Part shown: positions 1 to 64,000 of the stretch, in pieces | Numbering within the stretch: position 1 is the first letter of the stretch | Layout: each line of letters begins with the position of its first letter | NCBI GenBank assembly: GCA_963766655.1 | Contig: CAVYBB010000002.1 | Span: 300,300 to 364,299, forward strand | DNA length: 64,000 bases | Direction of reading: 5' to 3' | Origin: an uncultured Chloroflexia bacterium | GTDB lineage: Bacteria > Chloroflexota > Limnocylindria > Limnocylindrales > CSP1-4 | Translations under genes and position numbers: made by a program | The notes under the pieces: generated by a model | Database searches by the model: none | Seen by the model: only the letters and a program-made list of their open reading frames with translations | Told to the model about the DNA's origin: nothing

Positions 1-867
1 CTCCTGACCGCGGAACAGGAGCACGTCTTCCGGATCGAGCGGCTCAGCGCGCAGCTCGAGGGGCTGGTCGGCAAGGAGCCCACGGAGACCCTGCCGGGCC
101 TGCGCGACTCCGCCGCGCTCGAAGTCGAGCAGAAGACCCATGCGCTCGAGGCCCTCGGGCCGATCGCCCGCGAACCGCGGGCACGCGAGCGGCTCGAGGT
201 CGAGGTGCGCGATCTCGAGGCGTCACGCGAGCGCGCCCGCGACGACGAGGCGAACGCCCGGGCGAGGGTCGACTCCAACATGATCGACGCCGAGGCGGTC
301 GCCGCCCACGCCGAGCGGCTCGCCAGCTGGCAGGAGCAGCTCGCCGCCCTCCAGCGTCGCGCTCGGGTCTACGAGCGCACGCTCCGTGAGATCGAACACG
401 CGGAGCAGGCGACGATGAAGTCCGCGACCCGCTACCTCGAGCGGAAGATGGTCGCGGACATCGAGCGCGTCACCGACGGCCGCTACCGGCGGGTCGCGGT
501 CGACGACAAGACCCTCGATATCAGGCTCCACGCGCCGGAACGCGGTGACTGGGTCGACGTCACGTCGCTCAGCCAGGGCACGCTCGATCTCGTCTACCTC
601 GTCGCCCGGATCGGGCTCGTCCGCCTCGTCACCGGCGACCGGCGGCCGCCGCTCATCCTCGACGATCCGTTCGTGACCATCGACGACGCCCGCGCCGCCA
701 GGGCGCTCGACCTGCTCCGCGACGTCGCCCGCGACTTCCAGGTCATCTACCTGACGACCTCCGATCGCTACGACAGCGTGGCCGACGCGGTCGTGCCCCT
801 TGCCGGCCCGACGGAGGTCGACGATCTCGCCGACGCTGCCCCCGCCCAGGGTGTCGCCCACGGCTGA
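1..867 (+). CDS. AAA/SbcC-like ATPase, C-terminal part (5' end is outside the window)
   Basis: The frame is open from position 1. C-terminal motifs LSQGTLDLVYL (ABC/SMC signature-like) and LILDDPF (Walker B/D-loop) are present, and the coiled-coil-like N-terminal region is rich in E/R/A. Stop codon at 865-867. Confidence 0.55.
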   Translation, partial: LLTAEQEHVFRIERLSAQLEGLVGKEPTETLPGLRDSAALEVEQKTHALEALGPIAREPRARERLEVEVRDLEASRERARDDEANARARVDSNMIDAEAVAAHAERLASWQEQLAALQRRARVYERTLREIEHAEQATMKSATRYLERKMVADIERVTDGRYRRVAVDDKTLDIRLHAPERGDWVDVTSLSQGTLDLVYLVARIGLVRLVTGDRRPPLILDDPFVTIDDARAARALDLLRDVARDFQVIYLTTSDRYDSVADAVVPLAGPTEVDDLADAAPAQGVAHG

Positions 868-895
868 GCTGTTCGGGCCGGGCTCGGCCGTCGTC

Positions 896-1726
896 GTGTT
901 CGGTCTCGGCTCCGCGATCGCCTGGGGGGCGGGCGACTTCGGTGGCGGCTGGGCGAGCCGGCGCGGACCCGTCCTGGGTGTGTCGCTCGCGGTCCAGGTC
1001 GTCGGCGTCCTGTTGTCCATCGCGCTCGCCATGGTCGCCAGGGAGCCGATCCCGGGTCCGTCGGCGCTCGTGATCTCGGTCGCCGCCGGGGTCGCCGTCA
1101 CGGTCGGGATCGTCGGGCTGTACCACGGCCTCGCCGTCGGCCGGATGGGCGTTGTTGCGCCGGTCACCGGCCTGCTGGCCGCGGTCCTGCCGGTCGTCGC
1201 GGGGATCCTCCGGGACGGGCCGCCCCCGGCCCCGGTCCTCGTCGGGATTGCCCTCGCGCTCGTCGCGGTGGTGCTCGTCTCGCGGGTGCCCGGGACCGAC
1301 GGCTCACGGTCGGGCATCGAGCTCGCGCTCGTGGCCGGGACGGGCATCGGGGCCTTCAACATCCTCATCGGCGCCCTGCCGGACGGCGAGGTCTTCGGCC
1401 CGCTGGTCGCGGTCAAGGTCACGGCGATGGCCGTGATCGTGGCGGTCCTCATCGCGGGCCGGCGGGCATGGCGGATGCCGAGGCGCGTCGTGCCGGTGGC
1501 GCTGGTGGGTGGGCTGTTCGACATGGCCGGCAACGCGTTCTACGTCCTCGCCACCCAGGCCGGCCGGCTCGATGTCGCGGCCACGCTCTCGTCGCTCTAC
1601 CCGGTGACGACGATCCTCCTCGCGATGGCGCTCCTGGGCGAGCGGGTGACGCGCAGCCACGCGCTCGGGATCGCGGCCGCGGTGGCCGCGATCGTGCTCA
1701 TCGGCGCGGGCTCCGGCGGCGCCTGA
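896..1726 (+). CDS. EamA/DMT-family transporter
   Basis: Roughly ten hydrophobic helices and Gly-rich loops typical of the DMT superfamily. GTG at 896 is the first start after the upstream stop; the ORF-track N-terminal extension overlaps the previous gene. Confidence 0.6.
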   Translation: MFGLGSAIAWGAGDFGGGWASRRGPVLGVSLAVQVVGVLLSIALAMVAREPIPGPSALVISVAAGVAVTVGIVGLYHGLAVGRMGVVAPVTGLLAAVLPVVAGILRDGPPPAPVLVGIALALVAVVLVSRVPGTDGSRSGIELALVAGTGIGAFNILIGALPDGEVFGPLVAVKVTAMAVIVAVLIAGRRAWRMPRRVVPVALVGGLFDMAGNAFYVLATQAGRLDVAATLSSLYPVTTILLAMALLGERVTRSHALGIAAAVAAIVLIGAGSGGA

Positions 1727-1732
1727 ACCGGC

Positions 1733-4700
1733 TCAATCCGCGAGGCCGAGCCTCACCGCGACGGCCGCCGCCTCCGTCCGGCTCGCGACCCCGAGCTTGC
1801 CGAGGATATTCGACACGTGGACGCCGGCCGTGCTCTCGCTGATGAACAGGGCGTCCGCGATACGCCTGTTGGTATGGCCCGCCGCGACGAGCGTCAGGAC
1901 CTCCCGTTCGCGGGCCGTCAGCCCGAACGGGTCGGCCGGAGCCGCGTCCGGCTCGACGGTGGTTGGCTGTTCGCCCGATGCCGTCCCGCCGTCCGCGGGA
2001 CGGCCCGGGAGTGTCAGGCGTGCCCGCCGCGCGAGCCCATCGATCGAATCGCGCAGCGGCGCCGCCCCGAGGGACTCGGCGATCGCCCGCGCCTCGGCCA
2101 GCCGGGCGACGGCCTCGGGACGTCCGGACGCGGCCGCGAGCATGGCCTCGGCCTCGCGATACCTCGCATAGGCGAGACGGTACGGCCTGCCGAGCGTGGC
2201 CCACTGGTCGGCGGCCCTGGCCCACGCGGCGCCCTCGCCGGTCGATCCTTCCGCGCGGGCTGCCTCGGCGGCTGCGGTCGCCGAGAAGCCGATCGGCTCA
2301 CCGGCGGATGGGCTCGCCGGGTCGAGCGCGGCGATGCTCGCTGCCGCCCCGTCCGCGACCCGTCGGGCATCGGCGACCGCGATGTCCCGCTCGGCATCTC
2401 GATGGGCCGCCGCCGCCGCGAGTGCCCGGTCCGCCGCGGCATGGGCGGCAACAGCCTGCAGGGACGTGTCGAGCCAGGCGTCGTCGGTCTCTGCCAGACG
2501 TGCCATCCCCTCTGTCGCTGCGGCCCACGCGTCGTCGAGGCGGCCCTCCTGGAGAGCCAGCTCGATGATCCCGACGAAGATCGGCGATGTGAACTGAGCA
2601 TCTCGGAACGCAGCGGTTCGCTCGGCAGCGTCGTCCAGGACGGGCCGGGCCAGATCGAAATCGCCCATCCGGACGGCGAGCGGCCCGGCATTGACGGCGT
2701 AGTTGAGGATCGCGACGCCCTGCGGGCCCTCCTCCCAGGTCCGGGCCAGCAGGTCTCGGGCCTCGTGCCAGCGGCCGCTGTCGATCAACACGGACGCGCG
2801 GTTGCCGTCGTGGAACGCACCGTAGGTTCGCCAGACCCCGTTTCGTCGGGCCCACTCCGAGCCCTCACGCGCGATCTCGGCCGACTCATCGGCGCGACCG
2901 CAGATCTGGAGGACCGTCGAGAAGTTGCCGTAGGCCCGGCCCAGATCGTGGAGATCGTTGAGCACCTTCGTCCGATCGAATGCCTCGCGCGCGATCTCGA
3001 TCCCCCGGGCGCAGTCGCCGAGCTGGGCGATCGCGACGCCGAGGGTGTTGAGCGCATAGAGCTCCGCCTGCTCGGCGCCGACCGCCCGAGCGACCTCGAT
3101 CGCCTCCGTCGTCACCGCGACGGCGCGGTGGTTGTGGCCGCGCAGGAGGAGCATCGAGCCATAGCCGCTGAGGACCCTGGCGACCGTCGGTGACGGCGGC
3201 TGGCCGTCGAGCAGCGCCACCGCCTCGGCGGAGTGGCGCAGCCCGCTTTCCATGTCTCCATTGACCCATGACGTCCGGCCGAATCGCTCGAGGAGCATTG
3301 CGGCTCGGACGGGATCCTCGGCCGGATCGCTGAGCTCGACGGCCCGGCGCGCTGCATCGACGGCGCCGGTCATCTCCCCGGCGAGCATCCGGGCAAGCGA
3401 GAGCTCGTAGAAGAGCTGGATCTGGTCGACGCTGGTCGGCCGATCGTCGAGCGGCACGGCGTCCCAGAGGTCCAACGCCCGCTCGAGGCTTCGGGCGGCG
3501 GCCGGGAATGCGTAGGCCTCGACGCTCGCCCGGCCCGCGGCGACCCACGCCTCGAGCGCTGCGGCAAGGTCGTGCGACGCGGATGCATGATGGGCGAGCG
3601 CCGCCAGATGGCCGGCTCCGGTGGCGCCATCCAGGACGGGTCGCTCGCGGAGAGCCGCCGCGTAGGTCGCGTGGTAGCGGCGCCGCTCGGTCGGCAGGAG
3701 GTCGTCGTAGACCGCCTCCTGGAGCAGCGCGTGGCGGAACGCGTATTCGGCGGTCGGACCGTCTGCCGTTGCCACGACGATTCCAGCAGCCACCGCCTCC
3801 CGCATCGCCGCCTCGAGGCCCTCGTCGTCGGTGGCGGCAACGTCGCGCAGGAGGTCGTGCTCGACGGATCTGCCCGCGACGGCGGCGACGCCCAGGAGCG
3901 TGGCGACCTCGTCCGGCAGGGCGGCGACACGGCTGAGCACGACCTCGCGGAGGTCGGACGGCATGCGATCGTGGGGCTGCGTCGCCCCGGCCGCGAGGAG
4001 CTCCTCGACGTAGAACGGATTGCCCTCGGAGCGGCTGGATATTGCCCGAAGGAGCGCGTCGTCCGGCGGGAGCGCCTGGATGGCCTCGACCAGGTCGGCC
4101 AGGGCGACGGTGCCGAGGCGTTCGAGCGTCAGCCGATCGACCCGCGCCGTCCGTTCCATCTCCGCGAGCCACGGGCGGATGGGGTGGCGTCGGTGGATCT
4201 CGTCGGTCCGGTACGTGGCGACGACGAGCAGGCGCTCGGTCCGGGAGGTCCTGGCGATGAATGCGAGCACGTCCCGTGTCGAGCGATCGGCCCAGTGCAG
4301 GTCCTCCACGACGAGAAGCACGGGCTGGCGCTCGCCGAGCCGGTGGAGGACGCCAAGGACCGCCTCCAGCATGCGGGCCTGGACCCAGTCCGGCCGCGTT
4401 CCAGCGTCGCTGGCGTCGATCGTGCCGCCGAGCTCGGGAACCAGGCGGGCGAGCGCCGCACCGGCGGAGCCCACGACGTCGCGGACCGCATCCGGGGGCA
4501 GCTGACGGGCCAGTGCCCGCAGCGCATCCGCGATCGGAGCGAGCGGCAGTCCCTCGTCGTCGCCGAGGCTGATCGAGGCCCCCTCGAGGACAATGCCGCC
4601 TTCCTCGCGGACCGCCCGGCCTAGCTCGGCGACGAGGCGGCTCTTGCCGATCCCTGCCTCACCGCCGACGAGGACGGTCGATGGTCGTCCGGCGGAGGCC

Positions 4701-4777
4701 TCCTCCCAGGCGGCGAGCAGGGCGCGCAACTCTGCCTCGCGGCCGATGAGGACAGGGCTGGAAACGCGCGTCGCCAT
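1733..4777 (-). CDS. Large ATP-binding LuxR-family (LAL) transcriptional regulator
   Basis: N-terminal P-loop [14 protein letters not shown], a long TPR-like middle region, and a C-terminal LuxR HTH ([42 protein letters not shown]). Start chosen at MATRV; 4789 or 4834 are alternatives. Confidence 0.75.
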
Positions 4778-4859
4778 GCGGCCGATCATAGGCAGCACAT
4801 CGCTTTGCGGTATCACGAACGAGCCGGGCGGCATCCGTCGCGCCGGGATGGTCGCGGTC

Positions 4860-5037
4860 CTACGCGCCTACCGCGCCGATCAGCCGGCGCCATGCGCCGA
4901 GCGTCCGCGGGATCCGGGCGGTCGGGTTCGGCGAGCCGACCCGATCCTGGTTGCCACGGGCGAGCCGCTCGGAGGCGGCGGCATTGCGGAGATCCTGCTG
5001 GTGGAAGTTGGCGATCTGGCGGCGGGTCTCGGGATCC
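4860..5037 (-). CDS. Small hypothetical protein (59 aa) upstream of the LAL regulator
   Basis: ATG is preceded by GAAAGGAACGAACG (an SD-like AAGGAA 6 nt upstream). The protein is Arg-rich and has no recognisable domain; the ORF could be a chance product of high GC. Confidence 0.25.
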
Positions 5038-5230
5038 ATCGTTCGTTCCTTTCGGTCGACTGGTTGGCTGTTCGATGGGTCCATCCTCGACTCGATCCGC
5101 CCGTCCGCCATCGCCCGATCGCCCGATCCTCGCCGCCGTCCACCCTTCATTCTTGACCCTTCCTCGACGCACGGACCCGTTCAGCGCCTTTAGATGGCGC
5201 GGTCCCGATGGCGCCGGGACGGCGGCACCT

Positions 5231-5764
5231 TTAGACGCCGCGAGAGCGCAGCCGCTCGATGACGACGGCGTCGACCTCGGCGATCGACCGCAGGACGTGG
5301 ACCGCCGCGAAGCCCTCGCCCGCCAGGCCCGTCCCGGCGAGGGCGGCCGTCAGGCGCTCACGGTGTCTCTCGACGATCGCCGCGGGGACGACCCGCCCGC
5401 TACGCGCCGCGTTCCGCGCGTGGACGGCAGCCGCGGGCAGGGCGAGGACGATGGCGATCGCCGGGACGCCGGCGGACCGGGCGCGGGCGAGGAGAGCCCG
5501 ACGAGCGTGGGCTTCGACGTTGGTGGCGTCGACGACCACCAGCCGGCCGGCCGCCAGGCGACGCGTGACCTCGCGATGAAGGATGGAGAACGCCGTCCGC
5601 GTCACGCCCTGGTCCGCCTCATCACCGCTGAGCAGACCGCGAAACGCGTCGGATGAGAGGATCTCCGCCGCGTCGAAGTGGCGGGCCGCGAACGTCGTCT
5701 TCCCGGCACCGGCGGCCCCGACCAGGACGATGAGCGCCGGATCGGCGACGCGGATCGTCGTCAC
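5231..5764 (-). CDS. P-loop kinase, AAA_33/zeta-toxin/PNK-like ATP-binding protein
   Basis: Walker A LVGAAGAGKTTFA and a VVDATN motif. GTG start at VTTIRV; the longer ORF-track N-terminus overlaps the neighbouring gene. Confidence 0.55.
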   Translation of the reverse strand: MTTIRVADPALIVLVGAAGAGKTTFAARHFDAAEILSSDAFRGLLSGDEADQGVTRTAFSILHREVTRRLAAGRLVVVDATNVEAHARRALLARARSAGVPAIAIVLALPAAAVHARNAARSGRVVPAAIVERHRERLTAALAGTGLAGEGFAAVHVLRSIAEVDAVVIERLRSRGV

Positions 5765-5792
5765 GCCGCCCCGCCGTCGCGTCGGGTCCGAC

Positions 5793-6326
5793 CTATGCGG
5801 CCGACCCGGCGCTTCCCACGGCCGACCGGCCGCGACCCGCGGACTGTCCGCCGCCGGCCGCACCGCCCCCGCTGCCCGATCGAACGGCGTCTGCCTCGGC
5901 GACGCGCTTGAGCTCAACGTAGGTCCCGGCGAAGGCGGCCTGGAGCCGGCTGCCGGTCAGCATTCCGAGCAGGCTTCCGACGATCTCGCCCGGAAGCTCG
6001 TACTCGAGCGTGACACGCAGGTTCGTGCCGCCATCGGCCGGCTCGATGAACGTGGTCCAGCGGGCCCAGCCGCCGCGTGCGGTCCCGGCCGACTGGTAGA
6101 TCCTGGGACGCTCGGCCGCCGTGACCACGAATCGACCCTCGATCCGCCGACCTGCGATCTGGTAATAGCCGGTATAGCTCGACCCGATGCCGTCGGGCCG
6201 CCCGGAGATCTCACCCAGCTCGACGAGGACCTTCTGCCACTCGGGACCCCGCGACGGGTCCGCGATGAGATCGAAGACGATCTCGGGCGATGCCTCCACG
6301 TGCAGCGTGGTCGACAGGTGGCTCAC
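5793..6326 (-). CDS. SRPBCC-family (polyketide cyclase/dehydrase-like) protein with a Gly-rich C-terminal tail
   Basis: SRPBCC-like N-terminus VSHLSTTLHVEASPEIVFDLIADPSRGPEWQ. GTG start at 6326. C-terminal low-complexity run GSGGGAAGGGQSAGRG. Confidence 0.5.
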   Translation of the reverse strand: MSHLSTTLHVEASPEIVFDLIADPSRGPEWQKVLVELGEISGRPDGIGSSYTGYYQIAGRRIEGRFVVTAAERPRIYQSAGTARGGWARWTTFIEPADGGTNLRVTLEYELPGEIVGSLLGMLTGSRLQAAFAGTYVELKRVAEADAVRSGSGGGAAGGGQSAGRGRSAVGSAGSAA

Positions 6327-6388
6327 AGTCGTTCCCCCCAACCGATGCGCGTTCAGTCCCCAATCCGCGCCCGGATGCAGATCGTACG

Positions 6389-7255
6389 TCACCGGGCGGC
6401 GCGGCGCACCTCCCAACCGCCGCCGGATTCCGCACTGCGCACCTCGTAGGCGGGCTGGTCGTACACCGCCGGCCCGCGGACCACGTGGCCGTTCGCGAGG
6501 CGGAAGCGCGAGCCATGCCAGGGGCATTGGATGCAGCCGTCGACGAGCGTTCCCTCCGCCAGCGGCCCGCCTGCGTGGGCGCACGTCTCGTGGAGCGCGA
6601 GGATCGTGTCGCCGGTACGGACCAGGATGATCGTGTTCACGCCGGCCTTGGCCTTCGTCGGGCCGCCTTCCGGGATGTCCGGCAGGTCGCCGAGGTCGAG
6701 CGCGACCCACTTCGTGCCGGCGCCCCGCCAGGCGTGGCGATTGACCTGGGTGCCGATGAGATAGACGAGGTCGCCGCCGATCGCGGCACCGGCCCCGATC
6801 ACCAGGTAGCCGATGACGAGGAGGACGAAGGGGGCCGAACGATCAACCGGGTTGCCGGCCCGGGTGATGAGTGAGATCGCGAACAGGACGAGGGCCGTCG
6901 TCATCACGACGGCGTGGACGGTCGCCCGCATCCGGGCCGTGCCGTCCGTATCGGTGTAGTCGGCGAGTCCGGTGATCGCTGCGGCGATGATCGACAGGAC
7001 GGCGACGAGGAGGGCGACGTCGGCGGCAACCCGCTGGCCGACGACGTCGAGGACGAGCGCGATGGTCAGTGCCCCGATCGGGACGTCGGTCAGGGCCGAG
7101 TGAACCGGGTGGCCCAGCCACGTGCCGTTGAAGAGGTCCTTGACCGGCCGGATCGGGCCGAAGAGGGCCGACAGCCAGCGGTGGTTGAAGTCGCCGAAGG
7201 GCCTGGCCCATCGGGCCTGGGCGTCGACGATCCGGGTGACGAGACGACCGATCAT
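6389..7255 (-). CDS. Rieske [2Fe-2S] domain fused to a DUF2231-like membrane domain
   Basis: C-terminal Rieske motifs CAHAGGPL and CIQCPWHGSRF. The N-terminal half has 4-5 transmembrane helices. Start at MIGRLVTRIV. Confidence 0.6.
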   Translation of the reverse strand: MIGRLVTRIVDAQARWARPFGDFNHRWLSALFGPIRPVKDLFNGTWLGHPVHSALTDVPIGALTIALVLDVVGQRVAADVALLVAVLSIIAAAITGLADYTDTDGTARMRATVHAVVMTTALVLFAISLITRAGNPVDRSAPFVLLVIGYLVIGAGAAIGGDLVYLIGTQVNRHAWRGAGTKWVALDLGDLPDIPEGGPTKAKAGVNTIILVRTGDTILALHETCAHAGGPLAEGTLVDGCIQCPWHGSRFRLANGHVVRGPAVYDQPAYEVRSAESGGGWEVRRAAR

Positions 7256-7329
7256 CGGTGACCTCCTCCTCGCCGAGTCTACGTCGGGGACGCCGCGACG
7301 GATGTTCCAAAGCCGTACGCTTCGTCGCC

Positions 7330-8595
7330 ATGTCATTGCAGTCCCGACCGGCCGACCCGCCCCCCGACCGAGACGTTGGTCGCCGGGACTGGTGGATCAT
7401 CGTCGCGATCTTCTGGCTGACTTCGATGGTGGAGGGGCTCGGCGTGAGCCAGGTCTTCGCCTTCGTCCCCTCCTACCTGCGCGAGATGGGAGTCGCCCAG
7501 GCGGATCGCCTGCCCTTCGTGGGGCTGTTCGGATCGCTGATCTTCGTCGTCGGGGCGCCGTTCGTCCCACTCTGGGGCGTCTGGGCGGACAAGTACAGCC
7601 GCAAGGCGGTGATCGTCCGGAGCGCGCTCGTCGAGGCGGTCGTCTTCGCCTGCGTCGCTCTCTCGCGTGAGCCGTGGCAGCTCGCGCTCAGCATGCTGCT
7701 CATCGGACTCCAGCTCGGCAACACGGGGGTGATGCTGGCCGGCATCCGCGACGTCGTGCCGAGACGCAGGCTGGGGACGATCATCGGGGTCTTCGGGGCG
7801 TCCGGGCCGATCGGGTTCGCGGCCGGGCCGTGGCTCGGGGGGACCCTCATCGATACCTTCGGGTTCTCGATCTCGGGAATGTTCTGGGTCTCGTCCGGCC
7901 TTTCGGTCCTGACTGCGGCGATCGTCTGGTTCGGATCACGCGAGGTCCGCCCTGAGGTCGTTCCGGTCGGGCGGGTCCTCGGCCTCGCCTACGGGGCGGT
8001 TCGAGGCGTGCTTGCCGATCCTGCCGTCCGGCGGATCTTCGCGATCTACGGGGTCGCCTTCCTGGCCAACCAGATGAGCCGGCCGTACCAGCCCGTCGTC
8101 GTCGAGGAGCTCGTCGGGACCGGGCCAGGACTCGCCTCGGCGATCGGGTTCGTCGTCGGGACGGCCGCGCTCGCCGGGGCGGTGACATCGCCGCTGGGTG
8201 GTCTGTTGGGGGACAGGTTCGGGTTCCGGCCGGTTCTCATTGGGTCGTTGCTGGGCGGCGCCGCCGCCCTGCTCGCGGTGACCGTGGCGCCGGGCACCGA
8301 CACCCTGGCGCTTGCCTTTCTCGCCTTCGCCGCGTTCAACGGCACGGTCGGTGCGATGGTCTTCAGCTTGCTCGCGACCGAGGTCGCGCCGGAACGCCGG
8401 TCGGCGACGCTCAACCTCGTCTACCTGCCGCTGTACGCGGCCGGGGTCGTGGGGCCCGCGATGGGAGCCGGGGTCGCCGCGATCGCCGGAGTGAACGGCC
8501 CGTTCTGGCTCGGTGCGGCCGTGTTCCTCGCGGGCGCCGTCGTCGTCGCGCTGCGGGTCAGGCCCCGGCCGGCCGCGGCTCCGATCGGGCCCTGA
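7330..8595 (+). CDS. MFS transporter
   Basis: Twelve predicted transmembrane helices and an MFS-like loop motif. Start at MSLQSRP, downstream of the divergent Rieske gene. Confidence 0.7.
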   Translation: MSLQSRPADPPPDRDVGRRDWWIIVAIFWLTSMVEGLGVSQVFAFVPSYLREMGVAQADRLPFVGLFGSLIFVVGAPFVPLWGVWADKYSRKAVIVRSALVEAVVFACVALSREPWQLALSMLLIGLQLGNTGVMLAGIRDVVPRRRLGTIIGVFGASGPIGFAAGPWLGGTLIDTFGFSISGMFWVSSGLSVLTAAIVWFGSREVRPEVVPVGRVLGLAYGAVRGVLADPAVRRIFAIYGVAFLANQMSRPYQPVVVEELVGTGPGLASAIGFVVGTAALAGAVTSPLGGLLGDRFGFRPVLIGSLLGGAAALLAVTVAPGTDTLALAFLAFAAFNGTVGAMVFSLLATEVAPERRSATLNLVYLPLYAAGVVGPAMGAGVAAIAGVNGPFWLGAAVFLAGAVVVALRVRPRPAAAPIGP

Positions 8596-9441
8596 GCAGC
8601 GGGACCGCCGCGAGCAGCATCGAGATGCCGCCGTACCAGAGAGCCGGGAGCGCCAGCATCGAGGCAACCGGGACGGTCCAGCGGCGATCCGTTCGGGCTC
8701 CCCAGATCACGAGGGCGGCGGCGGCGGGCAGGCGGATCACGAGCGGGATCGGGACCGATGCCCACGTGCCGCCCTTCCCTGCGTTGTCGACGATCACCTC
8801 GAGCCAACGCGACCATGCGGCCGGCATCGTGGCGTAGGACACGGCGGCGATTGCGACCGTCGCCCCGAGGGCGATCGCAAGGGACCGCCACTCGCCGCGA
8901 ACGACGAACCACAGCAGCCCGATCCCAGGCGTGATCTTCGTCAGCAGGACGAGCGCCCAGGTCGCCGGCCAGCGGAATCCGAGGACGATCGCGACCGCGA
9001 GTAGCAGCGAGATGTTGCCGCCGGCGACCTCCATCGCCGTGAACGGGAAGAGGAGGCCGGCGGCCAGCAGCCTGGGCCCGGTCAGGAATCGGACGGCCCC
9101 GATGAGCAGGGCTGTCCACACCGCCATGAATGCCTGCCACGGGAGCGCGGTGAGGGGCGACACGAGCTGGAGATAGGCGGGCGAGTAGACGTAGGCGATC
9201 GGGTCGTTCCAGGAGGAGTGGAGGTACGGATCGGCAAGCGTCGCCTGGTAGTAGCAGCGGGCATCCTGGCCGGTCCCCCACAGCCGTCCCCACGGTTCGG
9301 CAAAAACGACGATCAGCGCCCAGAGGACGATCGCGACGACGAGGCCGACGATCGGCGGCGTCTCCAGGTCCGCGAGGTGGAATCTCCGGAGGCGGGCACC
9401 GAGACCGGTGGCGCTCGGGGCGCGGGCAAGGTCCGACATCG
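8558..9441 (-). CDS. DUF2029/GT87-family integral membrane glycosyltransferase-like protein
   Basis: Polytopic membrane protein with motifs of the GT87 mannosyltransferase-like family (YYQATLADPYLHSSWNDPIAYVYSPAY). Start chosen at MSDLARAP (9441); the ORF track reads through the upstream repeats as far as 9751. Confidence 0.5.
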
Positions 9442-9449
9442 CCCCGATT

Positions 9450-9740
9450 ATGGCGGGGTGGTCGTTCGCCCCGTTCGCGCCGTTCGTCCCGTTCGCGCCG
9501 GGCGCCCCGTTCCCGCGTCCCGCGCCGGGGCCGCCTCGCGCCATTCGCCCCGTTCCCGCGTCCCGCGCCGGGGCCGCCTCGCGCCATTCGCCCCGTTCCC
9601 GCGTCCCGCGCCGGGACCGTCCCGCCCCCGCTGCCGTCTCGCGCCGCGGCCGTCTCGCGCCGGGGCCGCGTTGCGCCCGCGCCCCCTCGCGCCCGGCGTG
9701 CCCGCCCCGGGGCGCCCGTTCCCAGATTCCCGCCCTGCGG
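9450..9740. repeat. Tandem repeat tract: about 2.5 copies of a 43 bp unit plus 9 bp periodic CCGTTCGCG-like repeats
   Basis: The unit CCCCGTTCCCGCGTCCCGCGCCGGGGCCGCCTCGCGCCATTCG recurs at about 9508, 9551 and (partially) 9594. It is preceded by 9 bp periodic ccgttcgcg/ccgttcgtc/ccgttcccg units. Confidence 0.7.
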
Positions 9741-9956
9741 GCGTTAGACAAGAGGACCGCTTCGATTGGGCCATCCGACGGAGCCCGAACGACACGGAAG
9801 ACTGATTCCGGGATCGATTCTGTCGATCTGATCCGCGCGGACTGTCTATGACCCGCACGACGGGAATCTGGCGACGAACTCCCCCGACTCCCGCGGGCGG
9901 CTCGGCTGCTGGCAAACAGGACGGTGCCCGGATGACGGGATCCGAGGGCTGCGTGG

Positions 9957-10886
9957 TCAGCCCGGGCGCCGGCGCTGGATGATGACGGCCGTCCCGGCGA
10001 GCATCACGACCGCGATCCCTCCCAGGGCGATCGCCTCCCGTGCCTCCACGCTGCGGTACCGCTCGCCCGGGATGACGAGGGCGGCGATCGGGTACTGCGG
10101 GCCCGTCTCGCTGTTCATCAGTTCGGGGTCCATCTCATAGAGCTCGTTCCAGCCGACCAGCCGGCCGTCCGGGAGGCGGAAGAACTGGTCGATGTATCGG
10201 TCCCCGCGCGCGACCTGTGCCTCGTCGACGATGACGGCCTCGCGGGCCGTGTACTGCTCGTGGAGCCTCGCCACCCCGGTCAGCCCGAGAGAGCCGAGGA
10301 TGAGAGCCACGATGATGGTCGGCAGGACGCGCCCGACGACGGCCCCGAGACCGATCGCCCCGGCGGTCATGACGAGGGCCGTGATCGCGACGAGGACGCC
10401 ACGGGCACCGTAGTCGTCGAAGGAGTTCGCCATGTCGACCCCCGGTGTCCGGGCGGCGATGAGCCGGTCGGCCGCGAAACCCGCCGCGAACGTCAGCGCC
10501 ACGACTGCGACGACGACGGGGAGCATCCGTGCCAGGTACCAGCGCAGGCGCGACGGGGAGATCGACCAGGCGAGCCGCGTCGTGCCCCGCTCGATCTCGC
10601 GTGCGATCAGCGGTCCGCCGAGGATGAGCCCGGCCGCGTACGGGAGGATCGCCATGAAGCCGAGGATCGGTGGCACCTCGCTCTCCTCGATGGCGTAGAA
10701 CGCCCGACCCAGCGCCTCGCACGACGCGGGATGCGAGATCGTCAGGTCGGCGCACGGCTCGTAGCCGACAGCGTCAAGCCGGCCCGCAACGACGTACGCC
10801 GCGACGACCAGGACCAGCGTGGCGACAGCGACCGCGACCAGCTCGAAGCGATGCATCCGGAACGTGAGGCGGATCGCCTCGCGCAT
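9957..10886 (-). CDS. ABC-2 family transporter permease
   Basis: Six-TM ABC-2 type permease. Its ATG overlaps the stop of the upstream ATPase gene (TGATG coupling). Confidence 0.6.
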   Translation of the reverse strand: MREAIRLTFRMHRFELVAVAVATLVLVVAAYVVAGRLDAVGYEPCADLTISHPASCEALGRAFYAIEESEVPPILGFMAILPYAAGLILGGPLIAREIERGTTRLAWSISPSRLRWYLARMLPVVVAVVALTFAAGFAADRLIAARTPGVDMANSFDDYGARGVLVAITALVMTAGAIGLGAVVGRVLPTIIVALILGSLGLTGVARLHEQYTAREAVIVDEAQVARGDRYIDQFFRLPDGRLVGWNELYEMDPELMNSETGPQYPIAALVIPGERYRSVEAREAIALGGIAVVMLAGTAVIIQRRRPG

Positions 10887-11770
10887 CAGGCGGCCGCCTC
10901 GCGCGCGGTTCGTGTCGGTGGCGGCGAGACGCGGCCGGCCGCCAGGTGGCCGATGACGACCTCCTCCAGCGTTGCCGGACGCCCGCCCGCACCTCTGCCC
11001 GCGGCCTCGGCGATGAGCGTCAGGCGCTCTCCGGTCGCCGACGGAAACGATCCGACGGCCGCGGCGCCGATCGGCCGCGGCTCGTCTGCGCCGACGACGC
11101 GATGGCCGTCGATCGCCTCGCGGATCGAGACCGCGAGGAGCGACCGCCCGCCGCCGAGGACGATGAGGCTGTCGCACGCCTGCTCGATGTCGGTGATGAC
11201 GTGGGACGAGAGCAGGGCCGTCGAACCCGCCGCCCGCACGGCGTCGACGAGGACATGCAGGAACTCCCGGCGGGCAAGGGGATCAAGGCTCGCCAGCGGC
11301 TCATCGAGGAGGAGGACCGGCGCCCGCGTGCCCAGCGCGAGCGCCAGCCCCACCTGCGCCTGCTGTCCCCCAGACAGCTGGTCGGCGCGGGAGTCGAGCG
11401 GAATCGAGAGATCGTCGAGGTATCGCCGTGCCAGGCCGCGATCGAATCCCGGCCGGTGGCTGACGGCGAACGCGAGGTGGTCGTCGACGCTGAGTTCGCG
11501 ATAGAGCGACGGCGCCTGCGGAACGTAGCCCGTGAGCGAGATCGCGGCCGCGCGATGGCGGACCGGGTCGATGCCGCAGATCCGGAGCCGGCCGGTGGTC
11601 GGTCGTTCGAAGCCGATCCACGCCTTCAGGAGGGTCGACTTGCCGGAGCCGTTCGGGCCGACGAGCGCGGTGATGCTGCCCTCCTCGACGGCAAGATCCA
11701 GGTCCCGCAGCGCCCAGCGCCGCCGGCCATACCGCTTGCCGAGCCGGGTCGTCTCGAGCACCGCCGTCAT
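10887..11770 (-). CDS. ABC transporter ATP-binding protein
   Basis: Walker A GPNGSGKST, signature LSGGQQ, Walker B LLLDEP. Start at MTAVLETTRLGKRY. Confidence 0.8.
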
Positions 11771-11919
11771 CGCGCCACCTCTCCGCCCGGACGGTCGAGG
11801 CGCCGGGACAACGCCACTGTGGGCGCCCGGGCGCCCTGTCGGCAGCGGTCGCATCCCGAGACGACGTTGCGGGATTCCCCGGACCGCGCGAGGCGGTGCC
11901 GCCTGCTACCGTCGCCCCA

Positions 11920-13612
11920 ATGAACAAGCAGACCAGGGACTGGCTCGCGGGGGCGGTTGCGGCCGTCAGCCTCAGCTTCAGCCTCGTCGTGCTCCTGTTC
12001 GGCGGCTACGACCCGGGACTCCGCATCGCTCCCGCCGACGGCGGTCTTGTCGTCACCGAGGTCGCTTCGTTCAGCCAGGCGGCCCGGGACGGCGTCCAGC
12101 CTGGGATGCGGTTGATCAACCTGAACAACCGGCAGCTCATCCGTCTGCCGACGATCACCTACCCTGAGCAGGATCCCCAGAACCCCGACCAGGACCCCGG
12201 ACCCGGCGTCATCGATCCGGCCGAGCCGACGCCGGTCGACATATCCGCGGACGAGCTGTTCCGGCTGTCGCAGGCGCGGATCGACCAGGCGGATCTCCTC
12301 AGCCCCGGTGAACTGGAGAAGTGGACCGCTGATTCGTGCTGCGTCCTCAGCGTCTACTACCCGGGACCCGGGTCGATCAATGAGGCGAGCGCGGCGCTTC
12401 TCCCGGCCCTCGCGATCCTGTTCGGCGGCGTCTGGTGGCTCAGTCGCGGGCGGGCCGGCGACTCACTCCGGGCAAGTCGCGATCCCTGCCGCGACGGCCG
12501 CGTCGACTCCGCTGCTCGTCCAGCCGATGCTCGCGACCTTCTCGCCCGGCGTCGTGATCGTCGCGGGTCTCCTGACGGTCGCCGCGATGATTCCGCTCGC
12601 GGTCGGCCTCGCCGAGCGAATCGAGGATGCAAGCGACCACCGGATGAACCTGGTGGCGATCGGGGCGTTCTCGGTGGTTGCGATCGTCAGCGTGCTCTTT
12701 GTCGTAACGGGCGGCGTTCAGAACCTGCCCGGTAACGGGATCCTGCGATGGGCGTCCATCGGTGCGATCCCCCTCGTTCCCGGGCTCGCCGCGGCCGGCC
12801 CCATCGACTTCAGCGGGCTGCGGGTCGTCGGCAGCTCGACGCGCAGGCTGCTCCAATCCACAGAGCTCGCCCTCGCCGGTGCGACGCCGCTCTTCGCGAT
12901 CGCCACGGACAGGTCGCCATATGTCTGGCCGATCGCCTTCTGGCTCGGCGCCATCGCCGTCGCCGGGCGCTTCACTGTTCGCCCGCTTGCCCGCCTTGCC
13001 ACCCGCGCCCAGCTCCAGCGCGACCTGGTCGTCGCAGCGACGGAGGCGGAGCGCGCTCGGCTGGCCGCCGACATCCACGACGAGGCGCTCCAGGAGCTGA
13101 CCCTCCTCGTCCGGCGGCTCGAGACGTCCGGCGATACGGAGGGGGCGGCGCTCGGGCGGACGGTCGCCGATCGGTTGCGGGCGATCTGCGGCGACCTCCG
13201 TCTTCCGATCCTCGACGATCTCGGTGTGGGGCCGGCGCTCGACTGGCTGGTCCTGCGGATCGAGCGGCTCGCGGGCGGCGAGGTGCGCCTCGAACGGACC
13301 GACGGCACGCGCCCGCCGCCCGACGTCGAACTGGCGATCTTTCGCGTTGCCCAGGAGGCGCTCGCGAATGCCGTCAAGCACGGCCAGCCGCCGATCGTCG
13401 TTCGGTACCGGACGACGGGGTCCGGCGCCTCGCTGTCGATCGACGACTCCGGGCCCGGCATCGCCCCGGACGCCGGCGCGGCCGCGGAGCGTGGCGAGCA
13501 CTTCGGCCTGCTCAACATGCAGCAGAGGGCGGAGCAGATCGGCGCGATCCTCGACATTCGCCGCTGGCCGGGCGGCGGAACCCACGTCGCGCTGGAGTGG
13601 CGCCAGCGGTGA
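11920..13612 (+). CDS. Sensor histidine kinase (HisKA_3/NarL-type partner) with an N-terminal TM-PDZ sensor; apparent frameshift near 12465
   Basis: Frame 1 carries TM1, a PDZ-like segment (GGLVVTEVASFSQAARDGVQPGMRLINLNN) and TM2. After about 12470 the frame switches, and that second frame carries several TM helices, the H-box ERARLAADIHDEALQEL and an HATPase_c domain (DDSGPGI). There is no stop in frame 1 until 12735, where the downstream frame-1 sequence is Arg-rich junk. Confidence 0.6.
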
Positions 13613-14250
13613 CCTCCGAGACGGTCTCGGACTCCCCGATCCGGATCGCGATCGTGGACGACCACCCTGTCCTGCGGGAGGGAACCGCGGCGCTCCTCGC
13701 AGCCCAGCCCGGCCTCGAGATCGCAGGCGTGGCATCCACACTCGAGGAGGCGGATGCGCTCCTGGCATCTGAGGCGGTCGATGTGCTCCTCCTCGACATC
13801 CGCCTGGGGTCCGACAGCGGCCTGCGCCTGCTGACTGCAAACGAACCGGCCCGGCCACGGCCGGCGATCGTCGTCCTGACCTCGTATGACTACCCGCAGT
13901 ACGCGGAGGCCGCGCTCCGCCTCGGCGCGTCTGGGTTCGTCCTCAAGACCGCCCCGATCGCCGAGCTGCTCGACGCGATCCGGCGGGCAGCCGCGGGCGG
14001 GCTCGCGTTCGGGGTCCGGCCGGGACGGGGTGCGGCGATCGCCCGCCTGAGCGGACGCGAGCTCGACGTCGTCCGGCTCGTGGTCGATGGCCGCTCGAAC
14101 GACGAGATCGCGGCGCGGCTGGGGATCGGCGCGAAGACCGTCGAATCACATCTTCGCCGTCTGTTCGAGCGGTTCGATATTGCCTCCCGCACGGAGCTGG
14201 CGACCCGCGCTCTCCGCGAAGGCTGGCTCGAGGTGCCGCCCGCCGGCTGA
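13609..14250 (+). CDS. NarL/LuxR-family response regulator
   Basis: REC domain (IAIVDDHPVLREG, LLLDIRL) and a LuxR HTH (LSGRELDVVRLVVDGRSNDEIAARLGIGAKTVESHL). Its GTG start overlaps the kinase stop (GTGA). Confidence 0.8.
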   Translation: MTSETVSDSPIRIAIVDDHPVLREGTAALLAAQPGLEIAGVASTLEEADALLASEAVDVLLLDIRLGSDSGLRLLTANEPARPRPAIVVLTSYDYPQYAEAALRLGASGFVLKTAPIAELLDAIRRAAAGGLAFGVRPGRGAAIARLSGRELDVVRLVVDGRSNDEIAARLGIGAKTVESHLRRLFERFDIASRTELATRALREGWLEVPPAG

Positions 14251-14410
14251 CGCCGCCCTCCGGAGCGGTCTCGTTCGCCGTTTGGCTCGCCCGGCGTTCC
14301 GGGCGCCGCGGGGCGGCCGCGCACCCCCGTACGTTCGGGCGATGGGACGGACACGGTGCGCGAGGGACTAGGATTGCGCCGGAACCACTACCGATGAAGC
14401 CTCCCAGTCG

Positions 14411-15406
14411 ATGCCGAACCTGCCGCTCCCACGCCGCCGCCTTCACCGTGGCGTCACGGGCAGTGTGGTGCTGCCCGGCGCGGTAGACGTCTCCAACCCG
14501 GAGATCATCGAATCGAGCGGACTTCGCTGGATCCACATCGAAGAGCCTCGCCAGGTCGACCGCGAGTGGCTCGAGGCGAACTTCGACTTCCACCAGCTGG
14601 ACTACGAGGACGTCTATTCCCGTAACCAGCGCCCCAAGCTCGACTCGTACGACGACTACATCTTCATCGTCCTGCACTTCCCGGTCTTCGAGAAGTCGAC
14701 CGGCCGCCTGCTGTCGGCAGAGCTCGACCTGTTCATCGGGCCCGATTACCTGATCACCCTGCCCGACACGCCGTTGCCGCCGCTCGGCGCCATGTTCGAG
14801 CGTCTCCGGTCGCGTGAAGACCTCCGCGAGCAGAACTTCTCGAAGGGCTCGGGCTACCTCCTCTACAAGATCGTCGACACCAATGTCGATGCCGCCTTCC
14901 CGATGCTCCGCAAGATGGGCAACAAGCTCGACCGGCTCGAGGACGACATCTTCGAGGGGCGCTCGTCGGAGATCGTGCGAGATATCTCGAACGCGAAGCA
15001 GGAGATCATCAACTTCCGCAAGATCGTCCGTCCCCAGCGCGCCGTGCTCCGCGATCTCGAGCGGACCAAGCAGCGCTACCTGGCGGAAGAGCTCGAGATC
15101 TACTTCGACGACATCTCGGACGCCGCCGAGCGCATCTGGGACACGCTCGAGAACTACAAGGAGGTCGTCGAGGCGCTGGAGTCGACGAACGAATCCGTCC
15201 TGTCGCACCGCCTCAACGATTCGTTCCGGATCCTGACCGCGGCCAGCGTCATCCTCCTGCCGCTGACGCTCATCGCGAGCGTCTACGGGATGAACGTGCC
15301 GGTTCCCGGGGAGGGCACGCCGTTCGCGTTCTGGCTCATCGTCGGGCTGATGGCCGCGATGCTCCTCGTCCTCGTCGTCGTGTTCCGGAGGCGCGGCTGG
15401 CTGTAG
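14411..15406 (+). CDS. corA: Magnesium/cobalt transporter CorA
   Basis: CorA fold with the YGMNV (GMN) motif, followed by two C-terminal TM helices. Confidence 0.85.
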   Translation: MPNLPLPRRRLHRGVTGSVVLPGAVDVSNPEIIESSGLRWIHIEEPRQVDREWLEANFDFHQLDYEDVYSRNQRPKLDSYDDYIFIVLHFPVFEKSTGRLLSAELDLFIGPDYLITLPDTPLPPLGAMFERLRSREDLREQNFSKGSGYLLYKIVDTNVDAAFPMLRKMGNKLDRLEDDIFEGRSSEIVRDISNAKQEIINFRKIVRPQRAVLRDLERTKQRYLAEELEIYFDDISDAAERIWDTLENYKEVVEALESTNESVLSHRLNDSFRILTAASVILLPLTLIASVYGMNVPVPGEGTPFAFWLIVGLMAAMLLVLVVVFRRRGWL

Positions 15407-15454
15407 GCCGGCCAGGAGCAGGACGCGCGCCCGCGGTCAGGGTCCATTGGCACC

Positions 15455-15615
15455 TGGTCCGGCTGGCGGACCAACGAGCGGTCGGGAGGGTCCAGTCCGA
15501 CCGGATTCAGGACTTCGTCCGCCGCCTGGTCCGGCTACCGGACCAGTTGACGGTGGAATGGGCCGATTCCGGCAAGAATTGGTGCCTCGTTCGTCCGTTG
15601 GTCCGGCTGGCGGAC
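15455..15615. repeat. Three copies of the 17 nt hairpin GGTCCGGCT(GG/AC)CGGACC at exact 72 bp spacing, sitting between convergent genes
   Basis: Hairpins at 15455-15471, 15527-15543 and 15599-15615. Each has a 6 bp stem (GGTCCG/CGGACC) and a 5 nt loop; the flanking 72 bp units are degenerately similar. Confidence 0.7.
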
Positions 15616-15701
15616 CGAGGAACCAGTTTGAGCGCGGTCCCGAGGCGTGGAGCGCGTTGGGGCGTGACGCGGCCGGCCGGATCGAGGCCGCCACGGTTGA
15701 G

Positions 15702-16901
15702 TCAGGCGGTCGGGAGGTCGCGCTCCGCCGGGCCGATGTAGCGGACGTCCGGCCGGATGAGGCGGTTGTCGGCCGATTGCTCAAGGACGTGGGCGGTCCA
15801 GCCGGCGTGGCGGGCGAGCGAGAAGGCCGCCGGGAAGAGGTCGGGCGTCAGGCCGACGCCCTGGAGGACCGGCGCCGCGTAGTACTCGACGTTCGTCTTG
15901 AGTGCCCGCTCGGGGTGACGCTCTGCAAGGACGCGCAGGGCGACGTCCTCGACCTGGATCGCGAGCGCGAGCCACTCTGGCTTGTGCTCCATGCCCTCGG
16001 CGACTTTCCGCAATGCAGCGGCGCGCGGGTCGTAGGCCCGGTAGACCCGGTGTCCGAAGCCCATGAGCCGCTCACCGCGATCGATCGCATCTCGCAGCCA
16101 TGCCTCGGCGTGCTCCGGCGATCCGACCTTTGCGAGCTGGTCGACGACCTCCGACGGGGCGCCGCCGTGGAGCGGTCCCTTCATCGTCCCGATGGCCCCG
16201 GCAACTGCGGACGCGATGTCGGACCGGGTCGAGGTGATCACCCGGGCCGTGAACGTCGACGCGTTGAAGCCATGCTCGGCGCCGACGATGAAGTACGCAT
16301 CGAGCGCGCGCGCGGTGCTTGCGTCCGGTCGCTCGCCCCTGAGTTGGAAGAGGAACCCCTCGACGAGATCGAGGGACGGATCTGGCTCGATCGGGTCGCG
16401 GCCCTCCCGCAGCCGGGTGAAGGCCGCCAGGGCCGACGGCGAGAACGAGGTGAGTGCCCGGGCCTGCTCGACTGTCGGCGGCCAGGGCAGATCCTGGGTC
16501 GCTCCCCAGGCCGAGACTGCCGTGCGCAGTGCATCCATCGGCTTCGTGGTTGTCGGGAGGTCCCGGAGGATCTCCAGGACCGGGCCCGGAATCGGGCCGG
16601 TCGGCAGCCGGTGGTCCGGCACCCAGTCGCCGGTCCAGAGGAGGTTCGCGACGGCGGGGTAGCTCCCGTGTTCGACGAGATCACCGATCCGGTAGCCACG
16701 GTAGATGAGCCGCCCCCGCTCGCCATCGACCTTGCTGAGGGCGGTCTCGCCGGCGAGCACCCCCTCCAGGCCCGGCGAGTAGGGCCGCGGATCGGCCGGC
16801 TGCCCGGTCTGCGGCTCGGTCGGCGCGGCGGACGTCGTCGGGTCGGTCACGTCGTTGATGGTAGACCGGCCGCCTGCAGCGTGCGGCGACCGCGGTTCCA
16901 C
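15702..16901 (-). CDS. Citrate synthase family protein (citrate or 2-methylcitrate synthase)
   Basis: Citrate synthase motifs (GFGHRVY, HGGA, LIYRGYRI). The precise start is uncertain: ATG/TTG at 16901 or a downstream GTG. Confidence 0.75.
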   Translation of the reverse strand: MEPRSPHAAGGRSTINDVTDPTTSAAPTEPQTGQPADPRPYSPGLEGVLAGETALSKVDGERGRLIYRGYRIGDLVEHGSYPAVANLLWTGDWVPDHRLPTGPIPGPVLEILRDLPTTTKPMDALRTAVSAWGATQDLPWPPTVEQARALTSFSPSALAAFTRLREGRDPIEPDPSLDLVEGFLFQLRGERPDASTARALDAYFIVGAEHGFNASTFTARVITSTRSDIASAVAGAIGTMKGPLHGGAPSEVVDQLAKVGSPEHAEAWLRDAIDRGERLMGFGHRVYRAYDPRAAALRKVAEGMEHKPEWLALAIQVEDVALRVLAERHPERALKTNVEYYAAPVLQGVGLTPDLFPAAFSLARHAGWTAHVLEQSADNRLIRPDVRYIGPAERDLPTA

Positions 16902-16905
16902 GGGC

Positions 16906-17163
16906 TCAGCGTCGGGAGTCCGGGCTCAGGGCCTCGAGGATGACCCGGACGACGATCGAGCCGAGGACGGACACGACGACCGCTGCGATGAAGCCCTGGC
17001 CCTGGCTGAAGCCCATCTGGCTGGCCAGCCAGCCACCGACGATCGCGCCGAGCACTCCGACGACGACGTTCGGGAGGCATCCGCGGGCCGTCCGCCCGCC
17101 GACGACGGCCCCGGACAGTGCGCCCCCGAGGAAGCCGATGATGATCCAGTAGAGGAGGTCCAT
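16906..17163 (-). CDS. GlsB/YeaQ/YmgE-family small membrane stress protein
   Basis: MDLLYWIIIGFLGGALSG followed by Gly-rich helices, typical of transglycosylase-associated proteins. ATG at 17163. Confidence 0.6.
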   Translation of the reverse strand: MDLLYWIIIGFLGGALSGAVVGGRTARGCLPNVVVGVLGAIVGGWLASQMGFSQGQGFIAAVVVSVLGSIVVRVILEALSPDSRR

Positions 17164-17167
17164 CCAT

Positions 17168-18013
17168 TCAGTCTGACAGGTCGGCCGTGCCGAGGAACGA
17201 CTCCACGGCGGCGACGAATGCCTCGACATGGGTGTGGTGGGCCGCGTGCCGCGCGCCCTCGATCACCACCACCCGCCCGTTCCGCAGCCGCGCGTCGAGC
17301 TCGTCCGTGGCTTCCCGGAACGGCAGCGCACTCTCGCCGCCCAGCAGCTGGAGGACCGGCACGTGGACCGCGCCGAGCGCGTCGAGCGACGCGGCAGGGG
17401 CAGCCTCTCCCTCGAGCTCGCGCAGCGTCGTCCCGACGGCCGCCGCACGGACCGGCCAGATCGGATCGGCGCGGTACGCCGCGAGGTCGGCCGGGGACAT
17501 CCGGACGATCTCGCGCATGAACGTTTCGAGCGCCCCGTCGCGGTCGCCGGCCCCGATCAGGCGGGCGATCCGGCGCTCGACCCCTGAGGGCCGGTATCCG
17601 CGCCGGCGATCGGCGGAATCGGGCGGGCTCGGGGCGCCCTCGTAGACGACCACACGCCTGATGCTCGTCGTCAGCAGGGACGCACCCAGGGCGCACCGGC
17701 CGCCGTACGAGTGGCCGACGATATCGACCGCCGCCCCGGCCTCGGCTGCTGCCGAGTCGGCGACCGCGGCCAGGTCCTCGTATTCATGTTCGATCGAGTA
17801 CGTCGGGCCGTCGCCCGATGCGCCGCGGCCGCGACGGTCGACCGCGTGGAGCCGGTGGTGCCGCTGAAGCTGCGGTCCGGCGGTCCGCCATGTCGTATGG
17901 TCGGCCGTTGCGCCGTGGACGAGGACGAGTGGCGGCCCGTCGCCCGAGGAGAAGATCGCGATCGGCGTGCCGTCGCGCGAGACGACATGCCGGTGGGCCG
18001 TCGTCACGGTCAC
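17168..18013 (-). CDS. Alpha/beta hydrolase
   Basis: LVLVHG oxyanion region and the nucleophile elbow GHSYGG. Its GTG start overlaps the pgl stop (GTGA). Confidence 0.6.
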   Translation of the reverse strand: MTVTTAHRHVVSRDGTPIAIFSSGDGPPLVLVHGATADHTTWRTAGPQLQRHHRLHAVDRRGRGASGDGPTYSIEHEYEDLAAVADSAAAEAGAAVDIVGHSYGGRCALGASLLTTSIRRVVVYEGAPSPPDSADRRRGYRPSGVERRIARLIGAGDRDGALETFMREIVRMSPADLAAYRADPIWPVRAAAVGTTLRELEGEAAPAASLDALGAVHVPVLQLLGGESALPFREATDELDARLRNGRVVVIEGARHAAHHTHVEAFVAAVESFLGTADLSD

Positions 18014-18858
18014 CGACGGAGCGCGGACGCCGCCGCCGTGTCGAGGATCCAGGTGGCGCCGGCGCGGCGCGCAAGCTGGGCCGGCCAGCGCCGCTCGTCG
18101 CGGACCGGACCCAGGATCTCGGCGAGGATCTGTGCCTTCGCCGCCCCGTGCGAGACGACGATGATCCGGTGGGCAACATCGAGGACGCGCGGGTTGAGCG
18201 TGACACGGGCGACATGCGGCTCGACGGTGGTCGGGGCGGCCACGCCCAATACCGTGTCGTCTCGATCGAACGTCTCCGAGTTCGGGAAGACCGACAGGAC
18301 GTGACCGTCCGGTCCGATCCCCAGGAGGATGAGATCGAATGCCGGCCATCGGCCCTCGACCGGCGGGCCGTCTTCCCTGAGCATCTCCGCGTACCGTTGC
18401 GCCGCCCAGATCGGGCGGAGGCCCTCGGCGATCGCCGAGCCGGTCGGCACCGTGTGCACGTTGTCGGCCGGGATCGGCGCTCCGGCCGTGCGACCGCCGG
18501 CCACGTCGACCCCGGAGGTCCCCGTCCCGGATTCGCCGCTGAGCGCCCCGATCTCGAGCAGGTCGGCAAGCGCGATCTTCGCGTTCGAGAGCGGATGATC
18601 GAGGGGGACGAAGCGCTCATCGCCCCACCACAGGTCGACGAGGTCCCACGGGACGCGGTCGCGAAGAGGCGGTTCGGCGAGGTTCCGGTAAATCGGGCCG
18701 GGCGTCGAGCCGCCCGTCGTCGCCCAATGCGCACGACCGTTGTCGCGAACGGCGGAGATGAGCGCGGTCGCGATCATGGCCGCGGCCGTCCTCGAGCAGT
18801 CCTCCGGGTCAGCCCGGATCGCGATCTCCGGTTCGTTCGGGTTCGGGGTGGCGGTCAC
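18010..18858 (-). CDS. pgl: 6-phosphogluconolactonase
   Basis: ATTGGSTP and GIGPDGH motifs. Its GTG start overlaps the opcA stop. Classic zwf-opcA-pgl gene order. Confidence 0.75.
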   Translation of the reverse strand: MTATPNPNEPEIAIRADPEDCSRTAAAMIATALISAVRDNGRAHWATTGGSTPGPIYRNLAEPPLRDRVPWDLVDLWWGDERFVPLDHPLSNAKIALADLLEIGALSGESGTGTSGVDVAGGRTAGAPIPADNVHTVPTGSAIAEGLRPIWAAQRYAEMLREDGPPVEGRWPAFDLILLGIGPDGHVLSVFPNSETFDRDDTVLGVAAPTTVEPHVARVTLNPRVLDVAHRIIVVSHGAAKAQILAEILGPVRDERRWPAQLARRAGATWILDTAAASALRR

Positions 18859-20093
18859 TCGATGGGCCCTCCGGCAAGCTCGGCCGCCATGCGCGTCGCC
18901 CCGATGGCGATCGGGTCGCGGCCGCCGGCCTCGATCGCCTCGGCCAGGAGATCGATGTCCGTCTTTCGGGGCGCGTTGAAGCCGCGCTCGAGGCAGTGGA
19001 CCCCGTCCTGCCAGACGCGGGCATGAACGGCCTCCTGCTCGGCGGTAACGTCGGCACGGAGCTCGGAGCCGCGGTGGTCGGCGCGCAACTCGATCCGCAG
19101 GGTCGTTCCCGGCGGCATCTCCGAGAGAACCGGTCGGATGACCACCGCGACGTCGGTCCGATCCCGCCGGAGGGTGGCACCGAACCCGCCACCGGAGATC
19201 TGCAGCGGCGCAGCTCGACCGGGCCCGGCCGCGGCCGGCCGGACGTGGTTGACGATCGGTGACAGTGGTCGGCCCACCCGCATCCCCAGGCGCGAGGCGA
19301 GCCAGGCCGCGTGGTAGACGGGCTTGACGATGTTCGTCGGCTCGACTCCGCCTTCGTCCCGGACCCCGTACGTCACGCTGATCCGGCGGATATGGCGGAG
19401 GTACGGCAGGAAGTCGGGGATGTCGAAGATCGACGCAATGGCCTCGCGCCAGCGGGACTGGCGAACAAGGGCGAAGTCGGAGATGGCGATCGGACGGCGT
19501 TCCTGGAGAGCGGCGAGGCGGCGGATCTGCGGGAGGCCCGTCCCGTGCCACGTCGAGCCGTCGATGACGAGCCGGTCGCACATGTCGAAGACATCGTTCG
19601 CCTGCTGGCTCCCGAACGGCGGCTCGTCGGGCCACCAGACCGTGACCGGCAGGTCGTGGATCAGGAGCGGGGCAACGATCGCATCGAGGTGGCGACCCGA
19701 TTCACCCCCGCACATCAGGTAGATCGTCTCCGCGCAGGTCGCCGGGGCGTCCTCCCGCGGCATCACGCAGTGGGCCTGGACCTGCGCGTCGAGCCACGAC
19801 GGCCCGTCGGGATCGGTGGGGGAGACGATGAGAGTCCGCGACGGATGGCGGCCGGTCAGGGACTCGATCGTCGCGGCGCAACGCTCGCCGACTTCCGGCC
19901 GCCGGGCGATGACCACGAGATTCATCACGCTTGTCCGTGCCGCGACGTGATGTTCGGCCGCGTCCTCGGCCTCGAAGACCGGTCGGAGATCGGGCCGGGC
20001 CCAGAACCGGGCGAGCTCCTGCTCGATCCCGTCGATCGTCGTCGCACGCGACCGCCAGCGCAGGCCCGGATCGACGGGGAGGACCGAGCCCAT
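18855..20093 (-). CDS. opcA: Glucose-6-phosphate dehydrogenase assembly protein OpcA
   Basis: OpcA-family similarity. ATG at 20093 (MGSVLP) is preferred over the ORF-track TTG at 20108, which lies inside the junction repeat. Confidence 0.75.
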   Translation of the reverse strand: MGSVLPVDPGLRWRSRATTIDGIEQELARFWARPDLRPVFEAEDAAEHHVAARTSVMNLVVIARRPEVGERCAATIESLTGRHPSRTLIVSPTDPDGPSWLDAQVQAHCVMPREDAPATCAETIYLMCGGESGRHLDAIVAPLLIHDLPVTVWWPDEPPFGSQQANDVFDMCDRLVIDGSTWHGTGLPQIRRLAALQERRPIAISDFALVRQSRWREAIASIFDIPDFLPYLRHIRRISVTYGVRDEGGVEPTNIVKPVYHAAWLASRLGMRVGRPLSPIVNHVRPAAAGPGRAAPLQISGGGFGATLRRDRTDVAVVIRPVLSEMPPGTTLRIELRADHRGSELRADVTAEQEAVHARVWQDGVHCLERGFNAPRKTDIDLLAEAIEAGGRDPIAIGATRMAAELAGGPIE

Positions 20094-20294
20094 CAGATCC
20101 GCCTCCAACGCCGGAACCTCGGGCCGATGGCGTCGCGGAGCTCCGCTTCGGACCTCGGTGGGCGAGCGTCAGATGGCCGCTGAGGGTGGCTCATCAGATG
20201 CGCCTCCATCGTCGGAACCTCGGGCCGATGGCGTCGGGGACCTCCGCCTCGGACCTCGGTGGGCGGGCGTCAGATGGCCGCTGAGGGTGCCTCA
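20094..20294. repeat. Tandem duplication (two ~96 bp units plus a partial copy) of the zwf-stop/opcA-start junction
   Basis: The unit TGATGAG.CACCCTCAGCGGCCATCTGACGC.CGCCCACCGAGGTCCGA.GCGGAG.TCC.CGACGCCATCGGCCCGAGGTTCCG.CG.TGGAGGCG.ATC repeats. Each copy ends with the ATCTGATG junction that is also present at the true zwf 3' end (RRWRRI*). Confidence 0.75.
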
Positions 20295-21830
<1,536 letters not shown>

Positions 21831-22061
21831 CTGGGGCTTCCGGCGGCTCGTCCGCGAGAGGCGCAGCTCGCGCATCGTCCGTGGCGCGTCCTTCGCCCGG
21901 GGCGATGGGTGCGGGGTCTTGTCGGGTGCCGATTCCGGACCGACGAAGGGCGACTCGCCGGGCGCGGTCGGTGGCGCGCCCGGGGTGTCGGGGTGGACGC
22001 GTCGCCGTTTCGGTGCCGCGGTGTCGGTCACGTGATCCTCGCGGCCGCTACTCGGTCCGTC

Positions 22062-22961
22062 TCATTCGGTCTTCACCGCGTGACCGCCGAATTCGTTCCT
22101 CAACGCGGCCAGGACCTTCGCCCCATACGAATCCGGCTGGCGTGAACGGAAGCGCGTCAGCAGCGACAGCGTGATGACAGGCGCCGGAACGTCGTGGTCG
22201 ATCGCCTCCTGGACGGTCCAGCGACCCTCGCCCGAGTCCTCGACGAAGCCCTTGATGTGGTCGAGGTCCGGTCCGTTCGCCTTGAACGCCCGCGCGGCGA
22301 GCTCCAGTAGCCAGGACCGGACGACGGAGCCCTGCATCCAGAGATCTGCGATTCCGGCGAGGTCCAGCTCGTACTCGGACGCGTGCATGATCTCGAAGCC
22401 CTCGGCGTAGGCCTGCATCAGGCCGTACTCGATGCCGTTGTGGACCATCTTCACGTAGTGGCCCGCGCCCGCGCCGCCGACGTGGAGGTAGCCACCCTCC
22501 GGAGCGAGCGATCGGAAGATCGGCTCGAGTGGCTCCACGGCCTCTTGATCGCCCCCGACCATCAGGCAGTACCCGACCTGGAGTCCCCAGATGCCGCCGC
22601 TCGTCCCCGCGTCGATGTAGCGGATCTTCTTCGCCCCGAGATCGACGTGGCGGCGCTGGTCGTCGTGGAAGTTCGTGTTGCCCCCGTCGACGATCGTGTC
22701 GCCGGGCTCCAGGTGCTCGAGGAGCTCCGCGATCTGGGCCTCCGTCGCGTCGCCCGCGGGCACCATGACCCAGACGGCACGAGGCGCGGTCAGCTTCGAA
22801 ACGAGCTCCTCGATCGTGAAGGCGGCGATCGCGCCCTCGCCGGCGATCTCCCTGGTCTTCTCGGGCGTCCGGTTGTAGGCGACGACGTCGTGGCCGTCGC
22901 GGACGAGACGCCGGACCATGTTGGCGCCCATTCGACCGAGTCCGACAAAACCGATCTGCAT
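22062..22961 (-). CDS. gnd: 6-phosphogluconate dehydrogenase (decarboxylating), short ~300 aa form
   Basis: N-terminal Rossmann fold MQIGFVGLGRMGANM with a 6PGDH-like C-terminal domain. Confidence 0.8.
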   Translation of the reverse strand: MQIGFVGLGRMGANMVRRLVRDGHDVVAYNRTPEKTREIAGEGAIAAFTIEELVSKLTAPRAVWVMVPAGDATEAQIAELLEHLEPGDTIVDGGNTNFHDDQRRHVDLGAKKIRYIDAGTSGGIWGLQVGYCLMVGGDQEAVEPLEPIFRSLAPEGGYLHVGGAGAGHYVKMVHNGIEYGLMQAYAEGFEIMHASEYELDLAGIADLWMQGSVVRSWLLELAARAFKANGPDLDHIKGFVEDSGEGRWTVQEAIDHDVPAPVITLSLLTRFRSRQPDSYGAKVLAALRNEFGGHAVKTE

Positions 22962-23047
22962 CCTTGGCCTCCCAGTCAGGGTGATCGTGGCCCGAGCGCT
23001 CTCGTCATGTCGGCCGGCGCCGCCACGGCGCGCCGCCGCTCCTTCGT

Positions 23048-24835
23048 TCAGTCCGGGGCGAGTGCCGTCCTGAGAGCCGCCTCGAGGGTTGCGAGGTCTG
23101 ATTCCGGATCCGCAAGGTGGACCCGGACGATCGGCAGGTCGTGCGCCTCGATCGCCTCGAAGTCACCCTGTGCCTGGGCGTCGATGAGCTGGCCGAATGT
23201 GTACGGCCAGTCGGGGATCGGCCGATCGACCGGATGATCGGACGTCAGCTGGATGAACCAGCCGATGGGCGCTCCGCCCTTGTGCAGCTGGCCGGTCGAA
23301 TGGAGGAACCGCGGGCCGTAGCCGGCGGTCGTCGCGCAGCCCGTCGCGTCGCGGAGGAGGACGCGGATCCGGGCGAACGCCTCGTCGCGGGCGGCGGTCG
23401 GGGCGATGAAGGCCTGGATGGCGAGATACGCGTTCGGACGTCGGCGGGCGAGGTGACGGCGCAGTTCGCCGGCGAGCGTCTGGTCGCCGTTGGCACTGAG
23501 ACGGAGCGGCGCGTCGCCGTACAGCGAGATCCCGCCCGAAATCGCGATCGGCGTCGAGACCGCGACGTCGGTCGCCCTGCGGCTGCCACCGTCGCCATGG
23601 TGGGCAAGGAGTTCGCGGGTCCGGTTCTTCGCCTCCTCGACGTTCGGCTGATCGAACGGATCGATGCCGAGGACGACACCGGCGATCGCGGTGGCGACCT
23701 CCCAGCGGAAGGCTTCGGCCCCGATGTCGATCGGGTCGGCGAGGTCGATCCGGATGATCGGGTGACCGGCCGTTTCGAGCGCATCGGTCAGCCGGTTTGC
23801 CGCGTCGACTTCCGATCCACCGGCACCGGTCAGCCGGAGGCGAACGAAGATTCGATCGTTGCCGTAGACGGCGGCATCGCCGAGCGGCTCGCGGTCGATC
23901 GGGACGATGCCGACGCCGCGTTTGCCGGTGCTCTCGGCGATGAGCTGCTCCGCCCAGGCCCCGAACGCGGCGACCTCCGGGTCGGCGAGGAACGTCAGCT
24001 TGTCACGGCCCTCCCTGGCGAGCGTCCCGAGCGCCACGCCGAGGGCGACACCTGGGTTCCGGGTCGGCTCCGGCTCGCGGCAGGCGTCAACCATCGCCAG
24101 GCCGGACGCCAGGAGTGGGTCGAGGTCGAGCCCGATCAGCGAGGCCGGCACGAGCCCGACATAGGTCAGGGCCGAGTACCGTCCGCCGATGTCCGGCGGG
24201 TTGAGGAATACCTCCCGAAGGTCGTCGTGGTGCGGGATCGCCTCGACGCTCCTGCCGGGATCCGTGATCGCGACCATCAACTCGCCGGCGTGCTCGTTGC
24301 GCTGGGCGTGGTGCGCCCGGAGTGCCTTCTCGATCCGCTCCATGGCGTCGGCCTGGAAGGCGAGCGGCTCGGTCGTGGTGCCTGACTTGCTCGCGACGAT
24401 GAAGAGGGTGGCAAGCGGGTCGAGGTCGTCGACGATCGCGGCGACGGCTGCCGGATCGGTCGAATCGAGGACGCGCAGGGCGAGCCAGCCATCGGCGGAC
24501 CCGAACGTCCGGGCGAGGACGTCCGGGGCGAGGCTGCTGCCGCCCATCCCGGCGACGATCGCCGTCGTGAAGCCGGCGTCGCGGATCCCCTCGCCGAATC
24601 CTTCGAGGGCCGCGATCTGGGCGCTGAAATGGGCCGGCGCGTCGAGCCAGCCGAGGCGATCCGCGATCGCCGCCTGGACCCGCGAATCCGCCGACCAGAG
24701 ACTGGGATCGCGGGCGAACAGCCGCTCTGCCCAGGTCTCCTCGCGTGCTCGGTCGATCGCCTCCCGGTAGCCGGCCTCGGACGTGCCGAGGGCGAATTGG
24801 ATGGCGTCGGTCGGGGCTTCGATGGGATCTGGCAT
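23048..24835 (-). CDS. pgi: Glucose-6-phosphate isomerase
   Basis: SIS/PGI motifs SKSGTTTEP and DIGGRYSALT. Start at MPDPIEAPTD. Confidence 0.8.
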   Translation of the reverse strand: MPDPIEAPTDAIQFALGTSEAGYREAIDRAREETWAERLFARDPSLWSADSRVQAAIADRLGWLDAPAHFSAQIAALEGFGEGIRDAGFTTAIVAGMGGSSLAPDVLARTFGSADGWLALRVLDSTDPAAVAAIVDDLDPLATLFIVASKSGTTTEPLAFQADAMERIEKALRAHHAQRNEHAGELMVAITDPGRSVEAIPHHDDLREVFLNPPDIGGRYSALTYVGLVPASLIGLDLDPLLASGLAMVDACREPEPTRNPGVALGVALGTLAREGRDKLTFLADPEVAAFGAWAEQLIAESTGKRGVGIVPIDREPLGDAAVYGNDRIFVRLRLTGAGGSEVDAANRLTDALETAGHPIIRIDLADPIDIGAEAFRWEVATAIAGVVLGIDPFDQPNVEEAKNRTRELLAHHGDGGSRRATDVAVSTPIAISGGISLYGDAPLRLSANGDQTLAGELRRHLARRRPNAYLAIQAFIAPTAARDEAFARIRVLLRDATGCATTAGYGPRFLHSTGQLHKGGAPIGWFIQLTSDHPVDRPIPDWPYTFGQLIDAQAQGDFEAIEAHDLPIVRVHLADPESDLATLEAALRTALAPD

Positions 24836-25422
24836 CGCAGCCAATGGTAGCCCGTCCGGGTCAACGCCAAGAACATCGATTCCTGAGACTCGCAGCCGCT
24901 TGCGGTTCGTCGACCGGCCGACGCCCGCCAGGGCGCGGTCCGATCCCCACGGGTTTCCATTGGGAGAGGACGTCCATGGACGAATTGGTGCCCCACACAC
25001 CCCGACTTCCATTCCGGACGGAAAGCCGAGGGGCTGAGCGATCGGAAGGGTGCTGTCAGGCCACTCCTGTTCGCCGGGAGAGGAAATGCGCTGGGCTCAC
25101 CGGGCGGGCCGCGGTCCGTGGCGGCGCGCCCCACTCGTGCCGTCGCGCCGGCGCCGTCCGCGAGCCCGAATCGTGTCATATGTCCGCCTGGTGAACCTTG
25201 GGCGGACTGACCCGGTCGAATGCGGTCCTGCTGTGGCGGAATTAGTTGCGACGGGCTGACAGCGCCATGGATTCGCCTCCGCCGGGGTCCTCGTCGCCCG
25301 GAATCCGCGCCGAAGGTTCTCCCTGCGGACATATGGCATGGAACGGAGCCGCAGACCCGGAGCGGCGCTCCGCCACGCCGCGACCGCCGCAGCGCTCGCG
25401 CCGCCCCCGCGCCGACCAGTCC

Positions 25423-25878
25423 TCAGCCCGCGGCTTCGATCGCGTTCACCTTCGCGAGCCGGCGTCGATGGCGCGCCTCTCCGCTGAACCGGGCCGCGAG
25501 GAAGGCGACGCTGCACTCGTACGCGGGCTCCGGACCGATGACCCTCGCGCCGAGCGTCAGGACATTCATGTCGTCGTGCTCGACGCCCTGGTGGGCGGAG
25601 TACGTGTCGTGGCAGACCGCGGAGCGCACCCCGTGCATCTTGTTGGCGGCCACGCTTGCCCCGACACCGGAGCCGCAGATGAGGATCCCGCGGTCGGCGC
25701 TCCCGTCGCGGATCGCGAGCCCGAGCCGCTCGGCGTAGTCCGGGTAGTCGTCGTCGGGATCGGAGCCGTCACCACCCAGATCGATCAACTCGTGGCCCAG
25801 CCGTGCCGCGCCGAGCCGGCCGACCAGCTCGTCCTTCAGCGCGGCTCCCGCATGGTCCGCCGCGAACGCGACCCGCAT
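25423..25878 (-). CDS. rpiB: Ribose-5-phosphate isomerase B
   Basis: RpiB/LacAB family ([17 protein letters not shown] at the active site). Its ATG overlaps the tkt stop (TGATG). Confidence 0.85.
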
Positions 25879-28028
25879 CAGCTGTGCCCCGGATCCGAGC
25901 CGGATGTTCGCTCGACGCCCGGATCCCCGCCGGCAAGCGTCGGGTGGCCGCCACGTGGTGCCGGCAGATGCCCGGGCTCGAGGGTCGGTATCGGGCCGTG
26001 GACCCGCCCCGCGAGCACGTCGCGCGCGACGCCTGCAACGCGGTCCACCGTGAAGCCGAACTTCTCGAAGATCGTCCCGGCCGGCGCCGAGGCCCCGAAG
26101 TGATCCAGCCCGACGATCGCGCCTTCGTCGCCCACCCAGCGTTCCCATCCCTGTGAGACGCCCGCCTCGACCGCGACCCGCTTCCGGACGCCGGTCGGCA
26201 GGACGCTCTCGCGGTAGGCCGCGTCCTGGCGCTCGAACAGCTCCCAGCACGGCAGCGACACGACGCGGCTCGGGACGCCCTCCTTCTCGAGCACCTCCGC
26301 AGCGCCGAACGCGAGCTGCAGCTCGGACCCGGTCCCGATGAGGATCAGCCGAACGGAGTCGGCGCCGCCGGACGCCTCGCGAAGGATGTAGCCGCCACGC
26401 CGGACGCCCTCCCGGGCGAGGTCCGCCGTCCCGGGCAGGGTCGGCAGCTTCTGGCGCGTCAGCGACAGGCCGACCGGCCCCGACGGCGACTCGCCGCCGC
26501 GCTCCAGCGCGGCGGCCCAGGCGGCACTCGCCTCGTTCGCATCTCCGGGGCGGACGAACCACAGGTTCGGGATTGCCCGGAGCGCGGCGTAGTGCTCGAT
26601 CGGCTGGTGCGTCGGCCCGTCCTCGCCGAGCCCGATCGAGTCGTGCGTCCAGACGTAGAGGACGTGGAGGCCGCTGAGCGCCGCCAGCCGGACGGAACCG
26701 CGCATGTAGTCGCTGAAGGTCAGGAACGTGCCCGCGTACGGGATGAAGGCGCCGTGATAGGCGATCCCGTTGACGATCCCGCCCATGGCGTGCTCACGCA
26801 CGCCGAACCGGATGTTCCGACCGGCCTCGCCGGCCTGGAACTCGCCGGCGCCCTTGACGTCGGTCAGGTTCGACTCGGACAGGTCGGCCGCGCCGCCGAA
26901 CAGCTCCGGTACCGGGCCCGCCAGCGCCTGGATCGCATCCTGGCTCGCGTTGCGGGTCGCGACCTCCTCGCCGAGGGCGTACGTCTTGAGGCCGGCGTCC
27001 CAGCCGCCGGCGAGCCGTCCGTCAAGGCGCCGACGGAGCTCAGACGCGAGGTCGGGAAACGCGCCGGTATACGCGGCCATGCCCTCGTTCCAGGCCTCGA
27101 CGAGCGCCTCGCCCGCGGGGACGGCCCGGTGGAAGAGTTCGGCCGCCTCGTCCGGGACGTAGAAATCGCGATTCGGATCCCAGCCGTAGGCCTCCTTGAC
27201 GAGGCGGACCTCGTCCGCGCCGAGCGGCTGGCCGTGCGCCTTCTGGGTGTCCTGGCGATTCGGGCTGCCGAAGCCGATGTGCGTTCGGATCGCGATGAGC
27301 GACGGCCGCGGGTCCTCACGGGCGGCTTCGATCGCGCGGGCGATGGCCTCGACGTCGTTGCCGTCCTCGACGCGCTGGGTGTGCCACGGGTACGCGGCGA
27401 AGCGCGCGACGACGTCCTCCGACCAGGCCATCTTCGTCGGCCCGTCGAGCTGGATCCCGTTGTCGTCGTAGAGGGCGATCAGCTTGCCCAGCTGGAGATG
27501 ACCCGCCAGGGACGCCGCCTCGGACGCGATCCCCTCCTGGAGGTCGCCGTCGGAGCAGAGCGTGTACGTCCAGTGGTCGATCACGGGGTGACCGGGCCGG
27601 TTGAACTCGTGGGCGAGCCGCCGCTCCGCGATTGCCATGCCGACGGCGTTCGTAAAGCCCTGGCCGAGCGGTCCGGTCGTCGCCTCGACGCCCGGCGTGA
27701 GTCCGTACTCCGGGTGGCCGGGGGTTTTCGATCCCCACTGGCGGAACGCCTTCAGGTCGTCGAGGGATACGCCGTAGCCGGTCAGGTGGAGGAGCGAGTA
27801 GAGGAGCATCGAGGCGTGGCCCGCGGACAGGACGAACCGGTCGCGCTCCGGCCAGTCAGGGTGGGTCGGAGCGTGGCGGAGGAAGCGGGTCCAGAGGGTA
27901 TAGGCCATCGCCGCCGCGCCCATCGGTGCTCCCGGATGCCCGGAGTTCGCCTTCTGGACCCCGTCGATCGCGAGCGTCCGGATCGTGTCGATGGCGAGCT
28001 CGTCGAGGGACTTGGCAGCAACGGTCAT
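25878..28028 (-). CDS. tkt: Transketolase, with an unusual ~40 aa Pro/Gly-rich C-terminal extension
   Basis: Motifs GHPG, the TPP-binding GDG, and the C-terminal FGFTVD. About 40 residues of [16 protein letters not shown] follow the usual end of the protein. Confidence 0.9.
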
Positions 28029-28155
28029 GGCGAGAGAGCTCCGCACGGGATCCAACGGGCGACACCTGAAAGTATAGGGTCGCGGACCGTCGGAGCCGAT
28101 CGGCGCCTGCCCGTGGAGCGGTCGCCGGTCGTCCGGACCGGGCTATCCTGCGAGC

Positions 28156-29103
28156 ATGCCCGGCACCGTTCGACGACGCCGCCCGAACGCACCGACGGTG
28201 ACCGTCGTCGGCGACCTCGTCCTCGACGTCGTCATCATGCCCGCGCAACCGCTCGAACGAGGAACGGACGTGCCGGGGCGGGTCGCCCTTCGCCAGGGCG
28301 GCTCGGCGGCGAACACCGCTCGGTGGCTTGCCAGGCTGGGCATCCGATCGACGCTCGTGACGGCAGTCGGTCGCGACTCGATCGGGCGGACGCTCATCGA
28401 GTCGCTCCGGGCCGACAAGGTCACGGTCCGGGCGATGAGGATCGCCGCCCGACCCTCGGGCCGGATCGGGGTCGTCGTGATGGTCGGCGGGGAACGTTCC
28501 TTTGTCGCCGACCGCGGCGCCGCCGACGAGCTCAGGCCCGACGATCTCAAGCCCGCCTGGTTCGCTGCCGACTTGCTCCACGTGCCGGCCTATTCGCTCA
28601 TCGGAGCGCCCCTCGGCGACGCGAGCCGGCGGGCGATCGCGCTGGCACGCTCGCAGGGAGCCGTCGTCAGCGTCGACCTCGCGTCGGCGGCGCCGCTCCT
28701 CGCGCACGGCCGGCGCGCCGCCCGGCGGCTCGTCGACGAGGCGGCCCCGGACATCCTGTTCGCGACCGCGGCGGAGGCCGAGGCGTATCTCGGCGGCTAC
28801 GACGTCGGCAGGCTCCTCGAGTCGGCTCCGCTCGCAGTCGTCAAGCGAGGTGCCGGAGGCGCCACCGTGCTCACCCACGGGCCGATGGGCCCGCTGCGAT
28901 TCGAGGTGGCCACGCCGCCGTTGACCTCGGCCGACACGACGGGCGCGGGCGACGCCTTCGATGCGGGCTTCATCGCGATGTTCCTGGCGTCGGCGCCCGA
29001 TGCCCGCACTCGCCCGGCCGCTCTCCGGCGGGCAGCGATGGCCGGCCATCGGGCGGCGGCCCGGCAACTCGCCACGGGCTCTCCTGAGCTCGTCCTGGGA
29101 TGA
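28156..29103 (+). CDS. PfkB-family carbohydrate kinase (pseudouridine kinase-like)
   Basis: PfkB signature DTTGAGDAF and the ribokinase fold. Translationally coupled (ATGA) to the downstream psuG. Confidence 0.7.
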   Translation: MPGTVRRRRPNAPTVTVVGDLVLDVVIMPAQPLERGTDVPGRVALRQGGSAANTARWLARLGIRSTLVTAVGRDSIGRTLIESLRADKVTVRAMRIAARPSGRIGVVVMVGGERSFVADRGAADELRPDDLKPAWFAADLLHVPAYSLIGAPLGDASRRAIALARSQGAVVSVDLASAAPLLAHGRRAARRLVDEAAPDILFATAAEAEAYLGGYDVGRLLESAPLAVVKRGAGGATVLTHGPMGPLRFEVATPPLTSADTTGAGDAFDAGFIAMFLASAPDARTRPAALRRAAMAGHRAAARQLATGSPELVLG

Positions 29104-30047
29104 TCGGCGAGCTGCTCCAGCTGACCGCCGAGGTGTCGGGCGCGCTGCGCGACCGGCGTCCGGTCGTCGCGCTCGAATCGACGCTGATCAGCCACGGACT
29201 TCCCTACCCGCAGAACCTCGAGGTCGCGCTCGCCTCGGAGGCCGCCGTCCGCGCCGCCGGTGCCGTGCCGGCGACGGTCGCGATTCGCGACGGGCGGCTG
29301 CTCGTCGGGCTCGACGAGCCGGCCCTGGCCGCGCTGGCCACCGCCCCGAAGGACGCCGTCCGGAAGGCGGCCCGGCCGAGCCTCGCCGTCGCACTCGCGG
29401 CGGGCGGCTGGGCGGCGACGACGGTCTCCGCGACGATGATCGCGGCCCGGGCGGCCGGGATCCGCGTCTTCGCGACCGGTGGGATCGGCGGTGTCCACCG
29501 GGGGGCGCTGGGTGTGTCCGCCGGCCGGCCGCCGTCGTTCGACATCTCATCCGATCTCGAAGAGCTGGCCAGGACGCCGATGGCTGTGGTCTGTGCCGGC
29601 CCGAAGGCGATCCTCGACGTCCCCGCCACGCTCGAGTACCTGGAGACGCGTGGCGTGCCTGTCGTGGCGGTCGGCCAAGAGGAACTGCCGGGGTTCTACG
29701 CCAGGACGCTCGGGGTCCCGGCGCCGATCTCGGTCGCGGATGTCGAAGCGGCGGCGCGGCTGGTCCATCTCCATCTCGGTCTCGGGCTTGGCAGCGCGAT
29801 CCTTGTCTGCGTGCCCGTCCCGGAGGCCGACGCGCTCCCGCCCGACGTTGCCCACACGGCGATCGAGCGCGCCATCGGCGATGCGGACGGCGCCCGGGTG
29901 GCCGGTCCGGCGCTCACGCCGTGGCTCCTGGGCCGGATCGCGGAGCTGACGGGCGGAGCCTCGATCCGCGCGAACACCGCGCTGATCGTCAACAACGCCC
30001 GGGCGGCGGGGGAGCTGGCCAGCCGGCTGGCGACTGCGGGGGAGTGA
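29100..30047 (+). CDS. psuG: Pseudouridine-5'-phosphate glycosidase
   Basis: Similarity to the PsuG/IndA family throughout its ~315 aa length. Confidence 0.75.
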   Translation: MIGELLQLTAEVSGALRDRRPVVALESTLISHGLPYPQNLEVALASEAAVRAAGAVPATVAIRDGRLLVGLDEPALAALATAPKDAVRKAARPSLAVALAAGGWAATTVSATMIAARAAGIRVFATGGIGGVHRGALGVSAGRPPSFDISSDLEELARTPMAVVCAGPKAILDVPATLEYLETRGVPVVAVGQEELPGFYARTLGVPAPISVADVEAAARLVHLHLGLGLGSAILVCVPVPEADALPPDVAHTAIERAIGDADGARVAGPALTPWLLGRIAELTGGASIRANTALIVNNARAAGELASRLATAGE

Positions 30048-30074
30048 CGCCGTCGAACCGCAAGGCCTCCCCGC

Positions 30075-30177
30075 GATGCCGTTGGCTGCATCAGTTGGGA
30101 GGGTCGGACCCGGCACAGCCTGAGCCCTGGCCCCGCCCTGGCCCCGCCCTGGCCCCGGTGATGCAACCAACGGCATC
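30075..30177. terminator. Long inverted repeat (19 bp arms, 1 mismatch) enclosing an 11 bp x3 tandem CCCTGGCCCCG
   Basis: Arm 1 GATGCCGTTGGCTGCATCA (30075-30093) and arm 2 TGATGCAACCAACGGCATC (30159-30177). The loop contains three tandem copies of ccctggccccg. It sits 28 nt downstream of the psuG stop. Confidence 0.5.
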
Positions 30178-30258
30178 AGCCAGACCCCGGACGATTTCGG
30201 CGCGGCGAGCGCGGCGTATACTCCGCGTCCCTCAAGCAGCACCCTCTCGGGGAGTCCT

Positions 30259-31392
30259 GTGTCCGGTTCGTCCCACACGCAGCCCCAGGCGCTCGCCATT
30301 GACGTCCGCGGGATCCGCCGCGTCTACAACGTCAAGCCCACGCCCGTCGTCGCCCTCCAGGGCGTCGATCTTGCCGTCGAGCCCGGTGAGTTCTTCGGGC
30401 TGCTCGGGCCGAACGGGGCGGGCAAGACGACCCTCATCAAGATCCTGACGACGCTCCTCCTGCCGACGAGCGGATCGGCGAGGATCTTCGGGTTCGACGT
30501 CGAGCGACAGACGAAGCAGATCCGCCGGATCATGAACATGGTCGCCGGCGGCGAGCAGTCGGGCTACGGAATCCTGACCGTGCGCGAGCAGCTCTGGATG
30601 TTCAGCCAGTTCTACGGCCTCCCGTCGAAGGACGGCTGGCGGCGCGTCGACGAGCTCGTTGACGCTGTCGGGCTCCAGGAGCAGAGGGTGCAGCGGGTCA
30701 GCACGCTGTCGACCGGCCAGCGGCAGAAGATGAACTTCGCCCGCGGCCTGCTGAATGATCCGTGGATCTTCTTCCTCGACGAGCCGACCCTCGGGCTGGA
30801 CGTCTCGGCCGCCCGCTCGGTCCGCGAGCTCGTCCTCGCCTGGAAGGGAGCGGTCCCGGGCAGGACGGTCCTCCTGACGACCCACTACATGGCCGAGGCC
30901 GACGAGCTGTGCGACCGGATCGCGATCGTCGACCACGGCCGGATCCTCGCCCTCGGCACGCCCGCCGAACTCAAGAAGCGGGTCCAGCGCGAGTCCGTCT
31001 TCCGTCTCGAGCTCGATCGGCTCGACGGTGGACCGGCGGTGCTCAGGCGACTCCCGGGGGTCCTGAGCGCAGTCGCCGTGGCCGCGCAGGCCGACAAGAG
31101 CGAGCGCCAGACGGTCGAGGTCAACCTCGCCCTGGAGGACGACGCGGCGCTCGGCGGTGTCGTCGGCGCGCTTGCCGGACTTGGCGCGCACATCCTCGCC
31201 CTCCGCAAGTTCGAGCCGTCGCTCGAGGACGTTTTCGTCGAGCTGGTCGGTCGCGGTTTCGACGAGGAGGCGTCGCAGGCAGAGGAAGCGGCTCACCCGA
31301 CGCACAGGGAGCCCCCGGCGCCCGACGACACGCCGGACCCGCGGAACACTGCCCACGAACGGGGCGAACGGGAAGAAGAGGCGCTCGTGTGA
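30259..31392 (+). CDS. ABC transporter ATP-binding protein (ABC-2/DrrA-like exporter)
   Basis: Walker A GPNGAGKTT, signature LSTGQRQK, Walker B FFLDEP. GTG start with GGGGAG as RBS. Confidence 0.8.
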   Translation: MSGSSHTQPQALAIDVRGIRRVYNVKPTPVVALQGVDLAVEPGEFFGLLGPNGAGKTTLIKILTTLLLPTSGSARIFGFDVERQTKQIRRIMNMVAGGEQSGYGILTVREQLWMFSQFYGLPSKDGWRRVDELVDAVGLQEQRVQRVSTLSTGQRQKMNFARGLLNDPWIFFLDEPTLGLDVSAARSVRELVLAWKGAVPGRTVLLTTHYMAEADELCDRIAIVDHGRILALGTPAELKKRVQRESVFRLELDRLDGGPAVLRRLPGVLSAVAVAAQADKSERQTVEVNLALEDDAALGGVVGALAGLGAHILALRKFEPSLEDVFVELVGRGFDEEASQAEEAAHPTHREPPAPDDTPDPRNTAHERGEREEEALV

Positions 31393-32270
31393 GCTCGCCC
31401 TTCGTCTTCCGCCCGACGGCGAGCCCGCAGGAAGCCGCCAACTGGTCTCGTCGCGACATCCTCGCGACGGACCTTCGCGCCGTCCGGGGACGCGCCTACC
31501 CGCGCGTGACGGGCATGTTCCGCGAGAAGAGCTGGGTATTCTTCGAGATCCTCCTCCCGTTCCTCGCGACCTCGGCGTTCGTCTTCGTCTACCAGGCCCT
31601 CCAGGCGCCGCCCGAGTACATCGGCTTCGTCGTGCTGGGTGGGGCGATGACGGCGTTCTGGCTGAACGTCATCTGGATGATGGCCCAGCAGCTCTGGTGG
31701 GAGAAGAGCCAGGGCAACCTCGAGCTCTACTTCGCCGCCCCGATGAACATCATGTCGGTGCTGTTCGGGATGGCCGTCGGGGGATTCGTGATGAGTTCCA
31801 CGCGCGCGGCGGTGGTGCTCGTCGCGGCGACGACCGTCTTCGGCGTCACGTTCGCGGTCGACCAGTGGCTGCTGCTGATCGGCGTCTTCCTGCTCACCCT
31901 CGCCGCCCTCTACGGGCTCGGGATGGTGCTCGCCAGCCTCTTCCTCATGTGGGGCCGCGAGGCGTGGCACCTCACCCAGCTCCTCATCGAGCCCGTCTAT
32001 TTCGTGTCGGGGCTGAACTTCCCAGTCGCGCGGCTGGGTGTCCTGGGCTCCGTCGCGATCTCGCTGCTGCCGCTCGCGGTCGGCCTCGACGCGATGCGCC
32101 AGCTAGCCTTTGCCGACGCCGCCTATCCGATCGGGACGCCGGGCCCTGAGGTCGAGGCACTGATCCTCGTGGCGATGACGGTCGTGTTCCTCCTCCTCGC
32201 TCGCTGGACCCTGCGGTCGCTCGAACGCCGCGCCCGCCAGGAGGGACGTCTCTCGGTGCGCTGGCAATGA
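31389..32270 (+). CDS. ABC-2 type transporter permease
   Basis: Six TM helices. Its GTG start overlaps the ATPase stop (GTGA). Confidence 0.7.
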   Translation: MSSPFVFRPTASPQEAANWSRRDILATDLRAVRGRAYPRVTGMFREKSWVFFEILLPFLATSAFVFVYQALQAPPEYIGFVVLGGAMTAFWLNVIWMMAQQLWWEKSQGNLELYFAAPMNIMSVLFGMAVGGFVMSSTRAAVVLVAATTVFGVTFAVDQWLLLIGVFLLTLAALYGLGMVLASLFLMWGREAWHLTQLLIEPVYFVSGLNFPVARLGVLGSVAISLLPLAVGLDAMRQLAFADAAYPIGTPGPEVEALILVAMTVVFLLLARWTLRSLERRARQEGRLSVRWQ

Positions 32271-33226
32271 CCGCGTCCGAGGCACCGATCGACGGCCTGG
32301 GCGCCCCGGCCTGGGGCGGCTTCGACCCTGCCCGGACAGCCGGGCGAGGCGCGACGGACGTCCTGCGCAGCTTCAGCGTGTCGGTCCGCCTCGGCTGGCA
32401 GATGGAGGCGAACTGGACCGATCCGATCCTGTTCTTCATCTACTCGGTCGCGAAACCGGTCTCGTCGGCCCTGATCCTCGTCCTGATGCTCGAGGTCGTC
32501 GCCGGCGGCGGGCGCCCCGAGTTCCGCGCATTCATCGTCATCGGCAGCGCCCTCTGGTCGTTCGTCATCTCCGGCATCTCCGGTCTCGCCTGGAGCGTCC
32601 TCGACGATCGCGAGCGCTACCGGATGCTCAAGTACGTGTATGTCAGCCCGAGCGACTTCCTGGTGGTCCTTCTCGGTCGCGGGATCGCCCGGATCGCCGT
32701 CGGCGGGGTGGGCGCGGCGATCACGCTCGCAATCGGTGTCGTCGCCCTGGGCGTCCCATTCGACATCGCGCGGGTCGACTGGGTGCTGCTCGTTCTCGTG
32801 ATGGCCCTCGGTCTCGCCGCGATCGTCGCAATCGGCATCCTCCTCGCTGCGATCTGCCTCCAGACGCGGCAGGAGGCGTGGTCGTATCCGGAGGCCGTCT
32901 CGGGCGCGCTCTTCCTCGTGAGCGGCGCCGTATTCCCGCTCATCGTCCTGCCGACGCCGCTCCAGGCGGTCGGACTGCTCACCCCCCTGAGCTGGTGGGT
33001 GGAGGGGACGCGACGGGCGCTGTTCCCGGGCGGCATGACGGCGATCGGGGGCGATGGATCGTTCTTCGCATCTGTTGCCGGAACGCCCTCGCCAAGCGGA
33101 CTTCTGATCGTCCTCGCCTTGCTGGCAACCGGGTCGTTGGCTACACTCGGGGCTATCATCGTCTTCCGGGCGAGTGATCGCCGAGCGAAGGATCGCGGGC
33201 TGCTGGACCAGACGACGGGTTCATGA
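32267..33226 (+). CDS. ABC-2 type transporter permease (second subunit)
   Basis: Six TM helices. ATGA overlap with the previous permease. Confidence 0.7.
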   Translation: MTASEAPIDGLGAPAWGGFDPARTAGRGATDVLRSFSVSVRLGWQMEANWTDPILFFIYSVAKPVSSALILVLMLEVVAGGGRPEFRAFIVIGSALWSFVISGISGLAWSVLDDRERYRMLKYVYVSPSDFLVVLLGRGIARIAVGGVGAAITLAIGVVALGVPFDIARVDWVLLVLVMALGLAAIVAIGILLAAICLQTRQEAWSYPEAVSGALFLVSGAVFPLIVLPTPLQAVGLLTPLSWWVEGTRRALFPGGMTAIGGDGSFFASVAGTPSPSGLLIVLALLATGSLATLGAIIVFRASDRRAKDRGLLDQTTGS

Positions 33227-33269
33227 GCCGTCGGGCCCGACGGGTCGGCCTGCGAACATAGGAGACCCG

Positions 33270-33806
33270 ATGCGGATCTACGAGGGAAGCCCGCGCCAGG
33301 ACTTCGAGGAAGTCTTTCGGTCGATCGGCGCGTTCATCGACCAGCGTGGGATGCACGAGATCCTGCTCGTCGAGGCACCGGACGGCTTCATCGTCCAGGG
33401 AATCGTCGTCGCCGGAGCGGCCGGCGGCACCTGGTCCGAGTCGGTGGGCACCCAGTCGAAGGAGACACTGACGTTCCTCGACGACGACATCGCCCGCTTC
33501 ATGGAGGAGTCGGTCGCACGCCGTGGCCGCCCCGTTCCCGAACCCGAGCGGGAGGCGGGCTACTACGAGACGGCGTTCCGCGTCCTCGGCCGCTACATGG
33601 ACGAGCAGAAGCCGAAGGACGTCTTCTTCTTCGAGCAGGACGGGGCCTTCGTCGTCAGGCTGCTGATGACCGGCACCGTCGGCGGCAAGCACGTCCTCGC
33701 GGAGTTCACCCGTGACGACATCAACGAGATGGTCACGCGCGGCCCGGCTCTGCGCCATCCGGATACGGCAGCCAAGCCCGGCGCCCCGGCCCCGACGGGC
33801 CCCTAG
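33270..33806 (+). CDS. Hypothetical protein with an internal tandem duplication
   Basis: RBS AGGAGA upstream. The two halves are similar: ILLVEAPDGFIVQGIVVAGAAGG...LTFLDDDIARFMEE versus VFFFEQDGAFVVRLLMTGTVGG...EFTRDDINEMV. Confidence 0.5.
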   Translation: MRIYEGSPRQDFEEVFRSIGAFIDQRGMHEILLVEAPDGFIVQGIVVAGAAGGTWSESVGTQSKETLTFLDDDIARFMEESVARRGRPVPEPEREAGYYETAFRVLGRYMDEQKPKDVFFFEQDGAFVVRLLMTGTVGGKHVLAEFTRDDINEMVTRGPALRHPDTAAKPGAPAPTGP

Positions 33807-33854
33807 AGTCGCTTCCCAACCCGCGTCCATCACCCGTAACAGGAGGTAGATCCC

Positions 33855-34010
33855 ATGAAGGCTCTCAAGACCGTCGCCGTGGCCCTCGGCATCACGCTGG
33901 CCGCGCTCATCGTCATCCCGCTCGTGGTTCTCGCCGGGCTGTTCGTCTGGCTGAAGATCACCGAGGAAGCGGACGAGGAGATCCTCGAGCTCGATCGAGA
34001 AGGCGCCTGA
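33855..34010 (+). CDS. Small single-TM protein (51 aa)
   Basis: AGGAGG SD 8 nt upstream of the ATG. The product MKALKTVAVALGITLAALIVIPLVVLAGLFVWLKITEEADEEILELDREGA has a hydrophobic helix and an acidic tail. It is below the ORF-track size cutoff. Confidence 0.4.
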   Translation: MKALKTVAVALGITLAALIVIPLVVLAGLFVWLKITEEADEEILELDREGA

Positions 34011-34172
34011 AACTTCGGGCCAGCGGCGTCGCCGAGCTCCGCCCTGGACCCGGTGAGCGAGAACGGTTCGCGCTGAGGATGTCGACCCAGTAACGCCCGC
34101 CGGCCGACAGCGGCGGGCGTCACTTCGTCCCCCGCCGACCGACGCTTCGCCGAGATCGGCGTCCTCGTCGTC

Positions 34173-35048
34173 ATGTTCCTGTGGGCGGGGAACTTCATCG
34201 TCGTCAAGTCGGCCGTCGCCGTCCTGCCGCCGATCGGCTTCACGTTCCTCCGGTTTCTCCTCGCCTCGATCACGCTCCTGGTCCTCCTCCGCTGGCGGGA
34301 GGGGACGATCGGGATGCCACGGCGAGACATGCTGGCCATCCTCGCCCTCGGCGCCCTCGGCTTCGGTGTCTACCAGATGCTGTGGACGACCGGGCTCACG
34401 ACGGTCGCGGCCGGCGACTCTGCCCTGATCATTGCCGCCACCCCGGTGCTGGTCGCGCTGCTGGCCGTCGTCGCCCGTTCCGACGTCCTCACCCGCGTCA
34501 AGCTGGCGGGCGTCCTCATCTCGTTCGCCGGTGTCGCGATCGTGATCGCCTCCGGTCCCGGCCTGTCGCTCGGAGGGTCGCTCGCCGGTGAGGCGATCAC
34601 GCTCCTTGCCGCGGCCTGCTGGTCCGTCTACACGGCCTTCGGCGCGCCGTTTCTCCAGCGCTACTCGCCGCTCCGGGCGACGACATGGGCGACCGTCGCC
34701 GGAACGGCGCTGCTCGCCCCGGTCGCCATCGTCCAGCTGTCCACCATCGATCCGGCGTCGTTCACAGCGGAGGTCGGCGGGGCGATCCTCTATTCGGGCC
34801 TCCTGTCGGCCGGTATTTCGAACGTCGTCGTCCTGCACGGTGTCAAGGTCGTCGGGCCGACCCGGACCGCGGCGTTCCAGTTCCTCATCCCGGCCCTCGC
34901 CGTCGGTCTCGCGGCGCTCCTTCTGCGCGAGCCGATCCGAGCGGGCCAGGTCGTCGGCGGGCTCGTGATCGTCGCCGGCGTGCTGCTCACGCGCCGCGGC
35001 CGCCTCTCGCTCGCCATGCCCAGGAGGCGGCAAGAGCGCCTTGGATGA
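34173..35048 (+). CDS. EamA/DMT-family transporter
   Basis: Ten TM helices with two EamA repeats. No in-frame alternative start exists upstream before the stop at 34074. Confidence 0.7.
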   Translation: MFLWAGNFIVVKSAVAVLPPIGFTFLRFLLASITLLVLLRWREGTIGMPRRDMLAILALGALGFGVYQMLWTTGLTTVAAGDSALIIAATPVLVALLAVVARSDVLTRVKLAGVLISFAGVAIVIASGPGLSLGGSLAGEAITLLAAACWSVYTAFGAPFLQRYSPLRATTWATVAGTALLAPVAIVQLSTIDPASFTAEVGGAILYSGLLSAGISNVVVLHGVKVVGPTRTAAFQFLIPALAVGLAALLLREPIRAGQVVGGLVIVAGVLLTRRGRLSLAMPRRRQERLG

Positions 35049-35072
35049 TGTCACTAGTGATATCATGGCAGC

Positions 35073-35298
35073 ATGAAATCGCACCACATTCACGCTCGAC
35101 GACGACGTTCGACATCGACTTCGACGCCTCGCCGCTGAGCGCGGCGTGTCGATGGCGACGATCATTCGCGAGGCGATCGACGAGAAGGTCGAGGGACTGG
35201 CGCCGAGGCCGCGCAGCCTCGGCATCGGCGCGTCCGGCACGACGGACACGGCGCGGCAGAGCGGCGACAAGCGTCCCGAGCCTCGCGCGTGGCGCTGA
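35073..35298 (+). pseudogene. vapB: VapB-like ribbon-helix-helix (CopG) antitoxin with an apparent +1 frameshift right after the start
   Basis: The body TTFTLDDDVRHRLRRLAAERGVSMATIIREAIDEKV is a classic RHH antitoxin. ATG at 35073 is in frame 0 and the body in frame 1; an extra C in cgcaCCacatt would restore MKSHTFTLDDD. Overlaps vapC by 10 nt. Confidence 0.5.
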
Positions 35299-35705
35299 TC
35301 CTGGACACGGGTCCGCTGTACGCGTCGCTCGACCGCTCGGACGCTGACCACGGCGCGTGTCGCGCCCTGATCGAAGGGGCAGACGAACCGCTCGTGATCC
35401 CGGCACCCGTGCTCGTCGAGGTCGACTACTGGATCCACCAGCGGCTCCACCCGGGCGCGCTGGTGGCCCTCCTCGCCGACATCGAAGACGGCGCGTATGT
35501 CGTGGCGGATCTCGTCGTGTCCGACTACGCCCGGGTCCGCGAGCTCTGCGACAGGTACGCCGACTCCGACATCGGATTTGTCGACGCGGCCGTCCTCGCC
35601 GTCGTGGAGCGGTTGAACGAACCCAAGCTGGCGACGCTCGATCGCCGCCACTTCGGCTTGCTGCGGCCGCGCCATCGGGAGTCGATCGAGCTCCTGCCGG
35701 CCTGA
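35289..35705 (+). CDS. vapC: PIN-domain toxin VapC
   Basis: PIN acidic residues (ILDTGPL...D...D). GTG start overlaps the vapB 3' end. Confidence 0.8.
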   Translation: MALILDTGPLYASLDRSDADHGACRALIEGADEPLVIPAPVLVEVDYWIHQRLHPGALVALLADIEDGAYVVADLVVSDYARVRELCDRYADSDIGFVDAAVLAVVERLNEPKLATLDRRHFGLLRPRHRESIELLPA

Positions 35706-35726
35706 GCCGTTGGCCAGATCGGGTTG

Positions 35727-37468
<1,742 letters not shown>

Positions 37469-37760
37469 TCATCCGATCTCGTACGGCGCGCAACGCTCAA
37501 GTCCGCCGAGATCGCCCCGCCTCCCGGCCGCCTCCGACGAATCGCCGATCTCGCACGGCGCCCCAGAGCCCCCTCCCGTGGTGCGATTTCGAGATAGTTC
37601 CAAGCAAGCGGAATGATTTCGCTTGGTCGGAACTACCGGGATTCCGCGTTTTCCGGGACCCAACTCGCCAGGCGTTCGATCTCGGACGATCCGTGCGTAG
37701 GGGACGAGCCTCGATCCGGCGTAGAATTGGGCGACTGTCCCACGCCCCAGGAGCGCCCGA

Positions 37761-38426
37761 ATGAAGATCTTCCTCGACACCGCCGACATCGAAGAGATCC
37801 GGATCGTCGCGCGCTGGGGCGTGCTCGACGGCGTGACGACGAACCCGACGCTCTTCGCCAAGACCAGCGGCGCGACGTACGAGGAGGTCCTCAAGGAGAT
37901 CTGCACGATCACGAGCGGACCGGTCTCGGCGGAGGTCGTCGCCGAGGACGTCGAGGGGATGCTCAGCGAGGGCCGGGCGTTCGCCAAGCTCGCCCCGAAC
38001 ATCGTCGTCAAGGTCCCGATGAGCGAGGAGGGCCTCGAGGCGATCAGCCGGTTCGCGGACGAGGGCATCAAGACCAACTGCACGCTGATCTTCACGGCGA
38101 ACCAGGGGCTCCTCGCCGCGAAGGCCGGCGCCTCGCTCCTCAGCCCGTTCGTCGGGCGGCTCGACGACATCAACCAGGACGGGATGATCGTGATCCGCGA
38201 GCTCGTCGAGATCGTCGAGATCCACGAGCTGGACACCGAAGTCCTCGCGGCCTCGATCCGGAATCCGCTCCACATGACCCAGGCCGCCCTGGCGGGCGCT
38301 CACGTCGCGACGATCCCATTCAAGGTTCTTCGACAGATGGTCCACCACCCGCTCACCGACTCGGGGATCATCCAGTTCCGGGCCGACTGGGAGAAGGCGC
38401 GCCAGGCGCTCGCCGCCAAGGCCTGA
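37761..38426 (+). CDS. Short-type transaldolase / fructose-6-phosphate aldolase (TalC/Fsa family)
   Basis: MKIFLDTADIEEIR...GVTTNPTLF, the lysine region IVVKVP; 221 aa. AGGAGC as RBS. Confidence 0.8.
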   Translation: MKIFLDTADIEEIRIVARWGVLDGVTTNPTLFAKTSGATYEEVLKEICTITSGPVSAEVVAEDVEGMLSEGRAFAKLAPNIVVKVPMSEEGLEAISRFADEGIKTNCTLIFTANQGLLAAKAGASLLSPFVGRLDDINQDGMIVIRELVEIVEIHELDTEVLAASIRNPLHMTQAALAGAHVATIPFKVLRQMVHHPLTDSGIIQFRADWEKARQALAAKA

Positions 38427-38447
38427 CCCGGGCGCCGCGCGGTTGGC

Positions 38448-39554
38448 CTAGGCTGGGCGCGCGTCCGGGTCTGGGAGCACCACGTCGCGGACGGCCCCGA
38501 CGAGGTCGTGATACGACTTGATGAACCCGCGCAGGGTTCGGACGGTCGCGCCGTAGCCGTCGAACTCGTCGACCGTCAGACCGGTGGGCTCGTAGGCCCG
38601 CCTGAAGTCCGGGATACGGTCGAGCAGATCCTGGACCAGTGCGGGATCCACCGGTTCGTCGATCCGTGTCTCGGGCGTGACCCCGCTCCCGTTGAACCGC
38701 TCCTGCCAGGCATGGGTCATCGTCAGGATGACGTCGCCTCCGACGAGCTCGGTCCAGTGGAGCCGGTGCCGGTATGCCGCGGCAAGCAGCCGGGTCCGAT
38801 AGCCGCGCTCCTGGAACACGCCGTACGCCCGCTTGAACGCCGCGATCCCCGCCCAGTTGAGTGCGTCGGGGTGGACGGCGATCTCATCACGATCCGCGAC
38901 GACCCGCATCCAGTCGTCCAGGCGGCCGATCATCATCGTGCAGACGGGCGTGACGGCGGTCGGGTCCGCCCCGCGCGCGGCCAGGGCATCGAGGCCCCGC
39001 TCGACCGCGTCGGCGACCGCGATGGCCTGCGCGACCGTGAAGCACACGGTGGCATTGATGCTGACGCCGGCAGCCGTCGCCTGCTCGACGGCCTCGATCC
39101 CGGCTCGCGTGGCCGGAAACTTCACCTGGATGTTCGGGGCGAGGCTCGCGAACCGGATCCCCTGTTCGAGCATGCGCTCGGTATTCGTGTAGTCCGCCGG
39201 GTTCGTCTGCAGCGACAGCCGGCCCTTGCGGCCGGCCTCCCGTACGAAGACCGGCTCGAGAACGCCTGCACCGCGCACGGCCATCTCCTCGATGACGGCC
39301 CAGGTGAGGTCGGTCTCGGTCCAGGAAGGGTTGGCTGCGGCAAGGTCCGTGATCCGCGGAACCCAGTGGGCGCGCTCCTTGCGCAGCACCTCGAGCACGA
39401 TGCTCGGGTTCGACGTGGCGCCGGTGGCCCCGCGGGCGACGGCATACTCGAGCTCGTCGCGGGCGCATGAATCGTTCCAGTAGTCGGTCGGCCGATCGGT
39501 GACCGTTCGAAGCATCGGGCAGTCGATGAGGCCCAGCGGGGCGACAGCTGTCAC
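38448..39554 (-). CDS. tal: Transaldolase (long, ~368 aa type)
   Basis: TSNPSI, FPAT and active-site Lys context IQVKFPAT. GTG start with GGAGGGA as RBS. Confidence 0.8.
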   Translation of the reverse strand: MTAVAPLGLIDCPMLRTVTDRPTDYWNDSCARDELEYAVARGATGATSNPSIVLEVLRKERAHWVPRITDLAAANPSWTETDLTWAVIEEMAVRGAGVLEPVFVREAGRKGRLSLQTNPADYTNTERMLEQGIRFASLAPNIQVKFPATRAGIEAVEQATAAGVSINATVCFTVAQAIAVADAVERGLDALAARGADPTAVTPVCTMMIGRLDDWMRVVADRDEIAVHPDALNWAGIAAFKRAYGVFQERGYRTRLLAAAYRHRLHWTELVGGDVILTMTHAWQERFNGSGVTPETRIDEPVDPALVQDLLDRIPDFRRAYEPTGLTVDEFDGYGATVRTLRGFIKSYHDLVGAVRDVVLPDPDARPA

Positions 39555-39665
39555 CGTGTCCCTCCTGAAGGAGGTCGCGCAATGGCGACGCAGGCATCAT
39601 AATCGATCATCGATAACACGCCAACGTGACGGCGGGAATCCAGGAGAACCCTCGGAGGGCCAACC

Positions 39666-41450
39666 GTGGCAGCGAAAGAGGAGATCCTCGGCCAGTTCCT
39701 GGGAGACGCGACGTTCCCGGTGGCCTGGGAGTCCGAGGTCGAGAAGGACTTCTTCTGGGTCTACGACGACCTGCACTGCCCGCATCCGGTCAGCCCGATG
39801 TTCTTCGACATCGGTGGGTGGTGGCTCAGCTGCGATCACATGTTCCGGCGCTTCGGGACGCCGTTCGCGGTCGATTGGCTGGCCAAGAACGTCAACGGCT
39901 ACGTGTACACCACGGCCATTCCGGCCGACCCGGAGTTGCGCATCGACGCGACCGAATACAGCGCCCGGTATGGCGCCCGGGTGCCGCGCGACGCGGCCTT
40001 CGCAACGACGATGGGCGCCTACCTCGACACGGTCCTGCCGATCTACGGCCGGGACTTCGCGGACTGGTGGCGGGATCGCCTGCGCCCCGAGATGGAGCGC
40101 AACTTCGCCTTCCTCGAGGCACGGCTCGACGAAGCCGACGGGATGAGCCTGGCCGACGTCGCCTGCCTCCTCGAAGACGCCATCGACGTCCACGATCGGC
40201 ACTGGAAGATCCACTGGATGCTCAATTTCGCCCAGCTGTCGGCGACGCTCGACCTGCGGGCGGTCATGGAACGGACCCGTGGCGGCGTCGACGAGCAACT
40301 CCTGGGGCGACTCCAGAATTCCGCCTCCGACCGCAACTGGGACTCGATCGAGGCCCTCTGGCGCATGAAGAACGACGTGCGCGACGACGCCGAGCTCCGG
40401 GCCGCGTTCGCGCCCGACGACGTGGCCGAGATCCGCCGATCCCTCGCCGCCTCCGAACGCGGCCGGCGGTTCATCGACGAGCGGCTCGAGCCCTACCAGC
40501 GCGAGTTCGGCTGGCACGCCGTCTGGAGCCACGAATTCATCTTCCCGACCGTCCGCGAGCAGATGGGGCCGGTCATCGAGCTCGTTCGAGATTACCTGCG
40601 GACGGACTACGACTTTCCCAGCGCGATCGAGGCGATGCGGCTCGACATCGCGGCCGCGTCGCGCGAGATCCTCGACGGCCTGACCGGCGAGGCGCTCGAG
40701 GAGATGCGCGCGGCGAACGCCGTCAACCTGCGGATGGCGCCCCTCACGCCGGACCATCACTTCTACATCGACCAGGGGGCGAACGCCCACGTCCGCCTCG
40801 TCCTCATGGCGGTCGGCCGGAAGCTCGTCGATGCCGGTCGCCTCGACGTGCCGGACGACGTGATGTACCTGCGCTACAACGAGTTGCGCGCGCTCATCGG
40901 CAGCGCGACGGCGCTCGATGCCCGGGCGATCGTCGCCGGACGCCGGCTCGAGCGGGAAGCCGCCGCGGGCCTTCAGCCGCGTGACTGGGTCGGCACGGTC
41001 ACCCCGTCGCAACTGGCCTTCCCGTATCTCGTCAACTGGGGCTACCCGGATCGCTTCTACCAGAAGCAGTCGGACGACCAGCTGCTGATCACGGGCCTCG
41101 GCGCGTCCCCGGGGGTCATCGAGGGCATCGCCCGGGTCGTGCGCACGATCGACGAGTTCGACGAGGTGCGCGACGGTGACATTCTCGTGTGCCAGATGAC
41201 GAACCCCGCCTGGGTCGTGCTCTTCACGAAGATCGCCGGTCTCGTCACCGATACCGGAGGCACCACCTCGCACCCGGCGGTCCTCGCCCGCGAATTCGGG
41301 ATTCCCGCGGTCATCGGCACCTCGGTTGCGACCCAGAGGATCGTCACCGGCGACCACCTGAGGCTCGACGGGACGGCAGGGCGGGTGGAGATCCTGCGCG
41401 GCGAGCCTGCCGGATCGGCCGGCGGGCCGGCCACGGCAGTCGGGCTCTGA
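39666..41450 (+). CDS. PEP-utilizing-enzyme family protein (N-terminal domain of unknown function plus C-terminal swivelling phospho-His domain)
   Basis: C-terminal mobile domain GLVTDTGGTTSHPAVLAREFGIPAVIG (PEP-utilizers His motif). The N-terminal ~420 aa has no ATP-grasp signature. First gene of an 8-gene operon. Confidence 0.65.
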   Translation: MAAKEEILGQFLGDATFPVAWESEVEKDFFWVYDDLHCPHPVSPMFFDIGGWWLSCDHMFRRFGTPFAVDWLAKNVNGYVYTTAIPADPELRIDATEYSARYGARVPRDAAFATTMGAYLDTVLPIYGRDFADWWRDRLRPEMERNFAFLEARLDEADGMSLADVACLLEDAIDVHDRHWKIHWMLNFAQLSATLDLRAVMERTRGGVDEQLLGRLQNSASDRNWDSIEALWRMKNDVRDDAELRAAFAPDDVAEIRRSLAASERGRRFIDERLEPYQREFGWHAVWSHEFIFPTVREQMGPVIELVRDYLRTDYDFPSAIEAMRLDIAAASREILDGLTGEALEEMRAANAVNLRMAPLTPDHHFYIDQGANAHVRLVLMAVGRKLVDAGRLDVPDDVMYLRYNELRALIGSATALDARAIVAGRRLEREAAAGLQPRDWVGTVTPSQLAFPYLVNWGYPDRFYQKQSDDQLLITGLGASPGVIEGIARVVRTIDEFDEVRDGDILVCQMTNPAWVVLFTKIAGLVTDTGGTTSHPAVLAREFGIPAVIGTSVATQRIVTGDHLRLDGTAGRVEILRGEPAGSAGGPATAVGL

Positions 41451-41463
41451 AGGCGGTTCGGAC

Positions 41464-42168
41464 ATGACGATCGCGCGCGCACTCTCGCGCAGCGTCCTGG
41501 CCGACCAGGTCAAGGAGCGGATCCTGGAAGGGATCCTCAACGGTCACTACCCACTGGATTCGCGGATCGTCGAGACCCAGATCGCCCGCGAGCTCGGGAC
41601 GAGCCAGGCACCGGTCCGCGAGGCACTGCGCGGGCTCGAGGCGATCGGCGTCGTCGAGATCACCCCGTTCCGCGGCGCCAGGGTCCGCCGCCCGTCCCGG
41701 CGCGAGATCATCGAGGCCTACGCCGTCAGGTCGACCCTCGAGGCGCTGGCCGCCCGCCTGGCGGTGTCCCGGATGACCGACCAGGATCTCGTCGAGCTTG
41801 CCGGCGATCACGAGGCCATGCAGGCCGCGGCTCGCGCCGGCGACGGTCACCGCGTGGCCGAGGCCGATGCCCGCTTCCACCGTCGAATCGTCGAGATCGC
41901 CGGCAGCGGGACGCTGGAAAAGGTCTGGCACTCGCTCGAGCCCTTCTCGCGGACGTACATCACGCTGGTCGCCCCGGGGGCCGACCCGCAGTGGTCGGCG
42001 GACCTCCACGCCCCGATCGTCGCGGCCCTCGAACGCCGCGACACCGACGCGGTCGTGGAAGCCCTCCAGAAACACTTCGACGACATCAGCGACAACATGT
42101 CCCGGCGCTGGCCGGACGATGAAACGACGGAGGTCGTCAACCTCCCCGGAAACCGAAGGAACGCATGA
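41464..42168 (+). CDS. GntR-family (FadR/FCD subfamily) transcriptional regulator
   Basis: N-terminal wHTH (LDSRIVETQIARELGTSQAPVREALRGLEAIGVVE) and a C-terminal FCD domain. Confidence 0.8.
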   Translation: MTIARALSRSVLADQVKERILEGILNGHYPLDSRIVETQIARELGTSQAPVREALRGLEAIGVVEITPFRGARVRRPSRREIIEAYAVRSTLEALAARLAVSRMTDQDLVELAGDHEAMQAAARAGDGHRVAEADARFHRRIVEIAGSGTLEKVWHSLEPFSRTYITLVAPGADPQWSADLHAPIVAALERRDTDAVVEALQKHFDDISDNMSRRWPDDETTEVVNLPGNRRNA

Positions 42169-43052
42169 CCTCCACCTTGCAGCTATCGGAGGAGATGTCG
42201 GCGGGTCCCGCGCGTCTCCGTGTCGACGTCCACGGCGCCGAGCCGCTCGAACATGTCCTCGACGACCTGACCTTCCTCAACTACCGCCTCGCAGACGTTC
42301 GCATCTCGCCCGACGTCACGCTCGCCGAGCCCGACATCGTCTGGCACCAGGATGCCGCCAAGGGAATCTCCTACGACGGCCATCGGATGACCTTCAGCGG
42401 GCCATGGCCGGCCGGCCCGATCCAGAAGGTGGTCGTCACGATGCTGGCCCTCCGGATGGAGGCGGCCGGCCTTCATCCGTTCCATGCCTCGGCGGTTCGC
42501 TATCGCGACCGGACGGTGCTCTTTCTCGGTGGCGAGTCGAACCACGGCAAGTCAATGGGCCAGATCGAGGCATGCCGCCGGGGGGCGATGCTCGTCTCGA
42601 CCGAGACCACGGTCATCGACGAAACCGGTCGGGCCGTCGTCGGATCCAGGCAGCCGTTCCTCAAGAAGCGCACGGAGGGTACCGAGCGGGCCGACAAGGC
42701 GGCGCCGGACCGCGCCGTCGAGAAGTTCTTCGGCGAGCTGCCGAGCTGGCAGATCTACGACGAGCCGAGCAACGTCGACGTCGTCATCGTCCCCGCGATC
42801 GACGGCAACTTCGACCCGTCGAGCGCCGACATGATCCCGTTCGAGCGCCAGTTCCAGACGTTCCACTCGGTCCAGAACTACCTCCTGCTGAACGAGTTGC
42901 TCGCCCCCGGCTTTCCGATGCCGGTCGTCGACACGGATCCGCTCCGCGCGGCGCGCGGCGACTTCGTCCGCCGGTTCTCGGAGCGTCCCTACTTCTTCGT
43001 CCGGGCTGCCTCCCCGCAGGTGCTCCTGGACGAGGTGGATCGGGTGCTCTAG
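42165..43052 (+). CDS. HPr kinase/phosphorylase C-terminal-domain-like P-loop protein
   Basis: LHPFHASAVRYRDRTVLFLGGESNHGKSMGQIEACRRGAMLVSTETTVID matches the HprK-like P-loop (GxSGxGKS...G..LV.D). ATGA overlap with the GntR gene. Confidence 0.5.
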   Translation: MTSTLQLSEEMSAGPARLRVDVHGAEPLEHVLDDLTFLNYRLADVRISPDVTLAEPDIVWHQDAAKGISYDGHRMTFSGPWPAGPIQKVVVTMLALRMEAAGLHPFHASAVRYRDRTVLFLGGESNHGKSMGQIEACRRGAMLVSTETTVIDETGRAVVGSRQPFLKKRTEGTERADKAAPDRAVEKFFGELPSWQIYDEPSNVDVVIVPAIDGNFDPSSADMIPFERQFQTFHSVQNYLLLNELLAPGFPMPVVDTDPLRAARGDFVRRFSERPYFFVRAASPQVLLDEVDRVL

Positions 43053-43060
43053 GCCGGACC

Positions 43061-43933
43061 ATGCGAGCCTTTGCCTACGAGCGACCGGCCAGCCTCGGCG
43101 ATGCCGTCGCCCTGCTCGGCGACCATGGTCCCGAGGCGCGGGTGCTCGCCGGGGGCACGGACCTGATCATCCGGCTCAGGGACGGATCGATCCAGCCCCG
43201 GATCGTGGTCGACATCAAGCGGATCGCCGAGCTCGACGGGGAGATCCGCGATGACGCCAGCCAGGTGGTGATCGGGGCGCGGGCGGTCATGACGGACATC
43301 GCCGCGGACGAGCGCATCCGGCGCGATTACGAGGCCCTCGCCGAGGCCGCGTCCGTCGTTGGTGCGGTCCAGATCCGGAACCGGGCGACCCTTGCCGGCA
43401 ACGTCTGCAACGCGTCGCCGGCGGCGGACACGGCGCCGGCCCTCCTCGTCTACGGCGCCCGCGTCGTCGCGGCAGGTCCCGAGGGGATCCGGCGGATCCC
43501 GATCGACGAGTTCTTCGTCCGGTCGGGCGTCACGACGCTGGCCCGTGGGGAGCTCGTCACGGCGATCGAGCTGCCGCGCCCGGCGGGCCGTCGGGGAGCC
43601 GTCCACGTGCGACGGACCCGGCGCCGGGGCCACGACCTCGCCTCGGTCACCCTGGCATGCGCGGTCCTCGCCGACGGGGTCACCCGGCTGGCCTACGGCA
43701 GCATGGGCCCCCGGCCGGTCCTCGTCGTCGACGAGAGCGGCCTCCTCGCCGATCCCGCGGCGCCGGATCTCGCGAAGATGCAGCGACTCGAGGAGTTGTT
43801 CGTCGATGCCAGCCCGTCCGCCCGATCGATGCGGGCGAGCCCGGACTACCGCCTGGCGATGCTGCACGTCCTCGGGCTCCGGGCGATCGGCACCGCGATC
43901 GACCGCCTCGCCGAGGAGCCCGTCCGGCGATGA
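43061..43933 (+). CDS. Xanthine dehydrogenase/CO dehydrogenase-family FAD-binding subunit (CoxM/XdhB-like)
   Basis: FAD_binding_5 motifs (AGGTDLI, TLAGNVCNASPAAD). 290 aa. Confidence 0.8.
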   Translation: MRAFAYERPASLGDAVALLGDHGPEARVLAGGTDLIIRLRDGSIQPRIVVDIKRIAELDGEIRDDASQVVIGARAVMTDIAADERIRRDYEALAEAASVVGAVQIRNRATLAGNVCNASPAADTAPALLVYGARVVAAGPEGIRRIPIDEFFVRSGVTTLARGELVTAIELPRPAGRRGAVHVRRTRRRGHDLASVTLACAVLADGVTRLAYGSMGPRPVLVVDESGLLADPAAPDLAKMQRLEELFVDASPSARSMRASPDYRLAMLHVLGLRAIGTAIDRLAEEPVRR

Positions 43934-44415
43934 CGGCGACCCTCCGAATCGAGATGACCGTCAACGGTCGCGCGCGCGCGATCGACGTCGCGCCGCATCA
44001 CACGCTCCTCGAGGTCCTCCGCGAGGATCTCGGTCTCACCGGGACCAAGGAGTGCTGCCTCGTCGGCGAGTGCGGCGCCTGCACGGTCCTGGTCGACGAC
44101 GTGAGTGTCGACTCATGCCTGGTGCTCGCGGTCGAGGCCGATGGCGCGACGGTGACGACGGTGGAGGGGCTCAACGCAGGCGATCGGCTCCACCCCCTCC
44201 AGGCGGCGTTCCTCGAGAGCGGCGCGGCCCAATGCGGGTTCTGCATCCCGGGCCAGCTGGTGTCGGCGCAGGCGCTGCTCGCGCTCAACCCGGACCCGAC
44301 GCGGGCGGACGTCGAAGAGGGCCTCGCCGGCAACCTGTGCCGCTGCGCCGGGTACACCCAGATCATCGAAGCCGTCCTCGCCGCCGCCGCTGCGACCCGA
44401 GGCACAGAGCAATGA
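43930..44415 (+). CDS. (2Fe-2S)-binding subunit (CoxS-like)
   Basis: CxxGxCGxC and CGFC...CRCxGY cysteine motifs. ATGA overlap with the FAD subunit gene. Confidence 0.85.
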   Translation: MTATLRIEMTVNGRARAIDVAPHHTLLEVLREDLGLTGTKECCLVGECGACTVLVDDVSVDSCLVLAVEADGATVTTVEGLNAGDRLHPLQAAFLESGAAQCGFCIPGQLVSAQALLALNPDPTRADVEEGLAGNLCRCAGYTQIIEAVLAAAAATRGTEQ

Positions 44416-46658
44416 GCGACCAGGGCGTGGGTGCGTCGCCTGCCCGGGTCGGCGGGCTCGACCGGGTCACCGGTCGACAGGCGTATGTGGCCGACATCCG
44501 TCTCGACGACGTGCTCCACGCGAAGCTCGTCAGCCTCGACTGTGCCCGGGCACGGATCATCGCCATCGACACCAGCGCCGCCCTCGCGGTCCCCGGCGTC
44601 CGCCTCGCGATCACTGCGGCGGACCTCCCGCAGCCGGTCCCGCGCTTCGGCCCGCAGTTCCAGGATCGGCCGGTCCTCGCGGTCGGCGAGACCCACTATC
44701 ACGGTGAGCCTGTTGCCGCGATCGCCGCAGAGACGCACGACGCCGCGGAGGAGGCTGCCCGCCTCGTCCGGATCGAGTACGAGGAGCTGCCCGCGGTCTT
44801 CACGATCGCCGCCGCCCTCGATCCGGCCGCGCCGCTCGTCCAGGATCCGTCACTCCGGCCGGACGATCCGTTCGCGGCAACCAACGTCCTCCGCGAGCAC
44901 CACTACGGCTGGGGCGACGTGGAGGCGGCGGCCGCGGACGTCGTCGTCGAGGGGACCTACACGTTCCCGATGGTCACCCAGTTCGCGATCGAGCCGCACG
45001 CATTCATGGCGGCCCCGGACGACGATGGCATCGCCATCTGGAGCTCGATCCAGCACCCGAGCTGGCTGCAGCGGGTCATCGCCGAGCTGCTGCACCTGCC
45101 ACTCGCCAAGGTCCGGGTGTTCGCGCCCGACCCGGGCGGCGGCTTCGGCGGGAAGCAGCACGCCAAGTACGAGCCGCTGGTGGCGTTGATGGCCCTCGCG
45201 GCCGGCCGGCCGGTCCGCCTGGTGCTGACACTCGAGGAGACCTTCCAGGCCGTCCGGCGCGGAGCCTCGGAGATCCGCGTCCGCTCGGGATTCCGGACCG
45301 ATGGACGCCTGGTCTTCCGGGACATCGAGGCGAACTACCTGATCGGCGCGTACGCCGACATCGCCGACCGGACTGTCGCCAAGGGCAGCTACTCCTCGGG
45401 CGGGCCCTACATGACGCCGGCCGTGCGGATCGTGGCGCGAAGCATCCTCTCGCACACGACTCCTTCGACCGCCTTCCGCGGCTTCGGCAATCCGCAGCAG
45501 ATCTGGGCGGTCGAATCGAACATGGACGAGGCCGCCCGGGCGCTCGGCGTCGACCCGCTCGCGCTCCGTCTCATGAACCTCGCCCGGCCGGGTGACGCCT
45601 TCATACCCGGCGACACCCCGGCCGACGGTGACTGGGCCCGGACCGTCGAGCGGGCCGCCGAGCTGATCGGGTGGGGGACTCCAACGGCGCCCGGTCGTGG
45701 TCGTGGCCTGGCCGTCGGGCTCAAGTCCGGCCCGACGACGGGTCTCTCCTATTCCACCGTCCGCCTGCTCGCAGACGGGAGTGTCATCGTCCATGCCGGC
45801 ACGTCCGACATGGGCCAGGGCGCCCGGACGATCTTCGCCCAGATCGCGGCCCAGGAGCTCGGCGCGCCGCTCGACTGGGTCACGATCATCATGGGCGACA
45901 CTGCCGTCGTTCCGTACGACCAGCAGACGTCGGCGAGCCGATCGTCCGTGCTGATGGGCAACTCGGTGCTCCTGGCCTGCCGCGACGTCCAGGCGAAGCT
46001 ACGGGCGATGGCGGCGAGGCTCGAATCCGTCGAGGAGGCCGCGGTCGTCGTCGATCGCGGTGAGGTCCGGATCGGCGAGCGCGTCCTGCCCATCCGCGAC
46101 GTGCTGATCCGGGGACTCGGCCGGCTTGGCGGCGAGATCATCGGGATCGGCGAGATGCGCAAGGAGGCCGAGCCAGAGCACCCGCTGGGCGGGACGGCGG
46201 CGTTCTTCGAGTTCAACTGCACCGCCGTCGAGGTCGAGGTCGACCGGGCCACGGGCGACATCGTCATCGCCCGGCACGTCACCGTGTCGGACGTGGGCAA
46301 GGCGCTGAACCCGCTCCAGGTCCGCGGCCAGGACGAGGGCGCCGCGATCATGGGCCTCGGCCACACGCTGATGGAGCACTACATCTACGACGACGCCGGC
46401 AGGATCCGCAACCTCGGCGCGATCGACTACCGGATCCCGACCAGCATGGACCTGCCGCTCGTCCTGGAGAGCGCGATCATCGAGAACGAGGACGGGCCAG
46501 GGCCGTACGGCTCGAAGGGGATGAGCGAGGGCGCCCTCCTCTGCGTCGCCCCGGCCGTGGCGGCCGCCGTTCGGGACGCCACCGGCGTCGTGATCCGCGA
46601 TCTGCCCCTGTCGCCGGAGCGGGTCTGGCGCGCGCTCAACGACTCGTCGGGCCGATGA
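44412..46658 (+). CDS. Xanthine dehydrogenase-family molybdopterin-binding large subunit (CoxL-like)
   Basis: Ald_Xan_dh_C and C2 domains (GGGFGGK, the FRGFG-like region, and the C-terminal E...G..E region). ATGA overlap with the FeS subunit gene. Confidence 0.85.
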   Translation: MSDQGVGASPARVGGLDRVTGRQAYVADIRLDDVLHAKLVSLDCARARIIAIDTSAALAVPGVRLAITAADLPQPVPRFGPQFQDRPVLAVGETHYHGEPVAAIAAETHDAAEEAARLVRIEYEELPAVFTIAAALDPAAPLVQDPSLRPDDPFAATNVLREHHYGWGDVEAAAADVVVEGTYTFPMVTQFAIEPHAFMAAPDDDGIAIWSSIQHPSWLQRVIAELLHLPLAKVRVFAPDPGGGFGGKQHAKYEPLVALMALAAGRPVRLVLTLEETFQAVRRGASEIRVRSGFRTDGRLVFRDIEANYLIGAYADIADRTVAKGSYSSGGPYMTPAVRIVARSILSHTTPSTAFRGFGNPQQIWAVESNMDEAARALGVDPLALRLMNLARPGDAFIPGDTPADGDWARTVERAAELIGWGTPTAPGRGRGLAVGLKSGPTTGLSYSTVRLLADGSVIVHAGTSDMGQGARTIFAQIAAQELGAPLDWVTIIMGDTAVVPYDQQTSASRSSVLMGNSVLLACRDVQAKLRAMAARLESVEEAAVVVDRGEVRIGERVLPIRDVLIRGLGRLGGEIIGIGEMRKEAEPEHPLGGTAAFFEFNCTAVEVEVDRATGDIVIARHVTVSDVGKALNPLQVRGQDEGAAIMGLGHTLMEHYIYDDAGRIRNLGAIDYRIPTSMDLPLVLESAIIENEDGPGPYGSKGMSEGALLCVAPAVAAAVRDATGVVIRDLPLSPERVWRALNDSSGR

Positions 46659-48784
46659 CGCTCGCCTTCGCGCTCGACGCACCGCATGCACTCACGCTCG
46701 CCGAGACGACGGCGCTCATCGGCGGCAAGGCCGCCAACCTCGGGGTGATGTCGCGCGAGCTGGGTCTTCCTGTGCCACCCGGCTTTGCGATCACGACCTC
46801 AACGTGCCGGGACTATCTCGCCGGCGGTTGGCCGGCCGGCCTCGACGACGAGCTTCGGGTCCGGATGGCCGGCGTGGAGGCGGCCGTCGGGCGTCGTTTC
46901 GGCGACCCGGAGGATCCGCTCCTCGTCAGCGTCCGGTCCGGTGCCCCAATCTCGATGCCCGGGATGATGGACACGATCCTGAACCTCGGGTTGAACGATG
47001 CGACGACGGGCGGCCTGGCGCGCACTGCCGGCGGCGACGCGTTCGCGCGAAGCTGTCGCGAGCGGTTTGCGACGAGCTTCCGGGCAATCGTCGGCGTCGA
47101 CGACATCCCCGAGGACCCCTGGCGCCAGCTTCGCCTGGCGATCGAGGCTGTCTTCCGATCGTGGAACAGCGACCGGGCCGTAGCTTACCGTCGGAGAGAG
47201 GGGATTCCGGACGACCTCGGGACGGCGGTGACCGTCCAGGCGATGGTCTTCGGCAATCGCGGTGCGACCTCGGCGACCGGGGTCCTGTTCACCCGCAACC
47301 CGGCGACCGGCGAGCCGACGCTCTACGGCGACGTCATGTTCGACGCCCAGGGCGAGGACGTCGTCGCCGGGACGCATCGGACCGAGCCGATCGACGTCCT
47401 CGACGAGCGCCTGCCATCGCTCGCCGCGGAGCTTCGGGGCTACGCGACGCGGCTCGAGCGGCACTACGCCGATCTATGCGACATCGAGTTCACGATCGAG
47501 GAGGGCAGGCTCTGGATGCTCCAGGTCCGGGTTGGCAAGCGCAGCCCGCAGGCCGCGCTTCGGATCGCCGTCGACATGGCGCAGGACGAGTCGTTCCCGG
47601 TGTCGCGGGCGGACGCGGTCGGGCGTGTCGCCTCGCTCCTCGCCCATCCGCCGACGACGTCGAGCGCCCACAGCAGCTTCGTCGTTCCGATCGCGACGGG
47701 TCTGCCGGCCTCGCCGGGCATGGCGAGCGGTCCGATCGTCACGAGCCCCGAGGCCGCCGAGGCAGCGGCCGAGGCCGGACGGGCGGCAATTCTCGTCCGG
47801 GCCGAGACCTCGCCCGACGACGTCCACGGGATGGCCAGGGCAGCCGGCATCCTGACATCCCGCGGTGGGCTGGCGAGCCACGCCGCCGTCGTCGCCCGTG
47901 GTTGGGGGATTCCGGCCGTGGTCGGCGCCGTGGGGATCGAGGTTCGCGACGGCCAGGTCGTCATCGGCTACAGGGTCCTGAACGCCGGCGACGTCGTCAC
48001 GATCGACGGCAGCACCGGCGAGGTCTACGAGGGGACGGTCCCGGGAGCGACGGAAGTGGTGCCCGAGGCCCGGACGCTGCTGACGTGGGCGAAGGAGCTC
48101 GGGATCGCGATCGGTGATGACGCGGCGGCCGCCGATCCAGCGAGCGTCCCGGCGGCCGCACGCAAGGTGACTCCCGACGACTGCCTCCGGGCGATCGCGA
48201 TCAAGGGCTTCGCCCAGCCCCAGGGCGTGGCCGACGTCGTGCTGTCGACGCCGGACGCGGTCCGCCCGATCCTCGATCAACTGGTCATCGACGGCCTGGT
48301 GGCATCGGTCGCGGGCGCCCATCGCCTGACCGAGGCGGGAACGACCCGGTCGGGCCTCCTGCGCGCCGCGGAGCAGGTGGCCTGGGGCGTCGATCATGCC
48401 GCCGCGGCGCTCGACGCCTTCGTCGATCTCGACCACCGGATGAAGGACGCGGTGACCGCGTGGCAGCTCCGTGGCGACCCGCAGGAACAGTTAGTCAACG
48501 ACCACTCGGATGCCGCGTACGATCGGGGAGTCCTCGACCGGCTGGCCGGCCTCCACGCCGATGCCATGACGTGGCTGACGCCCCTCGAGCAGGGCTGTCC
48601 CCGGCTGGCGGATTACCGGGCCCGGCTCGGCCGGGCGATCGAGCTTGCCCAGGGCGGCGACCAGCGGTATGTCGCGTCGCCGCGCGTCGACAGCTACCAC
48701 GGGATCTGGTTCGAGCTGCACGAGGACCTGATCCAGCTCGCCGGCCGCAGCCGCGAGGACGAAGTTGCCGCAGGACGGGCGTAG
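46655..48784 (+). CDS. Pyruvate-phosphate-dikinase-like protein: N-terminal ATP-grasp (PPDK_N), central phospho-His domain, and a ~230 aa C-terminal domain of unknown function; no PEP/pyruvate TIM barrel
   Basis: N-terminal motif LIGGKAANLG...GFAITT, central swivel domain GGLASHAAVVARGWGIPAVVG. ATGA overlap with coxL. Confidence 0.7.
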   Translation: MTLAFALDAPHALTLAETTALIGGKAANLGVMSRELGLPVPPGFAITTSTCRDYLAGGWPAGLDDELRVRMAGVEAAVGRRFGDPEDPLLVSVRSGAPISMPGMMDTILNLGLNDATTGGLARTAGGDAFARSCRERFATSFRAIVGVDDIPEDPWRQLRLAIEAVFRSWNSDRAVAYRRREGIPDDLGTAVTVQAMVFGNRGATSATGVLFTRNPATGEPTLYGDVMFDAQGEDVVAGTHRTEPIDVLDERLPSLAAELRGYATRLERHYADLCDIEFTIEEGRLWMLQVRVGKRSPQAALRIAVDMAQDESFPVSRADAVGRVASLLAHPPTTSSAHSSFVVPIATGLPASPGMASGPIVTSPEAAEAAAEAGRAAILVRAETSPDDVHGMARAAGILTSRGGLASHAAVVARGWGIPAVVGAVGIEVRDGQVVIGYRVLNAGDVVTIDGSTGEVYEGTVPGATEVVPEARTLLTWAKELGIAIGDDAAAADPASVPAAARKVTPDDCLRAIAIKGFAQPQGVADVVLSTPDAVRPILDQLVIDGLVASVAGAHRLTEAGTTRSGLLRAAEQVAWGVDHAAAALDAFVDLDHRMKDAVTAWQLRGDPQEQLVNDHSDAAYDRGVLDRLAGLHADAMTWLTPLEQGCPRLADYRARLGRAIELAQGGDQRYVASPRVDSYHGIWFELHEDLIQLAGRSREDEVAAGRA

Positions 48785-48832
48785 CCGCGTGACAGCAAGT
48801 GAGTGACATCGGTGTGAGCTAGCCTGAAGCGC

Positions 48833-49441
48833 ATGCCATTAGCCGAGTCGTCCGCCTTCTTCACCATCGACGAGAACCAGCGCGGTCTCGGCGTCATGCC
48901 CGACGAAGACGTCGATCTCCGAGGGCTCCTCCGCGGCTCATGGGTTCCGCGCGAACCAATCCCCTTCCGGCCCAACGTCGGGAGCGTTCCCAGCGATCTG
49001 ATCATGGGTGGGGCGATCGAGACATGGCTGATTTCCGCCAAATTTCGGAGCGTTCTGGAAGCCGGCGGCTTTACGGGCTGGTCGACCTACCCCGTAGCGC
49101 CACGTGGCCGCCGCGGAGTGTCCCTCGATGGATATTCAGGCCTGTCGATCACCGGACGAGCTGGCCTTCCGAGGTGGGAGCAAAGCCAACCATTCGTCAC
49201 TCAATACGTGCCCAACGGGCCGCCCGTGCCGTGCGTCCGAGGCATCTACTTTGACGCGGACACATGGGATGGCAGCGACATGTTCCTTCTGGGGGATTAC
49301 GGCTATCGCATCGTCACCGCGAACGTTCGCAACGCTCTCGTCGCCGCTAAGATTCGGAATGTTCGTTTCGGCCGCCTGTCAGAGCGTGAGATCGCCGTGA
49401 GTGCGATGAGGCGCGAGGTTCAGTCGCTTTTCACGGAGTGA
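48833..49441 (+). CDS. Hypothetical protein in a lower-GC islet
   Basis: Local GC of ~60% versus ~72% elsewhere, with atypical codons (tta, aaa, ttt). No recognisable catalytic motif. Confidence 0.45.
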   Translation: MPLAESSAFFTIDENQRGLGVMPDEDVDLRGLLRGSWVPREPIPFRPNVGSVPSDLIMGGAIETWLISAKFRSVLEAGGFTGWSTYPVAPRGRRGVSLDGYSGLSITGRAGLPRWEQSQPFVTQYVPNGPPVPCVRGIYFDADTWDGSDMFLLGDYGYRIVTANVRNALVAAKIRNVRFGRLSEREIAVSAMRREVQSLFTE

Positions 49442-49814
49442 CATTGGCGCACGCTGAGCGATCACAGGGCGCTCTATCCTCCGGGGTGGGTTCGCAAGGT
49501 GGGTGACCGGGATTCCCGGAACTGGCTGGTTGGCTTCTTGGGCCTTCCGCGGCTTGCGTGGAAGCACCTGCGAGCGACACAAGACTCGGGAGCAGGGTCC
49601 GCCAAGTTGGATCCGAGCCTGACGGTCGTCATCGAGACGGCCGGGTCGGGCGTCCAGGTATCAGGGTCGGCAAAGTCCCCGACGGGACCCGGGCTCACCG
49701 TCAGCGACTTCCACACGTTCGGCCTCGGCGAGGGCGAACTTGACGGGATCGGCCAATTGCTGATAATCGGGACAAGAGAGCCCCTGAATTATCCGATTAT
49801 CCGTAGTTGGTGTC

Positions 49815-50882
49815 ATGCACAGCTTCCTCGACCTGGACCGAACGCTCGGCGCCCAGCCCCTCCGACTGGGCGCTCGTCTGGCGAGCCTCGATGTCCGGCG
49901 CGGGCGAGAAGGCATGTACCGGGACCAGCTTCCACAGATCCTGGAGGCGCTTGCCGAAACGACGCGGATCGAGTCGATCACCGCGTCGAGCGCGATCGAG
50001 GGCATCGTCGTCGATCCAGGTCGCATCAAGCGCCTCGCCGAAGGCGGTGAGACCCGCCGGTTCCGCAACCGGAACGAGCGCGAGTTCGCTGGCTACCGGG
50101 ACGCGATCGACGAGATCGCGCGAGCGAGGACGCTCGAGACGCTCAGCGTGCCCTACATCCTCCACCTGCACCGGCTCCTGTTCGGTCACACCAACGGCGG
50201 CGGCGGTCGCCTGAAGACGGACCAGAACTACATCGCGAGCTACGAGCAGGGGCACCGGACGATCCTCTTTACGCCGTCGTCGCCCAAGGAGACCCAGTCC
50301 TTCCTGCCCGAGCTCCTCGTGCGCTATAACGAGGCGGTCGAGAACGACGCGGCCCACCCGATCCTGTTGATCGGGGCGCTCATCCTCGACTTCCTGGCAA
50401 TCCATCCCGTTGCCGACGGCAACGGTCGGCTGGCCCGCCTGCTGACCACACACACGCTGCTCCAGCGGGACTACGGTGTCTCGCGCTACGTCAGCATTGA
50501 GCAGCGGATGTTCGAAACGAGGGACGCGTACTACGACGCGCTGTACGCGGCGCAACGAAACTGGCACACAGGCGCGCACGACATCTGGCCGTGGATCGAC
50601 TATCTCGTGGGCGTGCTCGAGGACGCCTACGACGATTTCGAGGCCAGGATCGCTGCACGACGAAGCCTGTCCTCCCTCTCGAAGCAGGGACAGGTTCGCC
50701 AGTACGTGCTGGAGCACGCCCCGCGCGTCTTCCGCCTGCGAGACGTTCGCGCCGCCCTCCCGGGCGTGAGTGATCCGACGATCAAGCTCGTGCTCGCACA
50801 GCTTCGACGGGACGGCTCGATCGAGCCCGCCGAGGCTGGAGCGAGCGGGCCGCGGGCCGCGTGGCGCCGAGCGTCCCCGTAG
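49815..50882 (+). CDS. Fic-family protein (class II, carrying an N-terminal inhibitory SxxxEG motif)
   Basis: Fic motif HPVADGNGRLARLL, N-terminal inhibitory motif SSAIEG, and a C-terminal winged-helix-like extension. Confidence 0.8.
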   Translation: MHSFLDLDRTLGAQPLRLGARLASLDVRRGREGMYRDQLPQILEALAETTRIESITASSAIEGIVVDPGRIKRLAEGGETRRFRNRNEREFAGYRDAIDEIARARTLETLSVPYILHLHRLLFGHTNGGGGRLKTDQNYIASYEQGHRTILFTPSSPKETQSFLPELLVRYNEAVENDAAHPILLIGALILDFLAIHPVADGNGRLARLLTTHTLLQRDYGVSRYVSIEQRMFETRDAYYDALYAAQRNWHTGAHDIWPWIDYLVGVLEDAYDDFEARIAARRSLSSLSKQGQVRQYVLEHAPRVFRLRDVRAALPGVSDPTIKLVLAQLRRDGSIEPAEAGASGPRAAWRRASP

Positions 50883-50888
50883 CCGCCC

Positions 50889-51785
50889 TCAGCGGCCCTT
50901 GGCGTAACCCGTGGCAGTGAGCTTGTCCCAGAGCGTCCCGGCGTTGTTGTTCTGGATGTGATCCATCATGTAGGCCTGTCCGACGTCGACCGGGCCGAAC
51001 GCGTCGTCGAAGCGGACCCGGGCGATCGTTTCCTCGCGCGTCCAGCCCTTCGCCACCGCGTCGGCCACGGCGGCCTTCCACTGGAGCAGGACGGAGCGTT
51101 GCGTGTTGACGTACTTGATCGTCTGCACGGGACCATGGCCCGGGATCAGGTGGTCGACGTCGAGCTGGCGGATCCGCTCGAGCGCCTCGATCCACTGGTC
51201 GACGTTCGAGGTCATCAGCCACGTCTGGCACTCGCTGAAGATCGTGTCGCCGGTGAACACGACGCGCTCCTCCGGGACGTGGACCGCGAGCTGGCCGGGC
51301 GTGTGGCCGGGCGTCCACAGGCAGTGGAACGTGTGGTCGCCGACCTTGAGCGTCAGGTCGCCGGTGAAGACGACCGTGCCGCGGGGCAGCGCGGCGTAAT
51401 AGTCGTCCCGATCAGGGAGGAGCGCCGCTCCGTCGGGGTCATCGGTGGGGATCGCCTCGAGCGCGTAGGCGAACGGGTCGAGCGCCGCGTTCGGATCCAT
51501 GAAGATGTCGTACAGCGCCTGGTGGTTGACGACCTCGCCGGCGCCGCGGAACCACCAGTTGCCGAAGATGTGGTCGACGTGGTTCTCAGTGTTGATCAGG
51601 TAGCGGATGGGGCCGTGCGACTCGGCCTCCGCGCGCATCGCGACCGCGCGCGTCGGCAGCTGCGGCGTGTCGATCACGACGACGCCGTCAGAGGTGGTGA
51701 CGAAACTCGGGTTGCAGCCGCGCAGCTTCGTCGTCGTGAAGATGTTCGGCGTGACGCGCTCGAGATCGAGGGTCCCTGCGGGCAT
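50889..51785 (-). CDS. MBL-fold metallo-hydrolase
   Basis: HxHxDH motif (TENHVDHIFG) and downstream His/Asp ligands. Confidence 0.75.
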   Translation of the reverse strand: MPAGTLDLERVTPNIFTTTKLRGCNPSFVTTSDGVVVIDTPQLPTRAVAMRAEAESHGPIRYLINTENHVDHIFGNWWFRGAGEVVNHQALYDIFMDPNAALDPFAYALEAIPTDDPDGAALLPDRDDYYAALPRGTVVFTGDLTLKVGDHTFHCLWTPGHTPGQLAVHVPEERVVFTGDTIFSECQTWLMTSNVDQWIEALERIRQLDVDHLIPGHGPVQTIKYVNTQRSVLLQWKAAVADAVAKGWTREETIARVRFDDAFGPVDVGQAYMMDHIQNNNAGTLWDKLTATGYAKGR

Positions 51786-51802
51786 GACGATGCGCTCCTT
51801 GA

Positions 51803-52588
51803 TTACTGGGTCGCGGTGAGACCGCCGTCGATCCCGAGGACCTGGCCGGTCACGAACGATGCGGCGTCGGAACAGAAGAAGATCGCCGGGCCGACGAGGT
51901 CACGCGTCTCGCCCACGCGGCCGAGCGGAATCCGGCTGACGATGCCAGCCTTGAACGCCGGGTCCGCGAGCAGCATGGCCACCTGGGGCGTGTCGACGAA
52001 CGTCGGCATGATGGCGTTGACGCGGATGTCGTACTTCGCCCACTCGGTCGCCCACTGCCGGGTCAGCGAGCTGATGGCGCCCTTGGCCGCCACGTACGCC
52101 GAGTAGCCGGCATTGATCCCGAGGTTGGCGCGCACGGACGAGATGTTGAGGATGCGTCCGCCCCTGCCCCGTTCGATCATCGCCCGGACCACAGCCTGGG
52201 TGGGCACGATCGTGCTTCGGACGTTCAACTCCATGATCCAGTCCCAGTCCGACCGCGGGTATTCCTCGGCGGGATGGAGGACCTTGCCGGCGCCCCCGCC
52301 GACCGCGTTGACCAGGATGTCGATTTGACCGAATCGCTCGAGAGTCTCCTGGACCATCCGCTCGCCGTCGGATTCGCTCGTCGCGTCGGCCGTGATCGCG
52401 AGGCCCTCGGATCCGGCCGCCGCAATCCGCTCGACAGTGGCATCGCATGTCTCGCGGGTCCGGCCGGCCACGGCGACCCGAGCCCCGGCACCGGCCAGCG
52501 CCTCGGCCAGTGCGGACCCGATGCCGCCTCCGCCGCCCGGGATGAGAGCGACTCGTCCCTCCAGGCTGAAGATGTCGAGTGGCCTCAT
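51803..52588 (-). CDS. SDR-family oxidoreductase
   Basis: Motifs GGGGGIG, NAVG and YxxxK (YSAYVAAK). Confidence 0.8.
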   Translation of the reverse strand: MRPLDIFSLEGRVALIPGGGGGIGSALAEALAGAGARVAVAGRTRETCDATVERIAAAGSEGLAITADATSESDGERMVQETLERFGQIDILVNAVGGGAGKVLHPAEEYPRSDWDWIMELNVRSTIVPTQAVVRAMIERGRGGRILNISSVRANLGINAGYSAYVAAKGAISSLTRQWATEWAKYDIRVNAIMPTFVDTPQVAMLLADPAFKAGIVSRIPLGRVGETRDLVGPAIFFCSDAASFVTGQVLGIDGGLTATQ

Positions 52589-52715
52589 CGTGCTCCTTCG
52601 GGCGATGGCCGCGGGACGTCCGCTTCGCGCGTTTGATCGATTATCGAGAATAGCCGAGCGGCGATACAGCGTCAACGCGCCCGCCCGCCCGAGACCCTCC
52701 GGCGCGGCGAGCCCG

Positions 52716-53105
52716 CTACTCGGTCGCGAGCGCCTTCTTCATCATCGCCAGCGACGCGTCCGGCCCCTTGAAGCCGACGAGGTACTCGAGCCTGATCGGC
52801 GCGAAGCACTCGTAGAAGACGACGTCCTCCTTGGTCAGCTGGCGAAAAGCGTGGACCCAGTCGGACGGGATGATCAGCAGCGACCCGGGACCGACCTCGG
52901 ACTCCTCGTCTCCGACCCTGGCCCACAGCCGGCCCTGGACGACGAGCATGATCTGCTCCGCCGGGTGACTGTGGTCCGGGATGACCACGCCGCCCCGGTA
53001 GACGATGCGGGTCAGCATCGTCTTCTCGCCCGAGACCGCCTGCCGGAAGACGCCGGGGACGTATTCGACGGTGGGGAACTCGTCCCAGGTCGTGATCTGG
53101 CTCAT
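52716..53105 (-). CDS. Cupin-domain protein
   Basis: Cupin motifs HSHPAEQIMLVVQG and PSDWVHAF. Confidence 0.65.
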   Translation of the reverse strand: MSQITTWDEFPTVEYVPGVFRQAVSGEKTMLTRIVYRGGVVIPDHSHPAEQIMLVVQGRLWARVGDEESEVGPGSLLIIPSDWVHAFRQLTKEDVVFYECFAPIRLEYLVGFKGPDASLAMMKKALATE

Positions 53106-53134
53106 GGGATCTCCTCTGGTCGATGCAGGGGCAT

Positions 53135-54149
53135 TCAGGCGCGGGCGGCCGCGGCCTTCGCGTCGAGACCGCGGAGGATCTTCTCCGGCGTGACGGGCAG
53201 CTCGTCGATCCGGACGCCGGTCGCGTGGTAGATCGCATTGACGATCGCCGGGATCGGCGAGTTCGCGGTCATCTCACCGACGCCCTTGACGCCGTACGGA
53301 CCGTTCGACGAGGGGAACTCGAGGACGACCGACTCGATGGCCGGCGTCTCGGTGATCCCGGGCATGAGGTACTCACTGAAGTCCTTCGGGTTGTGGTCCG
53401 GCGCGGGGTAGTAGGGCGCGGTCGTCTCGTACAGGGCGTGGGAGACCGCCATCCAGGCACCGCCGGCGATCTGGCCCTGGACCAGGGCCGGGTTCACCTG
53501 GCGGCCGACCTCGTAGGCGCTCCTGATGCTGAGGACGGCCACCACGCCCGTCTCGGTGTCGACCTCGACCTCCGCCACGGTGCAGGCGTGCGCCTCGGTC
53601 GAATTCGGGGTCCATCGCCCCGGTCTCCGGATCGACCGGGCTCCGCGGCTTCATGAAGCTGCCGCGGCCGGCGATCGTGCGGCCGTACTTGAACTGGGCG
53701 AGCGCGGCGATGTCGGCGATCTTCACGGACCTGGCCGGCACGCCCCTGACCATGAGATTGCCGTGGCCGTCGAGATCGATCTCGTCCGCGGACGCCTCGA
53801 GCTCCTCGGCCGCGACCTCGAGGAGCGCCTGCTTCGCCTCGAGCGCGGCCGCGATCACGGCGTTGCCCACCCGGTGGGTCGCTCTGCTGGCGAACGTGCC
53901 CATGTCGTGCGGCCCGGTATCGGTGTCGGCCGTGTCGACGACGATCTCCTCGAACGCCACGCCCATCGTCTCGGCGGCGATCTGGCCGATGACCGTCCGC
54001 AGCCCCTGCCCGAGGTCCGTGGCCGAGAGCGTCACGACGAACGAGCCGCTCGTCGTGGCGTGGATCAGGGCCTGGGACGGGTCCCCGCCGAGGTTCATCC
54101 CGGTCGGGTAGTTGACGGCGGCGATGCCGGTCCCACGCAGCTTGGCCAT
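53135..54149 (-). pseudogene. XDH-family molybdopterin subunit, C-terminal gene of a split Mo subunit, with a frameshift near 53590
   Basis: It has its own RBS (GGAGGC) and ATG at 54149. Frame 0 runs MAKLRGTG...DPETGA, then switches to PNSTEAHACTVAEVEVDTETG; removing one A from gcgAtgg restores GAWTPNSTEAHAC. Confidence 0.5.
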
Positions 54150-54206
54150 CGCTAGGAGCCTCCGTCCTGGGCGGCGCTGCGCGGCGCCGATGTCATCGCC
54201 TTGAAC

Positions 54207-55503
54207 TCAGTCGGGCAGGTCGTGCCCGACGAGCGCCGCCGCGGCCTGCATCGTCTCGATCAGGGTCGCGTCCTCGGCCAGCTTTCCGGTGCGGCTTCAC
54301 GTCGCCGTTGCGGTAGGCGTTGATGAAATGGATCGTCCACGGATCGACGCCGACGCGCTCCGCGATCTTGTCCATCTGGACCTCGAGGGCGAATGACGCC
54401 ATCGTGATGCCGAAACCGCGCATCGCGCTGCTCGGCTGGCGGTTCGTGAAGACGCAGTACGCGTCGATCGAGACGTTCGGGATGTTGTACGGGCCGGCGG
54501 CATTCGCGGCGTGCTTCGTCAGGGCGTACGGGGTCTGGCGGCTGTACGCGCCCGAGTCCGCGTAGCTCGTCACCTTGCGGGCGATGATGCGGCCGTCGTT
54601 CATGACGCCGTCCTTCAGGTAGATCCGCCAGGCGCTCCGCGTCGAGCTGACCTGCATCTCCTCGGATCGGCTGTAGACGAACCGGACCGGCCGGTTCGTC
54701 AGCTTGGCGGCGAGGGTCGCGATCGGTTCGACGATGACATCGACCTTGCCGCCGAAGCCGCCGCCGACCGTCCCGCCGATGAAGTGGAGTTGGTTCCCCG
54801 GCATCTGCAGGATGATCGAGGTGTTGTCGAGGCTGAAGTAGAGCGCCTGGGTGTTCGTGTAGACGGTGTACCGGCCATTCGCCTCGGGCACCGCGATGCA
54901 GCCGGTGGTCTCGGTCGGGGCGTGCTCGATCGGGCTCGTGTTGTAGACGCCCTCGACGATGTGGTCGGCCTCCGCGAATGCCCGCTCGACGTCACCGAAT
55001 CGGACACGCCGGCACGGGTGGCCTTCGTACATGAACGTGTTGTTTCCCCAATGGGTCACGATCGGGGCGCCCGGTTTGAGGGCCTCCTCGACGTCGAAGA
55101 CGGCCGGCAGCTCCTCGAGGTCGAGCTGGACCTTCGAGACCGCGTCCATCGCGGCCTGCTCGGTCTCGGCGACGATCGCGATGATCGCCTCGCCCTTGAA
55201 GCGGACCCGGTCCTCCGCGAGGACGAACTCCTCTTCCGGCTCGACGCCGATGAGGCCCAGGATCGTGTAGCGGTTGTGCGGAACGTCCGCGCCGGTCAGG
55301 GCCCGGACGAACCCGGGCACGCGCTCCGCCTCCGTCAGGTCGATGCCGAGGATGCGGGCGTGGTGGAGCGGGCTGCGGACCATCTTGAGGTGGAGCATCC
55401 CGGGAAAGGAGCGGTCCGCCGTGAAGCGCGTCCGACCGGTCACGTGGCCGATCGCGTCGCTTCGCCCGACGGACTGGCCGACGACGTGCAGATCGCTTGT
55501 CAT
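54207..55503 (-). pseudogene. XDH-family molybdopterin subunit, N-terminal gene of a split Mo subunit, with a frameshift near 54290
   Basis: Runs MTSDLHVVGQS...NGDVKPH, then an out-of-frame tail KLAEDATLIETMQAAAALVGHDLPD* follows. One extra A in cggaAAgctg explains the shift. ATGA coupling to the FeS subunit gene upstream. Confidence 0.5.
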
Positions 55504-55994
55504 TGGGCCGCCTCTTCCTTGCTGCCGCGCACCGTCTCGACGGCCACCCCGATGGCCCGGACGATCGGCTGATACCCGGTGCAGCGGCAGATGTTGCCGG
55601 CCAGCGCCCCGGTGATGTCGTCCTCGCTCGGAGCCGGGACGTGGTCGAGCAGCGCCTTCGAGACCATGACCATGCCGGGCGTGCAGTAGCCGCACTGGAA
55701 GGCGCGGTTGTCGACGAATGCCTGCTGGATCGGATGGAGCCCCTCGGCCGGGGTGAGGCTCTCGAGCGTCGTGATGCGCCGGCCGGCAATATCCTCGACC
55801 GGCAGCAGGCAGGACATCATCGGCTCGCCGTCGACGAGCACCGTGCAACTGCCGCAGCCCCCCTGCCGGCAGCCGTCCTTCGCGGCCGTCAAGCCGAGCT
55901 GGTTGCGCAGCACGGACTGCAGCGTGGTCATCGGCCTGACCATGACCTCGACCTCGCGGCCGCCAAGGTCGAAGGAGACGATCGTCGACGCCAT
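55500..55994 (-). CDS. (2Fe-2S)-binding subunit of the second XDH-family cluster
   Basis: CxxGxCGxC and CGYC...CRCTGY motifs; 164 aa, intact. Confidence 0.8.
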   Translation of the reverse strand: MASTIVSFDLGGREVEVMVRPMTTLQSVLRNQLGLTAAKDGCRQGGCGSCTVLVDGEPMMSCLLPVEDIAGRRITTLESLTPAEGLHPIQQAFVDNRAFQCGYCTPGMVMVSKALLDHVPAPSEDDITGALAGNICRCTGYQPIVRAIGVAVETVRGSKEEAAQ

Positions 55995-55995
55995 G

Positions 55996-56847
55996 CTAGT
56001 GACTCCCTGTTCCGGCGCCCGGCGCCAGCTGCTCGAGCGCCCGGCCGACGAAGAGCCCGACCATCCTCCGCCGATACCAGTCGGTGGCGATGCCGTCCGT
56101 GAAGGGCTCGCAGTCCTCGGCCGCCGCGACGGCGGCCGCAGCGACCGCCTCGCTGCCCAGGCTGCTTCCGGCCAGGACCCGCTCGGCCCGGCTCGCCCGG
56201 ACGGGATGCGGACCCACCGCACCAAGCGCGATGCGCGCGTCGGACACATGCGCGCCGTCCCACGTGAGCCGGACGGCGACCGTCACGACCGACGGCGTGT
56301 TCGCGTGCTTGCGGCCGAACTTGAGGTAGGCGGTCGGCTCGCTCGTGATGGGGACGACGATGTCGACGAGCAACTCGTCGGGCGCCAGCTGGTTGGTCAT
56401 GAACCCGGTGAAGAACTCGGCCAGCGGGACGACGCGCTCGCCCGTCGCGCTGGCCAGGGTCACGCTCGCATCGAGGGCGAGCAGCGCGACTGCCACGTCG
56501 CCGCCCGGCGGTGGGGTGAACAGGTTGCCGCCGACGGTCGCCATGTTCCGGATCGACCAGCTGGCTGTATTGCGGGCCGCCTCCGCAAGCATCGGGATCG
56601 ACCGCTGCTCGAGCAGCTGCGTGAGGGTGGCGGTGGCTCCGATCCTGAGCGTGCCATCGACGGCCTCGAGCCCGTCGAGGCCGGCCATGCGCAGGCCCAT
56701 CACCGTCTCGGGCAGCGAGAGGCCATCGTTGATCAGTGGCATGGCGACGGTTCCGCCGGCCATCACGAGCAACTCGGGGCCGTGCCTCGAAAGCAGATCG
56801 GCAGCCTCCTGCCGCGACCTGGGCAAGAAGTAGTTCCTGACTGTCAC
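55996..56847 (-). CDS. FAD-binding subunit of the second XDH-family cluster
   Basis: MAGGTVAM...ATVGGNLF motifs. GTG start with AGGAGA as RBS; intact. Confidence 0.75.
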   Translation of the reverse strand: MTVRNYFLPRSRQEAADLLSRHGPELLVMAGGTVAMPLINDGLSLPETVMGLRMAGLDGLEAVDGTLRIGATATLTQLLEQRSIPMLAEAARNTASWSIRNMATVGGNLFTPPPGGDVAVALLALDASVTLASATGERVVPLAEFFTGFMTNQLAPDELLVDIVVPITSEPTAYLKFGRKHANTPSVVTVAVRLTWDGAHVSDARIALGAVGPHPVRASRAERVLAGSSLGSEAVAAAAVAAAEDCEPFTDGIATDWYRRRMVGLFVGRALEQLAPGAGTGSH

Positions 56848-57340
56848 GATTGGATCTCCTTGGCGGCCTGGCGCCGGTCGTGTGCGACGCCCGTCGAGCG
56901 CTCGGCCCTGCAGTCGCACGTTCAGATTGTCGAGGCCCTGACCGATCAGCGAGCCCGCGACGCCCTCCACGAAGCGGGAATCGAGTCTCGCGAGCGGACC
57001 GCCGATCCGGGCAGTGCCCTCGTACTCCACCGTCGTCATGCCCGCGGCATCGGCGAGTCGAAACGACGCACGTCCCGGTGATCGTACCGAGCGCGCCGGT
57101 GACCTCGCCCTCGAGCTCCCCGGCGTCGGGTGCGTCGGCGCTCACCACCCGGACGACGGTTCGGTACGATCCCACGACACCCGGCAGCCGCAGCGAGATC
57201 CGGCCGCGGTATTCCCCGTCGCCGACCTGCTCGATCTCGCGGCAGCCGGGGATGACGGCGAGGAGCGTCGTCGGGTCGAAGATCGCCGCGAACACGTCAG
57301 CGCGAGGAGCATCCAGCGTGCGACTGCCCCGGATGTTCAT
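56844..57340 (-). pseudogene. CoxG-like SRPBCC protein with at least 2 frameshifts
   Basis: N-terminus MNIRGSRTLDAPRADVFAAIFDPTTL in one frame, the middle section EYEGTARIGGPLARLDSRFVEG in a second frame, and the probable end HDRRQAAKEIQS* in a third, overlapping the FAD-subunit GTG. Confidence 0.45.
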
Positions 57341-57344
57341 GAGC

Positions 57345-58137
57345 CCTTGCCGGCGGCCACGGCCGGCACATGTCTCGTCCGTGCCGATCGCGGACCTGAG
57401 GCGTTCCTCGACGTGATCGAGATGTTCCAGCATGGCTCGCTCCGCCGCGTCCGGGTCGTGCGCGCGGAGCGCCTCGAGAAGCCGGCGGTGATCGCTGAGC
57501 GCGGCCGCCCGGACGTGCGGGCTGCCGCCGGTTCGTTGCCGGCTGACCCGGCCCAGGGTGCTGACGATGTTCATGAACTGCAGGAGCAGGAAGTTCCCGG
57601 CAGCCGCGCACACTCGCGGTGTGCAGCGCGATGTCCAGCTCGCTGAATCGCTCGGGGTCGTCGATGCTGTCCGCGAGCGAAGCCACGAGCGTCTCGAGGT
57701 CTCGCGATCCCGGCCTCGGTCACCCGGAGCGCGGCGAGACGGACGTTGCCTGCTTCGACGATCCGCCGGGCCTCGACCAGCTGGACGAGGGCGACACCGT
57801 CCTTGGCGAACACCAGGTCGAGGTGGGAGATCAGCTGCTTGGGCTCGAGGGACGTGATGTAGGTTCCGTCGCCCTGGCGAATGTCAACCACCCGCATGAT
57901 CGCCAGGGCCCGGAGCGCTTCGCGCACGACGGGTCGGCTGACGTTCATCATCCGGGCGAGGTTGCGCTCGGCGGGAAGCTTGTCCCCCGGCCGCAGCTCC
58001 TGCTCCTTGATCTGCGTCAGCAGGCGGTTGGCGATCTCCTCCGGCAGCGTGCTCCGCGAGATGACCGAGAACCGACTTTCGAGGGTCGCTTTCGCGTCGT
58101 CATCGTCGCCGTTGGCAGGCCGACGTTCTCGTTCCAC
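57345..58137 (-). pseudogene. GntR-family (FCD) regulator of the second cluster, frameshifted
   Basis: HTH region LPEEIANRLLTQIKEQELRPGDKLPAERNLARMMNVSRPVVREALRAL in one frame, and the FCD C-terminus LSDHRRLLEALRAHDPDAAERAMLEHLDHVEERLR in another. Confidence 0.45.
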
Positions 58138-58175
58138 CGGGCTTGCGCTCCTCGCATTCGAGTCCGGCCATCGTA

Positions 58176-58212
58176 GAGGGTGACTGGTATAGTGGTCAAC
58201 TGGTAAGACCAA
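58176..58212. promoter_or_regulatory. GntR-type operator-like palindrome TGGTAAGACCA within an AT-richer divergent promoter
   Basis: ctggtatagtggtcaactggtaagaccaat, in which TGGT-aag-ACCA is a perfect inverted repeat of the NyGTNxACNy class. It lies between the divergent GntR2 and ABM genes. Confidence 0.45.
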
Positions 58213-58231
58213 TTTCAATGGGAGGCATGCC

Positions 58232-58519
58232 TTGATCGAGCGACACATCACCTTCAATGTCCGGCCGGAACGGACCGAGGCCTTCGAACGGTTCTTCGCC
58301 GACGAGTACAGGCCGGCAATGGCGAAGTCGCCGGGGTTCGTCAAGGTGGAGCTCCTCAGGGAGGCGGACAGCGCGACCCGCTACCAGATGGTCCTCCGCT
58401 TCGCGGATGCCGAGAGCGCCGCCGGCTGGCGGACCTCGGAGGTCCATGTGGCGCTCCAGCCCGCCCTCGTCGCCCTGTACGTCGACAACGACATCCAGGG
58501 CTACGAGGTGATCGGCTGA
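58232..58519 (+). CDS. ABM (antibiotic biosynthesis monooxygenase)-like small protein
   Basis: 95 aa. TTG start with GGGAGG SD 8 nt upstream. ABM-like beta-alpha-beta pattern MIERHITFNVRPERTEAFERFF. Confidence 0.55.
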   Translation: MIERHITFNVRPERTEAFERFFADEYRPAMAKSPGFVKVELLREADSATRYQMVLRFADAESAAGWRTSEVHVALQPALVALYVDNDIQGYEVIG

Positions 58520-58580
58520 GGGTCGCGACACGACCCGGGGATCTCACGACCACGATTGGCGTGACGCAGACAGGGAGGAC

Positions 58581-59376
58581 GTGGCGATGAAGCCGCCGAC
58601 GGTGTTCCTGGGCGAGATGACCAACCCGGAGGTCGAGGCGTTCCTCGCGGGCAACCAGACCGTCATCGTGCCGACGGGCTCGACCGAGCAGCACGGTCCC
58701 CATGGGCCGCTCCTGACCGACGTCCTGATCCCGCAGGAGGTCGCCCGCCGCGTGGCGCCGCAGGTCGGTGCCCTCGTCGCGCCTCCGATCAACTACGCCC
58801 TCTCGTATCCGCACGTGGGGTTCACCGGCGTCGTGCACGTCCGGATCCCGACGTTCATGGCGCTGATCGAGGACGTCTGTGTCTCCCTCGCGAGCGCGGG
58901 GTTCCGGCGGATCGTGTTCCTCAACGGCCACTACGACAACACGTACGCGATCGCCTATGCCTGCGCGAACGCGGCCGACCGGATGCCCGCCGGCGTCCGC
59001 GCCTTCCCGATCAACTACTGGGACGGCATGACAGCGGCGGAGGCGGCGGAGTTCTTCGACCCGTCGAACGGTCTCCACGCGAACCGGGGAGAGACGTCGG
59101 CGGTGCTCGCCATCAACCCGGACTTGGTGGATATGGACCGGGCGAACGTCGAGTTCCCGCCGTTTCCGGAGGTCACGAGCCCCGCCCCGGTTCACACCGC
59201 ATTCTTCTTCTCCGCTCCCGGTTCAGTCCATCGGGCCACGCGCTCGGGCACGTGGGGCGACGCTCGGCAGGCGACGGCGGAGTTCGGCGAGCGCTACCTC
59301 GCGGTCGTCGTCGGGATCCACGATCCGCATGCTCGACGACATCGAGCGGACGTTCGAGGCGATGCCGCCGCGCTGA
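58581..59376 (+). pseudogene. Creatininase-family amidohydrolase with a frameshift near 59315
   Basis: GSTEQHGPH and NGHYDN motifs. The C-terminus IRMLDDIERTFEAMPPR* continues in a different frame. Confidence 0.5.
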
Positions 59377-59436
59377 CGGTCAGCGAGCCTCGCCTCGAAC
59401 CAGGTACCAGCGCGCATGACGCGGCGGACCCGGAGG

Positions 59437-60536
59437 TCAGGGTCGAGCTCCACGAGATCGGCGCGCTGGCCGGCGCGCGATCCGGCCACGGTCGGTGATG
59501 CCGAGCAGCGCGAGCGGGTTGCGGCTGGCGGCCGCGACGGCGGCCGGCAGCGGGACGCCGGATGCCACGAGATTGCGGACCGCCGCTGTCCAGCGCGATG
59601 ACCGACCCGGCAAGCGTCGCCGTCCCGGCAAGGGTGGCGCGGTCTCCGACGACCTCCACATCGAGGCCGCCGAGCCTCCCGCGCCCGTCGCCCATGCCGG
59701 CGAGTGCGATCGAATCGCTGACGAGGAGCAGTCGGTCCGGCGGCTTCAGCCGCGTGATCAACGGCCACAGCGCGGGATGGACGTGGATACCGTCGGCGAT
59801 GAGCTCGACGTAAGACGCGTCGTCGAGCAGGGCGGCCACGGCAACGCCGGGCGCTCGGTGGTCGACGCCGGTCATCGCGTTGAAGAGGTGGGTCGTGGAC
59901 GTCCCCCCGGCGTCGTATCCGGCACGCGCCTCGTCGAAGGTCGCCGCCGAGTGACCGATCGAGATCGCGACGCCGCGATCATGGAGCCAGCGGATCAGGT
60001 CGGTCGCGCCTGCCAGCTCGGGGGCGATCGTGATCACGCGGAGCCCGTCGACGAGCCCCTCGAGCACCTGGCGCGAGGCGTCGGCCGGGACCTGGAGGTG
60101 GGCGGGATCGTGCGCACCGCGCCGGCCGGGGGCGAGGAACGGGCCCTCCAGGTTGAATCCCGAGCGGCTCCGCCCCGTCGGCGGGTGCAGCCGGCGGCCA
60201 CGCCCGGACGCTCTCGGCGAAGGCGACGAGCTCGCCGAGTGGCGCGGTCACGGCCGTCGGCAGGAACGAGGTGACCCCGTGGCTGAGCAGGTGCCTGGCC
60301 ATCCCGTCGAGCGCCTCGCCACCCCCCATGGCGTCGTGGCCACCCCCGCCGTGGACGTGGACGTCGACGAAGCCGGGGGCGATGAATGGACCGTCCGGCC
60401 CTGACCGCCGGCGAGTGCCGGACGGCGCATCGGGCTCCACGGCGACGATCAGCCCGTCCTCGATCACGATCCGGCCCGCCGTCACCCGGTCCTCGAGGAC
60501 CAGCCGACCTTCGACCGTGGCCGGCTCTGCCGTCAC
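59437..60536 (-). pseudogene. nagA: N-acetylglucosamine-6-phosphate deacetylase with at least 2 frameshifts
   Basis: N-terminus (VDVHVHGGGGHD), middle section (FNLEGPFL... after removal of an inserted a in gggAttcaacc; IAPELAG, HLFNAM), and C-terminus (AVRNLVASGVPLPAAVAAASRNPLALLGI) all lie in different frames. Confidence 0.5.
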
Positions 60537-61283
60537 CCGTCTCCCGGCGACGGCGCGCCGTCGCGGGCCTCGACCTCGAACTGGACCTCGAGGGCGTAGC
60601 GGTCCGCCGGGTAGACGGATTCGGTCGCCTCGATCGGGCGGCCGTCGGGCTCGACGATGACCCGCGCTCGACGAGCAGCGGACTGCCCTGGCGCGTCCCG
60701 AGCAGGCGCGCCTCCTCGGCCGTCGCCGCCACCGCGGAGATCGTGCCCGTCCCGCGGGACAGGCTGAACCCCGCCCGGCCGAGCGCTTCATGGAGCGAGC
60801 CGTTCGCGAGATCCGCGGCCATGACCGCCTCGGCGGAGGCGCCGATCAGGATGGCCGTCTCGACGGCGATGGGCTCGCCGTCCGCCAGCCGCAGCCGGCG
60901 CAGGTGGACGACCGGCTGGTGGGCCGGAATCCCCAGGCTGGCGGCCTCGGCGGTCGAGGACGGGCGGATGACGCGGATCAGGACCCGCGAGCTCGGAAGG
61001 CGCCCGGCCCGAAGCATCTCCTGGCTGAACGTCATGAGGCGGTTGGCCCGTCGGTGCGCGGGAGGGTCGGCAACGAAGCTGCCCGCGTCCCGGCTCCCGC
61101 CTGATCAGGCCATCCTCGGCGAGGCGCTGCATGGCGTTCCGCGCCGTCATCCGGCTGACCCCGAACTCGGCGCACAGCTCGGCGTCGGACGGCAGCCGCT
61201 CGCCGGGCCGCAGCGTCGAGATCCGCTCGCGCAGAACCCGCTCGATCTGGCGGTACTGCGGCTGGTAGGTCGGTCTCGATCAT
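60034..61283 (-). pseudogene. GntR/HutC-family regulator (HTH plus UTRA) with at least 2 frameshifts
   Basis: The start MIETDL shifts to PQYRQIERVLRERISTLRPGERLPSDAELCAEFGVSRMTARNAMQRLAEDGLIRREPGRG. The UTRA domain MTFSQEMLRAGRLPSSRVL...ADGEPIAVE is in a third frame. Confidence 0.45.
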
Positions 61284-61289
61284 CGCGCA

Positions 61290-62251
61290 CCGGCGGCAGG
61301 GACCGCGGCTCCGGGGTGCCGCTCCGCCGCCTCCGCGCCGTGGATGGCCGCCCCGATCGCTCCCGCCCACGTCCCGAGCTCGGCCGTCACGATCTCGACC
61401 TCGTCGAGGGTGGTTGTCCGGACGCGCCGCCGCAGCTCGTGCGCGGATCGGGTCCAGCAACAGATCGGCGGCGGCGGCAGATCCCGCCGCCGATCACGAT
61501 CCGGTCCGGCGAGACGACGGTGACCATGTTCGCGATGCCGATCCCGAGATAGCGCCCGACCTGCGGCGAGCCCTCCGTGCCCGGACGTCGCCTGCCCGTG
61601 CCCGCGCGACAGCTTCCTCGGCGGTCGGCGGTCCCGCAGGCGGCGGCGATCTGGTCGGCACGGGCGAACGCCTCCAGGCAGCCGCGGTTCCCGCAGCCGC
61701 ACCACGGCCCGTCCGGGTCGATCGTCTGGTGCCCGATCTCGCCGGCCGTCCCGTCATGGCCCTGGTGGACGTGGCCATCCACCGCGATCACGCCCCCGAC
61801 CCCGTCCCGAGCGTGAGCCCGATCATCGAGCGATGCACCGCGCCCGGCCCCGAGGCGCAGCTCGGCGAGGCCGAACGCCCGCGCGTCGTTGATCAGGCAA
61901 TGCCGGCAGCCCCAGCGCCGCCGCCGACGGGGCCGGCAACCGGCACGCCGGGCCAGCCTCCGGGGAAGTTGACCAGGAACCGGGTCGTTCCGGCGGCCGG
62001 GTCGTAGAGGCCGGGAACGCCGATCCCGACCGACGAGACCCCCGGGCAGCGGCCGATCGCCTCGGCGCCGACCGTCGGCGAGGCGCGCCACGACGGCGTC
62101 CGGGCCGTCCGCGGTCGGCGTCGTGACCTGGTCCCGGTCGAGCGACCGTCCAGTCGTCGCCGTCGCGCTCGACGACCACCCACTTGATGTTCGTGCCCCC
62201 GAGGTCGAGGCCGAGGTGACGGCTGCCGGGCCGACGATCGCTTCACGTCCA
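61290..62251 (-). pseudogene. ROK-family sugar kinase/regulator with at least 3 frameshifts
   Basis: ATG at 62251 is coupled to the upstream permease stop. The LGLDLGGTNIKWVVV motif is out of frame with that start, and the ROK signature GEIGH...CGCGNRGCLE is in yet another frame. Confidence 0.45.
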
Positions 62252-63260
62252 TCAGGTCTCGCCGGTGACCCGGGTGTACGCGGCGGCGACGACGACGATG
62301 ATCGACCCGAACAGGATCTGCCGCACGGCTTCGGGGAACCCGAGGGCCGACAGGAGCGAGGTCAGGACCGTCAGGATCAGGGCGCCCACGATCGTGCCGG
62401 CGAAGCCGCCACGGCCGCCCATGATCGACGTCCCGCCGATCACCGCCGCCGCGACCGACGGCAGGACCGCGGTATCGACGAGCGACACGCTGGCGACGTT
62501 CGTGAGGCCGGAGTACGAGGAATCCGGCGATGGCCGCGAGGATCGCCGAGATCATGTACAGCACGATCAGGACCTGCCACGCCCGGGCTCCCGACAGGCG
62601 GGAGGCGACCGGGTTGTCGCCGATCGCGTACAGCAGCCGGCCATAGCCGGTGCGCCGCAGAAGCAGCAGGATGAGTGCCGCGATCGGGCACGAAGACGAG
62701 AAGGCTGTTGGGCAGCACGGTGAGGACCGTGCCGGAACCCAGCGTCAGCGCAGCACCGCCGGCACGCCCGCCCCGGTCTGGACCATGACGAGCTGCCAGA
62801 CGTTGGCCAGGCCCAGGACGACGAGGCTCATGCCCAGGGTCATGATCAGCGGGTGGACCCGGAACACGCCGACGCCGACGCCTGTCAGGAACCCGGCGAG
62901 GGCGCGCGATGGCAAGGGCCACGATCAGGGCAACCGCCAGGCCCTGGCCGCCGACGAGGGTCGCGACCACGAACCCGCTCATCGAGGCGACCGCGCCGAC
63001 GGAAAGGTCGATGCCGCCGGTCAGGAACGTCAGGGTCTGGCACGCCGCGAGGAGCGCGAGCGGGATGGCGGCCCGCAGCGTGACGCCGACCCAGCCCGGG
63101 TTGACGACGTCCGGCTTGAGCGAGCCCATGTCAGGGCGACCAGCAGTGCGAGCAGGCCGATGAGCGGGATGAGCGGGCGGTCCCGGAACACGCCTCGCCA
63201 GGCGGAGTCGCGTGAGACAGGGCGGCCGCGAGCGTTCGAGGTGCCGGCGACGCCGCTCAT
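62252..63260 (-). pseudogene. RbsC-type sugar ABC transporter permease with at least 3 frameshifts
   Basis: N-terminal TM region, the GGIDLSVGAVAS middle section and the C-terminus IGGTSIMGGRGG are spread over three frames. Confidence 0.45.
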
Positions 63261-64000
63261 GCGCGTGCCCGCCGGATCTGGAGGAGGCTGCCGATCATGA
63301 CGACGCCGATGAGGATGAGCCCCTGGACGACGACCGCCAGGTTCGTGTTGACGTTGAGGAACGTCATGTCCGTTCGGATGAGCTGGAGGATCATGACCGC
63401 GACGAGCGCGCCGAACACGCCGCCCCGGCCGCCGGCGAGGCTGACCCCGCCGAGGACGACCGCGGCCACGCTCATCAGCGTGTATGGCCCGGGCACGGGC
63501 GTCCCGATCCCGGTGCTCGCGGTGAGCGACAGGCCGCCGAGCGCGGCGAACAGGCCGGTCAGGACGTAGGCGAGAATCCGCGTCCGGCCGACGGGCACGC
63601 CGCTCCGGAACGCCGCCAGGCGGTTGCTGCCGATCGCGTAGATGGACAGGCCCAGCCGGGACCTGCGCAAGGGGATCCAGATCAGGGCGACGACGACGAT
63701 CAGGGCAACCGCCGCCTTCGGGATCCACTCGTTGCCGAGCGACCCGCTGACCAGCTCCTTGAGCCACTTGGCCGAACCACCGCCGGGCGTCTTGAGGACG
63801 AGCAGCGCCGCGCCGGCCCAGACGAACGACATCGCGAGCGTGACGACGATGTCCGGCACGCGCGTCAGGACGACGAGGCCGCCGTTGATCGCGCCGAGGA
63901 CCAGCCCGAGGACGAGCACCCCGGCGACGACCGCCACGCCGAATTCCTCGGGCTGGCCCTTCATCAGGGTGGCCGAGACCACGCTGGTCAGCGCCATCAT
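63257..64000 (-). CDS. RbsC-type sugar ABC transporter permease (its N-terminus lies beyond the window)
   Basis: Intact frame from the window edge to the stop at 63257. Contains a GLSLTASTGIG-type ABC permease core. Confidence 0.65.
   Translation of the reverse strand: MMALTSVVSATLMKGQPEEFGVAVVAGVLVLGLVLGAINGGLVVLTRVPDIVVTLAMSFVWAGAALLVLKTPGGGSAKWLKELVSGSLGNEWIPKAAVALIVVVALIWIPLRRSRLGLSIYAIGSNRLAAFRSGVPVGRTRILAYVLTGLFAALGGLSLTASTGIGTPVPGPYTLMSVAAVVLGGVSLAGGRGGVFGALVAVMILQLIRTDMTFLNVNTNLAVVVQGLILIGVVMIGSLLQIRRARA

Follow-up and report, generated by a model that had tools for sequence, protein, structure and literature searches.

The locus at positions 39666-48784 of the window, by which we mean the whole 64,000-nucleotide stretch of DNA analysed, is a seven-gene operon of soil Chloroflexota (Limnocylindria) that is widely conserved. 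We give an even chance to the reading that it is a GntR-controlled catabolic operon, which combines a split small-molecule dikinase with a three-subunit Mo-pterin/FAD/[2Fe-2S] oxidoreductase of the XDH family. With equally balanced confidence we propose that the dikinase O-phosphorylates a hydroxylated (hetero)aromatic compound and that the Mo enzyme then oxidises it, where we infer both the substrate and the order of the steps. The genes of the operon (g1 to g7) and the features next to it are as follows.

38448-39554, minus strand: TAL, transaldolase-family gene, 368 aa, divergent from g1 (Pfam TAL_FSA, E = 9e-39)
39602-39614, no strand: candidate operator ATCGATCATCGAT, motif ATCGAT-N-ATCGAT, in the TAL/g1 divergent intergenic region
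39666-41450, plus strand: g1, 594 aa, H component of a two-component small-molecule dikinase (Pfam PEP-utilizers, E = 4e-25)
41464-42168, plus strand: g2, 234 aa, GntR-family regulator with an FCD effector domain (Pfam GntR, E = 1e-13; FCD, E = 1e-27)
42165-43052, plus strand: g3, 295 aa, uncharacterised P-loop protein with a PEPCK/HprK-type fold
43061-43933, plus strand: g4, 290 aa, FAD-binding subunit (Pfam FAD_binding_5, E = 2e-48; CO_deh_flav_C)
43930-44415, plus strand: g5, 161 aa, subunit with two [2Fe-2S] clusters (Pfam Fer2 and Fer2_2)
44412-46658, plus strand: g6, 748 aa, molybdopterin-binding catalytic subunit (Pfam Ald_Xan_dh_C, MoCoBD_1 and MoCoBD_2)
46655-48784, plus strand: g7, 709 aa, ATP-grasp donor of the dikinase (Pfam PPDK_N and PEP-utilizers)

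The extent of the operon was examined by GC3 frame analysis and inspection of start codons. The gene calls fit the coordinates given in a preliminary description exactly, and the operon and, apart from the HprK-like call, the domains described there stood, but its count of eight genes did not, as seven co-directional genes were found. Their junctions are the ATGA overlaps (g2/g3, g4/g5, g5/g6 and g6/g7) and very short gaps (13 nt for g1-g2 and 8 nt for g3-g4) that had been noted. An ORF after g7 (48833-49441) was rejected as an operon gene: its GC3 signal is weak, it matched no family and it is missing from all 82 related Limnocylindria loci. The earlier reading had been made to depend on conservation of the neighbourhood, and about 80 species-level genomes of Limnocylindria have retained the gene set, which also occurs in other phyla and domains. 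At least five of the seven genes are present in 69 of the 82 Limnocylindria loci, 58 of these 69 being colinear, and the median identity across Limnocylindria is 80% for both g1 and g3 and 79% for g6. Given this number of genomes and the spread over phyla and domains, the association of the genes is beyond chance.

The PEP-utilizers mobile domain of g1 lies at residues 502-572 by Pfam, and the phospho-histidine of this C-terminal swivel domain is predicted to be His536, within TDTGGTTSH. N-terminal to the swivel is a rifampin-phosphotransferase-like substrate-binding domain; orthologues of g1 carry PF27448 (Rph_4th) and PF00391, and the PDB matches of g1 are to the C-terminal part of RPH. Among NCBIfam models, g1 aligned over its full length but below threshold with PRK08296, RedH, PigC and RPH, scoring 116 against a cut-off of 999 for RPH and 146 against 1350 for RedH. 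The concern that the PEP-utilising proteins might be ordinary PEP synthase or RPH orthologues can thus be set aside, since all NCBIfam scores were far below cut-off. Domain searches detected no PEP/pyruvate TIM barrel in either g1 or g7, in agreement with the preliminary description. Its split-dikinase reading also held, as g1 fits the H component of HpeHI, CreHI and PpsAB by NCBIfam and Pfam (PMC12167813). Identity to g1 is 36-60% among the H proteins linked to these clusters and 25-28% for H-type proteins of Rhodococcus and Azoarcus plasmids; judged by sequence, the former are a group of their own.

The partner of g1 is a truncated PPDK, in which a nucleotide-binding domain is combined with a swivel domain of its own (His409 in GGLASH) and, at about residues 480-709, with a MarR-like winged helix and a helical bundle. 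Residues 18-482 of g7 pass NF004531 (NCBIfam) and share 45% identity with a truncated PPDK of 506 aa that is encoded on a Diaphorobacter plasmid; the pairing of an H protein with a truncated PPDK recurs on Diaphorobacter and M. avium plasmids. Since its C-terminus is homologous to a small protein encoded beside such truncated PPDKs elsewhere, g7 is a fusion of a truncated PPDK with a winged-helix/helical partner that is otherwise separate.

This MarR-type winged helix, together with the Thr kept at position -2 to the His of g1 (GGTTSH), a residue whose phosphorylation regulates PPDK and PEP synthase, could be taken to mean that g7, g1 and the HprK-like g3 relay phosphate in order to turn transcription or the Mo enzyme on and off. 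We regard such phospho-regulation, offered as an alternative in the preliminary description, as distinctly improbable. The H protein keeps a large (about 500-aa) RPH-like small-molecule-binding domain in every lineage at 36-60% identity, and two distant loci that contain g3 (L084 and L088) encode H proteins with Leu instead of the -2 Thr. In other lineages the I protein is a bare PPDK_N ATP-grasp of about 270-370 aa with neither winged helix nor swivel. The winged-helix/helical module, being a free-standing partner of truncated PPDKs elsewhere, fits the role of an adaptor subunit. Moreover, a dedicated GntR regulator and a candidate operator are already there.

The regulator g2 has counterparts within the Gaiellaceae and Thermomicrobium roseum clusters, and a 13-bp motif (ATCGATNATCGAT) is located upstream of g1 in two phyla. 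The exact 13-mer has a single occurrence within the window. Of 67 Limnocylindria loci, 37 have it within the 400 nt before the point where the g1 alignment begins, 31 of these at 38-82 nt, and it also precedes the H gene in Gaiellaceae (L092 and L093), where the spacers are otherwise divergent. The candidate operator at 39602-39614 is probably the site to which, we infer, the GntR/FCD regulator g2 binds.

The P-loop protein g3 had been called HprK-like, a call that failed the HMM thresholds with 11-12 bits in both Pfam models; its fold is nearer to that of PEPCK. Besides a Walker A motif (G123-ESNHGK-S130) it has PEPCK-like motifs, W81-x-x-G-x-x-Q-K88 and H107 in HPFHASA, and its residues align with the YAGExKK and MHxSA motifs of PEPCK. 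It is about half as large as PEPCK and, unlike HprK, has no HprK N-terminal domain. The family of g3 is small, wholly unannotated and always found beside dikinase genes, which it directly adjoins in the Gaiellaceae, Nitrososphaerales, L083 and L088 loci. Because the H/I/Mo set of T. roseum comes with no g3, the protein is dispensable for the module. The protein adds an uncharacterised small protein family to the association between dikinases and Mo enzymes.

The assignment of g4-g6 to a three-subunit XDH-family molybdoenzyme was borne out by Pfam, with FAD on g4, two [2Fe-2S] clusters on g5 and Mo on g6. The motifs of g6 are GGGFGGKQ (residues 242-249), AFRGFGNPQ (354-362) and GMSEGAL, which contains the catalytic Glu706. 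Every NCBIfam equivalog score of g6 was below cut-off, as was each of the g5 matches to XdhC, PucE and glyceraldehyde dehydrogenase gamma, and bona fide XDH, CODH and 4-hydroxybenzoyl-CoA reductase (4-HBCR) were rejected as identities of g4-g6.

The closest solved relative of g6 is 4-HBCR alpha (1rm6_A) with 342 bits, against 250 bits for the next, quinoline 2-oxidoreductase, and phenylphosphate synthase and 4-HBCR share one anaerobic phenol pathway. A 4-HBCR-like Mo enzyme might accordingly work in reverse, eliminating by reduction a phenolic oxygen after the dikinase has converted it to a phosphate leaving group. We hold this reductive course to be very improbable. As g4 has only 2 Cys in its 290 aa, it is without the [4Fe-4S] insertion of the 4-HBCR beta type, which defines the inverted electron flow of 4-HBCR. 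The TIGR03194 and TIGR03195 scores are far below cut-off, and the active-site loop of g6 is XDH-like (AFRGFGNPQ, versus GAMRGHGTVD in 4-HBCR). In addition, genes for a CoA ligase and a low-potential ferredoxin are absent from the cluster, and the hosts are mostly aerobic soil lineages.

Sister clusters, with the parts in other arrangements, are present in distant lineages. The order in Gaiellaceae is H-GntR-cyclase-I-g3, with TAL-Mo-FeS-FAD, and identities to the window are 60% (g1), 58% (g3) and 62% (g6). T. roseum has the order GntR-cyclase-I-...-FAD-FAH-ABM-H-Mo-FeS. In a Nitrososphaerales archaeon the H gene separates the FeS gene from the Mo gene, and g3-I lies beside them; Thermococcus has H, I, g3 and cyclase genes, with tungsten AOR-family genes in place of the XDH-family Mo genes. 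UPF0261, which is the aromatic kinase MarK (PMC12624787), occurs in the T. roseum and Thermococcus clusters. The hints from accessory genes are mixed: transaldolase and HMGL-like genes point to aldol chemistry, and cyclase, FAH, ABM and cupin genes to (hetero)aromatic ring chemistry.

TAL adjoins the cluster in 36 of the 82 Limnocylindria loci, and its Gaiellaceae orthologue, 58% identical, lies directly downstream of the Mo subunit gene. It has the operator-containing spacer in common with g1 and is probably a gene associated with the operon, but it could alternatively be housekeeping, with pentose-phosphate genes nearby. That in Gaiellaceae it shares an operon with the Mo genes, and in the window diverges from g1, is consistent with a pathway in which an aldolase (transaldolase/FSA in bacteria, HMGL-like in archaea) releases an aldehyde, the Mo/W enzyme oxidises it and the dikinase forms an enol or acyl phosphate. 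The PEPCK-like g3 would use the latter, transferring the phosphate to ADP whether or not carboxylation also takes place, so that the dikinase and g3 would act like PEP synthase and PEPCK. W-AOR-family enzymes stand in for the XDH-family enzyme in Thermococcus, and aldehyde oxidoreductases are known from both families. In Thermococcus the gene just ahead of g3 is HMGL-like, a gene of this kind also precedes H-g3 in L088, the best score of g5 is to a glyceraldehyde dehydrogenase gamma subunit, and the PEPCK-like metal and phosphate motifs are kept in g3. Such a pathway seems quite unlikely to us, however. The nearest relatives of g6 are 4-HBCR and quinoline oxidoreductase rather than aldehyde oxidoreductases, TAL/FSA may simply belong with the adjacent pentose-phosphate region, and neither aldolase type is in the T. 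roseum or Nitrososphaerales locus. Furthermore, characterised H-type dikinases all target phenolic or antibiotic hydroxyls (PMC12167813).

The cyclase-family genes of Gaiellaceae, T. roseum and Thermococcus (kynurenine formamidase/isatin hydrolase type, 40-68% identical mutually) and the formamidase and FAH genes close by bear on the order of the two steps. In a reversed order, the Mo enzyme would hydroxylate an N-heterocycle beside the ring N to a lactam/pyridone and the dikinase would then O-phosphorylate the lactim/enol oxygen. The ring, thus activated, could be opened by hydrolysis or substituted; the cyclase-family amidohydrolase of the sister clusters is one enzyme that might do this. 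Lactams are known to be activated at the expense of ATP by 5-oxoprolinase and hydantoinase-type enzymes, and PigC and RedH, relatives of g1 by NCBIfam matches, phosphorylate a carbonyl-type oxygen. We consider this order unlikely: the window's own cluster is without a core cyclase, and the dikinase of the 3hpd cluster of Ensifer adhaerens HP1 is needed at the first visible conversion, from 3-hydroxypyridine to 2,5-dihydroxypyridine, which is the Mo step.

We favor phosphorylation before oxidation. The ATP-grasp domain of g7 would bind ATP, and the beta-phosphate would pass to the swivel His536 of g1, possibly via His409 of g7, with conversion of ATP to AMP and Pi. The RPH-like domain of g1 would hand the phosphate to a phenolic or enolic hydroxyl of a small aromatic or N-heteroaromatic compound. 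The Mo enzyme would oxidise the phosphorylated compound with oxygen from water, by ring C-H hydroxylation or aldehyde oxidation, and electrons would exit through the Fe-S clusters and FAD. In the roles we suggest for g3 and the second swivel domain, g3 may act on phosphate in the relay, plausibly removing or transferring that of the intermediate or handling the gamma-phosphate, and the swivel may serve as the intermediate carrier. Several observations count against this scheme. The W-AOR replacement in Thermococcus suits the oxidation of an aldehyde more than the hydroxylation of a ring, and a simple ATP-grasp donor would need neither the swivel His nor the winged helix of g7. The absence of g3 from the T. 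roseum set, the mixed accessory genes, the 3hpd genes missing from the window and the failure to detect a phosphorylated intermediate in the 3hpd study count against it as well.

The split dikinase of the preliminary interpretation was supported, while the HprK call, phospho-regulation and novelty were not. As to the last, the combination had been thought undescribed, but 3hpd pairs PEP-utilising and PPDK-like proteins with the Mo hydroxylase HpdA (doi 10.1101/2020.01.08.898148). HpdA (Mo/FeS/SRPBCC/FAD) converted 3-hydroxypyridine only when PPDK-like orf9 and PEP-utilising orf10 were co-expressed, and knockout of either orf abolished growth on this compound (doi 10.1101/2020.01.08.898148). 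The genetic need of a Mo hydroxylase for such a dikinase has been shown in 3hpd. The same study left the role of the essential pair in Mo hydroxylation unexplained, detected no phosphorylated intermediate, identified a GntR gene (orf7) in the cluster and reported orthologous 3hpd-like clusters in Actinomycetota, including Gaiella and Solirubrobacterales (doi 10.1101/2020.01.08.898148). Compared by description rather than by sequence, the operon resembles the 3hpd system: in both, genes for a GntR regulator and for PPDK-like and PEP-utilising (swivel) proteins lie beside those for an XDH-family Mo/FeS/FAD enzyme. The SRPBCC subunit and the hpdBCDE maleamate-pathway genes of 3hpd were not found within the 64-kb window, which differs further in its extra PEPCK/HprK-fold g3 and transaldolase and in the fusion of its ATP-grasp protein, a truncated PPDK, with a winged-helix/helical domain.

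For HpeH, CreH and PpsA, phenol O-phosphorylation via a His swivel with ATP to AMP stoichiometry is established, and g1 has in common with HpeHI/AcvAB, CreHI and PpsAB(C) the RPH-like substrate domain and the C-terminal swivel with T/SxxGGxxxH (PMC12167813). As in HpeHI, CreHI and PpsAB, the ATP-grasp function of the window is on a separate polypeptide, and the sister clusters share with them a PPDK_N-only I protein of about 270-370 aa. In contrast to those H proteins, g1 has Thr rather than Met two residues before the His. It is paired with a PPDK-type protein, g7, that has a swivel His as well, and downstream a Mo hydroxylase takes the place of a biotin/UbiD carboxylase or P450. The third protein is the PEPCK-fold P-loop g3 here, the CBS-domain protein PpsC in the PpsAB system and a DUF7065 protein in the Diaphorobacter and M. 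avium plasmid systems. RPH and PigC/RedH belong to the same dikinase superfamily with the same swivel mechanism, and g1 aligns with their substrate-binding and swivel parts; unlike the split g1/g7, they are single polypeptides of about 865 aa. Truncated PPDKs of the PRK05878 type, which we take to be that of M. tuberculosis Rv1127c, are separate from their neighbour of about 200 aa, whereas in the window the two make up one 709-aa protein, g7, that lies inside a Mo enzyme operon.

Gene boundaries in the window, whose G+C content is about 70%, were set by third-position GC (GC3) and by inspection of start codons. The preliminary description had counted eight genes in the operon, but seven co-directional genes fill 39666-48784 exactly:

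39666-41450, + strand: g1, PEP-utilizers swivel domain (Pfam)
41464-42168, + strand: g2, GntR and FCD domains (Pfam)
42165-43052, + strand: g3, P-loop protein with no Pfam or NCBIfam match at threshold
43061-43933, + strand: g4, FAD_binding_5 and CO_deh_flav_C (Pfam)
43930-44415, + strand: g5, Fer2 and Fer2_2 (Pfam)
44412-46658, + strand: g6, Ald_Xan_dh_C, MoCoBD_1 and MoCoBD_2 (Pfam)
46655-48784, + strand: g7, PPDK_N and PEP-utilizers (Pfam)

The domain calls made previously were all upheld by Pfam, that for g3 excepted. ATGA overlaps occur at four junctions (g2/g3, g4/g5, g5/g6 and g6/g7), the remaining two are gaps of 13 and 8 nt, and a promoter and terminator scan gave no + strand signal within the operon. 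An ORF at 48833-49441 was rejected as the eighth gene: its GC3 and codon bias are weak, it belongs to no family and it is missing in 82 of 82 related Limnocylindria loci. This ORF lies in a variable stretch of about 2 kb with lower GC3 (48785-50885), between g7 and a metallo-beta-lactamase gene, which also carries a Fic/DOC-domain gene (49815-50882) and is flanked by promoter-like sites. The stretch looks like a recent insertion; it is missing from relatives such as locus L002, where the beta-lactamase-fold gene adjoins g7.

The source organism belongs to Limnocylindria (CSP1-4, Chloroflexota). The 82 Limnocylindria loci comprised 80 species-level genomes and two metagenome/MAG contigs. Five or more of the seven genes, each covered to 70% or above, were present in 69 of them and colinear in 58 of these 69. 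Most other loci are contigs cut short or have the genes rearranged but still within 10 kb. Median identities across the Limnocylindria loci were 80% for g1, 69% for g2, 80% for g3, 72% for g4, 74% for g5, 79% for g6 and 67% for g7.

In the H components of the two-component aromatic dikinases HpeHI, CreHI and PpsAB, a rifampin-binding-like substrate domain precedes a swivel domain that bears the motif T/SxxGGxxxH (PMC12167813), and g1 has the same architecture. Its PEP-utilizers domain spans aa 502-572 (E=4e-25, Pfam), and the sequence TDTGGTTSH at aa 528-536 fits the motif, with His536 as the swivel His. The protein aligned over its full length, below cut-off, with the PRK08296 "hypothetical protein" models of NCBIfam; the alignments with RedH, PigC and rifampin phosphotransferase cover its C-terminal two-thirds, and its orthologues in public assemblies carry PF27448 (Rph_4th) and PF00391. 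With its substrate domain and swivel motif, g1 thus bears out the split-dikinase reading offered earlier. We propose that g7, as ATP-grasp protein, and g1 would O-phosphorylate a hydroxylated aromatic or N-heteroaromatic compound, converting ATP to AMP and Pi, that the Mo enzyme would then oxidise the phosphorylated compound, and that g3 may act on a phosphate in the g7/g1 relay. This phosphorylate-then-oxidise model is the best-supported one. The domain identities, the folds, the fusion in g7 and the conservation were observed here; the dependence of the Mo hydroxylase on such a dikinase would be by analogy to the 3-hydroxypyridine (3hpd) cluster of Ensifer adhaerens HP1, the one system where it has been shown, and we infer what kind of substrate is used, in which order the steps run and what parts g3 and the swivel domain within g7 play.

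The neighbourhood is conserved not only in Limnocylindria, as the gene set recurs, rearranged, in distant lineages. In Gaiellaceae (Actinomycetota), the order SDR-H-GntR-cyclase-I-g3, where I is the free-standing ATP-grasp half of the dikinase, is convergent with FAD-FeS-Mo-TAL, and a branched-chain-type ABC transporter adjoins. TAL is a transaldolase-family gene that in the window stands divergent from g1 (38448..39554, - strand), and the Gaiellaceae proteins are 60% (g1), 58% (g3), 62% (g6) and 58% (TAL) identical to those of the window. The megaplasmid of Thermomicrobium roseum carries ABC transporter-UPF0261-PEP_hydrolase-GntR-cyclase-I-DUF4202-FAD-FAH-ABM-H-Mo-FeS, without g3. In a Nitrososphaerales archaeon H lies within the Mo enzyme operon (FAD-FeS-H-Mo), beside SCP2-g3-I. 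Thermococcus sibiricus and its relatives encode I, a cyclase, two tungsten AOR-family genes with a polyferredoxin, HMGL-like-g3-cupin, UPF0261 and H. Identity to g1 is 36-60% for the H proteins linked to these clusters but about 25-28% for H-type proteins of Rhodococcus and Azoarcus plasmids. Given this recurrence and this gap in identity, the association of the H subfamily with a pterin-dependent oxidoreductase, and that of g3 with dikinase genes, is far beyond chance. UPF0261 is the aromatic kinase MarK (PMC12624787), and its presence in the T. roseum and Thermococcus clusters strengthens the view that they handle phosphorylated aromatics. The swap to a tungsten AOR-family enzyme, together with the TAL and HMGL genes, would also suit an aldehyde-oxidation/aldol pathway with PEPS/PEPCK-like chemistry, which we consider quite unlikely.

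Several of these loci have further features. On the Nitrososphaerales contig (L084, 1-3607) a second, more distant XDH-family trio adjoins the H-containing one, the Mo subunits being 27% identical. On the Thermococcus contigs (L090/L091, 1-16200) the polyferredoxin gene is flanked by the two tungsten AOR-family genes, and formamidase, ThiS-like, DUF169, HMGL-like, cupin, UPF0261 and PCC-domain proteins are also encoded. In the Limnocylindria locus L030, genes for a cyclase-family protein and a Zn-dependent alcohol dehydrogenase (14519-16492) are inserted between g6 and g7; a similar g6-g7 gap of about 2 kb in L036, L039, L051, L056, L062, L067, L070 and L071 probably holds the same insertion. 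With the core cyclase of the Gaiellaceae, T. roseum and Thermococcus clusters, the L030 cyclase shares only about 25% identity.

The I components of HpeHI, CreHI and PpsAB are PEP-synthase-like proteins of about 340 aa with PPDK_N only. The Gaiellaceae, T. roseum, Nitrososphaerales and Thermococcus clusters encode canonical I proteins, but the window does not. The sole ATP-grasp gene in its 64 kb is g7, a PPDK-type protein that has a swivel of its own (His409) and an extra C-terminal domain, and is 22-28% identical to the I proteins of the sister clusters. The first ~480 residues are a true PPDK relative, scoring about 400 bits to solved PPDKs (PDB); g7 passes the truncated-PPDK model NF004531 and scores 525.7 against a cut-off of 843.45 with TIGR01828. 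A search of g7 for the PEP/pyruvate TIM barrel found no PEP-utilizers_C domain, and the alignments to PDB PPDKs stop at about residue 482. Pyruvate, phosphate dikinase was rejected as its identity, the barrel being absent and the C-terminus another fold. Residues 480-709 were modelled with confidence (pLDDT 88) as a MarR-type winged helix with a four-helix bundle after it. Homologues of this domain (hhalign 99.9% and 99.8%) are free-standing proteins of about 200 aa, encoded beside truncated PPDKs of 506-542 aa on plasmids of Diaphorobacter and M. avium that also carry an H-type gene. Therefore, g7 is a truncated PPDK fused to its usual small partner, and H with a truncated PPDK is a recurring pairing. 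A purely regulatory phospho-relay is very unlikely: H has a conserved substrate domain and other lineages use plain I proteins, and both facts speak against it.

The two plasmids (L094, Diaphorobacter NZ_CP049906.1, 10236-15036; L096, M. avium NZ_CP076857.1, 5628-11883) share a four-part set of a DUF7065 protein (~300 aa), an H-type PEP-utilising enzyme, the ~200-aa winged-helix/helical protein and the truncated PPDK (506-542 aa), beside genes for oxygenases and P450s. The set is apparently a dikinase system not yet described, and its small partner corresponds to the part fused into g7. The g7 ORF of 871 aa in L030 was rejected as a barrel-bearing version: its alignment with g7 ends at residue 476, and beyond that point the sequence looks like read-through out of frame, in an assembly of long reads, with no TIM barrel.

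The closest solved relatives of the Mo subunit g6 are the alpha subunit of 4-hydroxybenzoyl-CoA reductase (4-HBCR; 342 bits) and then quinoline 2-oxidoreductase (250 bits). It falls under the cut-off for every NCBIfam equivalog, with 439.7 bits against 994.55 for TIGR03194, 440 against 780 for XdhA and 243 against 991 for CODH. The FAD subunit g4 has 290 aa and two Cys and therefore lacks the [4Fe-4S] insertion that defines 4-HBCR; its match to TIGR03195 falls into two separate stretches. We rejected 4-HBCR as the identity of g4-g6 on the missed TIGR03194 cut-off, the missing insertion and a different active-site loop, and a reductive dehydroxylation of the 4-HBCR kind, against which the missing insertion also stands, is barely credible. 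The signatures of related enzymes are Glu after GGGFGGK for XDH and a VAYRCSFR loop for CODH. g6 reads GGGFGGKQ, with Gln where purine-specific XDHs have Glu, and has an XDH-like AFRGFGNPQ loop; XDH proper and aerobic CO dehydrogenase were both rejected, as equivalog scores and signature residues fail alike. Glu706, which we take to be the catalytic Glu, is present, so the enzyme is probably active, and the Gln of the Mo=O group is presumably also kept. g4-g6 is an ordinary-looking XDH-family enzyme, probably an oxidative one.

A second XDH-family cluster (53135-57039, - strand) lies in the window, followed by three more genes:

55996-57039, - strand: FAD subunit of the second cluster
~55515-55988, - strand: FeS subunit of the second cluster
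54193-55848, 53373-54149 and 53135-53578, - strand: Mo subunit of the second cluster, frame broken into three ORFs
52716-53105, - strand: cupin, after the second cluster
51803-52675, - strand: SDR, after the cupin
50889-51785, - strand: metallo-beta-lactamase-fold gene, after the SDR

The broken reading frame of this Mo subunit suggests a pseudogene or an assembly frameshift.

The label of g3 as an HprK-like P-loop protein held for the fold superfamily but not for the family. g3 shares with HPr kinase/phosphorylase a P-loop kinase domain of PEPCK-like fold, yet with Hpr_kinase_C it scored only 12.4 bits where the cut-off is 33.3 (E=0.12, Pfam), and neither the HprK N-terminal domain nor an NCBIfam match was found in g3. 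It was rejected as an HPr kinase/phosphorylase on the sub-threshold score and the missing N-terminal domain. PEPCK is the closer structural neighbour, but g3 was also rejected as a PEP carboxykinase: PEPCK_ATP matched below threshold (E=0.13), and g3 has neither a PEPCK_ATP/GTP model match nor the two-domain size (>500 aa). In sequence, g3 shows one signal only, a weak alignment to the PEPCK of T. thermophilus, which pairs W81-PAGPIQ-K88 with the YAGExKK motif, H107 with the His of MHASA, presumably the metal-binding one, and G123-ESNHGK-S130 with the P-loop. About 38 positions, many of them charged, are invariant among members down to 36% identity. The family is small, with 182 representatives at E<=0.001 among 1.84 billion proteins and relatives in 425 species genomes of a GTDB-based collection; none of the members examined carried a functional annotation, and tblastn found no homologues on plasmids.

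Other roles and relatives of g3 were considered and rejected. A PDRP-like kinase of the swivel Thr would suit the -2 Thr of g1, yet L084 and L088 have Leu at this position of their H proteins. Neither the 205-aa hypothetical protein of T. roseum (hhalign probability 0.15%; DUF4202-like) nor the ~300-aa H neighbour on the Diaphorobacter and M. avium plasmids (0.25%; DUF7065) is a divergent g3. A broader idea, which we judge unlikely, is that H, the ATP-grasp protein and g3 would form an ancient portable three-protein module feeding phosphorylated (hetero)aromatic or enolic substrates to pterin-dependent oxidoreductases, Mo XDH-family enzymes in aerobic bacteria and the thaumarchaeon and W AOR-family enzymes in Thermococcus. 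g3 would then be a new enzyme class, a miniature PEPCK-like phosphotransferase that removes phosphate from the product after oxidation and passes it to ADP or Pi, perhaps with coupled carboxylation, and the phosphate would be a recyclable handle rather than a consumed group.

The divergent spacer between TAL and g1 contains ATCGATCATCGAT at 39602-39614, with the motif ATCGAT-N-ATCGAT, and this site is the obvious candidate operator for g2. The exact motif occurs once per locus in most relatives. Of 67 Limnocylindria loci, 37 have it upstream of g1 and no more than 400 nt from where the g1 alignment starts, and in 31 of these 37 the distance is 38-82 nt. The spacers around it are otherwise divergent, and the motif is also found upstream of the Gaiellaceae H gene. 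A one-mismatch copy, ATCGATTATCGAG, lies at 52636-52648 between the cupin and SDR genes; the SDR/metallo-beta-lactamase pair may therefore join the g2 regulon. Several relatives (L027, L049, L054 and L064) carry the exact motif a second time, 8-10 kb downstream of g3.

In some Limnocylindria loci (L020, L021, L024, L031 and L042, at ~7200-7500) a small ORF with the N-terminus MSYVVTATWKAKPGEE lies between operator and g1, and by its sequence it looks like an antibiotic biosynthesis monooxygenase (ABM) protein. An ABM gene directly precedes H in T. roseum, and in the window a Pfam-confirmed ABM gene (58232-58519) adjoins a creatininase-family gene (58581-59498) beside the second XDH cluster. 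Pentose-phosphate and nucleoside-related genes lie around the operon (22062-30047 and 37761-38426): a 6PGD-like dehydrogenase, a transketolase, a PfkB kinase with an Indigoidine_A-family protein, a pairing that in our view resembles the pseudouridine kinase/glycosidase pair, and a fructose-6-phosphate-aldolase-type TAL_FSA. TAL beside g1 might therefore be a housekeeping gene rather than a pathway-specific one.

By the usual view, a Mo hydroxylase requires no more than its substrate, water and an electron acceptor. The 3hpd cluster is the sole published case in which such an enzyme genetically requires a dikinase, and it came without a mechanism. The present results make the link between dikinase and pterin enzyme old and widespread, spanning two bacterial phyla, two archaeal lineages and a Mo-to-W enzyme swap, and the locus adds an unannotated PEPCK-fold protein family and a defined candidate operator. 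Its occurrence in T. roseum and T. sibiricus, both cultured, makes the mechanism testable. Limnocylindria are abundant in soil and peat genomes, and if phosphorylation generally primes hydroxylated aromatics for Mo/W enzymes, the annotation of such clusters there changes. Our searches found no published follow-up to the 3hpd study, and nothing on this cluster in the literature on phenylphosphate synthase with the XDH family, on Thermomicrobium or on Thermococcus sibiricus.

In E. adhaerens HP1, HpdA1-4 turns 3-hydroxypyridine into 2,5-dihydroxypyridine in a heterologous host only with orf9 ("pyruvate-phosphate dikinase") and orf10 ("PEP-utilizing protein mobile subunit"); knockout of either abolishes growth on 3-hydroxypyridine (doi 10.1101/2020.01.08.898148). 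A GntR gene, orf7, is adjacent, and orthologous clusters occur in 38 strains, Gaiella occulta among them; the authors suspected CreHI-like phosphorylation but saw no intermediate and left the role undecided (doi 10.1101/2020.01.08.898148). These genetics speak against the reverse order, in which hydroxylation would precede activation of the lactam. That order, which we regard as rather unlikely, is favoured by the orthologous cyclase-family hydrolase. Plasmid matches in Variovorax and M. avium, considered as 3hpd relatives, proved to be other systems.

Compared by description, the window shares with 3hpd the XDH-family Mo, 2x[2Fe-2S] and FAD subunits beside PEP-utilising, PPDK-like and GntR genes. 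The combination had been thought undescribed, but a dikinase-dependent Mo hydroxylase was already reported in 3hpd (doi 10.1101/2020.01.08.898148), and the operon, a real and conserved functional module, is therefore not categorically new. 3hpd has a separate SRPBCC subunit, HpdA3, whereas g1-g7 and the scanned neighbours contain no SRPBCC/CoxG domain, and its maleamate genes hpdBCDE have no counterpart among the 30 window proteins scanned with Pfam. The operon is thus distinct from 3hpd in three respects: it is without SRPBCC and maleamate genes, its truncated PPDK is fused to its partner, and it encodes a new PEPCK-fold family.
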